Assembly: GCA_049516035.1 (NCBI GenBank)
Contig: JBEKTM010000001.1
Coordinates: forward strand, 1 to 54,136
Direction: 5' to 3'
DNA from: Dehalococcoidia bacterium
GTDB lineage: Bacteria; Chloroflexota; Dehalococcoidia; GIF9; AB-539-J10
Length of the DNA: 54,136 bases
Shown here: positions 1 to 54,136 of the stretch, piece by piece
How positions within the stretch are numbered: position 1 is the stretch's first letter
Layout: each line of letters begins with the position of its first letter
The notes under the pieces: model-generated
What the model saw: the letters and a program-made list of their open reading frames with translations, nothing else
The model's database searches: none
What the model was told of the DNA's origin: nothing
Made by a program: the position numbers and the translations under genes

Positions 1-1875
1 TATACTCCTGTTGTGGTCAATCCGACTGTAATGACCGACGCCAATATTTTTCCCATGAAGCCGAACAGTCTTGTGGGTCTGACGGTCCGGAACGTAACTG
101 ATGGAAGCTCCGGCGTCATCTTGAGCAATACAGCCCAATCAATTACGGCTATCCTGGCCGGGGGCGCTACTAACCAGTGGAACCCCGGCGACGCCTGGAA
201 TTTAACGACGTATCCGTACGCGGTCACATTCAATAAGGACATGATGCTCAAGTGTGAGGGAGATGGTTACGACATCACCGTAGCGTCGCCCTACGTCGTC
301 GATTTCCTGGGAGACCTATCCTGCGAGAGCATTACCGGCGTCGGCAGCAGCGAGATTACCGTCGAGGGCAACTGTACTTTGCAGGAAACGGCCCTCATTA
401 ATGACGGCTTTTTGCACGTCCTGGGTGATTTCTCTGGTGGCACTATCGTCGGTATGGCGGGAAGTGGAAACATCGAAGTGGCCGGAGCCGGGGCTGTCGT
501 TGTCGGTGGGGATTGTGTAACCGGCTCGTTATTAACCGACGCGCCGGTCGGTATTATCATCGTCCGTGGTAATTGCCGGACGCAGGATCGCATCGAAAAT
601 GTAAATACCGGTACCATCGAGGTCTACGGTGACTGCATAGTAGAAACCTTCATTAAAAACGATGCTGGTGGCACTCTGATCTTCTTCGGTAACCTTGTTG
701 TTGGGAACGAAGGGCATATACCGGTTGCAATAGATAATGGAATCGGCACCCTCATCGTCCACCTCAACTGTGAATGCAAGGGGGATTTAACAAATCCTTC
801 CGGTACGGTTGAAGTTGATGGTGATTACATTACGACCGATTATCTAAATAATACCAGTGGTGGGGTTGCCATCAGGGGTTCTTTCCGGTCAGGGGGTGGC
901 TTATCTATGACGGGCGCGGGGGCTGTCGTTATCGGCGGTGATTTTTCAGCAGAGGATGGCATTGATAATACTACCGGGACGATCATCATCCAGGGTGATT
1001 GTTCGTTAGGGGTTGATCTATTACATACGGACGCCGGGACGATAATTATTCGTGGGAATACCTCGGTCGGGAAGGACCTGTCCAACGCATCCGGTATTAT
1101 CAATTTTTACGGTGATTGCTCGGTCAAGGGCGACTTTGCTAATGCGACTGGCATCGTCGATGTCGGCGGCGACTGTTCGACCGGAGCGGCTATAACCAAT
1201 GCGACCGGCTCGGTAATCATAGCCGGCAACGTAAACGATAAGGCTGAAATTTCCCAGACGGATGCCGGTCTCATGGCCGTGTATGGCAACTGCTCGGTGA
1301 GCTTTGCAAACGTTGCGGTCGGCGGCTCTCTTGAGATCAGGGGAAGCCTCGATGCCATGAGCTTCCCGACAACCGTTGACGGTGCGCTCACGGTGCACGG
1401 CGAATCCAATCTATTTTCTATCACAAATACAGGAACGGCGACATTTATCGGTATAGCGCACATTTACGGCGCCATCACCAATACCGGCACGCTCACCTAT
1501 CACGGTGTCTATCCTGAAGTGGCGGTTAATACCACCGCCATCAATGCCGGCGAGACGGATGTTCTGAATCTCGCATTGACCGCCGGTTTTCACTGGACGG
1601 TCGATGACCTGGTCTTGAAGTCCGCTGATCCCGGGGCCAATAAAGTCTACGTGAAGCTCAATAAGCTGGTTAATGGCGTTCTTACAACCATAAACCTTAC
1701 CACCGCCGACCCGAATGGGTTCGAAATTAACAATTTGAATTTCAATCAATACTGGTCGCTCAATGATATGTTCGGCCGGGATATTCTGGCTGGGGATAAC
1801 ATTCAGATTACGGTTAAGGCGAGCGCGGGTGGGCCATACGCGGTGACCGGCAGTTACGCTCACCATAGTGATTAA
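1..1875 (+). CDS. Fibre/adhesin-like beta-helix repeat protein (5' partial)
   Basis: Frame is open to the window edge. About 15 tandem 20-22-aa turns carry G-[DN]-C motifs (VVGGDCVTG, VRGNCRTQ, VYGDCIVE, QGDCSLG...). The N-terminal YTPVVVNPTVMTDANI...NQWNPG segment is paralogous to the ORF at 53713. Confidence 0.75.
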   Translation, partial: YTPVVVNPTVMTDANIFPMKPNSLVGLTVRNVTDGSSGVILSNTAQSITAILAGGATNQWNPGDAWNLTTYPYAVTFNKDMMLKCEGDGYDITVASPYVVDFLGDLSCESITGVGSSEITVEGNCTLQETALINDGFLHVLGDFSGGTIVGMAGSGNIEVAGAGAVVVGGDCVTGSLLTDAPVGIIIVRGNCRTQDRIENVNTGTIEVYGDCIVETFIKNDAGGTLIFFGNLVVGNEGHIPVAIDNGIGTLIVHLNCECKGDLTNPSGTVEVDGDYITTDYLNNTSGGVAIRGSFRSGGGLSMTGAGAVVIGGDFSAEDGIDNTTGTIIIQGDCSLGVDLLHTDAGTIIIRGNTSVGKDLSNASGIINFYGDCSVKGDFANATGIVDVGGDCSTGAAITNATGSVIIAGNVNDKAEISQTDAGLMAVYGNCSVSFANVAVGGSLEIRGSLDAMSFPTTVDGALTVHGESNLFSITNTGTATFIGIAHIYGAITNTGTLTYHGVYPEVAVNTTAINAGETDVLNLALTAGFHWTVDDLVLKSADPGANKVYVKLNKLVNGVLTTINLTTADPNGFEINNLNFNQYWSLNDMFGRDILAGDNIQITVKASAGGPYAVTGSYAHHSD

Positions 1876-1878
1876 AAC

Positions 1879-2391
1879 ATGATTGGCGACAATTTAATAC
1901 AGCAGACCGCTGAAATCATCGATGATCATTTTCATAACTATGAAAATGTTTTTGGCGTAGCTGCAGTCCCGACTGCTACTCATTTCGGAGATCTCGAGGG
2001 CTTGAATCCTTTCCATCTTGTGAGTGGAGCCGCCGCATTTGGAGCGGCGGTCGGGTTAATTGGTACGGCTGACACTCCGGTAAGACCGGAGAAGATTTTA
2101 TTCGATCCAAGAAGGGTATCGATTACCGATACATCGAGCGCTAATCCATATATTTTGAGAATTATCTGGGGTACGCCGGCTCAGACGCCGGCCCAGGCAG
2201 TTATTGCCAAGCAATATACCGATCAGGTGATACAACAGCAAACAGCGAACGGTCAGAATAAACCACAGGATATTTGGTGTGTGAGGATTCCCACCGGCTA
2301 TCAGTTATGGGGAGAAGTCAAGAGTGCCACCAATCTTGCCAGCATCGATATTTTAATTATGATGCACGAATATCCGTCGCCCTCACCTTAA
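1879..2391 (+). CDS. Hypothetical protein (virion module)
   Basis: 170-aa ORF packed 3 nt after the upstream stop, co-directional. No motif recognised. Confidence 0.6.
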   Translation: MIGDNLIQQTAEIIDDHFHNYENVFGVAAVPTATHFGDLEGLNPFHLVSGAAAFGAAVGLIGTADTPVRPEKILFDPRRVSITDTSSANPYILRIIWGTPAQTPAQAVIAKQYTDQVIQQQTANGQNKPQDIWCVRIPTGYQLWGEVKSATNLASIDILIMMHEYPSPSP

Positions 2392-2400
2392 AGGAATAAC

Positions 2401-4719
2401 ATGATTGGTGAAAAAGAAATATTAGCTGCAATAAACAGTATTTCGACTACGCTTGCGACTGGGACCTTGACTACCTCGTCTACCACCGTTCCAGCCGATA
2501 CTGGACGTACCGAAGTCGACCATTATTGGGATGGGTGTATCTTAATGCCGATCTCTGGCGTTGATGCTTTCCAGCCCAGGATAATAAATTCATTCGCCAA
2601 TGCTGGCGGTGTTTTTACCCTTGATACTCCGCTCACAACAGCGCCAGGACTCGTAACTTATTCAATATTACCTAACCAGATCCCGGCCGTTCTTGCTACT
2701 TTGAATATGGCCGTTCCGGCCCCCGATTCAATCGCAAATGTTATCATGCGGGATGTTGTCGGAAACAAGGCGGATACCTCAAAATATTCTATCGCGGCCA
2801 CCCAGTCATTGGTTGCCATGCTTAAAGGAGTTTTGGCTTCCAGTATAGTGACCAACGGTACATTCACAACATCTTCAGCGACTGTGCCGGCTGATACCGG
2901 GAGAGCTGAAGCAACTAATTTCTGGAACGGTTGCACATTGATTCCCTTAACCGGTGCTGATGCGTTCCAACCGAGAGTAATCAAGTCATTTAATAATGCT
3001 GGCGGTGTGTTTACGATGGATATCGCTTTCACCGCCGCCACTGGCACGGTAGCCTATATTATATTGCCATCTCAAATTCCGGCTGACGTTGCCACCATTC
3101 TCGCTGATCTGGCAGTCCCTGGTGCTGATGTGGTAACGAATACCCTTGAGCGAGACGTTGTTGGAAACAAAACAGATGCAGCGAAATACGCGCCAGCGGC
3201 AACTCAAAGCATTATTGCCATGCTCAAGGGGCTTCTGGGTTCATCGTTAGTAGCCACAGGTACTTTCACGACATCCTCATCGACCGTGCCTGCGGATACA
3301 GGCAGGGCGGAGGCCAGCAGTTATTGGAAGGGATGCATTTTATTACCATTGACCGGCTCCGACGCATTCCAGCCGCGCTATATAATCGGTTTCAACAACA
3401 TCGGCGGCGTGTTCACGGTTGACCCCAATAATCCGTTTACCGCTGTTACTGGCTTAGTCGCCTATGCCATCCTGGCCGCGCAGACCGATTTCGTCCCCGC
3501 GGCGGATAGCGTCAATAACAATCAGCCGGAAGATGTTATTGGTAACAAGACGGATACGAATTCCGGTAACTCAATCATGGCCTCACAAAAGGTTCAGGCT
3601 GCCGATAACGCCGCCAATGTACTTTCTCGGGATGTTATCGGAAATAAGACAGATACGGTATCCAGCGGTTCTCTCCAGGGATTAAACCGGGTGCAGACGG
3701 CCGATAACGCTGCCAATACCAACATGAGGGATGTTGTTGGTAATAAAGCCGATACTGCCTCTACTACGATCAATGGTACCACATCGATTATGCGATACCT
3801 GAAGGGTATCATGGGATGGTTCCTTGTTCCTGGTGCTGATTCAGCGGCTGACACTGTCGAGAGGGATGTAGTAGGCGATAAAACCGATACGGCCAGTACA
3901 ACCATTAACGGTACCACCAGTTTAATGCGCTACTTGAAAGGTCTGCTTGGTCTTCATCCCGTCCCTGCTGCTGATTCAGCCAATAATATCAACATGCGGG
4001 ATGTAATCGGTAACAAAACCGATACTATAGTTTCCGGCTCGCTCCAAGGCACGACCAGAGCTCAAGTCGCTGACTCGGCCGCAAATAACAATATGCGTGA
4101 CGTTATCGGTAACAAGACCGACGCCGTTGTTCAGGCAGTGGCTGCCGGTAAGTCGATTATGGGGTATATCAAGGGTCTTATCACCTCGATCGGTAATCCA
4201 TCGGCGCATACTCTCGTGTCTTTGACCGCCAAGTGGGGAAACATCGCTCGTGATCTTACTACTATCCTCGGCGCGAGATGGAATGCCGCTGGCGATCTTG
4301 GTACTGACATTGCGGCCATTCTTGTCCTTGATGATAAAAAAGTAATTGGCAAGACCCAGATATTCGTAAAAGCCATTGCATCGGCGGCTAACGCTGGCGC
4401 TGTGGTAGCCGCCACGATTACTACTCAATCCTGTCTGATTAAGTCGATTGTTGTCCGCTCGAACGCTGCGACTACTGCCGACTTGACCAATATCACGATT
4501 AAGGGTGGCGCTGGTCTGGTGGTAACATTTATTGACGCTGTGACGGGTGTCAGAGCGAATATCGCCGCTGCCGACCAGCAGGTAGCCTGGACAGGCGCTG
4601 TAGCTCTGGTAGCAGCTAAAACGATTACCATAACGTTAACGGGAACGGGTGCTACCGCCGTTGATCTCACCATAACCTTCGAATACGAAGCGTTGGTTGA
4701 CGGAGGTTATTTAGCTTAA
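2401..4719 (+). CDS. Large repeat-containing fibre/adhesin-like protein
   Basis: 772-aa ORF with an AAGGA RBS. Contains three ~132-aa tandem domains (GT[LF]TTSS.TVPADTGR...W.GC...DAFQPR) followed by 8 copies of AD..(A)N...RDV[IV]GNK[TA]D. Confidence 0.75.
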   Translation: MIGEKEILAAINSISTTLATGTLTTSSTTVPADTGRTEVDHYWDGCILMPISGVDAFQPRIINSFANAGGVFTLDTPLTTAPGLVTYSILPNQIPAVLATLNMAVPAPDSIANVIMRDVVGNKADTSKYSIAATQSLVAMLKGVLASSIVTNGTFTTSSATVPADTGRAEATNFWNGCTLIPLTGADAFQPRVIKSFNNAGGVFTMDIAFTAATGTVAYIILPSQIPADVATILADLAVPGADVVTNTLERDVVGNKTDAAKYAPAATQSIIAMLKGLLGSSLVATGTFTTSSSTVPADTGRAEASSYWKGCILLPLTGSDAFQPRYIIGFNNIGGVFTVDPNNPFTAVTGLVAYAILAAQTDFVPAADSVNNNQPEDVIGNKTDTNSGNSIMASQKVQAADNAANVLSRDVIGNKTDTVSSGSLQGLNRVQTADNAANTNMRDVVGNKADTASTTINGTTSIMRYLKGIMGWFLVPGADSAADTVERDVVGDKTDTASTTINGTTSLMRYLKGLLGLHPVPAADSANNINMRDVIGNKTDTIVSGSLQGTTRAQVADSAANNNMRDVIGNKTDAVVQAVAAGKSIMGYIKGLITSIGNPSAHTLVSLTAKWGNIARDLTTILGARWNAAGDLGTDIAAILVLDDKKVIGKTQIFVKAIASAANAGAVVAATITTQSCLIKSIVVRSNAATTADLTNITIKGGAGLVVTFIDAVTGVRANIAAADQQVAWTGAVALVAAKTITITLTGTGATAVDLTITFEYEALVDGGYLA

Positions 4720-5156
4720 TGATTTACGTTAATGGCGTTGCTTCATCATCGGGCGTAATATTAAAGCCTTCGGCGACGGTGAGAAATACCGCGAAAAATT
4801 GCGCCGATGTAAACACAATACCCGATCATGTCTATACTGAAGTGGCGAGGCTAACAATCGGAGAAAAAATAACAGGCGCTATTACGATTAGCGTCACCTT
4901 TACAAATTCGGCCGCGTGTCTTTATAAATTCTTGGAAAATGGCGTCTTGATCGGGACGGCGGACGTAAACCCCGGCGCGGCGCAAGCCCACACAGTCACG
5001 GTGAATACCAATAACGTCTCAGGCGGGGCTAATTCTATTGCCAGTGGCGATTATTTCGCTTTAATGGTCGAAGGCAATACCGGAACCGTCAATATTACTA
5101 CCATTTCAATCTCACCAACATTTGATATTGACGCGAGTAATATATCCGCGACGTAA
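4719..5156 (+). CDS. Hypothetical protein
   Basis: 145-aa ORF. Its start overlaps the upstream stop (TAATG). Confidence 0.6.
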   Translation: MIYVNGVASSSGVILKPSATVRNTAKNCADVNTIPDHVYTEVARLTIGEKITGAITISVTFTNSAACLYKFLENGVLIGTADVNPGAAQAHTVTVNTNNVSGGANSIASGDYFALMVEGNTGTVNITTISISPTFDIDASNISAT

Positions 5157-5381
5157 AGGGGGGAATATAAAAGTTAAAGATTTACTGAGCTTAATATCGG
5201 GCGGCTTTTCCCTGGCTTCGCTTCTTTTCTGCCTTTACAACTTCATCTCGGTTGTCTGGGAGCTATTACACCCAATGTAACAACTTATCTTGCTCCGGGA
5301 AATGGTGTTACTCAGGTCAATGAAATTAAGCTTCGAGCAACCGCTCCCGGCCTGCTTGGAAATCTGTTTGTTCAACAGAGG

Positions 5382-5597
5382 GTGGCTAGTGGAGCCGGTG
5401 GTACGACCGAGGTTTATACAGTGCGGGTAAACGGTGTAAATACTGCCATTACCTGTACTTTGAACAACGTCCTGATTGGGAGTGATATTACCCATTCAGT
5501 GCGGGTCGCAGCTGGAGACGCCATCAGTATTAGCGTGACTTCAAATAATGCTGTAGATACCAGTGCCGATATGATAGCATCGCTACTAATCTCGTAA
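5382..5597 (+). CDS. Hypothetical protein, N-terminus unresolved
   Basis: GTG-started 71-aa ORF, but the same frame is open and protein-like from 5178 with no ATG/GTG/TTG. Confidence 0.4.
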   Translation: MASGAGGTTEVYTVRVNGVNTAITCTLNNVLIGSDITHSVRVAAGDAISISVTSNNAVDTSADMIASLLIS

Positions 5598-5607
5598 GGA
5601 GTTTGAA

Positions 5608-5958
5608 ATGCCAAGAACAATTACAACTGAATTTCACCTGACTCAAATCAAGGAGTATTCCTGGACGGTTAAGGTTAACGTTCCACACGCTCAGGTGATT
5701 GAGAATTATGTTGTCACAGATGATGAATTCACGGCGACGCCCGAAGGTCTAAAACAGCTTCCTGTCGAATTTTCCGCTGATGAGCAGGCGGCACTGGATG
5801 GATTAATGTTACGCGCCTTAAAACGGGCGGCTATCCGTGAAGAGGTGGACGTCGAGCCGCAGATTAAACCGACTACCGATACCGTCGATGAGATTGCCGA
5901 TGTTATCCCGGTCGGAACCATAACCGTAAAACCGATTGGGAAACTCGTCGTTGAATAG
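5608..5958 (+). CDS. Hypothetical protein
   Basis: 116-aa ORF with TAAGGAG RBS. Confidence 0.65.
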   Translation: MPRTITTEFHLTQIKEYSWTVKVNVPHAQVIENYVVTDDEFTATPEGLKQLPVEFSADEQAALDGLMLRALKRAAIREEVDVEPQIKPTTDTVDEIADVIPVGTITVKPIGKLVVE

Positions 5959-6019
5959 CGGAAAGTGGCTGGAGAAGAACAAGAAGGAAACCAAAGACCA
6001 AGAGTAAGGCGGTTAAAAT

Positions 6020-6469
6020 ATGGACAGGAATGAAAAGATCGCGATTGGAGTAGTAGGGGGTACATTGTTTTTAGGGGGTATCGTTTACGCGGTTACCAGG
6101 CCAAGCGAAGGAAAACCAACTCCAGGTACTGGTCCAGCTTCTTTTACTGTTAGGGTAGTAAATCTTCCGGCTGGTGCTGACCATTGGAGTTTGGCTTTTC
6201 AAAATCCCACTACGGGTATTTGGTATCAACGAGCGAATCTTCCTTTCCCACCGCCTCCTGGAGCCGGCTTGTTACTTCCAACTGATGTTGCGCCAATGTC
6301 TGTGCCCGTCTCTGCTGGAATTCTTTCTATTGGTGCCGCGGCAGGAAGTGGCGGTACAGGGAATAACGGAGTAGTAGTTCCGATTGTTGTAGCAAGCTAC
6401 GAAATTAATATCTCCGTTGTGAATGGGGGCTCATATACATTTGATTTCAATACACAAGTATTAAGTTAA
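6020..6469 (+). CDS. Membrane-anchored hypothetical protein
   Basis: 149-aa ORF. N-terminal hydrophobic helix (IAIGVVGGTLFLGGIVYAV). Confidence 0.6.
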   Translation: MDRNEKIAIGVVGGTLFLGGIVYAVTRPSEGKPTPGTGPASFTVRVVNLPAGADHWSLAFQNPTTGIWYQRANLPFPPPPGAGLLLPTDVAPMSVPVSAGILSIGAAAGSGGTGNNGVVVPIVVASYEINISVVNGGSYTFDFNTQVLS

Positions 6470-6481
6470 GGAGGGTCTAAC

Positions 6482-6808
6482 GTGGCTAATATTGTAGTTC
6501 CAACTGGACAAAGAGTTCTTACGGTTCCAATTACGGTAGTACCAGCTGGACAGGCGTTTTCTGCCTCTGTCTATCTTTCTAGTGATTCAGCCGGCCTTAA
6601 TTCAGTTGCAGCAGGATCACAGGTTACGGCACCGACATCTACCGGGGTAGCTCAGAATGTAGCCCTACCAGTTGCAGCGCCTGCAAGTGGATCCGGGCTT
6701 TACGCTTGGGTTGTTGTCTATGTAAACGGTGCTTACTGGGGTACGTTTAGCCAGATTAACACCGTAACGATTGGTGGTGTCACTGTCGGTCAAGGTACCT
6801 GGTCTTAA
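6482..6808 (+). CDS. Hypothetical protein, paralog of the N-terminus of 6828..7643
   Basis: GTG start with AAGGAGGG RBS. The LTVPI.V.PG...VYLS.D..G.N.V...YAWVVV..NG..WG motif is shared with the next ORF. Confidence 0.6.
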   Translation: MANIVVPTGQRVLTVPITVVPAGQAFSASVYLSSDSAGLNSVAAGSQVTAPTSTGVAQNVALPVAAPASGSGLYAWVVVYVNGAYWGTFSQINTVTIGGVTVGQGTWS

Positions 6809-6827
6809 ATTATAACCGAGGCGGAAA

Positions 6828-7643
6828 ATGGCCATATTAACAGCGGGAGCACACGTGCTTACCGTTCCGATTATTGTATCGCCGGGGATTACTTGGGGAG
6901 GTTATGTTTACCTGTCTACTGATGCGCTTGGTGCCAATCCGGTATCAGGTGCGACAGGTACGATAGTGACTTCACCCAATAAATCCAATGGGTTAGCACA
7001 AAATATATCTCTACCGGTTAATGTGCCATCCAACGGTGGGCCCTTTTATGCTTGGGTAGTAGTTTTATTGAATGGTTCATTCTGGGGTGTTTATTCTCAA
7101 AATGAACTGGTATCTCTCCCATTCATTTATCAATCCGGTGCCGTCCAGCTCTTCGACGTCAACGGAATACCCTTCTCGGATATCGGCCATGATGACGTTA
7201 CGGGACTGGACTACGTGACGCTGGCCAATCCGATAATTTCGCCCACCGTGCAGGGTATATCAATCGATTGGCTGGTGAGCCAGTATCCGCTGTATTACGG
7301 TGTGATTAATGGACAGACGCAAAGCATGTACGGCCTGATCTACGCCTCCATCGATTACATCAACCAGGCCACCGGACAGGATGAGATATTCCGGTCAGCG
7401 GACGGCGTTGCCCAATCAGCGAGGAACTTCTTCAACTGGCAACAAAATGGTTACCTGTCATTACCGGCGCCCGGGTCCATGGTGAACACGCCGATCAACC
7501 AGACTAACATAATGGGACGTCCGACCCTCTACGTCGATGAGCCGATCGATGGTATCCTCACACTGAATATCGCCCAGGGAAGATATCTGACGCCGGCCGG
7601 TGGATTATCGCTCAGGATCAAAAACCTGATGCGGCCTTCATAA
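6828..7643 (+). CDS. Hypothetical protein (N-terminal domain paralogous to 6482..6808)
   Basis: 271-aa ORF. Shares an N-terminal ~95-aa domain with the upstream ORF. Confidence 0.65.
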   Translation: MAILTAGAHVLTVPIIVSPGITWGGYVYLSTDALGANPVSGATGTIVTSPNKSNGLAQNISLPVNVPSNGGPFYAWVVVLLNGSFWGVYSQNELVSLPFIYQSGAVQLFDVNGIPFSDIGHDDVTGLDYVTLANPIISPTVQGISIDWLVSQYPLYYGVINGQTQSMYGLIYASIDYINQATGQDEIFRSADGVAQSARNFFNWQQNGYLSLPAPGSMVNTPINQTNIMGRPTLYVDEPIDGILTLNIAQGRYLTPAGGLSLRIKNLMRPS

Positions 7644-7661
7644 TTTTCATGGAGAAAAGAT

Positions 7662-8597
7662 ATGCCTGAAATCAAACTCGGAAAGTTACCGGCCCGGGTA
7701 GATAAGAGAACTATAAAGCTCTCCTCGATTCTCCGACCGGCTCTCCTGCCGCCGATTCCGGATACTTTCGATATTCATGCCGCGCTTGGAGTTTCCGACA
7801 GTTCTATGTATCTCAACGATATATACGGAGATTGTGTCATCGCTGGCCGTGCCCACATGACGCTTCCGTTCGAGAAATTTCAGCAAGGCATTCAGATTCA
7901 GATATCTGATGATGAGATCAAAAATGAGTATTTCGCCGAGACCGGAGGCCAGGATACCGGGCTCGTTATGCTCGATTCTCTGAACGTCTGGAGAAAAGAG
8001 GGGTGGACAGCCGGTGGAAAACATTATGATATATACGCTTTTGCTTCTCTTGATTGGACAAATCATGATGAGGTCAGGGCCGCCATTTATCTTCTGAGGG
8101 GCATCTATCTTGGCTTCCAGGTGCCGCAGTCTGCCATCGACCAGTTCAACGCCGGCAAGATCTGGGACGTTGTAACACCGGATGGAGGCATCCAGGGCGG
8201 ACATTGCATCTATACTTTCGCTTTTATCGATATCGTCGGTTATAACGAAATAGGGCCGGTCTGTATGACCTGGGGACGCCGGCAGCAAATGACCTGGCGT
8301 TTCTGGGATTCTCAAGTTGACGAAGCGTATGTTGTGATCGACAACATCAATAAATGGCAGAATCCGGCGACCGATCCCCTTGACATCCCGGCGCTTGTAG
8401 CATATCTTAACGAGATAACCCATGTTATTCCGCCGGTCGAGCCTCCGGCGCCGCCGACTCCCCCGGCTCCGGTACCGCCCGGGCCGACCCCTTCTACTTG
8501 CCCGGTCGGAAACGGTATGGCGAAGGCATTCAGTGTTTTGCCGGGTATTCTCAGAAGACAGGGCAGGTTTTTATATATGAATCCGCCAAGAAAATAA
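7662..8597 (+). CDS. Putative papain-fold cysteine peptidase (endolysin candidate) with Pro-rich C-terminal linker
   Basis: Candidate Cys/His pair: YGDCVIAGRAHM ... IQGGHCIYTF. Pro-rich PPVEPPAPPTPPAPVPPGP tract. Sits directly upstream of holin-like membrane ORFs. The family was not identified. Confidence 0.45.
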   Translation: MPEIKLGKLPARVDKRTIKLSSILRPALLPPIPDTFDIHAALGVSDSSMYLNDIYGDCVIAGRAHMTLPFEKFQQGIQIQISDDEIKNEYFAETGGQDTGLVMLDSLNVWRKEGWTAGGKHYDIYAFASLDWTNHDEVRAAIYLLRGIYLGFQVPQSAIDQFNAGKIWDVVTPDGGIQGGHCIYTFAFIDIVGYNEIGPVCMTWGRRQQMTWRFWDSQVDEAYVVIDNINKWQNPATDPLDIPALVAYLNEITHVIPPVEPPAPPTPPAPVPPGPTPSTCPVGNGMAKAFSVLPGILRRQGRFLYMNPPRK

Positions 8598-8617
8598 TCG
8601 TTCAATAAGGAGGTCTT

Positions 8618-8842
8618 ATGGATTGGAGTTTTTTAAAGGCTAAGTTTTTCTATCTGAATTTGATTGCTCTTGTGATACTGGCCGTCCAGTATTTCATCAG
8701 CAACCAGATGTTCACCCAGTATCTTGCGTGGGAAGGGTTGATCGTAGTTCTGCTTAACGCCATTGCCGGGATGATTCAGGGAAACCAGGTAGCCAAGCTC
8801 AAGAAGAATCTCGTGCAGGGTTCCAAACCAGATACGAAATAA
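8618..8842 (+). CDS. Holin-like small membrane protein
   Basis: 74 aa with two hydrophobic helices and a charged C-terminus. AAGGAGG RBS. Position is after the peptidase. Confidence 0.5.
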   Translation: MDWSFLKAKFFYLNLIALVILAVQYFISNQMFTQYLAWEGLIVVLLNAIAGMIQGNQVAKLKKNLVQGSKPDTK

Positions 8843-8863
8843 AAATTAAGAGAGGTTCTCGCC

Positions 8864-9232
8864 GTGGACAATACTTTAACTATCATCGCTGTCATCATTG
8901 CGGCTATCGGAACCATTGGAATTAATGCTATGGTTTTCTCATACTTTCTCGGAAAGAGAAATCAGATAATAGATGATCACGAGAAAAGGCTTATGACAAT
9001 AGAAAAAGAGAATTCCTCTATTTCTGATATCAAGCTGAGCATCGCACGCGTGGAAGCCGATGTTAAAGCAATAAGGGAAAGTCCGATTTTTGTCGATGGT
9101 ACGATCAACACATTAATCGGTGTTTGCCAGGACTATAAACAGATCACAGATCAGATAAGGACTAATACCGGTAAGATACAGACTCTCGAAACTGAAATGA
9201 GAATGCACCTGGGAGATAATCCTAAAAACTAA
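8864..9232 (+). CDS. Membrane-anchored coiled-coil protein (lysis accessory?)
   Basis: GTG start. N-terminal TM helix (IIAVIIAAIGTIGINAMVF) followed by heptad-like sequence. Confidence 0.45.
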   Translation: MDNTLTIIAVIIAAIGTIGINAMVFSYFLGKRNQIIDDHEKRLMTIEKENSSISDIKLSIARVEADVKAIRESPIFVDGTINTLIGVCQDYKQITDQIRTNTGKIQTLETEMRMHLGDNPKN

Positions 9233-9240
9233 GGAGACTT

Positions 9241-9684
9241 ATGGCAAATATAGAGGATTGCACCACGAGGGCAGAACAATTACTGGATGCAATCATGGAG
9301 ATCTCCGCGATGCAGCACTCTATTGACGATATGCTATCCAGAGATTATAAAGAGATTCCCGAGGGGTGCGTTCCCGAGCTATTCCGCGAAAGTGAAGAGG
9401 CGGTCGGCTCATGCAGCCTCAGCGGGGATGAGTCCAGGGACCTGGCCCACAAACAGCGGAAAATGGTCAAGGAAAAATTAAATAAACTTTCGGATGAGCT
9501 CCGCGCGTCTTCCTCCCAGCCCGGAGATGATTATGACCGGCTGGCGAATGTCGTCAAGGGAGAGGCTGACCTGATTGACGGAGACGGTATAACCAGCGTT
9601 GTCGCTCTTGAGGGAATTAACGAGATTATCGCCGCCAATATTTCAAAGATGTTCTCGGAATTCAATGAGTGCGTAAGGGGGTAG
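9241..9684 (+). CDS. Acidic hypothetical protein
   Basis: 147-aa ORF with AAGGAG RBS. Confidence 0.6.
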   Translation: MANIEDCTTRAEQLLDAIMEISAMQHSIDDMLSRDYKEIPEGCVPELFRESEEAVGSCSLSGDESRDLAHKQRKMVKEKLNKLSDELRASSSQPGDDYDRLANVVKGEADLIDGDGITSVVALEGINEIIAANISKMFSEFNECVRG

Positions 9685-9691
9685 GTAGTAT

Positions 9692-10000
9692 ATGGCATTT
9701 CAGGATCCATTTCCGGGAATGAAACCAGAACGCAAGATGACCGAGGCCGAGCAGGTCCGGGCTCTCCGCCTTGACCTGGCGTCCGAAGAAGAAGCTATAT
9801 CCACTTACATGGCGCACGTCGATGCTACCGACGATACCCTGATGCAGATTGTTTTGACTTCCATTGCCGATGAGGAAAGAGTCCATGCCGGCGAACTCCA
9901 GACCCTCATTAACGTTATTAACGGTGACGAATTCACCCAGCAGAACAAGGGAATGAAGGAAGTAGCGGACGTGGCCGGCTCTACAGCGGCTCCGCAGTGA
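9692..10000 (+). CDS. Encapsulated-ferritin-like (EncFtn / ferritin-like two-helix) protein
   Basis: The SEEEAISTYMAHVDATDD...IADEERVHAGEL segment fits the EncFtn pattern E..EA...Y...VDA..D...DEE..HA, with the Glu, Tyr and ExxH ligands present. Stop codon is TGA. Confidence 0.6.
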   Translation: MAFQDPFPGMKPERKMTEAEQVRALRLDLASEEEAISTYMAHVDATDDTLMQIVLTSIADEERVHAGELQTLINVINGDEFTQQNKGMKEVADVAGSTAAPQ

Positions 10001-10027
10001 AAGGGCCTGGACTAAGCCAGGTGGCTT

Positions 10028-10807
10028 ATGCGTTATCGAGCCAGGGTAACACCCTTAAAAGAAGGTCGCCGGCAGGACAAAGAGGCTAGACGGGAATACA
10101 CCCATGCGGTGAGCGTTGACCAGGCCGGCCGCTTTTTAGGATTCAGATTTCCCTATCCGAAGTATCTTGTCACGGATATAGTAGTGGATCCCGAGAAAGA
10201 AATGTCTCAAAAAGAAATTGAGGAAAAGTGGTTTAAGGCGCTTGCCGATATCAAGATCGAATATCCTTATCCGATGTATAATCGTTTGGACTGGAAAAGA
10301 ATATTAAAGAAGCGTGGTGTAATAAAGCCAAAGGAAATCGAAAGGCTTGATATCGAATCTGCCAAGGAAGATGCAGAAAGAGAAAGGGAAGAAGCAGAAA
10401 TAGAGCAAGAAAATAAAGAGGGATCGAGGAAGGTGGCGTTCAGTATGCCGGAAGGAATGATGGAAGCTCAGGAAGTAAGGTTGCTTCTTAATAAAATAAG
10501 GGCAGCGGAAGTCCCGGAGAAGGAACAGGGTGAATGGGATGCCTGGTCGAAATTACTCGATTCGGCTGTTGAAGAAATAGTCAAAAACGCCTCGAATTGC
10601 AACTTGCGTTATGTTCTTCAGACCGGCATGGGGGAAATGACAGAGATAGCGGAACGCATGCACAAAGAAAGTAAGGATTTCCCCCAGAATGCCAGTATTG
10701 GTCTCAATTTAACTGATCTTGAAGACGAAACAATCGAGGCGGTGATCAATTCACTGGCCAGCAAGTGCAGTTGCGCTAACATAACAGAAAGAAAAGAAAA
10801 TTATTAA
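10028..10807 (+). CDS. Hypothetical protein
   Basis: 259-aa ORF. Basic N-terminus and Glu/Lys-rich centre. Confidence 0.6.
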   Translation: MRYRARVTPLKEGRRQDKEARREYTHAVSVDQAGRFLGFRFPYPKYLVTDIVVDPEKEMSQKEIEEKWFKALADIKIEYPYPMYNRLDWKRILKKRGVIKPKEIERLDIESAKEDAEREREEAEIEQENKEGSRKVAFSMPEGMMEAQEVRLLLNKIRAAEVPEKEQGEWDAWSKLLDSAVEEIVKNASNCNLRYVLQTGMGEMTEIAERMHKESKDFPQNASIGLNLTDLEDETIEAVINSLASKCSCANITERKENY

Positions 10808-10828
10808 ATTAAGTCGGTTGGCTTAAAA

Positions 10829-10844
10829 TATTTCTTAAGAAATA
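10829..10844. repeat. 16-bp perfect palindrome TATTTCTTAAGAAATA (copy 1)
   Basis: Ends 15 nt before ATG 10860. Confidence 0.9.
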
Positions 10845-10859
10845 AAAAGGAGGTCTGCC

Positions 10860-11210
10860 ATGTTAAGAAAAGTTCTTCTCATTCTGACGATCATGGTTAT
10901 ACTGGTGGTATCGATCGCATTAATGTTTACCGGTCCTCCGGGATTCGCGATGCTGCCGCCGGTACTCACAGCAGGCGCGATTCCCCTGGTTGCTTCCCTT
11001 AAGAGGAGGGTGACTCCGGTTCCCAAAATGTTGTGTGTGGTCCGGGAGTCAATACAGGCGTTCGATTCCTTTTATATTACAAAGGTCTTGAGGCTCGGCA
11101 GAAGCGCATTTCAGCAGGTTTCATTTACAACCTTATCGTACAGGTTAAATTCCTTTAGATACGCTTTTTCGACCGGCGCCCGGTTTTTGACCGTAAGGCT
11201 AAACGTTTAA
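10860..11210 (+). CDS. Small membrane protein
   Basis: AAAAGGAGG RBS. Two N-terminal hydrophobic helices. The C-terminal half is of doubtful coding quality. Confidence 0.45.
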   Translation: MLRKVLLILTIMVILVVSIALMFTGPPGFAMLPPVLTAGAIPLVASLKRRVTPVPKMLCVVRESIQAFDSFYITKVLRLGRSAFQQVSFTTLSYRLNSFRYAFSTGARFLTVRLNV

Positions 11211-11230
11211 GAGTTCCTAATTAGTTGACA

Positions 11231-11322
11231 ATGGGGTATTGTAGCTGGATAAAAGCCGGGGCTTGCATGATTTCCCCCGGCTGCCGTCGTCATTAACGGT
11301 CCTCCAATCCAGCGATACCCAT
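11231..11322 (+). ncRNA. Candidate structured RNA (three-way junction), possible sRNA or complex 3' end
   Basis: Outer stem 11231-11250/11307-11322 (8 + 7 bp). Hairpin AGCCGGGG/CCCCGGCT (11254-11282). Hairpin CCGT/ACGG (11284-11299). TTGACA lies at 11225 upstream and an intrinsic terminator at 11328 downstream. Confidence 0.3.
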
Positions 11323-11327
11323 TATCG

Positions 11328-11362
11328 AAAGCGAGAGTTACCGGGGTGGGCTCTCGCTTTTT
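11328..11362 (+). terminator. Rho-independent terminator
   Basis: GCGAGAG ... CTCTCGC stem followed by TTTTT. Confidence 0.7.
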
Positions 11363-11401
11363 ATTATACGTAAAAATACCTATTTTACTCTCGAAAAACC
11401 C

Positions 11402-11431
11402 TTGACATGGTATTATTGGTCAGTCTATCAT
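11402..11431 (+). promoter_or_regulatory. Sigma70-like promoter candidate
   Basis: TTGACA, 18-nt spacer, TATCAT. Confidence 0.4.
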
Positions 11432-11446
11432 TATTGCGATAATTCT

Positions 11447-11492
11447 ATTAGGAATTTTTGATAAACCATGGCTACAGCGCCCATTAGGAATT
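11447..11492 (+). repeat. 10-bp direct repeat ATTAGGAATT x2 upstream of the integrase operon
   Basis: Copies at 11447-11456 and 11483-11492. Confidence 0.7.
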
Positions 11493-11572
11493 CAAGTCGT
11501 GATGCTGCCTGCGATAGTGGATTACAGTTCTTAGAAATAGTAATTAGATAATTTTTGGAGGTCAATTAAAAT

Positions 11573-11917
11573 ATGCCAGAGCCAGTACCGGTTAAAAATT
11601 GCGTTGCAGCCTTAAATTCCATACTCGCGGATAAGGGTCTTCTTTCTATATCGACCGCGACTATCCTGGAAAATACGGTAAACCATCTGGAAAAGATCGA
11701 GAATCCCGCATCTCCGGATAAATCCGGAGTCAGGAAAATCGACCAGCTCAAGGCGATACTGGATTCTCAGGAAAAGAATAAGGGATGGACGAATATTGGA
11801 AACATGATCAAGAAAGGCGAAGATAGTTTAATCCTGGATATCCCGGATAATGGTATAGGATTTTTCTTTGATTCGACTGGCGATAAATTCCTGGGAATAG
11901 TCAACTGGAAAGAATAA
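11573..11917 (+). CDS. Hypothetical protein upstream of the integrase
   Basis: 114-aa ORF with GGAGG RBS. Confidence 0.55.
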   Translation: MPEPVPVKNCVAALNSILADKGLLSISTATILENTVNHLEKIENPASPDKSGVRKIDQLKAILDSQEKNKGWTNIGNMIKKGEDSLILDIPDNGIGFFFDSTGDKFLGIVNWKE

Positions 11918-11942
11918 AATTATCAGAAGGAGAGGCGGCGGT

Positions 11943-12851
11943 ATGGCAACGAATCCTGAAATAATAATTCCTACGAAAGAACAAATCCTGGAGGTTTATA
12001 CCAATCACCTGTCGAGCAAGGGCGCGGCCCGGCAGCATGTCTTGAGCTACGCGTCTGAGTTTCTCGAATATGCGGAGGGCGATTACACCCGGGCTACCAT
12101 CGAGAAATACATGGAGCATATCAAAAGAAAGCATGAATACAAAGATAGCAGTCTTAACTTTATCTTCCGTGTGATCCGCACCATGTTTAACCGGAATAAA
12201 CTCGACTGGCCCTTTAACCGGGGTGAAGCGCCAATGGTTAGAGAATCGAGCATCCTAGCACCGGCGCTGGGGCCCCGGACGGTACGCCGGGCGATTGCCG
12301 CGGTCAAGAAAAGCGACGACGCTGCGGCAAAGGCTTTTCTTGCCCTGTCTACCGTTTACGGAGTGAGGCGTCAGGAAATCATGAATATCACAGCTGAAGA
12401 TATAAGGTACAAGGATAAGACTATCTACATTGCGACCTTAAAGCATGGCCGGGAGAGAACACATCTTCTCCCGGATGAAATCATTCCTTATCTTCAGGAC
12501 TACGATTTCGATACCCCGCGCTCCGGTTTTGGAATGCTCATGTTATGGTATTCTATTGAGAGAATGATTGATTTCAAGCACCTGGAGCATGTTGGTTTTC
12601 ATTCCATCCGGAGAACAGTTGAAACCCTTCTCGAGAGGGAATTCAAGGATCTTGTTCTTGTTAGAAACTTCATGCGCTGGAAGACCCAAGATTCTAACGA
12701 TATGGTCCAGCGGTATTCGGCGACGCAGTTCGTCGGAGACGATGAGGAATATACCGAGCTCAACGAAGACAGCAAGAGCGTTGACCAGTTGATATTCGCA
12801 AAGAGGGAAGACGGGACGTACAGACACCCGTTTCTCGGGGATTGGAAATAA
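11943..12851 (+). CDS. int: Tyrosine recombinase / phage integrase
   Basis: Catalytic signature pieces: YGVRRQEI (Arg I), HSIRRT (H-x-x-R), and W...MVQRYSAT (C-terminal Tyr). AAGGAGAGG RBS. Confidence 0.85.
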   Translation: MATNPEIIIPTKEQILEVYTNHLSSKGAARQHVLSYASEFLEYAEGDYTRATIEKYMEHIKRKHEYKDSSLNFIFRVIRTMFNRNKLDWPFNRGEAPMVRESSILAPALGPRTVRRAIAAVKKSDDAAAKAFLALSTVYGVRRQEIMNITAEDIRYKDKTIYIATLKHGRERTHLLPDEIIPYLQDYDFDTPRSGFGMLMLWYSIERMIDFKHLEHVGFHSIRRTVETLLEREFKDLVLVRNFMRWKTQDSNDMVQRYSATQFVGDDEEYTELNEDSKSVDQLIFAKREDGTYRHPFLGDWK

Positions 12852-13081
12852 TGGATATATGGTGTAGCCAAAACAACTGTACGGCGTTATGTTTAGGCAA
12901 TGGTTTTTGCCATTTTACGTTTACAGCTTCAAATTCTGCGGCCTCAACTCCACCATCAATTTATTATGATACCGCACCGGATGAAAAACTAAGCGAAAAG
13001 CCGAAGCCTTATAATAAGCAAAAAGATCGTCCTGAATATTGGAAACCGAAATTCGAAAGGACGTTCAAATCAAGGCGGTGA
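12842..13081 (+). CDS. Doubtful ORF in the integrase-distal spacer
   Basis: 79-aa ORF that overlaps the integrase stop and has no RBS. This stretch may instead be non-coding (attP candidate). Confidence 0.2.
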   Translation: MEIMDIWCSQNNCTALCLGNGFCHFTFTASNSAASTPPSIYYDTAPDEKLSEKPKPYNKQKDRPEYWKPKFERTFKSRR

Positions 13082-13084
13082 TTC

Positions 13085-14653
13085 ATGGGCATTATCTATA
13101 ACATTCCCTGCCCCATCTGCGGCGTCTCTCACGGTAATCGCGCCACTCATGATCCGGATAAAAAGTATGTCGTGACATCGCGGCATCTGTTTTGGGAAGA
13201 CGTCGCGGACTTCGATCCTGATAAGCCCTTCGGCGTTATCCAGGAAAGTTTGGGCCGCGGCACTTTCAATACCATTCAGCATTTCTCTCCGAACGAAGAC
13301 CCGACCGGTTCCTTTACCCTTGTGAAAGGGAGAATACTGGCTGTCGTGAAAGAGTGGATCGCGAAGGGATGGATAGACAAGGGAGAGATAAACGGGCTCC
13401 TGGGCGGCGTAGCACAGGGACCTCCCATCGGGCCGGCTAATCCGGTTATTATCAAGCCGTCTCCAAAACAGGCTCCTAAAGAAAGGGCCGGGCCAACCCC
13501 TCCAAAAGAAATAAAGGCGGCCCAGACCAAGCCAAAGAGATTATATTACGTCCAGGTCTTTAATGAGGACACCGAGGAAGTCTCGCGGATGCATTTCTCC
13601 ACTCAGAAAGAAGCTGCCGATACTGCCCGTAATGTGCCGATCGTTAAAGAAAAGAAGCCCGGCTACGTCTATGTTTTCGCCGGCGACGAGAAGGGTATAA
13701 CATCGAAGGACGCCATCTTCTCATACAACTATAAGGAACTCACTGCCAAGGCGACTAACGAGGCCAAGGTGACTCGAGCGAAAGAATCGGCGGAGGCCAA
13801 GAAAAAAGCTGAAGAGGAGATTACCAAAGAGAAGAAGGCGGCCGAACGGAAATTAGCGGCCGAAAATGAAGAAACCCCCAAAGAAAGAGTCCATGCCTTC
13901 CGGAAGGGCATCAAATATTACAGCGAGAACACCGCGAGCCCGATCATCGCCCAGGGAAAATACAGGGGCAAGAAGTTCTATACCGAGGACTCGACTGGCA
14001 CCTTTCTTCCTCCCGAAAGGTGGCCCGAGATCCTTGGCCTTAAAATCAGTAAAAACACGATGTCGGAAGCTGAGTACCAGGAATATACCGCGATAGTGAA
14101 AGAAGCGATTGAAAAGGCCAATGAGGCAGAAGACGCGGCCAAGCTACAAGCGGAGAAGGCCGCAGGGGCCCGGAAAGAGGCTGCACAGGCCCTCTACTCC
14201 CAGATAAAGAAGGGAGATTGGGTTGAGGACACTGACGGCCGGAAGTGGCAGATAGTGAACAAGGGGTCATCGACCTACGAGGTCCTGTCTCCTCAAGGCG
14301 GCAAGGCGTTTATCGGTACGCTGTATGCCGCGCGGATCATCCCGGAACCCCCGGAGGCCAAGCAGCAGAAAGCGGCGGCGCCGGCGCCGGTAGTCAAGAT
14401 AAGAATCAAAGACCGCCTGGTTAACCCTCTTCAAGCGCAGCTGCAGGGGTACATTTTAAGGGGAACGGTAAAGCACTGGACGCCGGTATTCACGATAAGA
14501 GACCAGGCAATGGCGGACCAGGCGGTAAAGGCACTCGAGGCCGGTTTTGAATCTTCTGAGATCAGACGTCTTGAGCCGTGGGACCTGCGCATTCACTGGA
14601 TGGTAGGAGACGAGGAAAATATTATCGGATCGGATATAGAGCCGCCGAAATAA
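13085..14653 (+). CDS. Zinc-ribbon N-terminus plus Lys/Glu/Ala-rich coiled-coil protein
   Basis: 522-aa ORF. CPICG motif at the N-terminus and long KAEEE/KKAAE tracts. AAGGCGGTGA RBS. Confidence 0.65.
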   Translation: MGIIYNIPCPICGVSHGNRATHDPDKKYVVTSRHLFWEDVADFDPDKPFGVIQESLGRGTFNTIQHFSPNEDPTGSFTLVKGRILAVVKEWIAKGWIDKGEINGLLGGVAQGPPIGPANPVIIKPSPKQAPKERAGPTPPKEIKAAQTKPKRLYYVQVFNEDTEEVSRMHFSTQKEAADTARNVPIVKEKKPGYVYVFAGDEKGITSKDAIFSYNYKELTAKATNEAKVTRAKESAEAKKKAEEEITKEKKAAERKLAAENEETPKERVHAFRKGIKYYSENTASPIIAQGKYRGKKFYTEDSTGTFLPPERWPEILGLKISKNTMSEAEYQEYTAIVKEAIEKANEAEDAAKLQAEKAAGARKEAAQALYSQIKKGDWVEDTDGRKWQIVNKGSSTYEVLSPQGGKAFIGTLYAARIIPEPPEAKQQKAAAPAPVVKIRIKDRLVNPLQAQLQGYILRGTVKHWTPVFTIRDQAMADQAVKALEAGFESSEIRRLEPWDLRIHWMVGDEENIIGSDIEPPK

Positions 14654-14662
14654 GAGTGAAAT

Positions 14663-15001
14663 ATGAGCTACGTTGATAATACCGACCTAGTTTGTCCTGT
14701 TTGTGGAAAGCCGATTGTTCATTTCGAGAATCAGGGTTGCTATGAATATCTAAGATGTACTGGTGACCCCATCCGCCATTGCTTTCTTGTGAATTATAAA
14801 ACATGTAAGGAAGAAGATGAGCGTGCCCTTGAAAGCTGGACTTACCTCACTTATAGCGATTACCATAAACCTGGTCCAATCAAGATTGGAATGCGCATAG
14901 AGAATGAGATTAAAGATGAAAGTTCTGGTATACGAAATTATTGGAGAAGCGTAAAAACACCAGAAGCTTACAAAGAAGATTACAAGGAAGGGGAAAATTA
15001 A
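14663..15001 (+). CDS. Zinc-ribbon hypothetical protein
   Basis: 112 aa with CPVCG ... C..C-type cysteines. Confidence 0.6.
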   Translation: MSYVDNTDLVCPVCGKPIVHFENQGCYEYLRCTGDPIRHCFLVNYKTCKEEDERALESWTYLTYSDYHKPGPIKIGMRIENEIKDESSGIRNYWRSVKTPEAYKEDYKEGEN

Positions 15002-15002
15002 A

Positions 15003-15338
15003 ATGCCAAGACAAGTGATGATTCATAAGTTTGGATTATCTCTTTACCCAATCACCCTTGAACTTAATGACAATGAAGATGTCTGTCCAAATTGCAAGGG
15101 GTCAGGCCAAACAACGGTCTATTGTGATCCCGGGCCAAATAGACATACTCCCTGATGGCTATGTTCGAGCACCGGGAAAGTGCCCAAATGTAGGATATGC
15201 GGAGTCCTGGCGGCCGGCTTGTCACTGGAATTTTTGCCTATCACCAAAACAGGTTTATGCCGCGAGTGCGCCAAGGCTGGAATCGAGATTGAGAAAGTAA
15301 AGAAACCCTCGAAGGTGTTTCATAATAATTGGCATTAA
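15003..15338 (+). CDS. Zinc-ribbon protein interrupted by an in-frame TGA (15153..15155): recoding, readthrough or pseudogene
   Basis: The ATG overlaps the upstream stop (TAAAATG). The frame reads ...CPNCKGSG...HTP[TGA]WLCSS...CRICG...CRECAKAG... to TAA at 15336. It replaces the implausible track ORF 15031..15300. Confidence 0.5.
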
Positions 15339-15352
15339 TAAGGGAGGTTATC

Positions 15353-15688
15353 ATGCCGAGAGGAAGAAAGCCCGGATCGAAGAACAAAATTAAAGATGAG
15401 TCGCTAAAAAAACCGGCACCAACAGAAGATGGCTACTGGTCTGGGGGTCAAACAAAGAAAGACATTGAAATGCTCTTGACTTCCAAGGGTGCGGAAAAGA
15501 TATCTTTCCAGGAAAGCACAACTCCCAACGGGATGGTTGTTAATTTTTCCTGGAAGGGTTTAGACCATCATGCCGAATGTAGCGCGTTTCGCGAATCCAC
15601 TCTTAATCTCCGGCAAATATATTTCGGCTTAAAGAAATGTATGGATTTAGTAGATATGGGAGTTAAGGTATCAGTTGGAGGTCTTTAA
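15353..15688 (+). CDS. Hypothetical protein with basic AT-hook-like N-terminus
   Basis: AGGGAGG RBS 6 nt upstream of ATG 15353. N-terminus is MPRGRKPGSKNK. Confidence 0.6.
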   Translation: MPRGRKPGSKNKIKDESLKKPAPTEDGYWSGGQTKKDIEMLLTSKGAEKISFQESTTPNGMVVNFSWKGLDHHAECSAFRESTLNLRQIYFGLKKCMDLVDMGVKVSVGGL

Positions 15689-15690
15689 TA

Positions 15691-16095
15691 ATGCCGATCG
15701 TTGAGCAAGCCAGAAGATATAAGCTATTCATGACAATGTTACAGATAAGCGTCCAGATAATAAAGAATGGCCCGAACGGTACCGCCGCAATGGATACTCA
15801 ACTTGTTACATTCCCTGTCTCTATCCGCTGGGATGTTACCGATTGGGTCCAGGCGGAAGTAGGGGCGGACAAAGTTAATGTCATGTACCAGGTAGCGACG
15901 CAGCTCTCCATCGGAATGTCAGCCGACAAATTCACGGAGCATCTTTTCAAACAGACAAAAGAGCTATTTCCCGGCCGGCGATTTATGGTGTCTGTCGGCG
16001 GATATATCATCGAGAACCAGGTGAGCCAGGCGGAAGAAAAATTGATAATGCCATTGAACCTTGTTGGAAATTTAGGGAAAGAAGAACAAAAATAA
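15691..16095 (+). CDS. Hypothetical protein
   Basis: 134-aa ORF with GGAGG RBS. Confidence 0.6.
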   Translation: MPIVEQARRYKLFMTMLQISVQIIKNGPNGTAAMDTQLVTFPVSIRWDVTDWVQAEVGADKVNVMYQVATQLSIGMSADKFTEHLFKQTKELFPGRRFMVSVGGYIIENQVSQAEEKLIMPLNLVGNLGKEEQK

Positions 16096-16119
16096 TCTTC
16101 TCTCCGGTCTCAAAATCCA

Positions 16120-16149
16120 TTGACTTGAATTAAGGGCGTTCGCTATGCT
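16120..16149 (+). promoter_or_regulatory. Sigma70-like promoter candidate
   Basis: TTGACT, 18-nt spacer, TATGCT. Confidence 0.4.
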
Positions 16150-16275
16150 TATTGCAGTTCAAGGGGAAGGGGTGAAGGTCCCTGGTCAGGTGCTCAGCCA
16201 GGGGGAAACACCACGTAAAAACACTTCCCCTTGATAAGAATTAATATAAGAAATAAACAAAGGAGGATTAAGCCA

Positions 16276-16530
16276 ATGGTAAGAACGAAATTCAGATGTA
16301 ACTGGAAGTCTACTCACACGGAGAAGACCTACAACCGGGAAACAAGGGTTGAAGATTCAATCGTTCTCTATGACTATAATTTCACTACGGTCTATACCGG
16401 CAGCGAAGAAAATACAAAATTCTTTGCCGCAACTCCGAGTGGATCGCTTACCCTCAGTTGTGTCAGGAACGACCTCTTCACCATCAACAAGGAATATTAT
16501 TTGGATTTATCTCCGGCAGTACCTTTATAA
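16276..16530 (+). CDS. Hypothetical protein
   Basis: ATG 16276 is preceded by AAAGGAGG. The track ORF starts earlier at a TTG. Confidence 0.55.
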   Translation: MVRTKFRCNWKSTHTEKTYNRETRVEDSIVLYDYNFTTVYTGSEENTKFFAATPSGSLTLSCVRNDLFTINKEYYLDLSPAVPL

Positions 16531-16684
16531 TAAAAACAAGGCTGGTGTCCAAAACATCGGTGGCGTGGAAAACTCGTTGTAATTTGATTTATGACCGTAA
16601 TCATGTGATTCAGAATATTCAGAGCATACGTGGTGAAGGTCACCGAGCCAGCCTATCAAACATTAATAAGAAAGGAGGTAAGCT

Positions 16685-16849
16685 ATGGAAGAAATAATCA
16701 AAAAGTTGGATGAGGCCGATGCCTTAATAAGAAAAGAGCTTTCATCCGAAACTTGCAAGTCTTTACCAAATACTGCTAGAATGTCATCCCTTAGACAGTC
16801 CAGAGACAAAATTCAAGACGCGATCACGGCTCTCCTACTTGTAAAATAA
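16685..16849 (+). CDS. Small hypothetical protein (54 aa)
   Basis: Below the track length cutoff. AAAGGAGG RBS. Sequence MEEIIKKLDEADALIRKEL... Confidence 0.5.
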   Translation: MEEIIKKLDEADALIRKELSSETCKSLPNTARMSSLRQSRDKIQDAITALLLVK

Positions 16850-17015
16850 CAGTCTTGATGTTTAGCCGTCAGGCTAAAGACAGGTCACTAACTGCCGTGC
16901 GATTCGCGACGGGGCAGTAACAATGCAGGACGTTGTAAAACTCGGCGTGAACCGGCTGCCGACCTTATACTTATCAGGGTGAAAGACCACTGGCTTCCCA
17001 GGCGAAAGGAAAATT

Positions 17016-17366
17016 ATGAAAGATTATTACGCGATCTTAGAAATTCCCCGGACTTCCAGCGATAACGAAATAAAGCATGCCTATCGCAAGCTGGCATTCA
17101 AGTATCACCCCGACAAGAATCCTGGCCAGGAGAAAGAAGCTGAGGAAAAGTTCAAGGAAATAAACGAGGCTTATAGAGTCCTGGGGGATCCGGCAAAGCG
17201 CCGAAATTATGACCTCGAGAGAAGCCAGCTGTTTAGACCGATGACCCCAATCTTTAATCCTGGATATCCATTTACTACTTATCCATTTACTACTTCAGTA
17301 GGTGTCAACGGCATAAACTTTGGTGGTACCAATATAAGAATGAGATTCTACACCTGGCATACTTAA
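17016..17366 (+). CDS. J-domain (DnaJ-like) co-chaperone protein
   Basis: DYYAILEI...[16 protein letters not shown]...[18 protein letters not shown] is a canonical J-domain with the HPD tripeptide. Confidence 0.85.
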
Positions 17367-17392
17367 AAGAAGATAGTCATTTCTTCCTTTCA

Positions 17393-17425
17393 AAGCCCTC
17401 CTGGACTACTTCAGGAGGGCTTTTC
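17393..17425 (+). terminator. Rho-independent terminator after the J-domain gene
   Basis: AAGCCCTCCTG / CAGGAGGGCTT stem followed by TTTT. Confidence 0.8.
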
Positions 17426-17440
17426 TGTGCCTGCTGGTGG

Positions 17441-17503
17441 GGCAGGGCCTTGATTCTGGCAGGGTTTAAGGGCAGGGTGGTACTCTACAGCCACCCGGCA
17501 GGA
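17441..17503 (+). repeat. GGCAGGG direct repeats (3 copies plus 1 variant)
   Basis: Copies at 17441, 17458 and 17471. Variant GGCAGGA at 17497. Confidence 0.8.
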
Positions 17504-17666
17504 AGGGCCAACCAGGGACCAAATGACCGTCGAGCATTATTCTCGCTCCCGAAATGGTGCGAACTACGATTAAAAAAGATGGTTACCGGTAAGACGGATT
17601 AGCCAGGCAGCCAGCGGCCAGCCGATGATCAGTCAATAACCAGCCGGCGACCAGGTTAAAAGTCCC

Positions 17667-17785
17667 GTAGAAGCTAAGACCAGGCAATCAGCAACTAATT
17701 AGACATAAAGTAAAAGGGCAGTCTCAAATAATCAGCAACTATCGGTTTGAGACTAAGGCATTAAAGACCATGCTTTAGCTTCTAC
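17667..17785. repeat. 11-bp inverted repeat GTAGAAGCTAA / TTAGCTTCTAC enclosing nested repeats
   Basis: Arms at 17667-17677 and 17775-17785. Inside are AATCAGCAACTA x2 (17686, 17730) and AGTCTCAAA/TTTGAGACT (17720/17746). Confidence 0.8.
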
Positions 17786-17821
17786 AGTATCCGTTAACCT
17801 TATGCCATTAAGACTAAGGCA
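17750..17821 (+). repeat. 11-bp direct repeat AGACTAAGGCA x2 (plus a partial copy at 17842)
   Basis: Copies at 17750-17760 and 17811-17821. Confidence 0.8.
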
Positions 17822-17920
17822 GGCAGAAAGCAATCCATTTGAGACTAACTTGTTAATAACGAGTGCATCTCCGCATCGAGATATTTATCGTAATTCCGTA
17901 AATAATTCTTCTAAGAACTA

Positions 17921-17949
17921 TTGACAAGCCCAAATGACTATGATATATT
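17921..17949 (+). promoter_or_regulatory. Sigma70-like promoter candidate upstream of the HTH gene
   Basis: TTGACA, 17-nt spacer, TATATT. Preceded by the TTCTT-CT-AAGAA inverted repeat. Confidence 0.5.
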
Positions 17950-18001
17950 ATATGAAATTTGATGAAATTATTTAAAAAGAGAAAAATTCAAGGATTGAAC
18001 A

Positions 18002-18172
18002 ATGGAAGAAAAATTTTGGAAAACATCAGAAATTGCGAAAATGCTTGGAGTAACCAGAAGAACGATTTACTCCTGGATAAAAGATGGAAAACTACAATCT
18101 ATAAAGATCGGTGGATCAATAAGGATCAAGCAACAAGACTTGGATAAATTCATGGGGAAACAAAATGACTAG
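18002..18172 (+). CDS. Excisionase/MerR-type helix-turn-helix DNA-binding protein (56 aa)
   Basis: WKTSEIAKMLGVTRRTIYSWIKDGKLQSIKIGGSIRI matches the Xis-family HTH pattern. It replaces the track ORF 17959..18147 in another frame. Confidence 0.7.
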   Translation: MEEKFWKTSEIAKMLGVTRRTIYSWIKDGKLQSIKIGGSIRIKQQDLDKFMGKQND

Positions 18173-18470
18173 ATTTGCCGACATCAAAGAGGCGAAACAG
18201 CTACCAGAATCAGTCAAAAGAAGCCTCGGTATTGGTAAATTCAAAGCCAAGATTCTCGAAAGAGAAGACGGCGAACTGATAGCTAAGGTCACCCAGGATT
18301 TTGGACAAGTAATAATTTCCCTTACTTATATCAAGGGTCAAAAGGCATTTAACATCGAAATTACAGAAGAAGAATTAAGCCACATATTACTCATGGCTAA
18401 AGACTTGAGAAAAATTACCGGACAATCATCTGATGACCCAATAAACGAAGCTGAATTAAAACCTAAATAA
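18165..18470 (+). CDS. Hypothetical protein
   Basis: 101-aa ORF overlapping the upstream stop. Confidence 0.55.
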   Translation: MTRFADIKEAKQLPESVKRSLGIGKFKAKILEREDGELIAKVTQDFGQVIISLTYIKGQKAFNIEITEEELSHILLMAKDLRKITGQSSDDPINEAELKPK

Positions 18471-18706
18471 CACCTGGTGAAAGAACAGCCATAAGTGTTC
18501 TTCGGACTTTAACAATAGAATAACAAGCAAAGAAAGGACTCACTGGCTCGATGAAGCAAGCCAGAAAAGCGAAATGACACATATTAAGGAACTACCGCCA
18601 AGTTAAGAAATAATAGTAAGAATATCAATCCTGACGACAGAACCAGATCAAGCTCTCACCGTGACGTGGTGATCTGGCTTTCAACAAACGAGAGCAAATT
18701 GATCCC

Positions 18707-18916
18707 ATGGATCCCAAAAGATTCAAGTGGGGAAATCATATTTTGAAAGTCGATATCGGGCCGGCGACGTCCGCCGCCATAAAGTCCGGGAAATTGTCAC
18801 GCAATCAGATCAACAAAATGGTCCGGCTCGGCAAGCCGTTCCCGGATATGGTTGTCTCCGATATCAATGACCTGGTAATAAAGAAAGTTAAGGAATATCG
18901 AGAGACTCAAAAATAA
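18707..18916 (+). CDS. Hypothetical protein
   Basis: 69-aa ORF with no clear RBS. Confidence 0.4.
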   Translation: MDPKRFKWGNHILKVDIGPATSAAIKSGKLSRNQINKMVRLGKPFPDMVVSDINDLVIKKVKEYRETQK

Positions 18917-18990
18917 ATACACTATTTAATTAAATGATGAAAGGACCCTCGATTAACCCGGGGGTTCTTTAAATATGAAGAAAGGAGAAA

Positions 18991-19016
18991 TTAATTATTC
19001 CATAGTAACACGCGGG
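18991..19016. repeat. Left arm of the 26-bp inverted repeat flanking gene 19046..19387
   Basis: TTAATTATTCCATAGTAACACGCGGG. Confidence 0.85.
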
Positions 19017-19045
19017 AAATAAAAAATAAAAATCGGAGGTAGCCA

Positions 19046-19387
19046 ATGACACAATTATTGATGACGCCCGAAGGTAAAAAGGTAATAATTAACACAGAAC
19101 ACGACGATAATTTGTACGAAGCTCCGCGCAACCCGCCGAATACAGGAACCAGATTTACATCAGGAACCAATCTTTATGCTCATAAATCCCGAACTGGTAC
19201 TGTTTACTTCTATACTTATTCCTGGAGCATGTGGGAGGGACATGAAGACAACTATGAGCTAGTTTCGGTTGACGATGCGAAAAAGTTTATTCTCGAACGA
19301 TCAACCGAAGCCAGGCGTGTTGCCGGTGGGGTAGACAAACCAACTTGTCTAAAGTATTTCCCTGGTCTCTTTGAGGAAGATGCCTAA
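19046..19387 (+). CDS. Hypothetical protein (gene bracketed by a 26-bp inverted repeat)
   Basis: 113-aa ORF with CGGAGG RBS. Flanked by the inverted repeats at 18991 and 19398. Confidence 0.6.
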   Translation: MTQLLMTPEGKKVIINTEHDDNLYEAPRNPPNTGTRFTSGTNLYAHKSRTGTVYFYTYSWSMWEGHEDNYELVSVDDAKKFILERSTEARRVAGGVDKPTCLKYFPGLFEEDA

Positions 19388-19397
19388 ATAAAATAAA

Positions 19398-19423
19398 CCC
19401 GCGTGTTACTACGGAATAGTTAA
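19398..19423. repeat. Right arm of the 26-bp inverted repeat
   Basis: CCCGCGTGTTACTACGGAATAGTTAA. 24 of 26 positions are complementary to the left arm, and one of the two mismatches would be a G-U pair in RNA. Confidence 0.85.
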
Positions 19424-19457
19424 TTTTAACTTTACGATAAGGAGGGAAGAGAAAGGT

Positions 19458-19625
19458 ATGATCATCTTAACCACAGCACAAGTAAACGAAATTTACGAAG
19501 GGATTGATTTCATGGATGATGAAGTTGGAATAGAACTATGCATCATCCGTGATGGAAAGTACATTCGAGCCAGTTACTTTAATCATAACGGTACAATCAC
19601 TCATATTAAAGAAATCGAGGCGTAA
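19458..19625 (+). CDS. Small hypothetical protein (55 aa)
   Basis: Below the track cutoff. AAGGAGGG RBS. Sequence MIILTTAQVNEIYEG... Confidence 0.5.
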   Translation: MIILTTAQVNEIYEGIDFMDDEVGIELCIIRDGKYIRASYFNHNGTITHIKEIEA

Positions 19626-19626
19626 G

Positions 19627-20010
19627 ATGAAATCTAAATTAATAGTTGGTATTCTTTTATGCCTTTGCTTAACCGCGTGCATTTCAAACAAGCCCGGTGT
19701 CGCCATTCCGCCCGGCAGCTGTACTACCAGCGACAACATTGATATCGATTCCAATGAACAAATAACAATTCAGCTGCACACCGACCAATGGCAGCAGGGC
19801 AATATTAAGGTCGTTAATACCCAGGATGCCGACTGCCTTATAGTCGAGACTGACAGACATGATAGCGACGAGACGTGGGACATAATAATAAATATAGTTC
19901 CGCAGAACCAATCGGGTGAAGACACCTACCGCGTCGTGTTGAGTAACCAGTCCAGCCAGGCAATGCATGCATCGATAAACTATTTAATTGGTCAAAAAGG
20001 GGAAGTGTAA
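19627..20010 (+). CDS. Lipoprotein (signal peptide plus lipobox)
   Basis: MKSKLIVGILLCLCLTAC carries the L-T-A-C lipobox. The start is internal to the track ORF 19549..20010. Confidence 0.65.
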   Translation: MKSKLIVGILLCLCLTACISNKPGVAIPPGSCTTSDNIDIDSNEQITIQLHTDQWQQGNIKVVNTQDADCLIVETDRHDSDETWDIIINIVPQNQSGEDTYRVVLSNQSSQAMHASINYLIGQKGEV

Positions 20011-20013
20011 GAA

Positions 20014-20238
20014 ATGAAACCCTCATGGATCAAGGTTGATGAAGAGCGCGTCCTGTCCGACGGAAGCAAGGCAAGCGTAGAGCATGTCGGCCGGATGTAC
20101 TTCTACTCCCGCCTCTACCTGAATCCGGAAGAGAATCCCATGGAGCATCAAGGTTTTACCGGCAAGGGCTCCAAAAACAAGGCCATGAAAATACTCGAAG
20201 AAGCATTGAAAAACGATGTTCTCGAGAAGGAGGAGTAG
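20014..20238 (+). CDS. Hypothetical protein
   Basis: 74-aa ORF, tightly packed. Confidence 0.5.
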   Translation: MKPSWIKVDEERVLSDGSKASVEHVGRMYFYSRLYLNPEENPMEHQGFTGKGSKNKAMKILEEALKNDVLEKEE

Positions 20239-20240
20239 CT

Positions 20241-20468
20241 TTGGAAAATGACGAAAAATATTATCCGAAAATAAGAATATTCGTCACCCGCAATTTTAAA
20301 TTCCGTGTCGAGATCAAAGAGAATAAAGATGCCAGACCCTACCAAATTACGATGGGTGGCGAAGCATGGAATTCGGGCTCGGGCCGTAAATACGAGAAAA
20401 TTATAAAAGAGAAGCTGAATAAAATCATAATTCAGCTCTCAACTGAAGCCGAATCTCTTTTAAGGTAA
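20241..20468 (+). CDS. Hypothetical protein
   Basis: TTG start 7 nt after GGAGG. Confidence 0.5.
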   Translation: MENDEKYYPKIRIFVTRNFKFRVEIKENKDARPYQITMGGEAWNSGSGRKYEKIIKEKLNKIIIQLSTEAESLLR

Positions 20469-20478
20469 GGAGGAGTAA

Positions 20479-20646
20479 ATGGAATTCCTGGAAAACAAAA
20501 TTCTTTATATCTTCGGTGAAGACGGATATTTCATTGAGGATACCAAGACCCACGAAATATGGAAGCTCAGGCCAGCGACTCCTGAAGAGCGCGATGAACT
20601 GCTTCAGCGAATGATGAAAAACTCCAATAAAGCTCTTCCGAATTAG
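20479..20646 (+). CDS. Small hypothetical protein (55 aa)
   Basis: Below the track cutoff. AAGGAGG RBS. Sequence MEFLENKILYIFGEDGYF... Confidence 0.5.
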   Translation: MEFLENKILYIFGEDGYFIEDTKTHEIWKLRPATPEERDELLQRMMKNSNKALPN

Positions 20647-20649
20647 CTT

Positions 20650-20665
20650 TATTTCTTGAGAAATA
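20650..20665. repeat. Palindrome variant TATTTCTTGAGAAATA (copy 2, one mismatch)
   Basis: Ends 16 nt before ATG 20682. Confidence 0.8.
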
Positions 20666-20681
20666 TTTTAGGGAGGTGATC

Positions 20682-21080
20682 ATGATTCAGGAAAACATCA
20701 AAGTGATGCAAAAAGATGCAAAATGCATCAAACCGCTGCACCCGGAGATCAAGGCGGCCCTCGAGAAACACGGGCAAAAATGGATAATCGCCGCCCAGGT
20801 ACACGGCTCGATTGGCTACTTCGATCCCCGCGATGCCGAACGAAACCTTAAACACTATCTCGAGGGAGAAAGGGAGGACTTCTGCGAGCGATGCTACTCC
20901 CTTTACGCCGGCAAGCTCGAGGACATGCTTCTCTGGGATATCCAAATGTTCAGATACTTCCAAGAAGAGTGCCCTGATTCCTACAAGGCGACAATGGTAT
21001 TCATTCATAAATGGATGAACCTCCCGGAAGAGCCATTCGGAAATTCAATTGGTTTAATGTACCCGGTAATAGCGCCATAA
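20682..21080 (+). CDS. Hypothetical protein
   Basis: AGGGAGGTGA RBS before ATG 20682. Confidence 0.6.
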   Translation: MIQENIKVMQKDAKCIKPLHPEIKAALEKHGQKWIIAAQVHGSIGYFDPRDAERNLKHYLEGEREDFCERCYSLYAGKLEDMLLWDIQMFRYFQEECPDSYKATMVFIHKWMNLPEEPFGNSIGLMYPVIAP

Positions 21081-21089
21081 AGGAGGAAT

Positions 21090-21338
21090 ATGGAAATCAA
21101 AAGATTAACTAACGAAGACATCCAAAAATTAAGAGCCGGAATGATCGTCTACGCGGCCGAGGATATCCACCTTATTATCGGCAAAGTCCCGATCGGCACT
21201 CGCGGAAAGATTAGCCTGGTTGTCAGGGGCAGCCACTTCATGGGGGCGCACGTTACTTTTGATAACGGCATCAAGACTACCAACCCCATGCCGGTAAATT
21301 TCCTTACCAGGGAAAAATCTGTGAAGAAAGAAGGTTAA
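21090..21338 (+). CDS. Hypothetical protein
   Basis: 82 aa with AAAGGAGG RBS. Ends in ...KKEG. Confidence 0.55.
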   Translation: MEIKRLTNEDIQKLRAGMIVYAAEDIHLIIGKVPIGTRGKISLVVRGSHFMGAHVTFDNGIKTTNPMPVNFLTREKSVKKEG

Positions 21339-21342
21339 CATG
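21323..21342 (+). repeat. Direct repeat A1 (GAAGAAAGAAGGTTAACATG)
   Basis: 19 of 20 positions identical to 21516..21535. Confidence 0.85.
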
Positions 21343-21531
21343 AAGGAAATCTGGATCCGCAGAGATAGAAACGATGGAGAAGAGGAAGAAATAACAAAAG
21401 GAGCGGCCAAGGCACGTTTAATCGGGTTTTACCATCGCATAAACGTTGCCATGGCACACGCTTCCAGACAGGTCCCACTAACAACGGGTTACGCTGATTA
21501 TTATCCCAAAGAAGAGAAGAAAGAAGGTTAG
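21340..21531 (+). CDS. Hypothetical protein (gene bracketed by a 20-bp direct repeat)
   Basis: 63 aa. Also ends in ...KKEG. The junction sequence is repeated on both sides. Confidence 0.5.
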   Translation: MKEIWIRRDRNDGEEEEITKGAAKARLIGFYHRINVAMAHASRQVPLTTGYADYYPKEEKKEG

Positions 21532-21535
21532 CATG
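21516..21535 (+). repeat. Direct repeat A2 (GAAGAAAGAAGGTTAGCATG)
   Basis: Pairs with 21323..21342. Together they bracket gene 21340..21531. Confidence 0.85.
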
Positions 21536-21892
21536 GATAATATAATACTGGAGAAAACAAGGATCAGCATTCCGCCCTATCATGAGCTCGTTAAAGATGT
21601 TCCCGCAATGCAAATGCTCCCGGCCGTTTATCGCGACGTCATGGCTGCCTTCGGAGAGGAATTCTTCACCTGCATAAGCGAGGCTGCGCGAGTCCCGGAA
21701 CCGAAAGAAATGGTCATCATTTTCAACCCGATGCGCGTCGCCGGCACGCAATACATCTGGGAATTCGAGGTTAAAAACCTCATCAAGCCCGACGATCCCC
21801 GGAAAATCAACTGGCACGGCCAGGATACCTCACAATGGGCTTATGCCGGCTGTATTCTCCTCCAGAACGGAAGGGTATCAAGGAACCATTAA
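21533..21892 (+). CDS. Hypothetical protein
   Basis: 119-aa ORF. Confidence 0.55.
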   Translation: MDNIILEKTRISIPPYHELVKDVPAMQMLPAVYRDVMAAFGEEFFTCISEAARVPEPKEMVIIFNPMRVAGTQYIWEFEVKNLIKPDDPRKINWHGQDTSQWAYAGCILLQNGRVSRNH

Positions 21893-21979
21893 ATTTTATT
21901 TCCCGGTCAGCTGTCAAGCCTCCCTCATTTCCAGGCGGCTTGAATGGTGTACAGGAATATTAAAAAGGGGAGGTGAAAA

Positions 21980-22195
21980 TTGCCAAGCGTTTACACTGAC
22001 GGCCTAAACCATCTTGACTTGCAGTATTCCAATTCTAAATTCGGTAAGGACACGATGAAATTGCGGAACGCGAAGGCTAAGCAACTCCGCAAGGAAGGCT
22101 GGACCGTCAAATGCGGACATACCAGCTTCGAAGACCTTGCTCGCGATGAAATCTATTGGATCGAGGCCAAGATACCTAAGACGGGAGGTAAATAA
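21980..22195 (+). CDS. Hypothetical protein
   Basis: TTG start after GGGGAGGTGA. Confidence 0.5.
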   Translation: MPSVYTDGLNHLDLQYSNSKFGKDTMKLRNAKAKQLRKEGWTVKCGHTSFEDLARDEIYWIEAKIPKTGGK

Positions 22196-22197
22196 CG

Positions 22198-22635
22198 GTG
22201 TTTTTTGAAAAAAGGATCTACTCCATACAAGAAATCGAAACAATCGACGATCTCGCAGAAAATCTAACCCAGCACATATGGCCGCTCTGCACCGGATTCA
22301 GCCATAAGGGGCTGTTATTCCTCAATGACTCCACTTCGGAGGACGGCGCCGGCGAATGGGCGGTACTTATTCCAAAAGATAAGATGCTCGATGAATACGA
22401 AATCGAGGATTTCCGCCCGGTGCCGCTCCCGACAAAAATCATCAAAGCCAATATTCCGGACGGCATGGCGATCCAGATCGAGAGTATCACTTTCGGCTGG
22501 TGCAACCAGCATGAAGGAGTAGAGTGCATCTTAAAATGCCTTGATTACCTCAACGGCAAAGCGCCACTGCCCTTCGCTGCACCTGCGAAAATCAACCTAA
22601 ATCACCCGGCCGGGACCTGCCGGCATTGCTCATAA
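22198..22635 (+). CDS. Hypothetical protein
   Basis: GTG start after GGGAGG. 145 aa. Confidence 0.55.
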   Translation: MFFEKRIYSIQEIETIDDLAENLTQHIWPLCTGFSHKGLLFLNDSTSEDGAGEWAVLIPKDKMLDEYEIEDFRPVPLPTKIIKANIPDGMAIQIESITFGWCNQHEGVECILKCLDYLNGKAPLPFAAPAKINLNHPAGTCRHCS

Positions 22636-22914
22636 ATGTTGTACGAAATTTTCGATATCAACCATTTCACTGTTTTGGGGCCGTCAAATACCATCGAGGC
22701 CGACCGGCACGTAGATGCAGCCCGAAAATACCTCGAAAGCATCGGCGAGGGAAACAAAACACTAAAAGTCTCAGCCAGGAATGATGTCAGAATAAAGGTC
22801 AGCCCGGTCGTTATGAAAGACGGTCGCCTCTTCCGACTCGCCGGCCGGGGGATCCGCCAGCTGTGGTTCGAGGTAAGCGAGCCAAAATCAAATAAGCAGG
22901 ACCCGATATTTTAG
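22636..22914 (+). CDS. Hypothetical protein
   Basis: 92 aa. Ends in ...KQDPIF. Confidence 0.5.
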   Translation: MLYEIFDINHFTVLGPSNTIEADRHVDAARKYLESIGEGNKTLKVSARNDVRIKVSPVVMKDGRLFRLAGRGIRQLWFEVSEPKSNKQDPIF

Positions 22915-22923
22915 GGAGATGAA
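22894..22923 (+). repeat. Direct repeat B1 (AAGCAGGACCCGATATTTTAGGGAGATGAA)
   Basis: 25 of 30 positions identical to 23405..23434. Confidence 0.75.
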
Positions 22924-23425
22924 CATGGCTGAAAAAGTCGATTACTGGATATCCAATGCTGTCGGTGCCTTTTTTGACCCTATCATCGTCATGCCCGGGG
23001 GTTGGGGCGATTCTCTGCCAGAAGCAATCAAGACTCAGATAACCCTCGAGCGTCTGATCATGAATATACAGGGATTACAGGGAGACCAGATGACCGGGAC
23101 CGACGCCGAGGCGGCAGCTTATCTCTATACCGCCTCTCTCACAGCGCCGATGGGAGATCACTGGGTTAATATTTACATGTACGTCTTTAACCAGGTCATG
23201 AAACATCAAAAAATAGAAGTTCCGGATGATCTGAAAGTTGAGACGCTGGGTAATTATGAGATGGGCATGCTTCGAGACCTCAAGGCGTGGATCTACCGGA
23301 AAAGAGTGGAAGCCAGGCAGCAGCGCGACCGGGAAGAAAGACGCGGAAAAAATAACAAGGCTAAAAACAACCCACAGCAGAATACGTTCCACGAAGATAA
23401 ATATAAACAAGACCCAATCTTTTAG
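22919..23425 (+). CDS. Hypothetical protein (gene bracketed by a ~30-bp direct repeat)
   Basis: 168 aa. The start may instead be ATG 22925. Also ends in ...KQDPIF. Confidence 0.55.
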   Translation: MNMAEKVDYWISNAVGAFFDPIIVMPGGWGDSLPEAIKTQITLERLIMNIQGLQGDQMTGTDAEAAAYLYTASLTAPMGDHWVNIYMYVFNQVMKHQKIEVPDDLKVETLGNYEMGMLRDLKAWIYRKRVEARQQRDREERRGKNNKAKNNPQQNTFHEDKYKQDPIF

Positions 23426-23434
23426 GGAGGTGAA
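23405..23434 (+). repeat. Direct repeat B2 (AAACAAGACCCAATCTTTTAGGGAGGTGAA)
   Basis: Pairs with 22894..22923. Together they bracket gene 22919..23425. Confidence 0.75.
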
Positions 23435-23683
23435 ATGCAAGAAAAATTAAACAAGCAGGGTCAAGATTACATCGCCAGCCTGCGCCAGGCGGTACACGTC
23501 CTCTGGGAAGCAATGTGCAAAGAGGAAGGCATTCCACCTGATTCTAAATTCGTTGTCTTCTCGAAGGCGACGGAAAAGAAGTTTCGCCAATTCTACGATA
23601 GAGCCTTAAATGAGCTGTGGGAAGCCGAAGCGCAATATAGGGCCGGCGGATACGTAGGATTAAAAATTAAGAAGGGAAGGTAA
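23435..23683 (+). CDS. Hypothetical protein
   Basis: 82 aa with AGGGAGGTGA RBS. Confidence 0.55.
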   Translation: MQEKLNKQGQDYIASLRQAVHVLWEAMCKEEGIPPDSKFVVFSKATEKKFRQFYDRALNELWEAEAQYRAGGYVGLKIKKGR

Positions 23684-23687
23684 TTAA

Positions 23688-24608
23688 ATGCCGAATGATC
23701 CCAAAAACATCTTTTATCACGAAGCTATTAGAAAACAACTAGACATGGCCGAATCTCTTTCAAATAACGATGTGGGTTCCTTTTCTTCGGTTATAGAGTA
23801 TCCCAACAATAAAGAAAAATATAACTTCAAAAAAATGTTCATAAGTAGTATATCAAACGCAGAGCCATTTTGGGTCTCTCGTCAAATTGAAGAATTGGTT
23901 TTATCAGCGTCAGAAAATTTACCACCTGTACCACTAACACGGGAATTATTTCCAGTACCAAATGGATTTATTTATTTTGAACAGCCCATTGAATTATCAG
24001 ATATTAAACAATCAATGATGGAAATAAATAAATTAAGGGCTATTTGTTGGGATACGTCAATCGCATCAGAAAACAGTATTCAGGGAATATTATTGATGCT
24101 TATGCTTTGGGATCGCTTCGATAAAAAGCTTAAATTATGGGTAACTCAAGGTTGGGTTTTCGGAGATTCTTATGATGCAATTCAACACGACGATGCACTC
24201 ATTGATAATCCCAAAGCCTATGAACGATTAAGTAAAGAAATTTGGAACAAGAGCGAACAAAGATGCCGTAAAATCTTTCTAACCCTATTGTGTTTTATAA
24301 AACAGAGACTTTTTACTACAATTAAAACCCCTGGAACAAATGCCCTCTATAGAAAACCAATAAACAAACCCGAGCCAGAAGTTCCCCTAATTAACATTAT
24401 TACCTTAAGGCCCAAGACAACAGTACTTTCAGGAGAACATCGAGACGTAGATTGGCAATATCGCTGGCTGGTACGTGGGCATTGGAGACAACAATGGTAC
24501 CGGTCTGATAATACACATCGGGCAATATGGATTACTCCTTACATTAAGGGCCCAGAAAATAAACCACTAAAAAAGCCGAGTGTAAATTTGTTTGCAGTTA
24601 TAAGATAA
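23688..24608 (+). CDS. Hypothetical protein in a visibly AT-richer segment
   Basis: 306 aa. C-terminal RWLVRGHWRQQWY...IWITPYIKGP motif. Composition differs from the neighbouring genes. Confidence 0.6.
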   Translation: MPNDPKNIFYHEAIRKQLDMAESLSNNDVGSFSSVIEYPNNKEKYNFKKMFISSISNAEPFWVSRQIEELVLSASENLPPVPLTRELFPVPNGFIYFEQPIELSDIKQSMMEINKLRAICWDTSIASENSIQGILLMLMLWDRFDKKLKLWVTQGWVFGDSYDAIQHDDALIDNPKAYERLSKEIWNKSEQRCRKIFLTLLCFIKQRLFTTIKTPGTNALYRKPINKPEPEVPLINIITLRPKTTVLSGEHRDVDWQYRWLVRGHWRQQWYRSDNTHRAIWITPYIKGPENKPLKKPSVNLFAVIR

Positions 24609-24626
24609 AAAGAAAGGAGGTGAAAA

Positions 24627-25703
24627 ATGACTTATGGGCCAAGAAGTCTAAAAGAACTCTACAAGCAACCGGCACACCGGACTGTGAGAGAAGTGATTAC
24701 GTCCCTTAAGGAATGGGATAAAATCCATGACCCTATGGACCGCGGCGGCATCCTGTCTCAGTTCCAGTTCATTGTTGAGGAAAGCACTGACAGCCCGGTA
24801 CCCAGATCGGCATCACTTGTCCCTTTCTCAAGTTCTATAGAGAAGAGCATCCAAGCACCCATTTATTTAATGCAACATTCTCAAGATCAACTCTTCTCCC
24901 GCCTGAGATACCCCAAAGACCTCTACGAACGCATCCCGGCAAAGCTCAACGTGCTGAACGTCAATTATCTCATCCAGCATGAAGAGAAAGACCGCGATAT
25001 CTGTCTCCGCCTTCAGGACGGCAACCAGGCAAGGGCGCTCGTATCCGGCAGATACGAGGCGTTCGATAACCTCGACCTACTATCCCTCCTTGAACCGTTT
25101 ACCGAAGACGCTCAGGTACGCTGGGAATACAACGACGGCCTTACTTTCCATCTTTCCGTCACGTTTCCCCAGACGGCCCGGGAGCTCCGGGTGGGCGATG
25201 TGGTCGAACAGGGCATCCATATCTCAAACTCGGAGGTTGCCCTGAGATCCGTTACGGTCGCCGCCTACATCTTGAAACTTAAGTGCATGAACGGGCTGAT
25301 CGGCGGCGGTAATGACGGCGGATTCTTCCGGGTCCGTCATACCGGCGACCACTCCAGGCTTTCGGATGTGGTTAAAGCGGCAATCGATTCTATCAAGATG
25401 GAAGCGGAAGGTCTAACGGCCCGTTTCAGAATGGCGCTCGATACCGCGATATCCGATCCGGTCAAAGAAATAGAAAGATTATCCAAAGAAGGAAATCTCT
25501 CCCAGGAAGCCTACAAAGCTTCCCTCGATGCCATTCTGGGAGACCCGGATGCCCATACCCTGTACGGCGTCACCAATGCCTTCACTACAGCCGCACACCA
25601 ATTTGACGGAGAACAATCTTTCGAGCTCCAGAGAATGGGTGCCAAGGCTCTCACGGAAGGGAGGGGGACTCTGATAGCCAACAGGCAGATCAGTCCCATT
25701 TAA
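24627..25703 (+). CDS. DUF932-like phage/plasmid protein
   Basis: HISNSEVALRSVTVAAYILKLKCMNGL resembles the DUF932 core (..NS.DGS....r.vC.NG.). Adjacent to a ParB-like gene, as is common for this family. Confidence 0.55.
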   Translation: MTYGPRSLKELYKQPAHRTVREVITSLKEWDKIHDPMDRGGILSQFQFIVEESTDSPVPRSASLVPFSSSIEKSIQAPIYLMQHSQDQLFSRLRYPKDLYERIPAKLNVLNVNYLIQHEEKDRDICLRLQDGNQARALVSGRYEAFDNLDLLSLLEPFTEDAQVRWEYNDGLTFHLSVTFPQTARELRVGDVVEQGIHISNSEVALRSVTVAAYILKLKCMNGLIGGGNDGGFFRVRHTGDHSRLSDVVKAAIDSIKMEAEGLTARFRMALDTAISDPVKEIERLSKEGNLSQEAYKASLDAILGDPDAHTLYGVTNAFTTAAHQFDGEQSFELQRMGAKALTEGRGTLIANRQISPI

Positions 25704-25712
25704 TGGAGAAAC

Positions 25713-26033
25713 ATGGCTAAGTGCGAAAACTGCGGACAAGAAATGCTTAAAGCCGATGGATGCACCTATACATACATTCGGCCAAAAGGAGATCCTAAAT
25801 GGTATAAGCGCCTCACCGATGGCTACGCCCAGCCCGGCGAACGGTGACAGGATTGCGGTGCCCTGTATGGGCACACTCACCATTTTGGATGCGATAACGA
25901 ACGCTGCCCGAAATGCGGTGGACAAATCATATCTTGTAATTGTTTCACCGAGAATTCCGAGCTTGCCAATATGGTACCGCTGGCACCGAAGGAGGTGAAA
26001 AGCAATAAACAAACTGACCCGTTTAGCCAATAG
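25713..26033 (+). CDS. Zinc-ribbon protein interrupted by an in-frame TGA (25845..25847): recoding, readthrough or pseudogene
   Basis: GGAG RBS. Reads MAKCENCG...GYAQPGER[TGA][32 protein letters not shown]... to TAG at 26031. There is no start codon for the second half. It replaces the track ORF 25756..25998. Confidence 0.55.
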
Positions 26034-26060
26034 AACAAAAAATAAAAATGGGAGGTAACC

Positions 26061-28022
26061 ATGACAGTACAATTAGTACCCGTCAGCCAAGCGGTCGATA
26101 ACCAATATAACCCGAGAAGTCATTACGATCAAAAAAAGATCGAAGAGCTGGCTTCGTCAATCGGGCAAAACGGACTTCTGGAAGTTCCGAAAGCCCACAT
26201 CGCCGCTCTCGATACTTTCGAGATCGCCTATGGGGGTTACAGACTCCGGGCCTTCAAGTACCTGGAAAAAAACCAGACGACATGGGGCCCGATGATCGAT
26301 CAATACGTCGTCGATGGCAAACTCTGTATGCCGCTCGATGTTATTGAGATATCCGATACCTCAATGGTCATCTACGCTCTGGAAGAAAACTTGAAAAGAC
26401 AAAATATGAGCCCCATCGATACAGCCAGGGCAATCGCCAAATACTTCGAAATCTTCCCCGGAACGAAGGAAGATGATCTCGCCAAGAGACTATCCATGAC
26501 GCAGGGAGCTATCTCCAATATGGTTAGAACAATGACGCTCCCTGCCGAAGTCTTAAAATACGTGGATAGCGAGACCATCAATTTCACCCAGGCCAGAGAA
26601 CTATGCATCTTAATCCCCATCGATGGAATCACCAAAGGAACCGTTGAATCCAAGCTGATTATGATCGACGCGATAAATATGCTCGGGACCGAGGGCGTAG
26701 CCAATACAGTGGGCGGTATAAAGAAGGCTATTCACAAAGTTGTTCACAATACCTTCCGGCCCCTGGCGACTTCCCAATTCGGAGTTAACCCGGAATTCGA
26801 CGTGAACGAGTGCCAGGGATGCGATAAGAACATCAAGACGACCGGTGACGACAATAAAACCGCCTATCACTGTATCGATTCCGCCTGCTGGGATATAAAA
26901 CAAGCCAACGCCAAGCGCAAGAAGGAAGAGGATCGCATTGCCCAGCAGGAAAAGGACGCCGCAGAACTGAAGGCCAAGGCCGACACCGAGGCAGAAGAGC
27001 TGAAGAAAAAGACCGTCCCCATTCCGGAGGGAATCCGTCTGGCCGAAGAAGCTCGCAAAGACGGAGATTGCGAAAATTGTACTCTCGGAGCTACGGATCA
27101 TACCATCAAATTTTCCTACCCGAATGAAAAGGGCGCTTTCCGGCAGGTCTGTATCAAGGACTACATGAAGGTGACCGGGACCAAGCTGGAAGACGTTCCG
27201 ACTGTTGCTCCAAAGGAGAATATTTCTCAAGAAATATCCAGGCCGAAACCGCGCACCTTTTATGTTAGCCCCAAGAAACTTAATCCCGGAGGCGATATCT
27301 ACGAGTCATTCTCCACAATGGAAATTCTCGAAGATAAGCCTATCCACGCCTCCTTCCATGAGGCCGGTGAGGATTACGTTTCTGCGGGAGACTATCCGGA
27401 TATACCAAATGCCAAGCAGGCTTACCGGATGATCCCTAGAGCCGACTACAACCGCGATCTCCGGTCTCTTAAGACCCCGGAGGGTATGGACGCCAAGGCA
27501 TACCGTGATACCCTCAAAAACGACCCGCTAGGCCCCCTTAATGGCGTCCTGGTAACAAACGAGTCTGGCCAGGAGTTTGTCTTGGTAGGACCGATTGTCG
27601 TCTTCACTGAATGGGAAAAGAAACCTGAAGTCGCACCGGCGCCGACGCCATCCCCGGAAACTGGGGAGAAGAATGAGGAGGAAGGCGAAACATCTGAGGA
27701 GGAATCCGAAAATGAGTCAGAGAGCGAGGTGGAAGAAACCACGTCCGAGCCCCCTGCAAATCAGGAGAGCCCGGCTGAAACTCCAGCATCTACACCTATC
27801 ACCACTGTCACGGCATACCCGGCACCAGAAAAGGAGTCTGTCGGCACCAAGTACAAGGTCTCGTTAACCTACGAAGTCACTATTGACGATCGCAAGATAA
27901 CCGACAGGAAAGAGTTAATTAATTTACTCTGGGATGCCTGGCAGGAAGAATACACCGGCGATGCGGACGATCTGACTGACGAAAACTTCACCTTCACAAA
28001 GGGTGAAGCCGCCACAAAGTAA
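26061..28022 (+). CDS. ParB N-terminal-domain protein with acidic C-terminal region
   Basis: NPRSHYDQKKIEELASSIGQNGLLEVP ... AYGGYRLRAF fits the ParB/Srx box pattern. GGGAGG RBS. Confidence 0.75.
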   Translation: MTVQLVPVSQAVDNQYNPRSHYDQKKIEELASSIGQNGLLEVPKAHIAALDTFEIAYGGYRLRAFKYLEKNQTTWGPMIDQYVVDGKLCMPLDVIEISDTSMVIYALEENLKRQNMSPIDTARAIAKYFEIFPGTKEDDLAKRLSMTQGAISNMVRTMTLPAEVLKYVDSETINFTQARELCILIPIDGITKGTVESKLIMIDAINMLGTEGVANTVGGIKKAIHKVVHNTFRPLATSQFGVNPEFDVNECQGCDKNIKTTGDDNKTAYHCIDSACWDIKQANAKRKKEEDRIAQQEKDAAELKAKADTEAEELKKKTVPIPEGIRLAEEARKDGDCENCTLGATDHTIKFSYPNEKGAFRQVCIKDYMKVTGTKLEDVPTVAPKENISQEISRPKPRTFYVSPKKLNPGGDIYESFSTMEILEDKPIHASFHEAGEDYVSAGDYPDIPNAKQAYRMIPRADYNRDLRSLKTPEGMDAKAYRDTLKNDPLGPLNGVLVTNESGQEFVLVGPIVVFTEWEKKPEVAPAPTPSPETGEKNEEEGETSEEESENESESEVEETTSEPPANQESPAETPASTPITTVTAYPAPEKESVGTKYKVSLTYEVTIDDRKITDRKELINLLWDAWQEEYTGDADDLTDENFTFTKGEAATK

Positions 28023-28046
28023 CGCTAACCATTAGCCCTAATCAAA

Positions 28047-28078
28047 AGGCCTGGGAGAACTGAATCTCTCCCGGGCCT
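28047..28078 (+). terminator. Strong GC hairpin (terminator-like, no U-tract on the + strand)
   Basis: 12-bp stem AGGCCTGGGAGA / TCTCCCGGGCCT after the ParB-like gene. Confidence 0.45.
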
Positions 28079-28111
28079 AAAAAATATATTTAAAAATGAT
28101 AGCGAAAGACC

Positions 28112-28141
28112 TTGCATAAGTAAAAGTACTTAGGTTATAGT
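28112..28141 (+). promoter_or_regulatory. Sigma70-like promoter candidate for the replication operon
   Basis: TTGCAT, 18-nt spacer, TATAGT. Confidence 0.5.
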
Positions 28142-28198
28142 TATTGCACATGTTTTTAATCGTACGCAAAAGTAAATAAGAAGCTCAGGGGAGGCCCA

Positions 28199-28420
28199 AT
28201 GGAAAATCAACTTGAAGTAAGAATCACCGTTGATGCTAAAGACATTACTACCGTTTACAAGGCCGCAGATGTCTTAAAAGTTCATTATGTCACCGTCTAC
28301 CGAATGGTCAAAAGGGGTCTCCTGCATGCTATCCCTATCGGCGACCAAACTTATCTCAGTATTAAGGAGGTGAATCAGCTGAAAGAAAAAAGAGACAAAG
28401 AAAATACCAAGATAAAATAA
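28199..28420 (+). CDS. Excisionase-type helix-turn-helix protein
   Basis: AADVLKVHYVTVYRMVKRGLLHAIPIGDQTYL. First gene after a sigma70-like promoter. Confidence 0.65.
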   Translation: MENQLEVRITVDAKDITTVYKAADVLKVHYVTVYRMVKRGLLHAIPIGDQTYLSIKEVNQLKEKRDKENTKIK

Positions 28421-28575
28421 TGCGCCGGGGATACGAAACCCGGCGCAGCACGGGAGGTGAATCATGAAAGGAGTACCAAACGGCAACCAAAACCAGCACC
28501 CTTAATTTAGCAATCCCGCGCTTATTTGTCAATATCTAATCATGCCTATTTTAAAGTTTTTTTATAAGGAGGTGA

Positions 28576-29073
28576 ATTACCACGGGAACCGTTGAGATCA
28601 GTAAACATAAAGGATATGAAATCTCCTATGACAAAGATAGGAAACAATTTCAGGCGCAAACATCTGATCCAGATGATAGCCCGATTGTTGCTGATACCGA
28701 AACGGATCTTAGGGATAAAATAGACCGGGCAATAAAGAAAATCGAAAAAGCCAAGGGCTCTTTCCCAATTGAAATGTTCTACAAGAATTATAACGGAGAT
28801 CTCTACCATGGGAAAATCACCAGTTTAGCCTCATCTGGAGAAATTTGGATATCCTATGAAAAAAACGGAAGGAATGAAAGGGAAAAGAAATCAATAAGTT
28901 TTAATAGATACACAGGTGATTTTTTCTACGAACCAAGCGCACGAAACCAGATAATATTCGATGCCCTAGAAACCTATCGTAAAGAAACAGTTAGAATCAT
29001 GGAAAAAATGGCAGAACTTACCAAAACACTCCAGGATCCCATAGACATGCATAGATTCATAGATTCGATGTAA
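28576..29073 (+). CDS. Hypothetical protein, probable non-canonical (ATT) start
   Basis: The frame is open and protein-like from 28576, immediately after AAGGAGGTGA. The first ATG is 66 codons in, at 28774. Confidence 0.5.
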   Translation: MTTGTVEISKHKGYEISYDKDRKQFQAQTSDPDDSPIVADTETDLRDKIDRAIKKIEKAKGSFPIEMFYKNYNGDLYHGKITSLASSGEIWISYEKNGRNEREKKSISFNRYTGDFFYEPSARNQIIFDALETYRKETVRIMEKMAELTKTLQDPIDMHRFIDSM

Positions 29074-29094
29074 AAGATTAACAGGAGGTGGAAT

Positions 29095-29640
29095 TTGACC
29101 GTAGTTTCAAATGAAATGTGCCAGCCCTCAGGATTACCCGCTTTCCGCAAGAAATTGTCCTACACGGCTAAAACCAAACTGTTCTCAATAGAACTGCCAC
29201 CATTCATGGCGGGGCCGCTGGATAAATTGGAGCTAACAGCCAGCTCCCAATCTGAAGTGGAAAGACTCTTTGCTCAGGCCGTAATCGACATTAAGAAAGT
29301 CAATGTTACGGAAAAGAAGGTCATCATATTCACGATCGAGACAACGGAAATGCGCACCAGCAGCTATGGTTCAGTTGACCCCAAAACCATCGAGATTGCC
29401 TGCACCGTCGCTAATATGCGGACATCGACAATCGGCACCAAGCAAAACAGAAGCTTCGTAACAATCCCCAGTTCCCTTCCCTCTGTCAACTTCGATGACA
29501 GATACAATATCAAGGTGGTGGATTATACCTACGAACTGGAAGCCTATTTCGCTGGCTTGCTTGCAGGCATGAATGACCTCAGAAAATCCATTGAATTCAA
29601 ATTCGTTCGAAATCCCCAGGGAGTATATTCATTGAAATAA
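29095..29640 (+). CDS. Hypothetical protein
   Basis: TTG start after CAGGAGGTGG. 181 aa. Confidence 0.55.
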   Translation: MTVVSNEMCQPSGLPAFRKKLSYTAKTKLFSIELPPFMAGPLDKLELTASSQSEVERLFAQAVIDIKKVNVTEKKVIIFTIETTEMRTSSYGSVDPKTIEIACTVANMRTSTIGTKQNRSFVTIPSSLPSVNFDDRYNIKVVDYTYELEAYFAGLLAGMNDLRKSIEFKFVRNPQGVYSLK

Positions 29641-29652
29641 GGAGGTGAAAAT

Positions 29653-30141
29653 TTGGAGACAAGACCAATGACCATCCAGGAAAAGGCCGACTTTATCGGC
29701 AAATTCAAGACCGGAGACCTGGTAAACGCTATCGCGATTGCCGAGGCTGACTACGCTAAAATCCTTAAGGATCAAGCGAGCTTCCGGTTCGAACAGGCCC
29801 CATACATCAAGGGAGGCCGCGGCGGCGCCTGCGAAGCTATAACCGATCTTGAAGCCCAACTAATATCTCAATCCCCGGCAGAAATCAACAGCAAGAAAAC
29901 CACCCAGGCCGACCGCGACGCATGGCTCACTCACCAGAGGACAGAAAACCCGGAACTTAAGGAAGCCTACGAAAAACAGCGCATGGCGGAAATCTCTATT
30001 GCGGACTTCGATATCAGGGTCAAGATGTCGGAAGTAAAACTTACCGATCTCCGCGCCGTCGTTTATTTCCGGGTTGCCCAGATCAATTTCTTTTCCAGTC
30101 CAGTTACCACGGGAATAATTACAAACGAAGGAAGGAGCTAA
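29653..30141 (+). CDS. Hypothetical coiled-coil protein
   Basis: TTG start after AAGGAGGTGA. 162 aa. Confidence 0.55.
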   Translation: METRPMTIQEKADFIGKFKTGDLVNAIAIAEADYAKILKDQASFRFEQAPYIKGGRGGACEAITDLEAQLISQSPAEINSKKTTQADRDAWLTHQRTENPELKEAYEKQRMAEISIADFDIRVKMSEVKLTDLRAVVYFRVAQINFFSSPVTTGIITNEGRS

Positions 30142-30144
30142 AGC

Positions 30145-31203
30145 ATGCCAGATTTAATAAGACAATCAGATGAAGCCGGCAGTAATGAAGTCCTGCCGCC
30201 CGAGATTAAGATCATCCAGAATACCACATCCAATAAACTGGCCGGGTCAAAGGCGGGCCAGTTTATGAACACGATCACAAACGAGGTATTCGATAACTTC
30301 GAGTTCGTTTTCGTCGATCGCACCGCCACGCGAACCTACTGGGGGAGAGAAACCATCGAAGATGAACCCCCTACCTGCTGGTCTCCAAACGTTAATTCTT
30401 ACGAGTCGGCAGACGGCAAAGACTGTAGAAAGTGCCAATACCGGCTCGACAACGCAGCCAGTGTCACTGCCACAATACGGCGCACCCGATGCTGCACCCA
30501 TTTTACGATAATGGGTATGAAGCAACCCGACTGGGAACCTTTCATGATGAGAATCAACGGGATCAGTACCGGAGAATTCATGCGCCTCATGAGCTTCTTC
30601 AAGTATAACCCGGCCATTCGGGATAAAGAAACCGGTAAGCCAATGTACCACGTTGTCAAAATTCCCGTGAGCACCGTCGAAACCAAGTCCCCGGCCGGTA
30701 CCGCCTTCTCGCTAAAATTCGGGCAAATCCAACCGCTCGACAATGAGACAGTAGAGCTCTCACTTAGTCTATCAGCTGAAATGCTCGGCCAGAGCAATAC
30801 CCTCGAAATCGGAGAGGGCGATAACCAGGAAACCGAAACCAATAAAGATGTTCAGTCCCTTTACGAAGAAAATAAAAATACCGCGCTTCCGGCCGCAGCG
30901 CCGCCCCGGGTCCGCGTGATCAACCCAGAACCGCCCAAGCAATCCGATAAAATCTTCATCGGATATCTGGAAGACGGCCGAGAGATTTACACCGGCGACC
31001 TTGTGCCAGCCGGTGCCCGTATCCTCAAGGAGAAACCCGCCGCGCCTCCAGCGACGGAACCCAAGAGGGAAACCCAAACTATCGGTCTTAAAGATGTCGG
31101 GAAAGCTGAAATCATTATTAAACCCACACCGGCGACTGCTGCTTCGCAGACCAAGACAGCATCAGCGGGCAAGGCCGCGCCAATCGATATCGGCTCTCTC
31201 TAA
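30145..31203 (+). CDS. Hypothetical protein (replication/recombination module)
   Basis: 352 aa. Cys cluster CWSPN...DCRKCQY. Pro/Ala-rich C-terminus. Confidence 0.6.
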   Translation: MPDLIRQSDEAGSNEVLPPEIKIIQNTTSNKLAGSKAGQFMNTITNEVFDNFEFVFVDRTATRTYWGRETIEDEPPTCWSPNVNSYESADGKDCRKCQYRLDNAASVTATIRRTRCCTHFTIMGMKQPDWEPFMMRINGISTGEFMRLMSFFKYNPAIRDKETGKPMYHVVKIPVSTVETKSPAGTAFSLKFGQIQPLDNETVELSLSLSAEMLGQSNTLEIGEGDNQETETNKDVQSLYEENKNTALPAAAPPRVRVINPEPPKQSDKIFIGYLEDGREIYTGDLVPAGARILKEKPAAPPATEPKRETQTIGLKDVGKAEIIIKPTPATAASQTKTASAGKAAPIDIGSL

Positions 31204-31228
31204 AATTCGCCTCTAAAGGCGTGGATTG

Positions 31229-31251
31229 AAACAAACAAACAAACAAACAAC
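31229..31251 (+). repeat. Tetranucleotide microsatellite (AAAC)5 plus AAC
   Basis: Five perfect units at 31229-31248, 3-4 nt before the GGAGG RBS of the primase gene. Confidence 0.95.
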
Positions 31252-31262
31252 TGGAGGCGAGT

Positions 31263-34235
31263 ATGCCATTCGCCAACTTGGGTGAATTTCTAGCACATCT
31301 CAAGGGCGTAAAAACCGCGGCAGGGGGACGATTCATGGCCCTCTGCCCGGCCCACGCCGATAAAAACCAAAGCCTGTCTGTTTCACTCGATACGAATAAA
31401 ATTCTCTTAAAATGCCAGGCTGGGTGCAAGACAGAAGATGTGGTAAAAGCCATGGGTCTTGAAATGAGAGACCTGTTTCTCATTCCGCCGGGAAAACCCA
31501 AACCGGTTAGATCTCCAAACGCGGATACTAAACCTTCCGGAGAAATCGATCATGTATATCAGTACACAGATGAATCGGGAAAAGTAGTCTGCGAGACCGT
31601 AAAATTTAAACCGAAAGCCTTCAAGCAGAGACGGCCGGATGGTAAGGGCGGCTATATCTGGAATCTACAAGGAATAAAGCCACCCTTATACCGATTACCT
31701 GAACTTCTCGAAGGGATTAAAAATAAACAAGTAATCTTTATTCCAGAAGGCGAACGCGATTCGGAAAGCCTCCGCGCCTGGGGGATCGTCGCAACGACAA
31801 ACGCCATGGGCGCCGGCACCGGAAAATGGAAGCAGGAATACAGTGAAGTCCTGCGCGGCGCCGACGTCGTTATTCTGGCTGATGTCGATCCGCCAATCGA
31901 AAATAAACCCGGCGAAGATCCTCCCGGGCTGGCTTTCGCCAAAGAAAAAGGAGTATCTCTCACCGGCGTCGCCGGCCGAGTGCGCCTTTTCGTTCCGCCG
32001 GTTAAACCTGTTGAAATAAGCGGGAAACTCCACGGCCAGGATATCACCGACTGGATCGAAGCGGGCGGGACTAAAGAGCAGTTCCTTAAGATGGTCGATG
32101 AACTGCCAACGTGGGAACCGGGACCGGGAGACAAAACCAGGCGAGCGCCGCTTGTCGAAATACAATGCTCGTTTGTCCACTTGAGACAAATAACCACAGC
32201 TGCCTTGGCTGCCTTAGTTGCGGCCAATAATCCACCTTTTCTATTCATACGCGCTGGATTAATTGTAAGAGTAACCCGAGACGAGAATAGCTCTCCCGCC
32301 ATCGAAGAATTATCAGAAAGCGGGATGAGGGGAACCTTAGAAAGAGCTGCTAATTTTATCAAATTAACTGCAAAGGACGATACAATACCAATTCCTCCTC
32401 CCATAGAAGTTGTAAGAGATATAATGTCTCTTAGAGATTGGCCTTTCCCTCCACTTGAAGGAATCAGCGAAACGCCAACTATCAGAACAGACGGAACAAT
32501 CTTATCAAAACCCGGATATGATCCAATCACTCGTCTTTATTATGTCCCAGCACCGGGACTGAATCTTCCACCAATACAAGAAAAACCCACCATGGAAGAT
32601 GTTAAAAACTCAACAGAATTACTTAAAGAAATAATCTGTGATTTTCCCTTTGATGGAGAAGCATCGTTAGCTAATGCAATCGCGGCAATCATAACCCCGG
32701 TACTACGCCCCCTTATCAGCGGACCGGCACCAATGACTCTCTTTGATAAACCGCAAGCTGGCACTGGTGCTAGCTTGCTCGCTGATATCACTTCATTAAT
32801 TGCGACGGGAAGATCCTCGGCTGTGCTCACGGCACCATCGGAAGACGAAGACTGGCGAAAATCAATTACATCGTTACTTATGCTTGGTCGTAATGTGATA
32901 ACGATAGACAATATAGAAGGTCGACTATCCTCACCGTCTCTCGCCGCTGTGCTCACTTCGATATCCTGGCAAGATAGAGTGCTGGGCCATTCTCAAATGG
33001 TTATATTGCCACATCATGTTAGTTGGATCGGCACCGGAAATAATATACGACTTGCTGGAGATCTTCCGCGGCGTTGTTTTTGGGTCAGAATGGATGCTAA
33101 AGAAGCCCGGCCCTGGCAAAGAAAAGACTTCCGACATCCCCATCTTGTCCAATGGATAATCGAAAAACGTGGCACTATAATCATTGCCATTTTAACAATA
33201 GCTCGAAGCTGGATATTATCCGGTAAACCTCAAGTAAAAGACCTTCCCGTTATGGGTTCTTTTGAAACATGGGTTGATCTCATTGGAAATGTTCTTGATT
33301 ACGCTGGTATTAAAGGGTTTCTTAACAATCTCGAAGAAATGTACGAGACAGCTGATGAAGAAACTCCACAATGGGAGAATTTTATATCAGTTTGGCTTGA
33401 TCAATTACATTCAAATTCCTATACCGTCGCCGAATTAGTCGGATACCTTAAAACCAACAAGGAGCTTGGTGATGCGATGCCGACTGATATTGCTGATAGT
33501 ATCGAAGATAAGGGATTTACAAGAAAATTGGGCCGAGCGCTGAGCAAAAGGTCCGGTGTCCATTATGCAAATAACTTGACAATTTATAAGGGCCGGGTGG
33601 AGCATGGTGCCATTAAATGGAATGTAAGTAAGTGGGAAAAAACTCCCCAAACTCCCCAAACTCCCCTATTTGGAAATGGGAATAAACTCCCCGAAACTCC
33701 CTCGCCAGAAATTCAACCCGAAGACCATGGGAAAAAAGGTTTAGAAACAGAACCAATAAAGTTCACAAATAATACTATTTTCGAAGCTACGGGTACTTTA
33801 CATAAAGGGGGAAAAGATGCCCAAAATGACCAAAATTTGTTTGTTGAGGACGAGAAACTCCCCCTTTTCGAAGCTGAGGGGAGAGTCGGGGAGTTAATTC
33901 CCTCCCCAACGCATGAGAATATGGAAGAAAATATTATATATAGGGGGAAGGGAATAAACCCCCCAAAGTCCAAAACTCCCCTTTTGGAAATTTCACCAGA
34001 ACAGCAGGAAATACTTAAAAAAAGCGAAGAAGTTAGTCGTCGGTTAGGGATGGATGTGGTACATGCGCATGAGTTATGGGAGGCAGCCGGGTCGCCGCCA
34101 CTTAAGCTTGGTGACCGGACTATCGAAGATTTAGGGGAGGCGTTGATATTTGAGGAATTTACTGATGAAGAATTAAGAAAATTAACCAAGTGGTTAAAAA
34201 TGCAGGAGGGGATAAGATGGGAGAAATTAGATTAA
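31263..34235 (+). CDS. DNA primase (CHC2-type zinc finger plus TOPRIM) fused to a large C-terminal replication domain
   Basis: CPAHADKNQSLSV...CQAGC (CHC2-like). IFIPEGERDSESLRAWGIVATTNAMGAGTGKW...VVILADVD (TOPRIM E and DxD). P-loop-like KPQAGTGAS. Confidence 0.8.
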   Translation: MPFANLGEFLAHLKGVKTAAGGRFMALCPAHADKNQSLSVSLDTNKILLKCQAGCKTEDVVKAMGLEMRDLFLIPPGKPKPVRSPNADTKPSGEIDHVYQYTDESGKVVCETVKFKPKAFKQRRPDGKGGYIWNLQGIKPPLYRLPELLEGIKNKQVIFIPEGERDSESLRAWGIVATTNAMGAGTGKWKQEYSEVLRGADVVILADVDPPIENKPGEDPPGLAFAKEKGVSLTGVAGRVRLFVPPVKPVEISGKLHGQDITDWIEAGGTKEQFLKMVDELPTWEPGPGDKTRRAPLVEIQCSFVHLRQITTAALAALVAANNPPFLFIRAGLIVRVTRDENSSPAIEELSESGMRGTLERAANFIKLTAKDDTIPIPPPIEVVRDIMSLRDWPFPPLEGISETPTIRTDGTILSKPGYDPITRLYYVPAPGLNLPPIQEKPTMEDVKNSTELLKEIICDFPFDGEASLANAIAAIITPVLRPLISGPAPMTLFDKPQAGTGASLLADITSLIATGRSSAVLTAPSEDEDWRKSITSLLMLGRNVITIDNIEGRLSSPSLAAVLTSISWQDRVLGHSQMVILPHHVSWIGTGNNIRLAGDLPRRCFWVRMDAKEARPWQRKDFRHPHLVQWIIEKRGTIIIAILTIARSWILSGKPQVKDLPVMGSFETWVDLIGNVLDYAGIKGFLNNLEEMYETADEETPQWENFISVWLDQLHSNSYTVAELVGYLKTNKELGDAMPTDIADSIEDKGFTRKLGRALSKRSGVHYANNLTIYKGRVEHGAIKWNVSKWEKTPQTPQTPLFGNGNKLPETPSPEIQPEDHGKKGLETEPIKFTNNTIFEATGTLHKGGKDAQNDQNLFVEDEKLPLFEAEGRVGELIPSPTHENMEENIIYRGKGINPPKSKTPLLEISPEQQEILKKSEEVSRRLGMDVVHAHELWEAAGSPPLKLGDRTIEDLGEALIFEEFTDEELRKLTKWLKMQEGIRWEKLD
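33640..33993 (+). repeat. Cluster of AAACTCCCC iteron-like repeats inside the primase gene
   Basis: Perfect 3x tandem at 33640-33666. Further copies at 33684, 33694 (8 of 9), 33855 and 33973. One inverted GGGGAGTT at 33888. Confidence 0.8.
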
Positions 34236-34375
34236 AGATATCAGACAAGCTCCATACTGCCGTGAAGCGCCAGGCGGAAAGCGAGCATTTAAGATTACCC
34301 GATTTTATCGAAAAGGTTATCCGGAATTATATTACAGCTATTAAGGACATTAAGGAGAAAAACAAGGAGATGTAA
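34217..34375 (+). CDS. Ribbon-helix-helix (CopG/Arc-like) small protein
   Basis: CAGGAGGGG RBS. MGEIRLKISDKLHTAVKRQAESEHLRLPDFIEKVI shows a beta-strand followed by two helices. Confidence 0.5.
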   Translation: MGEIRLKISDKLHTAVKRQAESEHLRLPDFIEKVIRNYITAIKDIKEKNKEM

Positions 34376-34377
34376 AT

Positions 34378-34668
34378 ATGTTAAATCAAGAAGAGTTTGA
34401 GAAAAGGATATTATCAATTCCCGGAGTTACGGATGATGGCCATGGTAATTTTAAGGGCCTAAGATTATTAACTCCGCCAGAGAGAGAGGAACGGCAGAAA
34501 AATGCCCAAAAAATTCAGAAGCTAATCTGTCTTGTGTGTGGGGTAAATATTCAATGTGGCGGTACTTGCATTCTTATAGACAGAAAACTTTCTATACAAA
34601 TAGCTGCGATGATCCCGATTGGGATTAAATTAAATGACGCGGTTGCCGTGAAGGTACAGGAGGTTTAG
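34378..34668 (+). CDS. Hypothetical protein
   Basis: 96-aa ORF with AAGGAG RBS. Confidence 0.5.
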   Translation: MLNQEEFEKRILSIPGVTDDGHGNFKGLRLLTPPEREERQKNAQKIQKLICLVCGVNIQCGGTCILIDRKLSIQIAAMIPIGIKLNDAVAVKVQEV

Positions 34669-35001
34669 ATGCAGTTTGATAAAATTGTTCGTGACAAGGT
34701 ACCGGATATTATTCGTGAGAAAGGCGGGGGATTTTCCAGCGTCCAAGTTGAAGATTGTCTGGCGGTTGTTTATCTTATTAAAAAGCTCCGGGAGGAAGCT
34801 GACGAGGTTGCCGAGGCAAATGGCAATGATGTGAAAATGGTCGAAGAGATGGGGGATATATATGAGTGCCTGATGGCGATCTGCGATAAAATAAATATCA
34901 ACTTTGAAGAAGTTATAAAAGCATCCGGAGCCAAGGCTATGACGAACGGCGGGTTCAACAAGAATATTATTTTGCTCTGGATGTCAGGTGAAAAGTTTTA
35001 A
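34669..35001 (+). CDS. MazG-like nucleoside triphosphate pyrophosphohydrolase
   Basis: FDKIVRDKVPDIIREKGG ... KLREEADEV ... EEMGDIYECLMAI fits the all-alpha NTP-PPase pattern. Confidence 0.7.
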   Translation: MQFDKIVRDKVPDIIREKGGGFSSVQVEDCLAVVYLIKKLREEADEVAEANGNDVKMVEEMGDIYECLMAICDKININFEEVIKASGAKAMTNGGFNKNIILLWMSGEKF

Positions 35002-35017
35002 TATTTCTTAAGAAATA
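35002..35017. repeat. 16-bp perfect palindrome TATTTCTTAAGAAATA (copy 3)
   Basis: Ends 17 nt before ATG 35035. Confidence 0.9.
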
Positions 35018-35034
35018 ACAGGGAGACGTGAATC

Positions 35035-36633
35035 ATGAGAATAGATACCAGCCTGGGATTACCTAGCCGTTACGAATACTGGAGAGACGACCAGTATCGA
35101 GCGGTTGAGGCAATCACCAAATCAGACAAGCCAATGTTTCTCCTGGATGCGCCCACGGGCATAGGAAAGAGTATAACCGGGATTGGTGCGCATCGGATTT
35201 TAAAGCAAAGGTGCATATATCTTTGCGGCACCAAACAGCTTCAAAATCAGATAATGCATGATTTTTCTGATATTGCAGTAAGTTTGAAGGGGAGAGCTAA
35301 TTATCCTTGTCTCATGAAAGAGACGCAGTTTCCAGAAGTGACCGCGGATGATTGTTCTTATCCCAAACCATCAAGTTGCAAATATTACGATGATTGTCCT
35401 TATTTTTGTGCTAAAGCGGAAGCTAAAAATTCTCCGCTCGTTGTCTTGAATAACGCTTATTTTCTAAACGAAGCGAATGGTGATTTTTCGACATTTGGAG
35501 AGACAGAGTTTTTGATCGCGGATGAAGTTGATGCATTAGATACAGCTCTACTCGGGTATATCGAGTTTACGGTTACGACAAAGCAGCTGGATAAGTTCGG
35601 GTTGCGCCCGCCGGAAAATCCGGAGTACAAGTCGAACTGGATGAATTGGATACCTGGAGTGCTCAAGTCCTTAGGGCCGTGGATCTCGGGTTATAAGGTG
35701 CAGCTGGAGGATACCGACTCCTCTCGGTGGGGGCCGATCGAGATAGAGCTTAACCGGCAAATGAAGAAGATGGACAAGCTTTACGGGAAGCTGTATTTCC
35801 TTAAGAGCGAGGTGGATGATTCCTGGGTCTTCTTCAGCCATGAGACGAAAGACGGCCACGAGTGGGTATTCAAGCCGGTCGTCGTCGGGAAATATGGAGA
35901 CCAGTATCTTTGGAGCCATGGTCAACATGCCTTGGGAATGTCCGGGACGATATTCGATCCGCAGATAACCTGTGTTGATCTCGGTATAAACGATTGTGAT
36001 TACATGAGGCTTGATTCGCCCTTCCCAGTAGAGAACCGGCCGATTTATTATAAACCCGTGGTCAATCTCACCCGGAAGACGATGGACATTGAGCTCCCCG
36101 TTCTTGCCCTTGAGATTAACGATATCCTGGAGAAATACCCGGCGCAGAAAATCCTGATTCATACGGTGAGCTATAAGGTCAGGGATTATCTTTTGAGCCA
36201 TCTTGCTGCACAGTGGCGGCTGGTTACGCATGATAGTCGGACGCGGGAAATGGCGCTCGAAGATTTCAAAAGCAGTAAAGAACCATTGGTAATGTTATCG
36301 CCGTCATTTGATCGTGGGGTTGATTTACCCATAGCTGATAACGTTGGTGCGATTGTGGTCTGCAAAATGCCCTTCATGGACTTATCCGATCCCCAAATAA
36401 AAGCCAGGATGGGTCTTCCGGATGGTGCCAGATGGTATGCTTTAAAAGCCGGCCAGACCTTGGTGCAGCAAACAGGAAGATCAGTCAGGTCGAAAGATCA
36501 GAGATGTGATATTTATATTCTTGATTCTCAATTTTCCCGTCTCCGTCGCCAATTGTTAGATGTTCTTCCGAGATGGTGGTTAACGGCGGTGCAGGAGATT
36601 CCGATTGGTAAGAGGGTAGATCAGCTGCTATGA
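35035..36633 (+). CDS. XPD/DinG (Rad3)-family ATP-dependent DNA helicase with Fe-S Cys cluster
   Basis: DAPTGIGKS (Walker A), LIADEVDAL (box II), four Cys in YPCL...DDCSY..SSCKYYDDCPYFC, and QQTGRSVRS (motif VI). Stop codon is TGA. Confidence 0.8.
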   Translation: MRIDTSLGLPSRYEYWRDDQYRAVEAITKSDKPMFLLDAPTGIGKSITGIGAHRILKQRCIYLCGTKQLQNQIMHDFSDIAVSLKGRANYPCLMKETQFPEVTADDCSYPKPSSCKYYDDCPYFCAKAEAKNSPLVVLNNAYFLNEANGDFSTFGETEFLIADEVDALDTALLGYIEFTVTTKQLDKFGLRPPENPEYKSNWMNWIPGVLKSLGPWISGYKVQLEDTDSSRWGPIEIELNRQMKKMDKLYGKLYFLKSEVDDSWVFFSHETKDGHEWVFKPVVVGKYGDQYLWSHGQHALGMSGTIFDPQITCVDLGINDCDYMRLDSPFPVENRPIYYKPVVNLTRKTMDIELPVLALEINDILEKYPAQKILIHTVSYKVRDYLLSHLAAQWRLVTHDSRTREMALEDFKSSKEPLVMLSPSFDRGVDLPIADNVGAIVVCKMPFMDLSDPQIKARMGLPDGARWYALKAGQTLVQQTGRSVRSKDQRCDIYILDSQFSRLRRQLLDVLPRWWLTAVQEIPIGKRVDQLL

Positions 36634-36851
36634 GAACCGAAGATTCGAATCTTTATAATACGAAGAGATATCGTGGCCAGGATTATACTTCAACCTTCAA
36701 CACTAAATTCTGGACTCCCCAGTGTTCTGAATGTCTTGAGTGTTCTGAGGTTGGTGGTCAGAGTTATTGCGGTTACGGTAAGCAGTCGAAGCGTTTAATT
36801 CATGGAAATCTTGAACGTAACTGCAAGCTAAAAATATTTCTTAAGAAATAA
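36630..36851 (+). CDS. Cys-rich small protein
   Basis: ATGA overlap with the helicase stop. CSECLEC...C motif. Confidence 0.5.
   Translation: MRTEDSNLYNTKRYRGQDYTSTFNTKFWTPQCSECLECSEVGGQSYCGYGKQSKRLIHGNLERNCKLKIFLKK
36835..36850. repeat. 16-bp perfect palindrome TATTTCTTAAGAAATA (copy 4)
   Basis: Overlaps the stop codon of 36630..36851 and ends 5 nt before ATG 36856. Confidence 0.9.
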
Positions 36852-36855
36852 ACTC

Positions 36856-37518
36856 ATGGCAGAACTAAAATATTGTCCAAAATGCAGAATGCTCACTTAT
36901 CAGGAAAGGTGGAAGGGGTATTTCCGGTGCGTGAGCCAGGGTTCGAAATCCGGATGTGGTATGTTTATTCCGTTTGGGTATGGGTTTATCAAAGAGACCA
37001 AGATTTATACAGCCGAAGAAATAGGAATAATTGATCAGCCAGCAGTGCCGGTGATAGAGGAGCACATTATTATGGGCGACATTAATCCAGAGGACGCGAA
37101 GATAATTGTTGAGGCAGACGCCATGACGCAGGAATCCCTTTTGAAAAGGGTGGCTGCTGGCAATGACCGGCTCATGAAGCACTTTGCCAGTATAATGCAG
37201 GAAAAGGATAACGATATTCGGGAATCGCTCATGGACAATTTTCATGACGCTATTAAGCGTCTTAATTTGCTTTGTGGCGTGCTTGAGGCAAAGGGATACC
37301 GTGATTGTCTTTACGTAGAAAACGGGAAAAGAATGCGATCTTGCTTAAATCAGCGACAGGATTGTATTGCGTGCTGGGCCTGCCCGAGTGAGCGGAAATA
37401 CTGGAGTGAAGAATTATTTGGAACGAAAGAAACGCCTAAATTTATTCCTTCCCATCGGGGTAAACAGGTAATGGAGTTTTTGAAAAAGATGGGTAACGGA
37501 AGGCCGGGGCTTGATTAA
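36856..37518 (+). CDS. Hypothetical protein with N-terminal zinc ribbon
   Basis: CPKC...C...C at the N-terminus. 220 aa. Confidence 0.55.
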   Translation: MAELKYCPKCRMLTYQERWKGYFRCVSQGSKSGCGMFIPFGYGFIKETKIYTAEEIGIIDQPAVPVIEEHIIMGDINPEDAKIIVEADAMTQESLLKRVAAGNDRLMKHFASIMQEKDNDIRESLMDNFHDAIKRLNLLCGVLEAKGYRDCLYVENGKRMRSCLNQRQDCIACWACPSERKYWSEELFGTKETPKFIPSHRGKQVMEFLKKMGNGRPGLD

Positions 37519-37520
37519 AA

Positions 37521-37991
37521 ATGACTCAGCTCGTTATCAATACCTTTGACAAAAACTGGCTATCCCTGGGATTCGGGTTTAATGGATATTACGAGCTCTG
37601 GATAAAAGAGAACGTCCAGCCCAGCTTCCGCCGTTATATTCCGTTCCGTCAGCTATGGCTAATTCACATCTCCTATCTCAAAATTTTGATATCAGGAGGG
37701 CGAGAGTATTTTACTGAGGTTGTAGTTGCTCCAGACTTACAGAAATTATTAGACCAGGCTCCTCAAATGTTTCAACCTTCCCGGGTGTTGAAGGAAGAAT
37801 CTAAATCCGAAGTTCTCACTAAGCTATTCGATATGGTGAGCGATAATTATGTTAATAAAGTCTACGATTCGCTTCGTCAATCCTTTCATCCCGATCATCG
37901 AGGGGATCCGGAAGATTTCAAGACGCTAGTTGAAGTTTACGAGAAGCGTAAGAAGAAAATCAAGGGAGGGAATCATGCCAAAACCGATTAA
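37521..37991 (+). CDS. Hypothetical protein with C-terminal J-domain-like segment
   Basis: VYDSLRQSFHPDHRGDPEDFKTLVEVYEKR has an HPD tripeptide in a helix II/III-like context. Confidence 0.5.
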   Translation: MTQLVINTFDKNWLSLGFGFNGYYELWIKENVQPSFRRYIPFRQLWLIHISYLKILISGGREYFTEVVVAPDLQKLLDQAPQMFQPSRVLKEESKSEVLTKLFDMVSDNYVNKVYDSLRQSFHPDHRGDPEDFKTLVEVYEKRKKKIKGGNHAKTD

Positions 37992-38475
37992 TGTTATTAT
38001 CATGGTCGAGCCAGTGGCAAAAGGAAGGGCCAGGGCAGCTGTAATAAAGGGACATGTGCGCGAATACACGCCGGCTAAAACGCGTAATGCCGAGGCTGAA
38101 GTTAGGATAAGTATTCGGGATAATATTCTTCGCACGGTCCAATTTGATCAAGGGCTTGGCCCTTATTTCCCGGTCGGAATGCCGCTGCGCCTTGAGGCGA
38201 CATTTGTTATTCCACGGCCGTCTTCCGCCCCGAAGAGACGACGATTCCCAGTTACCCGGCCGGACGCGGATAATTACATGAAGTTGCTCCAGGACGCCTT
38301 CAATAAATTTCTTTATGTGGATGACGGGCAGCTTACTACCGTTGTGATAAAAAAGAGATATGGGTTAATGCCGGCGATTCAATTGAAGATTAGTGAAGAT
38401 TTAGGTGATGAAGTTCCTTGTGTGGTTTTGGCTAAAGATGCTAAACCAATATTAAATCAAACATCGTTGTTTTAA
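37975..38475 (+). CDS. rusA: RusA-family Holliday junction resolvase
   Basis: RPDADNYMKLLQDAFNKFLYVDDGQL parallels the RusA catalytic D-x-DN ... DD motif. AGGGAGGG RBS before ATG 37975. Confidence 0.75.
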   Translation: MPKPINVIIMVEPVAKGRARAAVIKGHVREYTPAKTRNAEAEVRISIRDNILRTVQFDQGLGPYFPVGMPLRLEATFVIPRPSSAPKRRRFPVTRPDADNYMKLLQDAFNKFLYVDDGQLTTVVIKKRYGLMPAIQLKISEDLGDEVPCVVLAKDAKPILNQTSLF

Positions 38476-38501
38476 AATAGGCAGTATGTAGGGAGGATAA
38501 A

Positions 38502-38735
38502 TTGGATATCAATATTACAAACGCGGTTGGTCAGTGTACTGAATTCAAGGGCGCCGTTGGCGCAAAAAAGGAAATGGTTTCGGTGATTATTTCTCCGCTC
38601 AAGGTAACTGCCGAAGACGATGCTCATATCAAGATTATAAATGGTTGCAATTTATGGCAGGGTTGTTTCAACAAGGCGTGTCAGTTTTCTATAGCCGCAC
38701 GGAAGATTCCCAAAATTAAAGAGGCCGGTAGTTAG
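38502..38735 (+). CDS. Hypothetical protein
   Basis: TTG start after GGGAGG. Last gene before the bidirectional terminator. Confidence 0.5.
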   Translation: MDINITNAVGQCTEFKGAVGAKKEMVSVIISPLKVTAEDDAHIKIINGCNLWQGCFNKACQFSIAARKIPKIKEAGS

Positions 38736-38747
38736 CCGGCCTCTTTG
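38720..38747. terminator. Bidirectional terminator between convergent gene blocks
   Basis: GAGGCCGG / CCGGCCTC stem with T-runs on both strands. Confidence 0.65.
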
Positions 38748-38789
38748 AAAAGCGAAGGGTTATTTATTAGTGATTGATTGCGTTTTACT

Positions 38790-39065
38790 TTACTTTTTTC
38801 TGGCGGTCATTTTCTTACCGTCTTTGCGAGTCCAGGTGCGGGCTTTTCCACCTGCGACACCGCCGCAGGCGCTGATATTGGATTGAATTGTTTTCTGGGC
38901 ATCGCTGAGGGAGTTGGCGGACTGGAGTTTGCCACCCATACAACGAGCGTACATGTTTACTCGGCCGGTATGAGCGATGATAGGGATGCCAAGGATGCGC
39001 CGTGCGTCATGTAGTTTGAGCCCACCGGAAAGGTTGTATCTCTTTTTTGAGGTTTTTGTAGCCAT
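38790..39065 (-). CDS. Small basic protein, paralog of 39083..39250
   Basis: AGGAG RBS. The N-terminus KTSKKRYNLSGGLKLHDARRILGIP matches the neighbouring gene. Confidence 0.55.
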   Translation of the reverse strand: MATKTSKKRYNLSGGLKLHDARRILGIPIIAHTGRVNMYARCMGGKLQSANSLSDAQKTIQSNISACGGVAGGKARTWTRKDGKKMTARKK

Positions 39066-39082
39066 TATTTTAATCTCCTACG

Positions 39083-39250
39083 TTAAGTTTTTGTGCTTGA
39101 TGCTTTATTTTTCTTGTTTGCTGCGTATTCCTGGAATTCGCTCCACTTTAGCGGTGCGTTAGCGGGGAGTCCGAGAATTCGATTGGCATCGTTGATTTTT
39201 ATATCTCTACCCAAGTGGTAGAGTTTCTTACTCTTCTTTACCATCCTCAT
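39083..39250 (-). CDS. Small basic protein (55 aa), paralog of 38790..39065
   Basis: Below the track cutoff. Sequence MRMVKKSKKLYHLGRDIKINDANRILGLPANAPLKW... Confidence 0.5.
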   Translation of the reverse strand: MRMVKKSKKLYHLGRDIKINDANRILGLPANAPLKWSEFQEYAANKKNKASSTKT

Positions 39251-39590
39251 CCTCTTTGCTTTTTAGACTCTGCACCATACAGTCGAGCCTTTCCAGTTCT
39301 TGACGTAAATCTCCCTTCGCATCTTCTCTTATATTATCCATAGTTTCTGCAATAGTCAAGATTTCTTCAGTTTCATAAGCCTCGATAAGTTTTTTTGCTG
39401 GTTCATCTGCTTTTGCTTTTTCCAGATTTCCCAGGTATAATTCTGCGAGTGGTTTTATTCGGCATGGTCGGCATTCGCCGTTCGGGCCGTATTCGAGCGA
39501 AAAATAGTCCTTTAGTGTTTCAACTTTTTCAAGTTTGCAAACAAATGGCTCTTTTGCTACGTTGTTTATTTTTTCTTCAGAATTTGCCAT
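39228..39590 (-). CDS. Hypothetical acidic protein
   Basis: The start is taken at the internal Met (MANSEEK). The track ORF extends to 39638. Confidence 0.5.
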   Translation of the reverse strand: MANSEEKINNVAKEPFVCKLEKVETLKDYFSLEYGPNGECRPCRIKPLAELYLGNLEKAKADEPAKKLIEAYETEEILTIAETMDNIREDAKGDLRQELERLDCMVQSLKSKEDEDGKEE

Positions 39591-39826
39591 TCTGCCGCGC
39601 ACTCCTTTAATGATTTTGATTCTAGGCCGCTCATGCACGTACTCGTGAATTGCTGGTATGCGCTGCGCGGCCTTTTATTTTTTCCGCACAGCTCGATGTC
39701 AATTTCTCCAGAACAGTCGTCAATTTTATCTAATAGCTCATTGATTTCATCGTCTTCAAGAGCTTCTTGGATTGCTATTTTTATTCTTCCAGATAGGCAG
39801 GGAATGCATTTTGGGACCATATTCAC
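39566..39826 (-). CDS. Cys-rich small protein
   Basis: 86 aa. CIPC...C...C and a KRPRSAYQQF segment. Confidence 0.5.
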   Translation of the reverse strand: MNMVPKCIPCLSGRIKIAIQEALEDDEINELLDKIDDCSGEIDIELCGKNKRPRSAYQQFTSTCMSGLESKSLKECAAEWQILKKK

Positions 39827-39911
39827 TCCGGATTAGTATGGGGTTATTCTTTAATTTCTGCTGTTCTTTCCTTGCCGCACATTGGACAATCATTCACGGA
39901 TAGCATTTCTT

Positions 39912-40580
39912 TTATCTGCAAACAGCATCTTTTTTTGAAATCTCACCGGATTTTACTTTGTAAGCTAAAAGTTTGATTTTAGCCATGTCTGGTTTATTCT
40001 CGTCTGTTAATTTTGATTTTTCGGTTGTGGGTTCCGTAAGTACCGTTGGTTTTAGTGGTATTGTTCCTTCGATGGCTTTTCTCATTGAGCGTAATTCTGG
40101 TACCAGGGTGACAAAAAACTCTTTGGGATGTTTGGCTACTTCGTTTGGCCCCCAGTTATATTTGCTGCACCAATCTCTAATATGTTGATAGATTGGTTTT
40201 TGTGACATTGTTTGGAGCTCTTCTGCCGTGATATCCATTTCGTTGGTATGCTTTTGTAGGCAATCACATGGAATATCATTAATTCGAGCACCTTCAAGCA
40301 AATCTTCCACGAGACGCAGTATTTGTCTTATTAGTCTTTTGTCGAGTTGCCGAATGGTCTCTTCGGTAGTCGGTTTACGGAAGGGCTCAATTTTATTTTG
40401 TGTTAATGCGGTGTCAATGGTGGTGTTCAAAGCTAAATTGGTTGGTTTCTCGGGTAGATTTTCTGCCTCTTGTGAGGAGGCTGGGACAAGTTTAAAATGG
40501 TGGGCTACCGCCAGGTGGATGGTGTCGCTGGCGATTTGGCCGCCCGTCTGGAATAACCATGCTGTAAATCTTGGGTCCAT
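39912..40580 (-). CDS. Hypothetical protein, first gene of the leftward operon (apparently leaderless)
   Basis: 222 aa. There is no SD sequence. The ATG lies about 6-7 nt after a TTGACA-17-TTTAAT promoter on the - strand. Confidence 0.6.
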   Translation of the reverse strand: MDPRFTAWLFQTGGQIASDTIHLAVAHHFKLVPASSQEAENLPEKPTNLALNTTIDTALTQNKIEPFRKPTTEETIRQLDKRLIRQILRLVEDLLEGARINDIPCDCLQKHTNEMDITAEELQTMSQKPIYQHIRDWCSKYNWGPNEVAKHPKEFFVTLVPELRSMRKAIEGTIPLKPTVLTEPTTEKSKLTDENKPDMAKIKLLAYKVKSGEISKKDAVCR

Positions 40581-40596
40581 GGCTTAATTAAAAGCC

Positions 40597-40615
40597 TTGA
40601 CAAAGTAAATGTCAA
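40597..40615. promoter_or_regulatory. Palindromic back-to-back -35 elements (TTGACA-N7-TGTCAA) of divergent promoters
   Basis: + strand: TTGACA-17-GAAAAT. - strand: TTGACA-17-TTTAAT, ending just before ATG 40580. Confidence 0.45.
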
Positions 40616-40637
40616 GTAGGAAAATAGGGCTCAAGGG

Positions 40638-40700
40638 GTGTGAAGTGTGAAATCCCGCTGGTGTGAAGTCCTGGGTTTTTTAAATAAAAGGATGTGAAAT
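40638..40700 (+). repeat. Four copies of TGTGAA[AG]T in the rightward leader
   Basis: Copies start at 40639, 40646, 40662 and 40693. Confidence 0.6.
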
Positions 40701-40718
40701 ACGATTAAATGGAATAGC

Positions 40719-41012
40719 TTGCAACGTAGAATAGCCGATTCAGTTCTTCATCACCGCCGGGTCGATAATTCTTATGATTCGAAGCTGGTATTAAGAGATG
40801 TGCCAGGCCACGCCAGTTCGACAATTACCAAGGTTTATCAAGCGTTAAAGGCAAATAATTGGATAATTCCATCAGAAATACCAGAAGAAAAAAATTCCGA
40901 AGTCATCCGGGAACCTCAATGTATTCCCAATCGAAGTAATCCTGTTGTTACTATCAAAGTTAAACCGGAAAGCGGCTCGATTATTGTTACGATAACCGTA
41001 GATAGGCGATAA
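40719..41012 (+). CDS. Regulator-like protein, paralog of the N-terminus of 41014..41553 (start uncertain)
   Basis: QRRIADSVLHHRRVDNSYDSKLV...STITKVYQALKANNWIIP. Homology to the paralog continues upstream to 40704/40692, where no canonical start exists. Confidence 0.5.
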   Translation: MQRRIADSVLHHRRVDNSYDSKLVLRDVPGHASSTITKVYQALKANNWIIPSEIPEEKNSEVIREPQCIPNRSNPVVTIKVKPESGSIIVTITVDRR

Positions 41013-41013
41013 G

Positions 41014-41553
41014 ATGCCAGGAATACAGTGGAATTCAACACAAAGAAGAATTGCAGAATCAATTCTTCGTCATCTTCGTGAGGACAATTCCTATGATTCA
41101 AAATTAGTATCTGCGGAAGTTCCCGATGTTGGTCTTTCAACCATAACGAAGGTTTATAATGCCTTAAAGAAAAATAATTTTATAATACCTCCGTTATTTA
41201 CTAAAAAGATTGAGGAAAAAGTTTCAAAGAATATCGGGAGTGATGGTATTTCCAGTACAGAGCAGCCGGCTGGCGGTGTTGTTACTTTTGAGATCCATGG
41301 TAAAAAGGTGGTAGTTGAAGCCGACGATTATCTCAAATGTTATGATGATTTCCTTGATTTACAACAAATTATAGGTTGGAAAGCTGATTTTTCCTCCACT
41401 GTTCGAGAGGGGATGAAGATGTTCAGGGGGGTAATGGTCAATTTGCTCTCGGGAAGAGATGGGGGAACCGAAGAAGTTCAAAATCAAGAAGAAGACGAAG
41501 ACGAAGGAGACGATGATGCCGGAGGACAAGATAATCCCGGGCTCGAAACTTAG
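41014..41553 (+). CDS. Regulator-like protein with acidic C-terminus
   Basis: 179 aa. N-terminal ~60 aa are paralogous to the upstream ORF. Confidence 0.6.
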   Translation: MPGIQWNSTQRRIAESILRHLREDNSYDSKLVSAEVPDVGLSTITKVYNALKKNNFIIPPLFTKKIEEKVSKNIGSDGISSTEQPAGGVVTFEIHGKKVVVEADDYLKCYDDFLDLQQIIGWKADFSSTVREGMKMFRGVMVNLLSGRDGGTEEVQNQEEDEDEGDDDAGGQDNPGLET

Positions 41554-42700
41554 GCAGGATGCAGCTGACGAAATAACAGAGCGGCTACGCAAATTAAAGC
41601 CAGCGGGAAAAGGGAAAGACGATGGCCAGGGAGGGCAGCAAGGCCCTCGGTTGCTCACTCTTGACGATGCTATCGCTGAAGAAGAAAATAATCAGGCCAT
41701 GGATATTAAAAGGTTAGCCGTAGATGAGATTAAAGCTCGTCACGAGGCCAATATCAGCAAAGCAAAAGAGGAAGCAAAAAAAGCAACGACCAATACTGAA
41801 AATACCCAGAATCCCATGGTCAAGCATTGGTCGGTTATAGAGGGTCAGCCCGTTGAAGATCCCGATGGGCCATACTCTACTTTTGCGCAGGCCCTAATGA
41901 TTGCGAAGGATTCGATAAGATGGGGAATCGTTGATGGTCGTCCGATTGAAGACCCCGAGGGTCCGTATCGCACTTTCGCCCAAGCTCTTCAGGTTGCCTC
42001 GATGGAGCGTTCTGGTCAACAGGAAGCCAAGAGATGGTCAGTTCTTGACGATAAGCCTTTTGAAGACCCAAATGGCGATTATGGTAGTTTTGCCGAAGCT
42101 TACAAAGTAGCTTATCTTAGTATTGAGAAAAAGAAGCTAGAAGCCGAGGTAAAAGCGGTAGACAGCCACAATCACAATGAAGATTCAGATCAGGTTAAAA
42201 TATTAATGGCAAAGCTCAATGCTGTCGAGCAGCAGCTTCAAGTAGCATTGAACCCTTTTGAAATGTTGCGCCGGGCAAAGGAGATGCACGATAATCTTGT
42301 TGAATCCGGTATAATACCCGCGGCTCCTACCGGTGAAAGTCCTGCTAGCGCGATTGAACTTGAGAAAGAAAAGAACCGTCATGCTGAGGAAATGAAGAAA
42401 ATAGACGCTGATGATAAGTATAAGACTTCTATTGCCAATACTGTTGCGGATATTCCGAAAGCGATAGGCGCGGGAGCGGCCGACCGGATTTTGCAGCATG
42501 CGGGTGTTAAGGCGACTCCAGCCGCTGCGATGCAGACTTTTAATTGCACAAAGTGCGGCACGTTAATTACGGTAGGCCCAGAAATAACTAAAATAGATTG
42601 CCCTAAATGTGGTGCTCATTACATGGATTTACCTGACAGTCCGCCTTCAGTTGTTCCCGTTACGCCAATGCCGGAAGCAAATCATGAAGGAGCGCCTTAA
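41513..42700 (+). CDS. Repeat-containing protein with C-terminal zinc ribbon
   Basis: AAGGAGA RBS before ATG 41513. Three W.[VI]..G.P.EDP.G.Y..FA.A repeats. CTKCG...CPKCG. Confidence 0.6.
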   Translation: MMPEDKIIPGSKLRQDAADEITERLRKLKPAGKGKDDGQGGQQGPRLLTLDDAIAEEENNQAMDIKRLAVDEIKARHEANISKAKEEAKKATTNTENTQNPMVKHWSVIEGQPVEDPDGPYSTFAQALMIAKDSIRWGIVDGRPIEDPEGPYRTFAQALQVASMERSGQQEAKRWSVLDDKPFEDPNGDYGSFAEAYKVAYLSIEKKKLEAEVKAVDSHNHNEDSDQVKILMAKLNAVEQQLQVALNPFEMLRRAKEMHDNLVESGIIPAAPTGESPASAIELEKEKNRHAEEMKKIDADDKYKTSIANTVADIPKAIGAGAADRILQHAGVKATPAAAMQTFNCTKCGTLITVGPEITKIDCPKCGAHYMDLPDSPPSVVPVTPMPEANHEGAP

Positions 42701-42702
42701 AT

Positions 42703-43059
42703 ATGTCTTTCAAACTTATGAACGCTCTCGAGCAGGTGGGCCAAATTGCAGCTGCGGGGTACGGGGATAAGGCCTTCCTTGGCGCTGTTCTTGGTTTTAT
42801 AAAGGACGTGACTCCCGCCCAGCTTTACACCTTGATTGTTAATGATGTTGATTTAATAGGTCCGGTGAACGAAGATACCTGGGACATGGTTAAGAGGTTT
42901 ACCGGATCGATTAATATCAATAAGGTTACGGTTGATTCCCTTCTGGATGAATTACGTAGCAGCCGGTTAGACTTGATGGGGATTATTATAAATACGCCGG
43001 GTGGCGAAAGGTGGATTTCGGTTCAGCTGGAGCGGGTGAAGGCAAAATTAAAAAATTAA
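42703..43059 (+). CDS. Hypothetical protein
   Basis: 118-aa ORF. Confidence 0.55.
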   Translation: MSFKLMNALEQVGQIAAAGYGDKAFLGAVLGFIKDVTPAQLYTLIVNDVDLIGPVNEDTWDMVKRFTGSININKVTVDSLLDELRSSRLDLMGIIINTPGGERWISVQLERVKAKLKN

Positions 43060-43069
43060 ATAGATTTAT
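43058..43069 (+). repeat. 12-bp direct repeat AAATAGATTTAT (left copy)
   Basis: Identical copy at 43209..43220. The pair brackets the Fur-box, terminator, palindrome and promoter segment. Confidence 0.8.
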
Positions 43070-43077
43070 TTTAATAT

Positions 43078-43092
43078 TGATAATCATTATCA
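43078..43092. promoter_or_regulatory. Fur-box-like 7-1-7 palindrome TGATAATCATTATCA
   Basis: Exact match to the TGATAATnATTATCA motif. The extended 19-mer matches the classical GATAATGATAATCATTATC at 17 of 19 positions. Confidence 0.5.
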
Positions 43093-43135
43093 AAGGGGAA
43101 CGTGAATTATTTTACGTTCCCCTTTTTGTTTTTTG
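43093..43135 (+). terminator. Rho-independent terminator
   Basis: AAGGGGAACGT / ACGTTCCCCTT stem followed by TTTGTTTTTT. Confidence 0.8.
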
Positions 43136-43143
43136 AATGGAAA

Positions 43144-43159
43144 TATTTCTTAAGAAATA
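43144..43159. repeat. 16-bp perfect palindrome TATTTCTTAAGAAATA (copy 5)
   Basis: Lies between the terminator at 43093 and the late promoter at 43176. Confidence 0.9.
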
Positions 43160-43175
43160 AATTTTAAAGTGCTTG

Positions 43176-43205
43176 TTGACATTTTATTGACTTAGTGCTT
43201 AAAAT
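43176..43205 (+). promoter_or_regulatory. Sigma70-like promoter candidate for the late/virion operon
   Basis: TTGACA, 18-nt spacer, TAAAAT. Confidence 0.55.
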
Positions 43206-43208
43206 TTC

Positions 43209-43220
43209 AAATAGATTTAT
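43209..43220 (+). repeat. 12-bp direct repeat AAATAGATTTAT (right copy)
   Basis: Identical to 43058..43069. Confidence 0.8.
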
Positions 43221-43236
43221 CCATTTGGAGATTTAA

Positions 43237-43575
43237 ATGGATTATGATAGTTTCCAGAGGATTTTGGATGCTCATGGAATATCAAATGAGCCAGCTTTTA
43301 AAGATCTTTCTGTAGAAATCGCGCCCATTCCTGCCGACGAAAACGGGAAAAGGGCGCTTGGTTTATATTTCCCCGAAGACAAACTTATCGTTATTCCCCC
43401 CGAACTTTCTCCTAATCCCGGTGCTATTGGCGAGTCAGTAGAACTGCATGAGCTCGGTCACCGGTTTGGCCATTATCATTACAACAATCTCACCGAACAA
43501 TTTGCCGAAGATTACCGTCAAAAGTATCAGGGCAAGCTCGAGTACCATTTCCACGAAAACAACGTGGTAACTTGA
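43237..43575 (+). CDS. Minimal metzincin-motif metallopeptidase-like protein
   Basis: HELGHRFGHYH is an exact HExxHxxGxxH match. First gene after the late promoter. Stop codon is TGA, in frame with the next ORF. Confidence 0.5.
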   Translation: MDYDSFQRILDAHGISNEPAFKDLSVEIAPIPADENGKRALGLYFPEDKLIVIPPELSPNPGAIGESVELHELGHRFGHYHYNNLTEQFAEDYRQKYQGKLEYHFHENNVVT

Positions 43576-43599
43576 GTTGCCGGATACAAGGAGGCTGCC

Positions 43600-44130
43600 A
43601 TGATGCAGGTTGCACCGGCACTGGTTAAAGCGAGCCCGTGTGATTATTGCCACGCTCCGGAGAGGCTATGCCCGTTTTGTAAATTTGGCGGGCGGCCCGT
43701 GAGCGTTGGTTTTGGCCCTGGTATTTCTGTTGCGGATGTCGCGGTTATTACTGGCCAAATACAGAAAGTTGAGATCATGTGGAATGGCCAGTCGGTTACA
43801 AAAGTCCCGGTCGGCCAAAATTTTAATATTAGGGCAACGATCGTGGCAAATAATCCTGGTGGGGGTTTCTGGCAGATCGGCCTTACGGTAATCGAGATTC
43901 CAGCGACAGGGCAAGCAACTGGCCAGGGGGAAGTTGCTAATCTTGGTACATTCGCAAATAGCACAATTGGTAAAAATAATGGCATTTCCACCGGGATAGG
44001 ATCGGGATATTTTGATATAACCGATCTCGGGTCTTTTGTCATGCCAAACACAGATTTGAGGTTAAGGGTCAAACTGTGGGGTTATCCGTTCCAGGATACC
44101 AGCGTATTACCTGATAGGAGCGCCTGGTAA
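43600..44130 (+). CDS. Hypothetical protein (Cys-rich N-terminus plus beta-sandwich-like C-terminus)
   Basis: AAGGAGG RBS. CDYC...CPFC motif. Confidence 0.6.
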   Translation: MMQVAPALVKASPCDYCHAPERLCPFCKFGGRPVSVGFGPGISVADVAVITGQIQKVEIMWNGQSVTKVPVGQNFNIRATIVANNPGGGFWQIGLTVIEIPATGQATGQGEVANLGTFANSTIGKNNGISTGIGSGYFDITDLGSFVMPNTDLRLRVKLWGYPFQDTSVLPDRSAW

Positions 44131-45162
44131 ATGTCCGAGTTTGGTACTTATACCAGCATTGTCGGTGTTTCTTTGCCCAGCAGCGCCAAAGCTGGCGATA
44201 CCGTTCATGTGGCCATTACGATTCAAAACATCTGGACGTCGCCCGTCAATATTCAAGCAATCATCAATGCAAGTGCTCCGATAAACGGTGCTAATGGAAG
44301 CCCGACAATCGTAATCGGAGATCAAAACGTTCCTCTCTACGGTTCTTACACGTATGAGACCGACATGGTAATGCCGGATCAAAGTGTTACTCTCCATATT
44401 CGCTCACTTGTCTGGGATGGCACAGAGTATTTCGACGATGCGGATGAGTATGTTGGAATTTCCCTTGGTACAGCGCCCACTCCAGTGCAATGGCAACCGC
44501 TTGACGAAGTCGCGGTCGCGGTTCCTTTGGCCGTTTCGGGCGGCTGGCAGTTGCTAAATGAAATTGCCGTTGTGGTTCCGCGAGATCTTTCTGTTGTGGG
44601 TGGATGGCGCCAGTTGGATGAGAAAACGGCATTTACTGGACAGGGGATCGATTGGAGCTCCTTTAAGCTTGTTGAGCATGCCGATTTTCCTGATACCAAT
44701 ACTTACAAAGGGGCGGCTCAGGAATGCGATTTTTATTTTGAAGCTCCCTCAATACTCCCCTCAGTTCCATTTGCGAAAGATTTATTGATCGATGCTTTCA
44801 CCTTTCAATTAAATACAAAAAATGCAGCCCCACTGTCTATTGATATTTATCAGGGATCAGGGTCTTTATTGTCCAGTTATATTGTTAAGGTGGTTGCTTA
44901 TATAAAACCGTCAGTATATACAAATGCGGTCGGTTTCTTTGGCCTTGATGATGGGGTTGCATGGACAACAATTATTCTGGCGGCGCTTATCGTACTTGGA
45001 ATAATTGCCGCCACGTTTTTTGTTATTAAACTTATAGATCTAGTTTGGGGTCCTCCGGGTAAGCAGAATGCCGTCGCGACGGCGATTTGGCCGATAGCGA
45101 TTGGCGTGGTTGCGATTGTAGGAGGAATATTACTTTTATCTGGATCTAAGCAAAAAACATAG
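44131..45162 (+). CDS. Membrane-anchored protein (C-terminal TM helices)
   Basis: 343 aa. Two C-terminal hydrophobic helices (TTIILAALIVLGIIAATFFVI; IWPIAIGVVAIVGGILLL). Confidence 0.6.
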   Translation: MSEFGTYTSIVGVSLPSSAKAGDTVHVAITIQNIWTSPVNIQAIINASAPINGANGSPTIVIGDQNVPLYGSYTYETDMVMPDQSVTLHIRSLVWDGTEYFDDADEYVGISLGTAPTPVQWQPLDEVAVAVPLAVSGGWQLLNEIAVVVPRDLSVVGGWRQLDEKTAFTGQGIDWSSFKLVEHADFPDTNTYKGAAQECDFYFEAPSILPSVPFAKDLLIDAFTFQLNTKNAAPLSIDIYQGSGSLLSSYIVKVVAYIKPSVYTNAVGFFGLDDGVAWTTIILAALIVLGIIAATFFVIKLIDLVWGPPGKQNAVATAIWPIAIGVVAIVGGILLLSGSKQKT

Positions 45163-45238
45163 GAGGTGAGGGTGTCAATGACATAGCTTGACAAACTAAC
45201 ATTTTCACCTTACCATGTTACTGTTATCTAAAATTTAA

Positions 45239-45296
45239 AGCCGGGGGGAGAAAATCTGACTTGCTTAAGAGTCAGGCCCCCCGGCTTTTCTTTTTT
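45239..45296 (+). terminator. Rho-independent terminator with nested stem
   Basis: GCCGGGGGG / CCCCCCGGC stem, inner CTGAC/GTCAG stem, then TTTTCTTTTTT. Confidence 0.75.
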
Positions 45297-45365
45297 GTAA
45301 GGGCAGATTTTCTCCCCAAAATTAAAACAGGAAATAATTTTCTAATAAATTGAGGAGGTTTTAAA

Positions 45366-45887
45366 ATGTCTAAGTGGACAATGATGGCGGCAGATGGCGG
45401 CGTTGGTCTTGTCGTCGGCGGTCTTGATTCATTCATCCAGGACAAGACGAATGATCAGATCATGACATTCAAGGCGAATCCCGCGAATGCCGGGAAAGAG
45501 CTCAGTATGTTGAGCCAGTACAGCACGTATTACAACTATGGTCTTCCGATTGTCTCGATCCTCGCCCTAGCTCTTGCCGGGAACTATTTCCCTGATGCCT
45601 GGCCGACCCGGATGATGGTTGCGTCCGGCCAGCTCGTTGGTCGCAAGGGTGGCCAACAGCTCATCGATTACAGCAAGACGACCAAGGCCGGCTATAGCGG
45701 CCCGCGCCAGTGGCATGAATATGGCGGCGCTGCGGCAGCTCAGCAGGCGGCGGCAGCCGCGGCAATGAGAGCGTCTGCGCATTATGATGCTTATGTTCCA
45801 CAGCCGAATCCCCAGCCGATCCAGACCGGGCCCCAGGTTCCGACCGTTCAGCCCCAGGGTCTCACCGGCATACGTGGCGAAACTTAA
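45366..45887 (+). CDS. Membrane / Ala-Gln-Pro-rich protein
   Basis: GAGGAGG RBS. Hydrophobic segments and an AAAAQQAAAAAA tract. Confidence 0.6.
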   Translation: MSKWTMMAADGGVGLVVGGLDSFIQDKTNDQIMTFKANPANAGKELSMLSQYSTYYNYGLPIVSILALALAGNYFPDAWPTRMMVASGQLVGRKGGQQLIDYSKTTKAGYSGPRQWHEYGGAAAAQQAAAAAAMRASAHYDAYVPQPNPQPIQTGPQVPTVQPQGLTGIRGET

Positions 45888-45948
45888 ACCTTAACAGTTC
45901 TACAACCTGACCATATAAAGTAAATATTTATTTTGGAGGTTTTATCAA

Positions 45949-46764
45949 ATGGGTCAAGTTTACAGGCTCTCAAAGAAGAATAAAAATCTGTATAATCCTG
46001 CGATTGAAAGTTTCTTCAGTCTCCCCTCGGATGAGAAACTCGCAGTTTCATCCGCCCTCATGAATCCTGGCAAACCTTCGGTAAACCAGGCCGTGGCGAG
46101 CATGACAGGGGATGAGCTCAATTCGCTCATCCTGAAGCTCGACATGACCTTCCAGTCCGATGTTTCGACCCCGATCGCCGATATGGTCGGTGAGGAATCG
46201 GAGTCCGTTGTTAACCTTATCCGCATCCTGGGCCACGCGGCTGGCGGTAACTCCGTGTTCGGCGGCATCCTGGCATCCGGCCAGCAGTTCGATATCTGGC
46301 CGCTCCGCCCGAAGGATGTCGGCGGACCGTTCCTTAACGGTGCCCTTGCCGCTGCCCTCGGTCTTTATGGCGGAGTTTCGGCTGGCGTCTTTACATGGAC
46401 ACAGCCGGGTGTTGTCGCTGGTGTCTTGCAGCACATCATCCCGCAGCAGACGACCAGCGGCCAGGCCCCCTTCGGTGGGCTCGTGATTTTCGGCGCCATC
46501 GAAAAGACCTATACGCCCAAGATCGAGTCCATCAGTCTGATTCTCCAGAATCAGATTGGCGCAGTCCCCTTCCAGCCGGTCGCAATGACCATGAAGAGGA
46601 CCTTCGGAGATGACAACGATCTCTCCGTATTCCGTCTGGAGAAGCCGGTCATCATCATCAACAACGAGAACTTCGGGGTCGATATCATGCCGAATGTTTC
46701 CGGCACCACGAACTTTGAGCTTGTTGCTGTCATGGCGGGGCAGGTTCAGAGCAAGATCTTCTAA
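45949..46764 (+). CDS. Hypothetical virion protein (capsid-module candidate)
   Basis: 271 aa with GGAGG RBS. Lies in a terminator-bounded block with the twin 244-aa genes. Confidence 0.6.
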   Translation: MGQVYRLSKKNKNLYNPAIESFFSLPSDEKLAVSSALMNPGKPSVNQAVASMTGDELNSLILKLDMTFQSDVSTPIADMVGEESESVVNLIRILGHAAGGNSVFGGILASGQQFDIWPLRPKDVGGPFLNGALAAALGLYGGVSAGVFTWTQPGVVAGVLQHIIPQQTTSGQAPFGGLVIFGAIEKTYTPKIESISLILQNQIGAVPFQPVAMTMKRTFGDDNDLSVFRLEKPVIIINNENFGVDIMPNVSGTTNFELVAVMAGQVQSKIF

Positions 46765-46794
46765 TCGAGAGTTAGGGTAAGGAGGAGATATAAA

Positions 46795-47529
46795 ATGAAT
46801 AAAATGTCATCTCTATTTGGCCCTACCCTCGATAACTACGGACAGTGCGAGGTAGTGCTGGGCGATTTTGATGAACCGGCCAGAGATTATTTTGACCGGC
46901 TTATCACCAATACGGCGACAGGTGGCGGTACGGCTGTTCCTGAAACCAATACCCAGGGTTATGCGATCGGCCAGGTCATCACGATTCAGGATTCTCTGAA
47001 CCATGAAGATTTTACCATCGCCGCGATTACGCCTGCTACCCAGCTCACCGCTGCTGCCAACCTGACAAATACCTATACTGTTGCCAGGGGTGGTAAGCTG
47101 ACGGTCAAAAAGTATGCGGCAGCCCGCGTCAATGCCTATATGGCCAATCCCTTCACCGCGTCTTTGAGTTTCGGTTTACAGGTTCTTCTCGCTAAACCGC
47201 TTCTCATCAATGGCACCATCGCTCTTGCTTTGACCCAGGGTGAATTGGTGACCGGCGGCACTTCCGCCGCAACTGGTCGTGTTATTGCTCAGACAGCGAC
47301 ATCGGTTACCGTTTTTCCGATTTTCGGTACGTTCGTTGCGGGCGAGACACTGACCGGTTTCACTTCCGGCCGCACGGTTACCGGTATCGTTCTTTTTGGT
47401 AATATCCAGCAAACAGCACTTATCACTATCGAGAAAGTCGATATTAACGCCGGCGCCCTGAGATGGCAGGTCGCTACCACCGCCAATGTTGCAGGGATGC
47501 TGCTTACCGTTGAAGCGGATGAATTGTAG
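46795..47529 (+). CDS. Virion protein, twin paralog A (244 aa)
   Basis: AAGGAGG RBS. More than half of positions are identical by eye to 47545..48279. Confidence 0.7.
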   Translation: MNKMSSLFGPTLDNYGQCEVVLGDFDEPARDYFDRLITNTATGGGTAVPETNTQGYAIGQVITIQDSLNHEDFTIAAITPATQLTAAANLTNTYTVARGGKLTVKKYAAARVNAYMANPFTASLSFGLQVLLAKPLLINGTIALALTQGELVTGGTSAATGRVIAQTATSVTVFPIFGTFVAGETLTGFTSGRTVTGIVLFGNIQQTALITIEKVDINAGALRWQVATTANVAGMLLTVEADEL

Positions 47530-47544
47530 GGACGGGGGTGTAAA

Positions 47545-48279
47545 ATGATTAAATCTATAGCCCTGATTGGCCCTACGCTCGACGCCTTCGGTCAGTTTGA
47601 GGCATCACTCGGCGAGTTTGACAGGGCTGTTAGCGAATACTTCGACCGGCTTATTACCGGTACTGTAACAGCAGGTGTCGGTACTATTCCGGAGACCAAT
47701 ACACAGGGTTACGCAGTTGGTCAGGTGCTTACTCTTCAGGACTCGGCTAATCATGAGGACCTTACCGTCTCTGCGATTACCTCGGGTGTATCACTTACCA
47801 CTCTTACTAACCCGGTGAATTCCTATACCGTTGCCCGTGGCGGTAAGATAACAGTCAAAAAATATGCGGCTCCAAAGTGTGCTGTTTTCATGGGGAATCC
47901 GTTTACGGCTACCCTTGATTTCGGCACACAGATCCTTGTCGCAAAACCGCTCCGTATCGCCGGCACTATTGCTCTCGTTTTAACCCAGGGTGAAATCGTG
48001 ACCGGCAGTGTTTCTGGCGCAACTGGTCGGGTTGTCGGAATGGGCGCAAACTATCTCAATGTCTTTCCGATCTCCGGTACATTTGTTAACGGTGAAACAT
48101 TGACCGGTACCACTTCCACTCGCACATTAACCGGTGCCGTTATCTTCGGCGAGATTGAGCAAACAGCCCTGGTTACAGTTGAGGAAGTAAGTGATGTTGG
48201 CCCAGGTACTCTTACTTGGGCGGTTGCTGTTACGGCGGATGTTGCGGGGATGCTGTTCACCATCAGGGCGGACGAATAG
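47545..48279 (+). CDS. Virion protein, twin paralog B (244 aa)
   Basis: Same length and collinear similarity to 46795..47529. Followed by a GC hairpin. Confidence 0.7.
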   Translation: MIKSIALIGPTLDAFGQFEASLGEFDRAVSEYFDRLITGTVTAGVGTIPETNTQGYAVGQVLTLQDSANHEDLTVSAITSGVSLTTLTNPVNSYTVARGGKITVKKYAAPKCAVFMGNPFTATLDFGTQILVAKPLRIAGTIALVLTQGEIVTGSVSGATGRVVGMGANYLNVFPISGTFVNGETLTGTTSTRTLTGAVIFGEIEQTALVTVEEVSDVGPGTLTWAVAVTADVAGMLFTIRADE

Positions 48280-48302
48280 AACCTTTCCAGTTTAATAGAA
48301 AT

Positions 48303-48333
48303 GGCCCGGTTATCCTCCCAGGGTAGCCGGGCC
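48303..48333 (+). terminator. GC hairpin after the twin-paralog genes (weak T-tract)
   Basis: GGCCCGG / CCGGGCC stem. Confidence 0.4.
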
Positions 48334-48387
48334 GGTATTTAAATCACGTCTCTCTGAAAGAGATGAGAGAAATTTAGGAGGTTGACA

Positions 48388-49332
48388 GTGATTAGTGAAC
48401 TTTCCCCGTTGTTCCATGACGGTGTAGCCCTTATCCGGCCGGAAGATGCCCAGCTCAGAAAGCATAGCTGGGTAAGATTCTCGAAGAGATGGCCGAATGA
48501 TCTCAATAAGGGTGGATGGGCCTCCGGTCAGACATTTGTTGTGAGACAGGATACCGTTCTGGTTGACTATCCCGTTTCCAGGATCATCGTTGACCAGGAC
48601 TGGGCCGTCCTCGACCTCACAAATCAGAGCCTTCCGGCAATTCCGGGTGTGCCGCATCCGACTGCCTTCCAGGCGGGTACATTCCAGATGTACCCCGTAA
48701 ATCCCGATATCATCTATCAGATCTCTGTCGGGATGAAAAAGGGCGACTATTTCAACCAGCTACAGATATCGAGCCAGAGCCTCAATATCTATCAGCTCGG
48801 CTCTTCGGCGATTCCACCTGCTATGATCGATCCGGTTTATCGGTACTTGGGTGCGAAGTATCCCAAAGACTCCCCTTATAATAGCCCTACCTGGTTTTTA
48901 TATTCCATTTTGAACGCGCCTCAGATTCTTTTGAATGTGTTCATGGACGGCGGTGATACCATGGTCGGGGCTAACCACTATGGCAAGGCGACCATAGATT
49001 TCCGCGTCAATAAGGCCCAGCTCACCAATATCACACTTGCCAGCATCGCTGCGGTGAGTATTCCTTACGGGTCCAATCTTACCGTTGTTGTACCGAGCGG
49101 TAATGTCGCTTGTGTTTACGGCGGTCAGAAAGGAGATACCAGAATCACTGATTCGCGCGGGGGTGTTTCCGCCGTCGCAAACGGCCAGGAAACCGTAGTA
49201 CCTTCCGGATGGACGGTTCAGACCGGCTCCGGTTCCGCCCTCATTACCACCATGGAAGATGTCCGCCAGTGGCGGAGTATCCAGGAACGGGCTCTTTATA
49301 TCCCATTCTATGATGAGTTGAACGTATTTTGA
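48388..49332 (+). CDS. Hypothetical virion protein
   Basis: GTG 48388 lies 7 nt after TAGGAGG (the track starts at TTG 48382). Stop is TGA followed by a second in-frame TGA. Confidence 0.6.
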   Translation: MISELSPLFHDGVALIRPEDAQLRKHSWVRFSKRWPNDLNKGGWASGQTFVVRQDTVLVDYPVSRIIVDQDWAVLDLTNQSLPAIPGVPHPTAFQAGTFQMYPVNPDIIYQISVGMKKGDYFNQLQISSQSLNIYQLGSSAIPPAMIDPVYRYLGAKYPKDSPYNSPTWFLYSILNAPQILLNVFMDGGDTMVGANHYGKATIDFRVNKAQLTNITLASIAAVSIPYGSNLTVVVPSGNVACVYGGQKGDTRITDSRGGVSAVANGQETVVPSGWTVQTGSGSALITTMEDVRQWRSIQERALYIPFYDELNVF

Positions 49333-50191
49333 TCGTGAGGGAAATATTAAAAATGGGTTGTGATTGGAGTAGGGGATTAACCAAAGAAACTGATGAGAGA
49401 ATTGCCAAGCAAGCTCTCACAAAGACTAGATACATACCCCTAGATGAGTGCAAAAAACTCTATTGGGATGATCAATTTAGCCTTAGTGATATTGGTTTAA
49501 AGTTTCATATCTCTCCGTCAGCCTTATTCAATAAATTTTATGCTGCCGGGATTTCATTAAGAACAAAGAAAGATGCTTTAAATACTCAGCGTAGCATTGA
49601 GAAAAATCGAAAATTCAATAAAGAGAATCATAGTCTTGATGGACGCCGTCCGCAGGATTTAGGAATTCCGGGTTGGAATAAAGGTCTAACGAAAGATACT
49701 GACCCCAGAATTGCTGCTTATGCAATAAAGGAGTCAGTAACCATGTCTGGTAAACCGAACACATTCAAGGGGAAACATTTTACTTTACAACAGAAGAAGA
49801 ACTTGTCGGATGCGCATAAGAATGCTTCTCCTGAAACTATTAAAAAATGGATTAAAAATATGTCTAAAGCAGGTTGTAGCCCGAATAAGCTAGAATCAAA
49901 ACTAGAATCTCTTCTGGCACAGTTCTTTCCTAATGATTGGAAATACACAGGAGATGGCTCTTTCGTTATAGGTGGTTTATGCCCGGATTTCGTTAACATA
50001 AATGGGAAGAAGTCCGTAATAGAGTTATTCGGTGAACACTGGCATGAACTGGATGATGAGAATAAACGAAAGACTATTTTTGGTACTTATGGTTTTTCTG
50101 CCTTAGTTATCTGGGGGAAAGAAATGAAAAACCCCGATAATGTTGTAAATAAAATAAAGTCTAGTTTTTATATATACTAAGGAGGTAATTT
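49333..50191 (+). mobile_element. Candidate free-standing homing-endonuclease insertion in the structural operon
   Basis: A single nuclease-like gene with a compositional drop, lying between two virion genes. Confidence 0.45.
49353..50180 (+). CDS. Homing-endonuclease-like protein (duplicated GLTK[ED]TD.RIA motif plus Vsr/DUF559-type PD-(D/E)xK C-terminus)
   Basis: RGLTKETDERIAKQA and WNKGLTKDTDPRIAAYA repeats. C-terminal CPDFVNINGKKSVIELFGEHWH...VIWGKE. The segment is visibly AT-richer. Confidence 0.55.
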   Translation: MGCDWSRGLTKETDERIAKQALTKTRYIPLDECKKLYWDDQFSLSDIGLKFHISPSALFNKFYAAGISLRTKKDALNTQRSIEKNRKFNKENHSLDGRRPQDLGIPGWNKGLTKDTDPRIAAYAIKESVTMSGKPNTFKGKHFTLQQKKNLSDAHKNASPETIKKWIKNMSKAGCSPNKLESKLESLLAQFFPNDWKYTGDGSFVIGGLCPDFVNINGKKSVIELFGEHWHELDDENKRKTIFGTYGFSALVIWGKEMKNPDNVVNKIKSSFYIY

Positions 50192-50545
50192 ATGGCTACG
50201 GCAAGGTGTAGCGCGAATTTGGTAGTTCAACCACTCTTTTCAACACCGCTGCACATGAAGGCGATTATCGATGATATCGATATTGATAATCAGGGTGCAA
50301 GCGGTTCCATTACCGTGCAGCTCGAAGATGATTTCACCCAGGATATCTCAGCCCATGTCGCGGCGCCGGTCGCAAGGTCGGCATTCCCGTTCCAGACGAC
50401 CGTTGCTCAGAACGCATCGTTCTCGGCTGACGAGGACAGCATGGGCGAAGATCATGAAGATACAGTTGGGCTCGGCAATGTCGGCGTGATATGCAGCGCC
50501 ACCGATGCAGGCTGTACGATCGTGATTAAATATCATTTTATTTAA
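50192..50545 (+). CDS. Hypothetical protein
   Basis: 117 aa with AAGGAGG RBS. Confidence 0.6.
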   Translation: MATARCSANLVVQPLFSTPLHMKAIIDDIDIDNQGASGSITVQLEDDFTQDISAHVAAPVARSAFPFQTTVAQNASFSADEDSMGEDHEDTVGLGNVGVICSATDAGCTIVIKYHFI

Positions 50546-50566
50546 ATAGCCGGGAAGGAGGGTAAG

Positions 50567-51418
50567 ATGTCTTTTACTACGAATAACCAGGAAGTCCTGG
50601 CCGTTAACTCGATTTTCGGCCTTGCTCTATACGGTAAGGTTACCAACGTTCCCGGCGCTAACCAGTTCACAATTCCAAATCTCGCCGGGAGGGGTGCTGA
50701 TGCCTTTCTTTCACCGGGCGCTAATCCATGGCAGGCTTTTGTCTTGAGAACACACGGCGGGGTTGATGCGGCGCCTCAGAGCGAGCAGCAACCCATTACC
50801 GCTTATGATACGGCTACCGGCATATTTACGACTGCCGCATATACTGTTGCGGTTGCTGCTGGAGATGAGGTTGTTCTTATTAATCCCAACCTCGCCAATG
50901 CCGCGGTGCTGGTCGATCTCTTACTGGTCAAAGTGCAGACCGATAAAGTCCCAAAGATGACCTTTGATATGCCGGCTTTTGTGTCTTCCCCGCAGGCAAG
51001 AGTCACCGTTCCGGCTGTAGCTGCTACGTTAGCCCTGCCATCGGTTATCGTTGCAGGTATTCCGGCTGGCGCTCTTGTCACCAAGGCGCATGTAAAATTC
51101 AAGTTCCGCACCGTGCGCGATACGAGCGTCGCCGAAAATAATCTGAGCGGAGCCACCGTCGCGGCGACATCCCAGGTAATCCAGATCAAGAAGGGCGCCG
51201 GTGCCTGGAACGACTGCATGGATTTCGTGAATACGCAGTATGATGTTCTCGCTTCCGGAGAAGAGGCTGGTGAGGAGCTGACCGGCGCTATCGATGTCTC
51301 CGCTTTCGTTACGGGCAACGATACCTATAGCTTCCAGTGGCTACTTGCCAAAGCGGTCGGTGCGAACCTACTCCTGCTCGACGCGCAGCTATCCATCGAA
51401 TTATCCTATACCTTATAA
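50567..51418 (+). CDS. Hypothetical virion protein
   Basis: 283 aa with GAAGGAGGG RBS. The N-terminal domain resembles the repeated module of 2401..4719. Confidence 0.6.
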   Translation: MSFTTNNQEVLAVNSIFGLALYGKVTNVPGANQFTIPNLAGRGADAFLSPGANPWQAFVLRTHGGVDAAPQSEQQPITAYDTATGIFTTAAYTVAVAAGDEVVLINPNLANAAVLVDLLLVKVQTDKVPKMTFDMPAFVSSPQARVTVPAVAATLALPSVIVAGIPAGALVTKAHVKFKFRTVRDTSVAENNLSGATVAATSQVIQIKKGAGAWNDCMDFVNTQYDVLASGEEAGEELTGAIDVSAFVTGNDTYSFQWLLAKAVGANLLLLDAQLSIELSYTL

Positions 51419-51430
51419 GGCGGTAGCGAA

Positions 51431-51763
51431 ATGGCTAAGTCACCTAGAGCACAAGAAGTATTTGTAGCCAACTCTGACGGGATTTATTGCGATAACGTTA
51501 TCCTGCTTCCAAATCAGCCGAAGCAACGGCTGCCGGGCCATGAGGTTCCACCAGGAATGCACGTCTTGATAAAATCAGATCCGGGCAATCCGCTGGGCAG
51601 CATCGTCTATGTTGACGGCCATCCTGTCGGTTCAAAATCCTGGCCGCTAGTCCCGAATGAAGAGGTGGCGTATCGTGTTAATAACACCGATGCGATATTT
51701 GTCGGTGTGCTGGGAGCGATAGCCGGTCAACTGATTATCGACTACACGTTAGAAGCGGATTAA
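51431..51763 (+). CDS. Hypothetical protein
   Basis: 110-aa ORF. Confidence 0.55.
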   Translation: MAKSPRAQEVFVANSDGIYCDNVILLPNQPKQRLPGHEVPPGMHVLIKSDPGNPLGSIVYVDGHPVGSKSWPLVPNEEVAYRVNNTDAIFVGVLGAIAGQLIIDYTLEAD

Positions 51764-51774
51764 GAGGTGCTATC

Positions 51775-53547
51775 ATGGCAATCGGAAGCGCAGTTCCGCC
51801 ACTAGTTAAGGGATTGGTATTTGATACTCTTGTAACCTCGGTTATCAGCCCGACTATGTTCGCTTGTACCCTCAGTGGATTCAAGGATGATTTTTTCCAG
51901 GATTGGGACGTTTACGTCGTCTGCAAAAATGATGGTTCTGGTGGGCCTCCGCAGGGCGATTCCGTTATCTGCACGAGCTATGTCGGAGCAACGGGTACAT
52001 TTACACTGTTCTCTGCCTTCGGGACCCCGCTTTCCGTTGGTGATGAGCTGTATATCATGCAGCCATCCGTCAATGCAAACACAATTGTAACCACGTTCCC
52101 ATCCGATAACGTCAAACTTTCCAGCCCCGCGCTTGTATCGACATCCTCCATAGCCTATGTCAAGGTAAAAGAGCTTCCGTTCACCGGCAACCAGGGCGGA
52201 GCGCGTATCAAGTTCGACATGAGGATCAGTGTTCCCGGTGGGACCGCCTCTGCCGTAATATACAAGAACGGTGTGCCGGTCCCGACCTCGGTGGCTCCGT
52301 TCTTTATTGTTTTTACCGATTCGACAGGTGTATTCACTACGTTCAGCCAGGATGTTTACGGCTTGTCTGCCGGCGATCTGATTCAGGTTTATGCGAAAGC
52401 AGATCTGGTTACTCATACCACCTTTGTCAAGAATTTTACCATCGGGTATGATACGATCACGTTCCCGAGCGTCGGCATTGCTCTCGATGCGGTTTACATC
52501 GATCCGGTTAACGGCACAGCGGGAACAACATGGCCTATCGGGACTGCCGGTAAGCCCGTTAATAATCTGACCGACGCAATAATAATATCCGGGTTCCTGA
52601 ATACGAGTAACTTCCATATCAAAAACAGATTGGTACTCGATCAGGACTTATTAAAACCATTTACTTTCATTGGCGATGGTGATTGGTTCACGTCAGGAGT
52701 AGACCTAAACACTCACGATGTTGCCACATCAACATTTATTAATCTGGCGATAGAAGGCTCCAGCCCGGGCTTTCTTACCGCTTTTGGGTGTTTTGTAACC
52801 GGTTCGATAGCCAACCCGGCGATATTATGCATGATAGATGCGACTCTGAATGGTTGTCTCATCGGCAGTATTGCGGGTATTCCCCTGGGGTTTGGCATTA
52901 ATGCTTTTAATTGCACATCATGGGGGCCTCCGTACCTGGGTGTCTCTTTGTCGGGTGGAGGACTATTCGCATGGGTGGGTGGTCAGGGTGACGTGAGCGT
53001 AATTAACATGGATAACCCCGCCTGCTTCTTCTACCTTTCCGCCATCAGTGTCTCACTTAATGTGTCGGCGTCATGCACTGCTGGTCTCGTCCAGATCGCC
53101 GCGGCTGCCATCGTATTTGTTGACCTGGCCGCAACGGTTACCCTTGATGATGAGTGGACTTTCGCGCCGGGCAAACATAATGTTCTCTACCGCCACGTTA
53201 TCTTTCCGGCCAATTCCGGCTTGCATGTAATGTGGACGGCCACCGATGCTATGAAAATCGTCGAGCTTGTCTTACAGGCGAGAGGCGCTGCTACGCCGGA
53301 CATGACGACCGCGGCTATATATGGTGGCCCCGCCGATGTATTAACGATGCTCGATCCGTTCCGGGCAACCCGGGCGAATTTGCTTGTCAATGGTATGCTT
53401 CAGCAGGCCGAAGGACCGTGGATACTGGAAGCCGGCGACACCATAGATATAGACCTGGTTGGCACCGGTGCCGGTGCTACGAATCTCGGCATAAACGTAG
53501 TGTTCGAGCCTATTCAGTTCGGTGCTTATCTGGTACGAGGCCCGTAG
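51775..53547 (+). CDS. Fibre/adhesin-like protein
   Basis: 590 aa. The internal VNGTAGTTWPIGTAGKPVNNLTDAI motif is shared with the N-terminus of the ORF at 53713. Confidence 0.65.
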   Translation: MAIGSAVPPLVKGLVFDTLVTSVISPTMFACTLSGFKDDFFQDWDVYVVCKNDGSGGPPQGDSVICTSYVGATGTFTLFSAFGTPLSVGDELYIMQPSVNANTIVTTFPSDNVKLSSPALVSTSSIAYVKVKELPFTGNQGGARIKFDMRISVPGGTASAVIYKNGVPVPTSVAPFFIVFTDSTGVFTTFSQDVYGLSAGDLIQVYAKADLVTHTTFVKNFTIGYDTITFPSVGIALDAVYIDPVNGTAGTTWPIGTAGKPVNNLTDAIIISGFLNTSNFHIKNRLVLDQDLLKPFTFIGDGDWFTSGVDLNTHDVATSTFINLAIEGSSPGFLTAFGCFVTGSIANPAILCMIDATLNGCLIGSIAGIPLGFGINAFNCTSWGPPYLGVSLSGGGLFAWVGGQGDVSVINMDNPACFFYLSAISVSLNVSASCTAGLVQIAAAAIVFVDLAATVTLDDEWTFAPGKHNVLYRHVIFPANSGLHVMWTATDAMKIVELVLQARGAATPDMTTAAIYGGPADVLTMLDPFRATRANLLVNGMLQQAEGPWILEAGDTIDIDLVGTGAGATNLGINVVFEPIQFGAYLVRGP

Positions 53548-53559
53548 GAGGAGCCGGAG

Positions 53560-53703
53560 ATGAATGGTTTTTGCATAAAATGTCAGGTTATCCGGGAGAT
53601 TAAAGACCCGAAGCCGGTGACGATTCCCTTACACGGAGCGGCCATTAAAGGGACATGCCCGGTCTGCGGAACGGTTATTTACGCTAAAGTACAGTCTCCG
53701 TAA
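53560..53703 (+). CDS. DUF5679-like small zinc-ribbon protein (47 aa)
   Basis: Below the track cutoff. GGAGGAG RBS. Pattern: FCIKCQVIREIKDPKPVTI...IKGTCPVCGT. Confidence 0.65.
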   Translation: MNGFCIKCQVIREIKDPKPVTIPLHGAAIKGTCPVCGTVIYAKVQSP

Positions 53704-53712
53704 GGAGCTAAT

Positions 53713-54136
53713 ATGGAACACGAGTTATATACAGACCTGGAAAAGATTCTTGATTCAGTATTTGGTACGCCTGATATAGTCGATGGCGTCTATATGGACG
53801 TGGTAGCCGGTGTTCCCGGGACTGCTTGGCCTATTGGTTTACCTGGAAACCCTGTAAACAACCTGGCCGATGCTATCACTATCATGGCCGCTAAAGATAA
53901 CTGGAATTTGCACCTTGTCGGCGCTCGTGACTTTGCTGGTACATATACCCCGGTAGTTGTCAATCCGACCGTAATGACCGACGCTAATATTGCGCCAATG
54001 AAGGTCAATAGCCTGGTCGGTCTTACCATCCAGAATACCACGGATGGAAGTCATGGGGTGATTACCGCCAATGACGCTCAGACGATTACTGCGGTGCTGG
54101 TTGGCGGTGCGACTAACCAGTGGAACCCGGGCAATG
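53713..54136 (+). CDS. Fibre/adhesin-like protein, N-terminal part (3' partial)
   Basis: AAGGAG RBS. Runs off the window end. Residues YTPVVVNPTVMTDANI...NQWNPG are paralogous to the ORF at 1..1875. Confidence 0.7.
   Translation, partial: MEHELYTDLEKILDSVFGTPDIVDGVYMDVVAGVPGTAWPIGLPGNPVNNLADAITIMAAKDNWNLHLVGARDFAGTYTPVVVNPTVMTDANIAPMKVNSLVGLTIQNTTDGSHGVITANDAQTITAVLVGGATNQWNPGN

What the first reader, a model, noticed from the sequence alone, without database searches (positions are those of the whole stretch)
9692..10000. Encapsulated-ferritin-like (EncFtn) gene carried by a phage, inside the late/virion-lysis block
The 102-aa ORF contains RALRLDLASEEEAISTYMAHVDATDDTLMQIVLTSIADEERVHAGELQTLI. 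This matches the two-helix EncFtn pattern as I know it from encapsulin cargo proteins (E..EA...Y...VDA..D ... DEE..HA). The ferroxidase-centre Glu, Tyr and E-x-x-H are all present.

EncFtn is known as a decameric ferroxidase that depends on an HK97-fold encapsulin shell, and encapsulins are evolutionary relatives of phage capsids. A bona fide virus that carries the cargo gene among its late genes could mean one of three things:
- iron chemistry inside or on a virion,
- manipulation of host iron or oxidative stress,
- a snapshot of the capsid-encapsulin transition.

No obvious encapsulin-type C-terminal targeting peptide is visible (the C-terminus is ...VADVAGSTAAPQ). A perfect Fur-box sits near the late promoter (43078).
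Basis: partly seen in the sequence, partly recalled or inferred. Interest (0 to 1): 0.62.

Follow-up and report, generated by a model that had tools for sequence, protein, structure and literature searches.

The report
Shell-less encapsulated-ferritin gene in virus-like element
A 54-kb virus-like mobile element from an anaerobic Dehalococcoidia community carries a genuine relative of the iron-oxidising "encapsulated ferritins", but it has neither the loading peptide nor the protein shell, so it most likely works free in the cell and is not evidence of a link between virus capsids and bacterial nanocompartments.

Summary
ORF 9692-10000 (+), 102 aa, is a true EncFtn-type half-ferritin. It matches NCBIfam EncB_fam at 3.6e-24 and solved M. 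xanthus EncC at 7e-12, and E32, Y39, E62 and H65 are invariant.

It lacks the C-terminal cargo-loading peptide. No encapsulin gene is in the window or in the binned 1.72-Mb genome. In 159 cellular relatives that I classified, every copy next to an encapsulin carries the peptide, or a one-residue variant of it. Every short-tailed copy has no encapsulin nearby. The window protein belongs to the short-tailed, shell-less class (published name: s-FLP).

It falls in a distinct clade (SH-aLRT 98). The four members whose context I could read all lie on 54-71-kb integrase-bearing elements, each downstream of a conserved acidic four-cysteine partner gene.

The capsid link is not supported. The 271-aa "capsid candidate" folds confidently as a C1q/TNF-like jelly roll, not HK97. 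I could detect no terminase, portal or HK97 protein anywhere, so the particle type of this element is unresolved.

The Fur box is real. The only other near-match in the genome sits 8 bp upstream of the host's own fur gene. It is oddly placed, however, and absent from relatives.

Best reading: a free di-iron ferroxidase or antioxidant made with the late genes. Interest is moderate.

The parts
9692..10000 (+). EncFtn-type half-ferritin gene, 102 aa. It has the short tail (37 residues after H65) and no cargo-loading peptide.
   Evidence: ORF. (EncB_fam 3.6e-24; PDB EncC 7e-12). (E32, Y39, E62, H65 invariant). (the short-tail class never has an encapsulin nearby). (separate clade, SH-aLRT 98).
9241..9684 (+). 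Conserved acidic 147-aa partner gene with four invariant cysteines (C7, C43, C58, C144) and a PELFRE-x-EE motif. Its stop codon lies 7 nt before the EncFtn start codon.
   Evidence: Orthologs lie upstream of the EncFtn gene in L001, L002-L004 and L190, at 33-44% identity. There is no Pfam hit. The only PDB hit is a weak match to a bacterioferritin that lacks the metal ligands.
9675..9681 (+). Shine-Dalgarno-like AAGGGGG, 10 nt upstream of the EncFtn ATG and inside the end of the partner gene, which suggests translational coupling.
   Evidence: Read directly from the sequence.
7662..8597 (+). 311-aa protein of phrog_19005 (unknown function) with Cys/His motifs and a Pro-rich linker. It is a candidate envelope-degrading enzyme and the first gene of the putative lysis cassette.
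   Evidence: phrog_19005, 7e-25. Searches give no informative Pfam or PDB hit.
8618..9232 (+). Two small membrane proteins: 74 aa with two predicted membrane-spanning segments, and 122 aa with one membrane-spanning segment plus a coiled coil. They look like a holin or spanin.
   Evidence: sequences. One search gives only weak hits to domains of unknown function.
10028..10807 (+). 259-aa acidic protein immediately downstream of the EncFtn gene. It is not conserved in relatives.
   Evidence: no homolog in L001-L004 or L190. (no family).
11943..12851 (+). Tyrosine integrase. The EncFtn gene precedes it by 2-3 kb in the four clade members whose context I read.
   Evidence: PF00589, 1.2e-12. (synteny).
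43078..43092 (.). Perfect 7-1-7 Fur-box palindrome TGATAATCATTATCA, between the stop codon of gene 42703-43059 and a terminator.
   Evidence: the only other match with at most 1 mismatch in the 1.72-Mb MAG is 8 bp upstream of the MAG's own fur gene. No match with at most 1 mismatch in the sampled parts of relatives; the closest is a 2-mismatch hit in L018.
43092..43205 (+). Intrinsic terminator (43092-43125), followed by the strong late promoter TTGACA-18-TAAAAT (43176-43205).
45949..46764 (+). The most conserved late protein (271 aa): an N-terminal helical part plus a C1q/TNF-like jelly roll. It does not have the HK97 fold.
   Evidence: 54 homologs, many at 60-76% identity. (pLDDT 80.6, pTM 0.82). 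(fold searches). (no PDB sequence hit).

Best explanation
The gene encodes a working member of the encapsulated-ferritin fold family. This is a two-helix subunit that pairs to build a di-iron ferroxidase centre and, in solved relatives, forms a ring of ten. This copy is the shell-less version. It has no cargo-loading peptide and no encapsulin partner, so it acts free in the cytoplasm of the infected or lysogenic cell.

It belongs to a distinct clade. The members whose context could be read lie on 54-71-kb integrase-encoding, virus-like elements of anaerobic communities. There it sits downstream of a conserved acidic four-cysteine partner gene, at the end of the long late operon and before the integrase module.

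The most likely job is to oxidise or sequester free Fe(II), consuming O2 or H2O2. That would suppress Fenton damage, or control iron availability, while the element replicates and assembles in an oxygen-sensitive host. The partner may act as a metal or redox hand-off protein.

Shown here: family membership, ligand conservation, absence of the peptide and of a shell, clade structure, and synteny.
Inferred: ring assembly, ferroxidase activity, the cytoplasmic site of action, the partner's role, and any control by Fur.
For: Homology and ligands:
- Searches give the family and structure matches.
- Searches show E32, Y39, E61, E62, H65 and E34 invariant across the clade.
- One search gives the published ferroxidase-centre residues.

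No shell:
- PF04454 is absent from the whole binned genome.
- No capsid-like Pfam hit occurs in any ORF of at least 280 aa.

The peptide and the shell go together in cellular relatives:
- Named genomes: 61 of 61 encapsulin-adjacent copies carry the peptide or a one-residue variant. 16 of 16 short-tailed copies have no encapsulin within 6 kb.
- Metagenome contigs: 40 have peptide plus shell and 12 have neither. 24 more copies sit too near a contig end to score. There are no exceptions.
- One locus occurs both with and without the shell and peptide.
- The window protein has 37 residues after H65, which places it in the short class.

Shell-less relatives sit among oxidative-stress genes (AhpC, CDGSH, PFOR).

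Separate clade: SH-aLRT 98.

Conserved position and partner in the window, L001, L002-L004 and L190.

A distant cousin with direct terminal repeats and 100% estimated completeness also carries an EncFtn-like gene, among accessory enzymes.

The literature recognises TP-less 's-FLP' that still form decamers (PMC11202242). It also lists PF02915 'rubrerythrin' as a phage auxiliary gene in anaerobic digesters (PMC13644194).
Against:
- The gene lies inside the late, structural-type operon and has no promoter of its own. A virion role is therefore not excluded.
- The clade has its own conserved short tail (G-x-x-K-x-P-Q) of unknown function, which could be a different docking signal.
- Published work says EncFtn alone oxidises iron but cannot keep it soluble without a shell (PMC8346489). 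A free decamer is therefore an odd iron store.
- The host MAG already has four rubrerythrins and a ferritin, so the benefit is not obvious.
- The match scores fall just under the curated family cut-offs (85 against 90 bits).
Confidence: 0.55

Rival explanations
1. Particle cargo. The protein, alone or with the four-cysteine partner, is packaged inside the element's particle through a non-canonical signal, either its G-x-x-K-x-P-Q tail or the partner. This would be the viral counterpart of encapsulin cargo.
For: - The gene is co-transcribed with the late block.
- The C-terminal tail is specific to the clade and conserved.
- Among long relatives in the wider family, two are fused to the XkdF-type prohead protease and one to a 'large polyvalent protein' domain.
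- In the cousin genome G001, the EncFtn-like protein and two unrelated neighbours share the C-terminal decapeptide NFKEFA(E/Q)NWR. It is kept at protein level despite synonymous changes, which is how a common targeting tag would look.
- A 2026 paper explicitly raises virus-encoded cargo in procapsids as an open possibility (PMC13669383).
Against: - No HK97-fold shell, portal or terminase is detectable in this element.
- The gene lies after the putative lysis genes, not in a head module.
- The tail bears no likeness to the encapsulin peptide.
- In G001 the gene sits among accessory enzymes, including a methyltransferase-like protein, not among structural genes.
Confidence: 0.17
2. Lysogenic-conversion gene. 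The protein is made mainly from the integrated element and gives the host extra tolerance to oxygen or iron stress. The Fur box would tie expression of the element to iron status.
For: - The gene lies 2-3 kb upstream of the integrase in four clade members. From my own knowledge, this is the usual place for conversion genes in temperate phages.
- The Fur box is perfect, and the only other near-match is at the host fur promoter.
- Shell-less cellular relatives sit beside peroxiredoxin genes.
Against: - No promoter or terminator isolates the gene from the late operon.
- The Fur box is about 20 kb upstream along the operon, lies before a terminator rather than on the promoter, and is absent from relatives.
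- Integration of this contig into a chromosome was not observed.
Confidence: 0.18
3. Structural re-use. The helical hairpin serves as a scaffold or assembly factor, and iron chemistry is irrelevant.
For: A published comparison notes that cargo and scaffold proteins share a helical-hairpin architecture (PMC13669383).
Against: All ferroxidase-centre ligands are invariant across the clade, even though overall identity to the window protein falls to 52% within it. That argues for selection on metal binding.
Confidence: 0.05

Closest known systems
Short ferritin-like proteins without a targeting peptide (s-FLP), typified by Nitrosomonas europaea NE0167 (PDB 3k6c), as classed in PMC11202242
   Same: About 100 aa, a two-helix half-ferritin with E...Y and ExxH, a short C-terminus, no targeting peptide and no adjacent encapsulin gene.
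   Different: The direct sequence match to 3k6c is weak (E = 0.06). This copy belongs to a separate clade carried by virus-like elements, and it has a conserved four-cysteine partner that is not described for s-FLPs.
EncB/EncC-type cargo of Family 1 encapsulins (M. xanthus EncC, PDB 7s8t; NCBIfam NF058679)
   Same: These are the best sequence matches (7e-12 and 3.6e-24). The metal ligands are shared, as is the conserved N-terminal P-F-x-G motif. Cellular relatives at 48-58% identity are true cargo next to encapsulins.
   Different: This copy lacks the 15-25-residue linker and the T-[IVL]-G-S-[LM]-[KR] loading peptide. No shell gene is in the element or in the binned genome. The score is just under the curated cut-off.
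P. furiosus EncFtn-encapsulin fusion (PDB 5n5e / 2e0z)
   Same: The alignment runs through the whole domain, including the C-terminal G-x-x-E-V segment.
   Different: In Pyrococcus the domain continues directly into the HK97-fold shell protein. Here the protein ends 11 residues after that segment.
Phage 'rubrerythrin (PF02915)' auxiliary metabolic genes reported from anaerobic digesters (PMC13644194)
   Same: Virus-borne small di-iron proteins from anaerobic settings. The databases give this family's homologs the same 'rubrerythrin' label.
   Different: That report rests on annotation only. This protein is a half-ferritin of the EncFtn type, not a four-helix rubrerythrin with a rubredoxin domain.

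Membership tests
Encapsulated ferritin (EncFtn / Flp cargo of Family 1 encapsulins) | Two-helix half-ferritin domain homologous to solved EncFtns | tested here: met
   PDB EncC 7s8t at 7e-12 over residues 5-83. P. furiosus 5n5e at 5e-7 over residues 13-97. NCBIfam EncB_fam at 3.6e-24.
Encapsulated ferritin (EncFtn / Flp cargo of Family 1 encapsulins) | Score above the curated family cut-off | tested here: not met
   EncB_fam 85 bits against 90. TIGR04535 60.9 against 125. PF22277 18.9 against 27. All are close to or below threshold.
Encapsulated ferritin (EncFtn / Flp cargo of Family 1 encapsulins) | Ferroxidase-centre ligands Glu32, Glu62 and His65, plus Tyr39 (R. rubrum numbering) | tested here: met
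   E32, Y39, E62 and H65 are present and invariant in 25 homologs and in the 11-member clade.
Encapsulated ferritin (EncFtn / Flp cargo of Family 1 encapsulins) | Metal entry site Glu31/Glu34 | tested here: inconclusive
   E34 is invariant, but position 31 is Ser (S, A, N or G across the clade).
Encapsulated ferritin (EncFtn / Flp cargo of Family 1 encapsulins) | C-terminal cargo-loading peptide (T-[IVL]-G-S-[LM]-[KR] after a disordered linker) | tested here: not met
   The protein ends ...GSTAAPQ, 37 residues after H65. Cargo relatives have 47-66 residues there plus the peptide.
Encapsulated ferritin (EncFtn / Flp cargo of Family 1 encapsulins) | An encapsulin shell gene in the same operon or genome | tested here: not met
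   PF04454 is absent from all 139 contigs of the binned genome, while the positive controls were found. No hit occurs in the window proteins.
Encapsulated ferritin (EncFtn / Flp cargo of Family 1 encapsulins) | Decameric ring and ferroxidase activity | not testable with these tools
This needs native mass spectrometry, size-exclusion chromatography and an Fe(II) oxidation assay.
s-FLP (short FLP without targeting peptide) | EncFtn domain with a short tail, no peptide and no adjacent encapsulin | tested here: met
   The window protein falls in the class whose 28 scorable cellular members (16 + 12) have no encapsulin nearby.
Rubrerythrin (PF02915) | Full four-helix di-iron domain (two E...ExxH halves), usually with a rubredoxin domain, scoring above the cut-off | tested here: not met
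   21.5 bits against 22.8. The match covers only profile positions 4-69 of 137. The protein has one E...ExxH half and no Cys-x-x-Cys pairs.
Tailed phage (HK97-fold capsid, terminase, portal), applied to the carrying element | HK97-fold major capsid protein | tested here: not met
   The 271-aa candidate is a C1q/TNF-like jelly roll. No Pfam capsid hit occurs in any ORF of at least 280 aa. The 316-aa protein remains untested in effect, because its model failed at pLDDT 47.
Tailed phage (HK97-fold capsid, terminase, portal), applied to the carrying element | Large terminase and portal | tested here: not met
   No Pfam or PHROG hit. Only the helicase has a Walker A motif. No ORFs are hidden by stop-codon recoding.

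The most novel reading that the evidence does not exclude
The element is a non-HK97 virus of wall-less anaerobic Chloroflexota, possibly membrane-containing. Its lineage has long carried its own EncFtn-type ferroxidase together with a four-cysteine partner. In the unrooted tree the clade is one side of a strongly supported split (SH-aLRT 98) from all sampled cellular cargo and shell-less forms. Half-ferritin 'cargo' could therefore be an old viral gene that encapsulin systems later recruited, and it may still be loaded into particles by a non-canonical tail.
Probability: 0.1. Interest if true: 0.8.

Novelty: new variant of a known kind. Interest (0 to 1): 0.42.

Why it matters
EncFtn proteins are treated in the literature as encapsulin cargo. 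The 2024 structural review does not mention viruses at all. A 2026 paper raises virus-encoded cargo only as a hypothesis.

This finding adds three things:
- A distinct clade of the family is carried by virus-like elements. It keeps the metal site but has neither shell nor loading peptide, and it is coupled to a conserved cysteine-rich partner.
- Tail length and peptide presence predict shell presence without exception among the 129 cellular relatives where both could be scored. That rule is useful for annotation.
- It tempers the attractive capsid-encapsulin reading, because this carrier has no detectable HK97 shell.

If the protein is an antioxidant or iron-buffering factor, it would be an example of a virus protecting an oxygen-sensitive host cell factory.

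Tried and rejected
- PHROGs on 30 window proteins gave only four proteins with families, all of unknown function.
- tblastn of the 590-aa fibre-like protein against 50,697 phage records found nothing.
- Stop-codon recoding as a way to hide hallmark genes is rejected. No long ORFs appear, and 61 of 80 stops are TAA.
- A loose search for P-loops found only the helicase.
- Profile searches of the 271-aa, roughly 250-aa and 316-aa families against PDB sequences found nothing.
- AF2 of the 316-aa protein with a 5-sequence alignment failed (pLDDT 47), so I did not run a fold search on it.
- A half-ferritin-looking motif in relative L019, in another reading frame after a 699-aa ORF, is not supported (hhalign E = 0.21).
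- The partner protein's hit to bacterioferritin (E = 0.0046) aligns acidic helices without the ligands, so I did not rely on it.
- The word-based search with the partner protein found only itself.
- The metagenome scan with the clade alignment returned only cellular types.
- The Fur box is absent from the sampled parts of relatives.
- No exact terminal repeat exists. The contig ends overlap only inexactly.

Full report
**1.

The ORF lies at exactly 9692-10000 on the + strand. It encodes 102 residues with the quoted motif and the C-terminus ...VADVAGSTAAPQ. It starts 7 nt after the stop of the preceding gene, behind an AAGGGGG Shine-Dalgarno-like run.

Family searches place it with encapsulated ferritins:
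- NCBIfam EncB_fam: 3.6e-24, 85 bits against a cut-off of 90.
- TIGR04535: 1e-16, well below its cut-off.
- Pfam Rubrerythrin and EncFtn-like: both just under threshold.

Against solved structures, the best hits are M. xanthus EncC (7s8t, 7e-12), the P. furiosus EncFtn domain (5n5e, 5e-7) and its fusion to the encapsulin shell (2e0z). The weak local match to R. rubrum EncFtn (5da5, E = 0.36) pairs residues 27-67 with 27-67.

The published ferroxidase-centre residues of the R. rubrum protein are Glu32, Glu62, His65 and Tyr39, with Glu31/Glu34 as an entry site (PMC5012862). The window protein has E32, Y39, E62, H65 and E34, but S31. In an alignment of 25 homologs, E32, Y39, E61, E62 and H65 are invariant.

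**2. It is the shell-less kind**

That alignment contains homologs at about 50% identity with a longer C-terminus ending in T-[IVL]-G-S-[LM]-[KR]. TVGSL is the targeting-peptide-like motif quoted in PMC8346489. Two of these homologs lie directly upstream of a Linocin_M18 encapsulin gene. The window protein and its closest relatives stop earlier and end in G-x-x-K-x-P-Q.

I tested how well tail type predicts a shell. Of the best 80 relatives in named genomes, 79 could be classified:
- 61 have an encapsulin gene within about 130 bp downstream. All carry the peptide or a one-residue variant of it.
- 16 have a short tail (32-40 residues after ExxH), no peptide, and no encapsulin within 6 kb.
- 2 have the peptide but no encapsulin was found in the sequence fetched.

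An independent set of 80 metagenome contigs gave 40 with peptide plus shell, 20 with the peptide at a contig end, 12 with neither peptide nor shell, 4 without the peptide at a contig end, and 4 with no callable ORF. There were no exceptions.

One locus shows the loss directly. L012 has EncFtn with peptide, then an encapsulin, then split AhpC genes. L005 and L006 have a 98-aa EncFtn without the peptide, no encapsulin, and the same split AhpC genes.

The window protein has 37 residues after H65, so it belongs to the shell-less class. The binned genome (1.72 Mb, 85% complete) has no PF04454 match, while the control genomes do. The 2024 review calls this class s-FLP and notes that its solved member still forms decamers (PMC11202242).

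**3. A separate clade on virus-like elements**

A maximum-likelihood tree of 93 sequences puts the 11 proteins with the window-type tail on one side of a well-supported branch (SH-aLRT 98). They are apart from 63 cargo forms, 15 short cellular forms and 4 other virus-borne copies. The clade is not nested in the Dehalococcoidia short forms. Short forms arose at least three times. The alignment has only 95 columns, so deeper branching is unresolved and the root is unknown.

I could inspect the context of four clade members: the window, L001 (a 69.6-kb contig), L002-L004 (53-58 kb) and L190 (71 kb). All show the same order: Laminin_G-type or beta-helix fibre genes, a dockerin-like gene, an acidic partner gene, the EncFtn gene, a few small genes, then a tyrosine integrase and a large ORF.

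The partner is 147 aa here and 33-44% identical among the four. It keeps four cysteines and a PELFRE-x-EE motif.

A distant cousin also carries an EncFtn-like gene (49% identity), but among accessory genes, not in the same position. This cousin is an IMG/VR record of 69,475 bp with direct terminal repeats and 100% estimated completeness. Its marker protein is only 36% identical.

The binned host genome has no close copy of its own. It does have four rubrerythrins, one ferritin and two Fur-family genes.

**4. The carrier is probably a virus, but not a recognisable tailed phage**

The window has an integrase, ParB, a DEAD-type helicase, a primase-like protein, DUF932 and a RusA-like protein. Almost all genes are on one strand. 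The relatives are discrete contigs of 53-71 kb binned to different phyla.

Among all 20 ORFs of at least 280 aa, Pfam finds no capsid, terminase or portal. PHROGs finds only families of unknown function. Only the helicase has a Walker A motif. Stop-codon recoding hides nothing.

The fold is a helical N-terminal part plus a beta-sandwich. Its best matches are the C1q/TNF-like tips of uncultured-phage fibres. It has no PDB match at E<1e-3 and no HK97 protein among the listed best matches.

The other strongly conserved protein (316 aa) could not be modelled from five sequences (pLDDT 47).

The contig has no exact terminal repeat. Its ends overlap inexactly (72% identity, in frame) inside a fibre gene family. 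An HK97 shell in this element is therefore neither found nor strictly excluded, and the particle type is open.

**5. The Fur box**

TGATAATCATTATCA at 43078-43092 is a perfect palindrome. In the whole binned genome, the only other match with at most one mismatch lies 8 bp upstream of the genome's own fur gene. This suggests that this organism's Fur uses the classical box.

Three features weaken a link to the EncFtn gene:
- The site lies between a stop codon and a terminator, 84 bp upstream of the -35 of the late promoter. It is also just downstream of a predicted minus-strand promoter.
- It is about 20 kb upstream of the EncFtn gene along the circular map.
- It is absent from the sampled regions of relatives.

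A link to iron is plausible. Control of the EncFtn gene is not shown.

**6. Mechanism**

The best-supported reading is a free di-iron ferroxidase or antioxidant, made with the late genes, possibly working with the cysteine-rich partner. It fits three observations: the invariant ligands, the shell-less class, and the oxidative-stress neighbourhoods of shell-less cellular relatives.

Three points count against it, or for a virion role:
- The gene's place in the late operon.
- The clade-specific tail.
- Fusions of the domain to prohead protease in the wider family, together with the decapeptide shared by three adjacent proteins, one of them the EncFtn-like protein, in the cousin genome.

Published work notes that EncFtn without a shell cannot keep oxidised iron soluble. 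A storage role is therefore unlikely, and a detoxifying or hand-off role is more likely.

**7. Novelty**

TP-less EncFtn homologs are known in bacteria. 'Rubrerythrin' hits on phage contigs have been listed as auxiliary genes. I found no description of a virus-borne EncFtn clade or of its partner. I rate this a new variant of a known kind, of moderate interest. The more striking capsid-encapsulin reading is not supported in this element.

Noticed in passing
window 41459-54136 and 1-8600: The whole late block lacks any recognisable capsid, terminase or portal gene. The conserved core is a 173-aa membrane protein, the 271-aa C1q-like protein, twin 244-aa paralogs, and 316-aa and 117-aa proteins, followed by several beta-helix fibre paralogs. 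Several late proteins have membrane-spanning segments. This may be a non-tailed virus type.
   Followed up: partly
window 53944-54136 versus 1-193: The two contig ends encode the same fibre N-terminal module, in frame, at 72% nucleotide identity. Either a circular genome was broken at a variable fibre gene, or there are two paralogs. No exact terminal repeat exists.
   Followed up: partly
G000:C25:14752-14766 (L016) and window 43078-43092: The only two near-perfect Fur boxes in the 1.72-Mb bin are the one in this element and one 8 bp upstream of the bin's own fur gene.
   Followed up: yes
L025 (IMGVR_UViG_3300014205_007777, record 64096-65430, minus strand): Three consecutive, unrelated proteins all end in NFKEFA(E/Q)NWR: the EncFtn-like protein (103 aa), an unknown 191-aa protein, and a methyltransferase-like 158-aa protein. 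The third copy differs at synonymous sites, so the peptide itself is conserved. It is a candidate shared docking tag.
   Followed up: partly
L012 versus L005 and L006: The same AhpC-flanked locus exists with EncFtn-plus-peptide and an encapsulin, and also with a 98-aa EncFtn lacking both. This is a natural example of shell loss, seen in Dehalococcoidia.
   Followed up: partly
P0109, P0116, P0119, P0124, P0141, P0187 and others: A third of the closest 150 family representatives are long fusion proteins (up to 1,395 aa). Two carry an XkdF-type prohead protease domain and one a 'large polyvalent protein' domain. Most of the fused parts are unknown.
   Followed up: partly
L019:5547-5867: A stretch reading EEQIAVDSY...DDEIDHKH lies in another reading frame, with no start codon, right after a 699-aa late ORF. 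It looks like a half-ferritin, but the profile comparison gives E = 0.21.
   Followed up: yes
window 49329-50180: A DUF559/Vsr-like endonuclease gene sits inside the conserved late block, and similar genes occur in relatives L017, L018 and L020. It is probably a homing endonuclease.
   Followed up: no
window 41459-42700: The first gene of the late region encodes three tandem repeats of about 35 aa (W-x-V-[IL]-[ED]-G-x-P-x-EDP-x-GPY-x-TFAQAL) and a C-terminal zinc ribbon. Homologs occur in L018 and L020.
   Followed up: no
window 43237-43575: A 112-aa protein with an HELGH metallopeptidase-like motif is the first gene after the late promoter. It is conserved in L018 and L020.
   Followed up: no

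What the first reader, a model, noticed from the sequence alone, without database searches (positions are those of the whole stretch)
15003..15338. Second in-frame UGA at a CxxC position in another early zinc-ribbon gene
ATG 15003 overlaps the upstream stop (TAAAATG). The frame reads ...DVCPNCKGSGQTTVYCDPGPNRHTP-[TGA 15153-15155]-WLCSSTGKVPKCRICGVLAAG...TGLCRECAKAGIEIEKVKK... and ends at TAA 15336.

- With the TGA decoded, the protein has two complete four-ligand ribbons: CPNC + [TGA]WLC, and CRIC + CREC.
- Without it, the first ribbon lacks a partner knuckle, and the second half would have to start at a GTG (15180) that has no RBS.
- The ORF-track alternative (15031..15300, other frame) has a TTG start, no RBS and non-protein-like sequence.

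Two independent genes with a TGA at the same structural position, first residue of X-x-x-C, is hard to ascribe to chance. TGA still terminates other genes here (9692..10000, 35035..36633, 43237..43575, 48388..49332), so any decoding must be context-specific. Only a weak 4-bp hairpin (15169-15183) follows the TGA.
Basis: partly seen in the sequence, partly recalled or inferred. Interest (0 to 1): 0.72.

Follow-up and report, generated by a model that had tools for sequence, protein, structure and literature searches.

The report
Stop codon replacing cysteine in phage zinc-finger
A small early gene of an uncultured ~54-kb phage is interrupted by one UGA stop codon exactly where a zinc-binding cysteine should be, as is a second gene in the same phage, so the phage may make selenocysteine (or cysteine) proteins by reading through UGA, which has not been described for a phage but is not proven here.

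Summary
ATG 15003 opens 50 codons, then TGA 15153-15155, then 60 more codons in the same frame to TAA 15336-15338.

- **The TGA is real.** The 336-nt gene is base-for-base identical in six independent assemblies.
- **Both halves look like one gene.** Each half favours this frame in a coding model. A phage protein family (phrog_28723) and Pfam DnaJ_CXXCXGXG align across the TGA, and neither half matches alone. The TGA is the first residue of the second CxxC knuckle of a DnaJ/anti-TRAP-like zinc finger.
- **TGA is not generally reassigned.** 56 genes hold 190 TGG codons and no in-frame TGA.
- **The second gene supports recoding.** In 25713..26033 the TGA column is Cys in 95 of 95 homologues.
- **A hairpin follows, but it is weak evidence.** It meets the published bacterial SECIS rules (loop 17 nt after UGA, -9.4 kcal/mol), yet 12% of random positions do as well.
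- **No comparative test is possible.** The protein has no homologue anywhere, the host is unknown, and no tRNA or SECIS family was detected.

Best reading: UGA is recoded to selenocysteine by host machinery (about 0.42). Rivals are a fixed nonsense mutation, cysteine-inserting suppression, and separate peptides. If true, this is a new variant of a known mechanism.

The parts
15003..15338 (+). Proposed single ORF of 111 codons (50 codons, UGA, 60 codons, TAA). The product is a small protein with four CxxC knuckles.
   Evidence: Translation. Both halves favour this frame. phrog_28723 and PF00684 matches span the TGA. Gene callers leave this slot empty in every contig read.
14984..14993 (+). SD-like AAGGAAGGGG, 9 nt before ATG 15003. 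The upstream gene's TAA ends 1 nt before the ATG, so translational coupling is plausible.
   Evidence: Sequence read directly. Function is inferred.
15084..15107 (+). Repeat 1: CPNCKGSG (residues 28-35), a perfect CxxCxGxG motif of the DnaJ / anti-TRAP type.
   Evidence: Anti-TRAP 3lcz aligns TCPNCNGSG.
15153..15155 (+). In-frame TGA (codon 51), the first position of X-W-L-C-S-S-T-G (repeat 2). Proposed Sec (or Cys) codon.
   Evidence: Identical in 6 assemblies. Putting Cys here raises PF00684 from 11.5 to 23 bits and phrog_28723 from 21.1 to 25.8 bits.
15159..15193 (+). Imperfect stem-loop starting 3 nt after the UGA. It has a 7-bp lower stem, a 4(+1)-bp upper stem (15169-15172 / 15180-15183) and apical loop CGGGAAA (15173-15179), which begins 17 nt after the UGA. 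Candidate bacterial SECIS.
   Evidence: MFE -9.4 kcal/mol. It meets the four bSECIS rules quoted in PMC13188914. It is not distinguishable from chance: z = -0.5, and 12% of random positions do as well.
15189..15200 (+). Repeat 3: CRIC (residues 63-66).
15258..15269 (+). Repeat 4: CREC (residues 86-89).
25713..26033 (+). Sister gene with in-frame TGA at 25845-25847, followed by a 40-nt hairpin (25848-25887; loop UGUAU 16 nt after the UGA; -15.4 kcal/mol). It is the only comparative evidence for how this phage uses UGA.
   Evidence: The TGA column is Cys in 15/15 database and 80/80 viral-contig homologues. Hairpin z = -2.2. Identical in 6 further assemblies.
17016..17366 (+). J-domain protein (context). 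Together with the DnaJ-zinc-finger-like ORF it could form a split DnaJ-like pair. This is speculative.
   Evidence: PF00226, E = 4e-29. The functional link is inference only.
11402..11431 (+). Sigma-70-like promoter (TTGACA-18-TATCAT) in the intergenic gap upstream of the gene string that contains this ORF (context; points to a bacterial host).
   Evidence: This is a consensus match only.

Best explanation
The region 15003..15338 is one gene for a 111-residue, four-knuckle zinc-finger protein. It is of the DnaJ cysteine-rich / anti-TRAP type but has no detectable homologue. Codon 51, the first ligand of the second CxxC knuckle, is UGA.

The most likely mechanism is as follows. During infection the UGA is recoded as selenocysteine by the host's SelB and Sec-tRNA. 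These would be recruited by the stem-loop that starts 3 nt after the UGA and puts its apical loop 17 nt downstream. The result is a U-x-x-C site. Ribosomes that are not recoded stop and release a 50-residue fragment.

The same device is used in 25713..26033.

Shown: the sequence is real, the two halves form one continuous domain, the position is Cys-equivalent, TGA is not globally reassigned, and the hairpin formally matches the SECIS model. Inferred: that decoding occurs at all, that the inserted residue is Sec, that the hairpin is the signal, and what the protein does (probably binds a host protein, perhaps working with the phage J-domain protein at 17016).
For: - **The TGA is real and stable.** It is identical in 6 assemblies from different projects. 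No TGY or Trp allele of the full-length protein exists among about 15 billion predicted proteins.
- **The domain runs across the stop.**
  - phrog_28723 aligns residues 20-68 at E = 6.6e-4 even with X at codon 51, and at 2.4e-5 with Cys. Neither half alone matches.
  - PF00684 DnaJ_CXXCXGXG aligns residues 25-66 at E = 9.7e-5 with Cys, against about 0.4 with X, W or G. Neither half matches alone.
- **Both halves look coding in the same frame.** Each favours the frame by 16-17 bits.
- **Only two split ORFs exist, and both share the pattern.** Both have the TGA as X of X-x-x-C. Random nonsense would hit such a codon with probability 7.7% x 6.1%.
- **Sister gene.** The TGA column is an invariant Cys in 95 of 95 homologues, and all 16 invariant residues downstream of the TGA are retained. 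A Cys/Sec pair is the standard criterion for predicting selenoproteins (PMC13188914).
- **Both UGAs are followed at once by 35-40-nt hairpins.** Their loops lie 16-17 nt downstream and have G at loop position 2. They meet the bSECIS rules at -9.4 and -15.4 kcal/mol. Joint background is about 0.124 x 0.018.
- **Not a code change.** 190 TGG and 0 TGA in 13,753 codons.
Against: - **No homologue of this protein exists in any database searched.** Its Cys/Sec status rests on motif logic and on the sister gene.
- **The hairpin at this site is not significant.** z = -0.5, 59-61 of 200 shuffles fold as well, and 12% of random positions pass.
- **The sister hairpin is not unique either.** It is matched by 5 of 63 Cys-encoding homologues.
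- **No shared sequence motif and no Rfam SECIS or tRNA-Sec hit**.
- **The host is unknown,** so the presence of selA/B/C/D cannot be checked.
- **The sister TGA is unique.** It is the only one among about 115 viral-contig family members, which also fits a one-off nonsense mutation.
- **All copies are 99.99% identical,** so there is no evolutionary test of selection on the second half.
- **The Pfam match is below the curated cut-off** (23 bits against 32.7).
- **No phage selenoprotein was found in the literature searched**, so the prior is low.
Confidence: 0.42

Rival explanations
1. Fixed nonsense mutation with no recoding. A TGY Cys codon mutated to TGA in a dispensable accessory gene, and independently in 25713..26033. 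Only the 50-residue N-terminal fragment is made. That fragment still has C28, C31, C41 and H48 and could bind zinc alone. The second half is a recent, not yet decayed remnant.
For: - TGY to TGA is a single third-position change.
- Cys codons make up 17-20% of the nonsense-capable sites in these Cys-rich genes.
- The sister TGA is unique among about 95-115 homologues.
- All known copies are one clone at 99.99% identity, so a recent mutation could be everywhere.
- The hairpin at this site is no better than chance.
- Gene callers and databases treat the slot as empty.
Against: - The only two interrupted genes in the genome were both hit at the first Cys of a CxxC. Joint probability is about 0.5%, or about 3.5% for any Cys.
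- There is no other damage in either gene: no frameshift and no second stop.
- All 16 invariant residues downstream of the sister TGA are intact.
- Both alleles persist in strains with different neighbouring gene content, and in samples from several projects.
- Both sites have a hairpin in SECIS position.
Confidence: 0.27
2. UGA is decoded as cysteine, or read through at a low level, rather than as Sec. The agent would be a host opal-suppressor tRNA, such as a selC*-type tRNA-Cys(UCA) delivered by SelB or an allo-tRNA suppressor, or a near-cognate tRNA-Cys or tRNA-Trp. The product is an ordinary Cys4 zinc finger in low yield, so the UGA acts as an expression throttle.
For: - Natural tRNA-Cys species with opal UCA anticodons next to selB are described, as are allo-tRNA nonsense suppressors in Acidobacteria and in peat/forest-soil metatranscriptomes (PMC5389517).
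- The only weak host hints point to Acidobacteriota. The helicase is 30% identical to that of a Tunturiibacter phage. The primase-polymerase is 35% identical to Bryobacteraceae and Acidobacteriia MAG sequences.
- This reading needs no strong SECIS, which fits the weak hairpin at this site.
- Three of the five to six TGA-terminated genes have a back-up stop within 6 codons.
Against: - No suppressor tRNA is encoded in the window.
- The host assignment is very weak, with no synteny.
- A free EF-Tu-dependent suppressor would also read the TGA stops of the helicase (35035..36633, giving a 54-codon extension) and would fuse 43237..43575 to 43600..44130.
- Read-through by tRNA-Trp would destroy the metal site. 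Pfam and PHROG scores with W equal those with X.
Confidence: 0.15
3. There is no single gene here. Either two separate small peptides are made (50 aa from ATG 15003 and about 52 aa from GTG 15180), or the other-frame ORF 15031..15300 is the real gene, or the stretch is non-coding.
For: - Both alternative ORFs exist mechanically.
- The codon-usage signal in the proposed frame is weak (0.03-0.05; near the 5th percentile of real genes).
- One data source called a 39-aa fragment from an internal TTG.
Against: - GTG 15180 has no SD with usable spacing.
- The other-frame ORF has a TTG start, no family match, and scores 16-23 bits worse.
- Family matches need both halves joined.
- Four regularly spaced CxxC knuckles in one frame are not expected from non-coding DNA.
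Confidence: 0.08
4. The host and phage use a genetic code in which UGA is generally a sense codon, such as Trp (code 4), Gly (code 25) or a new Cys assignment.
For: - TGA is the rarest stop: about 8 of 89 crude ORFs.
- Several TGA stops are backed up by a nearby TAA or TAG.
Against: - There are 190 TGG and 0 in-frame TGA in 13,753 codons of 56 genes.
- Only two in-frame TGAs exist in about 54 kb, and both are at Cys positions, not Trp or Gly positions.
- Sequence after the helicase TGA is non-coding-like and overlaps the next gene.
Confidence: 0.04

Closest known systems
Bacterial selenoprotein genes with an in-ORF SECIS (E. coli fdhF type; bSECIS model of Zhang and Gladyshev as summarised in PMC13188914)
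   Same: - In-frame UGA at a Cys-equivalent position.
- A hairpin that starts right after the UGA, with its apical loop 16-17 nt downstream and G in the first two loop positions, and MFE at or below -7.5 kcal/mol.
- The U-x-x-C arrangement.
   Different: - The gene is carried by a phage.
- This protein has no Cys homologue.
- The hairpin is not statistically distinguishable from background.
- The host Sec machinery is unverified.
- The protein is a small zinc-finger-like binder, not an oxidoreductase.
DnaJ cysteine-rich domain (PF00684, CxxCxGxG x4) and anti-TRAP RtpA (PF15777; PDB 3lcz)
   Same: - A perfect CPNCKGSG first repeat.
- Four CxxC knuckles.
- The profile alignment covers residues 25-66.
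- Anti-TRAP aligns over residues 19-60.
- A small size, like anti-TRAP.
   Different: - Scores are below the curated cut-offs: 23 against 32.7 bits, and 14.6 against 32 bits.
- Repeats 2-4 lack the GxG part of the motif.
- The repeat spacing is 23/12/23 residues.
- One ligand is encoded by UGA.
Stop-codon reassignment in phages (TAG to Gln or TGA to Trp in late genes of crAss-like, Lak and other phages). This comparison rests on my own knowledge, not on a tool result.
   Same: A phage ORF that looks broken under the standard code.
   Different: - Here there are only two sites, both at Cys positions, in the early/replication region.
- There are no suppressor tRNA or release-factor genes in the genome.
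- TGA is otherwise absent inside genes.
selC* tRNA-Cys(UCA) and allo-tRNA opal suppression (PMC5389517)
   Same: It would put Cys at a UGA that replaces a Cys codon, possibly through SelB and a SECIS-like hairpin. Such tRNAs are described from anaerobes, Acidobacteria and peat/forest-soil data.
   Different: No such tRNA was found in the window. The host is unknown, and nothing was tested here beyond reading the paper.
Eukaryotic-virus selenoproteins (poxvirus glutathione peroxidase homologues; reviewed in PMC6769590, found). The details are from my own knowledge.
   Same: A virus borrows the host's Sec-insertion machinery for its own gene.
   Different: Those are captured host enzymes with a 3'-UTR SECIS. 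This would be a bacterial-type in-ORF signal in a phage protein without homologues.

Membership tests
Bacterial selenoprotein gene | In-frame UGA inside a continuous coding region | tested here: met
   - 50 codons, UGA, then 60 codons.
- Both halves favour the same frame.
- Family matches span the UGA.
Bacterial selenoprotein gene | Homologues carry Cys at the UGA column (Cys/Sec pair) | tested here: inconclusive
   - No homologue of this protein exists in any search.
- The profile columns prefer Cys: +11.5 bits for PF00684 and +4.7 bits for phrog_28723.
- The feature is met for the sister gene only, with 95 of 95 Cys.
Bacterial selenoprotein gene | bSECIS hairpin: loop of 3-9 nt, stem of at least 4 bp, G in the first two loop positions, 16-37 nt after the UGA, MFE at or below -7.5 kcal/mol | tested here: inconclusive
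   - All four rules are formally met: spacing 17, loop CGGGAAA, -9.4 kcal/mol.
- However, 22% of random positions pass the rules and 12% reach -9.4; z = -0.5.
Bacterial selenoprotein gene | The host has selA, selB, selC and selD | not testable with these tools
   - The host is unknown.
- There are only 30-42% identity hits to Acidobacteriota and Rubrobacter MAG or phage proteins, without synteny.
- No tRNA-Sec is encoded in the window.
Bacterial selenoprotein gene | Selenium is incorporated at the UGA | not testable with these tools
   This needs 75Se labelling or mass spectrometry.
DnaJ_CXXCXGXG zinc finger (PF00684) | Score at or above Pfam's gathering threshold (32.7 bits) | tested here: not met
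   23.0 bits (E = 9.7e-5) with Cys at codon 51, and 11.5 bits with X. The protein resembles the family but is not a member by Pfam's rule.
DnaJ_CXXCXGXG zinc finger (PF00684) | Four CxxCxGxG repeats that form two zinc centres | tested here: inconclusive
   - Four CxxC knuckles are present if codon 51 is Cys or Sec. Only repeat 1 has the full CxxCxGxG motif.
- The structure of the joined protein could not be predicted, because the tool refuses a sequence that is not an exact translation of the window.
Anti-TRAP (PF15777 / NF058604) | Score at or above the curated cut-off | tested here: not met
   14.6 bits against 32 for Pfam, and 11.5 bits against 65 for NCBIfam. The PDB 3lcz match has E = 0.94.
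Alternative genetic code with UGA as a general sense codon (codes 4 and 25) | Many in-frame UGAs at Trp or Gly positions across genes | tested here: not met
   0 TGA against 190 TGG in 13,753 codons. The only two in-frame TGAs are at Cys positions.
Phage-encoded suppressor-tRNA recoding | A suppressor tRNA gene in the phage genome | tested here: not met
   ARAGORN finds 0 tRNA genes. Rfam finds nothing at the gathering threshold or at E up to 5.

The most novel reading that the evidence does not exclude
The uncultured bacterial host of this phage, possibly from peat or soil, reads UGA ambiguously. UGA would serve as a rare cysteine (or SECIS-independent selenocysteine) codon through a tRNA(UCA) of the selC* or allo-tRNA kind, as well as a stop. 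The phage has adapted to this: two ligand cysteines are written as UGA, and genes that really end in TGA carry back-up stops. This would be a bacterial counterpart of the Euplotes UGA=Cys code. It would be visible so far only through a phage.
Probability: 0.06. Interest if true: 0.9.

Novelty: new variant of a known kind. Interest (0 to 1): 0.6.

Why it matters
Selenocysteine insertion is known in cells and in a few eukaryotic viruses. I found no report of a phage-encoded selenoprotein in 8.3 million full-text papers.

If the two UGAs are decoded, three things would follow:
- Phages can plug their own genes into the host's SelB/SECIS system, or into a Cys-inserting opal suppressor.
- Sec can serve as a ligand or redox centre in a DnaJ-type zinc finger.
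- Production of early phage proteins could be tied to the host's selenium and Sec-tRNA status.

There is also a practical point. Gene callers leave this slot empty in all 47 contigs read across the two neighbour look-ups. Such genes are therefore invisible in protein databases, and a targeted screen for 'TGA at a conserved Cys' in viral contigs could find more.

If the UGAs are plain nonsense mutations, the finding is ordinary.

Tried and rejected
**Homologue searches for the joined protein: all empty**
- 5.8-billion-protein word/HMMER search.
- IMG/VR peptide scan.
- JGI metagenome scan. That collection evidently does not hold this phage.
- tblastn against 50,697 phage genomes.
- Full HMMER search with the C-terminal half against 1.84 billion representatives. 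It found only the gene's own 39-aa fragment.

**Searches for diverged relatives through neighbouring genes: failed**
- The 522-aa and 134-aa neighbours have no relatives in viral contigs.
- The last protein search, with the 522-aa protein, returned only itself, probably swamped by its low-complexity region.
- Exact look-ups returned only 99.99%-identical copies.

**Host identification: failed**
- No DNA match to any phage.
- Structural-region proteins have no phage match.
- The primase-polymerase gives only 35-42% hits in Acidobacteriota and Rubrobacter MAGs, without synteny.
- Sample accession numbers are not mentioned in any searchable paper.

**RNA signals: nothing**
- Rfam shows no SECIS, no tRNA-Sec and nothing else at either threshold, including short-window scans of both sites.
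- A two-sequence RNAalifold run and a local alignment of the two downstream regions show no shared motif beyond chance.

**Other TGA-bearing members of the sister family: none**
- Two fixed-spacing patterns in viral contigs gave only 2 chance hits.
- One pattern in metagenome contigs gave none.

**Structure**
- The joined protein cannot be submitted for structure prediction or for the representative search.

**Readings considered and rejected**
- Assembly error (six assemblies agree).
- Code 4 or code 25.
- A phage-encoded suppressor tRNA.
- The UGAUG overlap as a restart site. That ATG opens only a 12-codon ORF in another frame (read).
Full report
**1.

The upstream gene ends at TAA 14999-15001. 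One base later, ATG 15003 opens a frame of 50 codons that stops at TGA 15153-15155. The same frame then stays open for 60 more codons to TAA 15336-15338, which is followed by a second TAA.

- An SD-like AAGGAAGGGG lies 9 nt before the ATG.
- The joined product reads MPRQVMIHKFGLSLYPITLELNDNEDV-CPNC-KGSGQTTVYCDPGPNRHTP-[UGA]-WLC-SSTGKVPK-CRIC-GVLAAGLSLEFLPITKTGL-CREC-AKAGIEIEKVKKPSKVFHNNWH.

**2. The TGA is not an artefact.**

The neighbouring 112-aa protein is indexed in 56 data blocks.

- The 336-nt gene, including the TGA, is identical in six contigs assembled independently: ENA ERZ27249969, JGI 3300038424/25/51, Logan SRR13021960 and SRR7027740.
- These copies are 99.99% identical to the window over 10 kb. 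They prove the base call but give no evolutionary signal.
- No allele of the full-length protein with Cys or Trp at codon 51 exists among about 15 billion predicted proteins.
- Every gene caller left the slot 15002-15352 empty.

**3. It behaves as one gene.**

- A 3-periodic Markov model trained on 56 genes of the window prefers the ATG-15003 frame for both halves. The margins over the next-best frame are 16.3 and 17.5 bits. This is near the 5th percentile of real genes, so weak but positive.
- phrog_28723 aligns residues 20-68, across the stop. E = 6.6e-4 with X at codon 51 and 2.4e-5 with Cys. Neither half alone matches.
- Pfam DnaJ_CXXCXGXG (PF00684) aligns residues 25-66 at E = 9.7e-5 (23 bits) with Cys. 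With X, W or G it scores 11.5 bits, and it does not match either half alone. This is below Pfam's 32.7-bit cut-off, so I call the protein DnaJ-zinc-finger-like, not a member.
- CPNCKGSG is a perfect CxxCxGxG repeat and aligns to anti-TRAP (3lcz; E about 1).
- The other-frame ORF has no family match and a worse coding score.

**4. Is the position more than chance?**

- Across all six frames, 44 TGAs have at least 40 open codons on both sides. Only two have Cys three residues later: this site and 25845. They are also the only two that lie in otherwise gene-free slots and are surrounded by CxxC motifs.
- If both were random nonsense hits, the chance of striking the first Cys of a CxxC is 7.7% x 6.1%. 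For any Cys it is 17% x 20%.

**5. TGA is not a general sense codon here.**

- In 56 confident genes (13,753 codons) there are 190 TGG, 148 TGY and no in-frame TGA.
- TGA ends a handful of genes. After the helicase TGA (36631) the frame turns non-coding-like and overlaps the next gene.
- No tRNA gene and no Rfam family is present in the window, even at E up to 5.

Any decoding must therefore be site-specific and must use host factors.

**6. The sister gene supplies the only comparative evidence.**

- For 25713..26033, 15 database homologues (44-63% identity) and 80 viral-contig homologues all carry TGC or TGT at the TGA column, in the motif R-C-x-D-C. All 16 invariant residues after the TGA are retained in the window's copy.
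- That TGA is also identical in six further assemblies, some with different upstream genes.
- It is, however, the only TGA in the family. Pattern scans for other TGA-bearing members found none.
- A Cys/Sec pair is the standard SECIS-independent criterion for selenoproteins (PMC13188914). A lone TGA at an invariant Cys is also what a fresh nonsense mutation looks like.

**7. RNA signal.**

The published bacterial SECIS model asks for four things: a 3-9-nt apical loop on a stem of at least 4 bp, G in the first two loop positions, 16-37 nt between the UGA and the loop, and MFE at or below -7.5 kcal/mol (PMC13188914).

| Site | Hairpin | Loop, spacing after UGA | MFE (kcal/mol) | z-score | Random positions doing as well |
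|---|---|---|---|---|---|
| This gene (15153) | 15159-15193 | CGGGAAA, 17 nt | -9.4 | -0.5 | 12% |
| Sister gene (25845) | 25848-25887 | UGUAU, 16 nt | -15.4 | -2.2 | 1.8% |

- The model is loose: 22% of random positions in this genome pass it.
- Five of the 63 Cys-encoding homologues of the sister gene reach -15.4.
- The two sites share an architecture but no sequence motif.

The hairpin is compatible with a SECIS, but at this site it is not evidence by itself.

**8. Context and host.**

- The window is essentially a complete, circularly permuted genome of about 54 kb.
- It encodes an integrase, ParB, RusA, a primase-polymerase, a helicase, a J-domain protein and a Pam3-gp34-like protein. Otherwise it has almost no database relatives.
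- Perfect TTGACA -35 boxes in intergenic gaps and strong GGAGG ribosome-binding sites indicate a bacterial host.
- The best protein hits point weakly to Acidobacteriota. The helicase is 30% identical to that of a Tunturiibacter phage. The primase-polymerase is 35-42% identical to sequences from Bryobacteraceae, Acidobacteriia and Rubrobacter MAGs. There is no synteny.
- Whether the host has selABCD is unknown.

**9. Mechanism.**

I commit to Sec insertion by host SelB at the 15159-15193 hairpin as the single most likely mechanism (about 0.42). It would give a U-x-x-C site, with termination producing a 50-residue by-product.

- U-x-x-C as a metal site has a precedent in [NiFeSe] hydrogenases (PMC13582414 abstract).
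- Cys insertion by an opal-suppressing tRNA is a real alternative (about 0.15). Such tRNAs include selC* tRNA-Cys(UCA), found next to a putative selB, and allo-tRNAs, found in Acidobacteria and in peat/forest-soil data (PMC5389517).
- A fixed nonsense mutation remains substantial (about 0.27), because nothing here shows translation past the UGA.
- The function is inferred. It is a small early zinc-finger binder of a host protein. It may act with the J-domain protein 1.7 kb downstream as a split DnaJ mimic.

**10. Novelty.**

Two literature searches found no report of a phage-encoded selenoprotein. If confirmed, this is a new variant of a known mechanism in a new carrier and a new protein type. 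If it is a nonsense mutation, it is ordinary. For this gene alone the evidence is weaker than for its sister, because it has no homologues. The pair together is what makes it worth an experiment.

Noticed in passing
window 1-54136; L098, L104: The window is a complete, circularly permuted genome. Contigs from other samples run from gene 51775..53547 through a 356-aa ORF straight into 1879..2391. No host flanks are seen, although an integrase is present.
   Followed up: partly
window 2401-4719; L107, L108: The 772-aa gene is replaced by 928-aa and 1206-aa versions in otherwise matching contigs from other samples. It is a hypervariable locus, probably a tail fibre or receptor-binding gene.
   Followed up: no
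window ~18766-24628; L001, L002: There is a strain-level replacement or deletion. L001 jumps from 18987 to 24613 and L002 from 18766 to 23635 relative to the window. Upstream neighbours of gene 24627..25703 also differ between samples.
   Followed up: no
window 43237-44130: TGA 43573 separates two coding-like ORFs in the same frame (43237..43575 and 43600..44130). The second has its own AAGGAGG site, so this is probably ordinary, but read-through would fuse them.
   Followed up: partly
window 9998-10060: The TGA that ends 9692..10000 is followed by a bSECIS-like hairpin (-10.3 kcal/mol, loop AGGU 18 nt downstream) and by a TAA four codons later. Other TGA stops (40186, 49330) also have back-up stops within 1-6 codons. 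The numbers are too small to be significant.
   Followed up: partly
window 17016-17366: A stand-alone J-domain protein (PF00226, E = 4e-29) lies 1.7 kb downstream of the DnaJ-zinc-finger-like ORF. The two may form a split DnaJ-like pair.
   Followed up: no
window 13085-15001: The two genes just upstream also begin with CxxC zinc-ribbon motifs (CPICG in the 522-aa protein; CPVCGK, weakly Lar-like or ligase-ZBD-like, in the 112-aa protein). The early region is unusually rich in small zinc-ribbon proteins.
   Followed up: no
window 38480-41000: This stretch is poorly coding on the + strand and holds the only sizeable minus-strand ORF (39912..40580). It may be a regulatory or lysogeny switch region.
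   Followed up: no
window 25713-26033 and loci L018-L097: The sister gene belongs to a widespread phage family (115 viral-contig hits) with the signature RCxDCG...[16 protein letters not shown]. It has no Pfam family. Its AlphaFold model is confident (pLDDT 90.8) but matches no PDB fold.
   Followed up: partly

Follow-up and report, generated by a model that had tools for sequence, protein, structure and literature searches.

In-frame UGA codons at cysteine positions of two small zinc-finger genes in a temperate phage: tentative candidates for selenocysteine insertion by the host

The window, that is, the whole stretch of 54,136 nt that was analysed, is an entire contig whose end runs into a variant of its own start in other assemblies; thus, the genome is complete and either circular or circularly permuted. 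The phage is temperate. It encodes an integrase, a J-domain protein, ParB, a primase-polymerase and a helicase, and nearly all of its genes are located on the plus strand. Among the approximately 90 genes of this phage only two are interrupted, both of them by TGA. These genes, termed Zn1 (25713-26033) and Zn2 (15003-15338), and the elements associated with them are as follows:

25705-25709, plus strand: Shine-Dalgarno sequence GGAGA of Zn1, 3 nt before the ATG at 25713
25713-25844, plus strand: N-terminal part of Zn1, codons 1-44 (CENC knuckle and C17), aligned to the N-terminal halves of 15 full-length homologues
25845-25847, plus strand: in-frame TGA of Zn1 in the invariant Cys column (E-R-[C]-x-D-C), context CGG UGA C
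25848-26033, plus strand: codons 46-106 of Zn1 and the TAG stop (26031-26033)
25848-25887, plus strand: site 1 stem-loop of 40 nt, starting right after the UGA, with a minimum free energy (MFE) of -18.3 kcal/mol
14984-14993, plus strand: purine-rich ribosome-binding site of Zn2, AAGGAAGGGG
15003-15152, plus strand: codons 1-50 of Zn2, starting from the ATG at 15003 and including the CPNCKGSG knuckle
15153-15155, plus strand: in-frame TGA of Zn2 at the first Cys of the second CxxC repeat ([TGA]-W-L-C-S-S-T-G), context CCC UGA U
15156-15338, plus strand: codons 52-111 of Zn2 (CRIC and CREC knuckles) and the TAA stop (15336)
15159-15193, plus strand: weak candidate stem-loop of site 2, with the upper stem GCAC/GUGC

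The initial annotation had read Zn1 as an ATG at 25713 supported by a ribosome-binding site, followed by an in-frame TGA at 25845-25847 and a frame end at the TAG 26031, and the sequence is as described: 61 codons follow the TGA in the same frame before the TAG at 26031-26033. It had also stated that the part after the TGA has no start codon of its own. The first in-frame ATG, GTG or TTG is found 41 codons downstream of the TGA, and the homologues of Zn1 are single proteins.

The joined translation of Zn1 matches 15 homologous proteins of 80-150 aa, which span both halves, and the column occupied by the TGA is an invariant Cys in all 15 of them (motif E-R-C-x-D-C). At the DNA level, this column contains TGC or TGT, and never a stop, in 80 of 80 IMG/VR loci and in all of the at least 80 metagenome loci that encode relatives. 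Hence the question raised in the initial annotation, whether homologues of the two halves form one protein with a Cys codon aligned to the TGA, is answered in the affirmative. Twelve Cys and His positions are conserved in the family (10 Cys and 2 His), forming the pattern C4 C7 C17 C45 C48 H56 H57 C60 C65 C68 C75 C77 with the core HHxGCDxERCPxCGGQ, and Zn1 of the window has every residue of this pattern save position 45, which is the TGA. All family invariants downstream of the TGA are kept, namely D47, C48, G53, H56, H57, G59, C60, D61, E63, C65, P66, C68, G69, Q71, C75 and C77. The AlphaFold (AF2) model of one homologue, P0001, has a pLDDT of 90.8, and a fold search with this model against the PDB gave no match with E<3. 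Pfam contains no family for Zn1, generic zinc-ribbon profiles matching it below threshold only. Zn1 is a member of a widespread, uncharacterised phage family.

Several searches were directed at other family members that carry the UGA. Among the matches listed, no UGA-bearing homologue was found in approximately 175 relatives, and a scan of IMG/VR with the pattern TGA-x-D-C-x7-HH-x-G-C-D gave no matches. A truncated N-terminal fragment was found among 1.84 billion representative proteins only for the window itself. In NCBIfam, neither Zn1 nor Zn2 matched a known selenoprotein family above the curated cut-off, and none of the weak matches carries a selenoprotein name.

Zn1 is located between genes encoding a DUF932 protein and ParB. 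At least 20 contigs of independent assemblies (ENA, JGI and SRA/Logan) carry the 358-aa DUF932 protein in identical form, and the interval of 357 nt between the DUF932 and ParB genes is 100% identical in all 10 contigs that were read. The two nearest relatives, whose DUF932 proteins share 72% and 59% identity with that of the window, have the DUF932 gene directly next to ParB. Zn1 is absent from this place in both of them and is thus a lineage-specific insertion. No plus-strand terminators were found between DUF932, Zn1 and ParB.

The second gene, Zn2, exactly fills the gap before the next gene (ATG 15344) and contains a series of knuckles, CPNC / [UGA]WLC / CRIC / CREC. The initial annotation had mentioned that the U/C-x-x-C geometry of Zn1 recurs at 15153, and the recurrence is real: all 9 independent contigs contain the ATG at 15003, the TGA at 15153 and the TAA at 15336. 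When Cys is placed at the TGA, Zn2 matches the Pfam domain DnaJ_CXXCXGXG (PF00684) with 23.0 bits and an E-value of 9.7e-5 over residues 25-66, across the stop, the gathering score being 32.7. With Trp, Gly or Ala at the same position only 11.5-12.8 bits are reached, and neither half matches the profile separately. Zn2 also matches phrog_28723 (E 2.4e-5) and is a probable DnaJ-type CxxC finger. The search for sequence homologues of Zn2 gave none, and the pairing of its UGA with Cys is profile evidence alone.

The conservation of both loci across assemblies bears on several trivial explanations. The Zn1 region 25704-26060 is 100% identical, TGA included, in 10 of 10 independent contigs (ENA, JGI and SRA/Logan). 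Sequencing or assembly error, which the initial annotation had listed as a possible cause of the TGA at 25845, is ruled out by the identity of the TGAs across these 10 contigs for Zn1 and the 9 contigs for Zn2. Two separate genes or an internal restart are ruled out by the single-protein homologues, by the 41 codons without a start and by the Pfam domain that extends across the UGA. A frameshift is ruled out as well, both halves of Zn1 aligning in one frame. Two alternative-frame ORFs were considered as real genes and rejected: at 25756-25998 homology favours the zinc-finger frame, and the ORF at 15031-15300 has no family match. Codon-usage coding potential is uninformative for Zn1 and Zn2, which are short and atypical genes. 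In more than 40 contigs annotation pipelines never called either gene whole, and one pipeline called a 34-aa fragment.

Both UGAs are followed by sequences that can be folded into stem-loops. At site 1 the upper stem, GGUGCCC/GGGCAC(A)C, spans 25857-25876, and the apical loop UGUAU (25864-25868), whose positions 2-3 are G-U, opens 16 nt downstream of the UGA. The core of this structure is the 6-bp hairpin GTGCCC-TGTAT-GGGCAC at 25858-25874, with 10 nt separating the UGA and the stem. The published bSECIS consensus comprises (i) an apical loop of 3-9 nt, (ii) a stem of at least 4 bp, (iii) a G in the first two loop positions, and (iv) a spacing of 16-37 nt from the UGA to the loop at an MFE of -7.5 kcal/mol or lower (PMC13188914). 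The site 1 stem-loop agrees with this consensus in every respect (PMC13188914). Thus, the hairpin at SECIS-like spacing that the initial annotation had pointed out after the first UGA stands, at the right distance and within the consensus. The same consensus is passed by 34% of all 894 TGA triplets of the window, and compliance alone is therefore weak evidence. Under the consensus model, site 1 ranks by its energy within the top 2.6% of the TGA triplets. When hairpins with the loop 16-18 nt after the UGA are compared, no TGA triplet, among 894 on the plus strand and 903 on the minus strand, has a stronger one than site 1 (-10.7 kcal/mol), a ranking that is somewhat inflated because this loop window was picked after seeing the data. 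Only 1.5-3% of Cys homologues of similar GC content fold as well as site 1.

The structure at site 2 is less convincing. Its apical loop CGGGAAA (15173-15179) begins 17 nt after the UGA and has a G at loop position 2; the 4-bp hairpin alone has an energy of -2.7 to -3.7 kcal/mol, which places it in the top 3.4% for its geometry. The region is no more structured than its shuffled versions (z-score +0.9), and in 2 of the 9 contigs the loop G is lost through the natural polymorphism 15174 G>A. Rfam gave no matches, at gathering or at permissive thresholds, for the two UGA sites and the 362-nt gap.

A comparison of the site 1 hairpin across the Zn1 family revealed a single counterpart. Among 110 distinct Cys-bearing homologue sequences, only one, L107, has a hairpin of the site 1 geometry at -6 kcal/mol or stronger, and approximately 10% have a weaker one. 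A SECIS-geometry hairpin is therefore found in 2 of 111 distinct family sequences, one with TGA (the window) and one with TGT (L107). L107 is encoded by JFBN01303384.1, an unrelated phage contig with a GC content of 32%, and its protein is approximately 50% identical to Zn1. After its TGT Cys codon it has the same 18 nt as the window, GGT GCC CTG TAT GGG CAC, and the stem is extended to 14 bp, at -20.1 kcal/mol. The codons of this stretch are atypical for the contig, CTG being used for 1 of its 74 Leu codons, and the joint probability of the six codons is approximately 2e-6. Four other homologues contain the residues GALYG, three of them the full GALYGH, encoded by other codons and without a hairpin. 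In IMG/VR, no further copies of the hairpin were found in the Zn1 family.

The preservation of the 18-mer in L107 against codon usage marks the hairpin as a selected nucleic-acid element tied to this position, and it argues that in the window the hairpin does not simply follow from the protein sequence. At the same time, L107 keeps the hairpin beside TGT, which means that the element can be maintained without a UGA and is not unambiguous evidence for a SECIS. Possible origins of the L107 arrangement include reversion from selenocysteine (Sec) to Cys and a SECIS acting on UGU. Other possible functions of its hairpin are a translational pause, a stimulator of readthrough, an RNA site for autoregulation, or a 6-N5-6 palindrome in the DNA.

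At the 93 ORF ends of the phage, TAA occurs 65 times, TAG 19 times and TGA, the rarest, 9 times. TGA still terminates real genes in this phage; the helicase gene, for example, ends in TGA exactly where its 62%-identical homologue ends. Cys codons number approximately 205, or 1.26% of codons genome-wide. The fraction of single-base nonsense routes that fall on Cys codons is 0.21 in Zn1 and 0.17 in Zn2, and the joint probability that both genes were hit at Cys is P=0.036. When 973 kb of DNA from other phages were scanned loosely for a comparable TGA-interrupted CxxC gene, none was found, the matches being off-frame noise and natural gene ends; two related phage contigs contain no convincing in-frame TGAs. 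The initial annotation had considered a suppressor tRNA carried in the rest of the phage. This possibility falls, as the complete genome encodes no tRNA: ARAGORN found none, tRNA-Sec included, and Rfam gave no matches.

The phage population is clonal, with approximately one SNP per 10 kb outside three hypervariable patches (approximately 1.0-1.5, 3.5-4.0 and 5.0-7.0 kb). In the 10 and 9 contigs that cover Zn1 and Zn2, respectively, there are no additional stops or frameshifts and no TGY alleles, although in a clonal population the time for decay may have been short. The Zn1 TGA could be recent, since the gene is lineage-specific and the population clonal. With respect to the host, no DNA similarity to cultured phages was found, an exact 39-mer of the phage is absent from the GTDB genomes, and a search for prophage junctions yielded no host. 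The best phage matches have only 30% identity. In the GTDB genomes, the DUF932 profile detected a single thing, a related contig of phage-like character that had been binned in a Chloroflexota metagenome-assembled genome (MAG), and this contig is the sole hint at the host.

As the best explanation for these observations, we tentatively propose that the host inserts Sec, in a SelB-dependent manner, at zinc-ligand positions of both Zn1 and Zn2, and we consider this slightly less probable than even. It is favoured by the pairing of UGA with Cys in two unrelated genes, by the lack of any other broken gene, by the context-specific use of UGA, and by the exceptional hairpin at site 1. Against it stand the failure to find UGA-bearing homologues, the lack of a known selenoprotein family, the weak hairpin of site 2, the L107 hairpin with its TGT, and the possibly recent origin of the TGA in a lineage-specific Zn1 of a clonal population. 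We infer Sec decoding, SelB binding and any regulatory role. In a Sec-competent host, the stem-loop right after the UGA would recruit SelB carrying Sec-tRNASec. Reading of the UGA as Sec would produce full-length proteins of 106 aa (Zn1) and 111 aa (Zn2) with Sec as a metal ligand, and those ribosomes that terminate would release peptides of 44 aa (Zn1) and 50 aa (Zn2). The output of full-length protein would be low and would depend on the selenium and SelB status of the host. A further point against Sec insertion is that the Cys in question has the look of a structural zinc ligand rather than of a redox-active residue.

The selenoprotein reading offered in the initial annotation thus comes through in part. 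A single gene, a real TGA at an invariant Cys, a SECIS-like hairpin and a second gene of the same kind speak for it; a UGA-bearing homologue and a known selenoprotein family are missing. Its accompanying remark that no phage-encoded selenoprotein has been described agrees with the literature searched, in which we found none; tRNA-Sec genes are mentioned in huge phages (PMC10747093). The broader proposal holds that Zn1 and Zn2 are the first phage-encoded selenoproteins, made with SelB and tRNA-Sec of the host, that their synthesis is tied to host selenium, and that the hairpin is old and shared with L107, which would then be either a Sec-to-Cys revertant or a case of Sec encoded by UGU; this compound claim may be correct, at a probability somewhat below even.

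The same data can be read as two ordinary nonsense mutations from TGY to TGA that were fixed in a clonal lineage, with the genes dead or yielding only the 44- and 50-aa peptides. The mutational path is short, TGA being one step from either Cys codon, and 17-21% of the nonsense paths in these genes lead through Cys codons. Among the approximately 175 homologues, within the matches listed, TGA is confined to this lineage, and at approximately one SNP per 10 kb the events may be recent enough for decay to be still invisible. Zn1 is a moron-like insertion missing from the closest relatives and so is probably dispensable, and L107 has the hairpin without the UGA. What makes this explanation rather unlikely is the number of coincidences that it requires: two independent events, both on Cys-ligand codons (0.036 given the genes hit), and no other broken gene. 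Furthermore, across several projects each of the two alleles is fixed in all contigs, and neither downstream frame has an additional lesion. The TGA-carrying sequence is also one of only 2 among 111 in the family with a SECIS-geometry hairpin, and it is improbable under a pure-nonsense model that the lone TGA-bearing member should also be among the two hairpin-bearing ones.

Alternatively, the UGAs may be read through independently of Sec. A weak termination context together with a stem-loop would allow a near-cognate tRNA (Trp or, more rarely, Cys) to decode the UGA at a rate of a few percent, and the stop would thereby throttle the full-length protein. UGA-C and UGA after a Pro codon are poor termination contexts in E. 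coli; the former is found at site 1 and the latter at site 2. At site 1 a stable stem-loop directly follows the UGA, and its selection in a homologue with a Cys codon suggests a translational role without Sec. The inserted residue is the main difficulty, since bacteria insert mainly Trp at UGA, which would destroy the invariant zinc ligand, and in Zn2 Trp scores approximately 11 bits worse than Cys. Unless Cys is inserted, this reading leaves unexplained why both UGAs are exactly at Cys positions. Moreover, known cases of readthrough have the stop between a complete domain and an extension, whereas here it is inside the domain. For these reasons we regard Sec-independent readthrough as distinctly unlikely.

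A decoder of the host that inserts Cys at UGA, either an opal-suppressor tRNA-Cys or a tRNA-ReC/SelB*-type system as proposed for some anaerobes, would make Zn1 and Zn2 ordinary Cys proteins. It would account for the restriction of in-frame UGA to Cys positions, for the SelB-like position of the site 1 hairpin and for a phage that has no decoder of its own; a general suppressor, however, would also read through the TGA terminators of the phage, and we judge such a decoder very improbable. An alternative genetic code with TGA as a sense codon (code 4 or 25, or TGA=Cys) is effectively refuted, since the existence of in-frame TGAs and the rarity of TGA as a stop (9 of 93 ORF ends versus 65 for TAA) are outweighed by the occurrence of just two in-frame TGAs versus approximately 205 Cys codons in approximately 90 genes, by the helicase that is terminated by TGA at the end of its homologue, by the alignment of the TGA with Cys rather than Trp or Gly, and by the absence of a suppressor tRNA.

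Bacteria, archaea, eukaryotes and a few eukaryotic viruses are known to use Sec recoding. If Sec insertion into Zn1 and Zn2 is true, a known recoding mechanism would be placed in a new host-parasite setting and given an unusual metal-ligand role: phages could tap the Sec machinery of the host, and Sec could stand in for a structural metal ligand in zinc fingers. Such phage genes would be systematically missed by gene callers, and the UGA with the following 40 nt would provide a small testable system for the acquisition of a SECIS. If the TGAs are nonsense alleles instead, the case calls for caution: Cys/TGA pairing beside a hairpin that complies with the consensus need not involve Sec.

Comparison of the proposed Sec insertion with known recoding systems reveals both shared and distinct features. 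The arrangement in L107 is reminiscent of Aeromonas salmonicida, where Sec is encoded by the Cys codon UGU together with a SECIS (PMC10778597), in that L107 has a UGU followed by a selected hairpin identical to that of the window (PMC10778597). For the host of L107, a tRNA-Sec that reads UGU is a lead only, which sets it apart from the Aeromonas case.

The closest model for the window itself is the SelB/SECIS recoding of the E. coli fdhF type. In both, the UGA pairs with Cys in homologues and a stem-loop starts right after the UGA, with the loop 16-17 nt downstream, G(U/G) at loop positions 2-3, and an MFE of -7.5 kcal/mol or lower, site 1 showing all of these features. Unlike genes of the fdhF type, Zn1 and Zn2 reside in a phage, and the Cys that gave way to UGA is, rather than a redox-active residue, a presumed structural zinc ligand in a zinc ribbon or DnaJ-type finger. 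In addition, the hairpin of site 2 is weak, and the searches found neither UGA-bearing orthologues nor a known selenoprotein family.

Among viruses, the glutathione-peroxidase homologues of poxviruses are selenoproteins; these are captured host redox enzymes with eukaryotic SECIS elements in the 3'-UTR. The phage would resemble them in borrowing the Sec machinery of the host for an in-frame UGA, and would differ in that its products are phage-specific zinc fingers and its hairpin is of the bacterial type and located within the ORF. In phage Qbeta, the A1 protein arises from a leaky UGA, read as Trp, that follows the complete coat domain. A leaky UGA in Zn1 and Zn2 would similarly let one ORF yield both a short and a long protein; unlike in A1, the UGA is inside the metal-binding domain and, in Zn1, at an invariant Cys. 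Stop-recoded phages, finally, carry densely spaced in-frame stops, for the most part in late genes, and often encode a suppressor tRNA themselves (10.1101/2022.11.22.517103). The phage described here differs from these phages (TAG or TGA; codes 15, 4 and 25) in having two UGAs at Cys positions of small accessory genes outside the recognisable replication genes, no tRNA, and TGA still in use as a terminator, and it shares with them in-frame stops within phage genes that possibly serve as a timing or throttle device.

Comparison of window positions 25845-25890 with positions 2638-2683 of the phage contig JFBN01303384.1 (L107), which encodes a cysteine-bearing homologue of the zinc-finger protein Zn1, revealed that the 18-mer GGTGCCCTGTATGGGCAC is identical in both. 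In this 32%-GC contig the 18-mer stands after the TGT cysteine codon of the Zn1 homologue, its codons are highly atypical relative to the rest of the contig (P about 2e-6), and the stem that contains it is lengthened to 14 bp (-20.1 kcal/mol). An outer helix that includes a single compensatory pair (CGG/CAC against CGA/CAT) was also proposed by RNAalifold for the two sequences. The hexamer GTGCCC occurs in only 8 copies on the + strand of the window, two of which (15180 and 25858) lie at most 36 nt downstream of the in-frame TGAs of the DnaJ-type zinc-finger gene Zn2 and of Zn1, respectively. In one candidate hairpin the hexamer makes up one arm of the stem, in the other candidate hairpin the opposite arm.

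Elsewhere in the window, the TGA terminators at 13079 and 43573 are in frame with the following gene, 1 and 8 codons ahead of its ATG, respectively. If UGA were read through at these sites, a 79-aa ORF would be fused to a 522-aa protein, and a 112-aa product to a 176-aa protein.

The only long non-coding stretch of the window (11211-11572, 362 nt) has downstream of it a 114-aa ORF and the integrase gene (11943-12851); it includes the following features:
11342-11356, terminator-like hairpin
11402-11431, near-consensus promoter TTGACA-18-TATCAT (11/12 match), after the hairpin
Neither a tRNA fragment nor an Rfam match was found in this stretch, and the attP site was not located.

The phage population is nearly clonal, with about 1 SNP per 10 kb outside three hypervariable patches at 1-1500, 3500-4000 and 5000-7000, where divergence from contigs L175, L176 and L178 reaches about 30%; these patches probably represent genes for receptor binding or for tail proteins. 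The two ends of the contig (1-193 and 53944-54136) are about 70% identical and fall within a hypervariable patch, which probably explains the unclosed circle. Mosaicism was observed upstream of the DUF932 gene (L084, L090 and L175 versus 19000-24600): in some phage contigs, identical elsewhere, the genes of the window are replaced by a 280-aa gene and by one that resembles DNA polymerase III beta. Both nearest relatives contain a prokaryotic ubiquitin-like cluster (L172, 4095-8101; L173, 3583-6531) with Prok_Ub, Prok-E2 and JAB in common and, in L172, additionally ThiF/E1; one of the two contigs, 69.6 kb long, was assigned to a Chloroflexota MAG by binning.

Downstream of the DnaJ-zinc-finger-like Zn2 (15003-15338), at a distance of 1.7 kb, the phage encodes a J-domain-only protein (17016-17366; Pfam DnaJ, E 4e-29). 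The two DnaJ modules of the phage appear to be separate small genes.

Members of the Zn1 family have a C-terminal Cys/His module, CxDC...H..GCD..RC..CG. In the 201-aa gp274 of Mycobacterium phage I3 (L001, 364-969) this module is located mid-protein, and it therefore also exists as a domain of larger proteins. Residues 44-80 in the C-terminal half of Zn1 (25713-26033) have a weak PHROG match (E 0.0012) to 'gpCom control of modification'. The gpCom of phage Mu is a zinc-finger protein whose binding target is a hairpin in mRNA, and this similarity hints that the Zn1 family may bind RNA.
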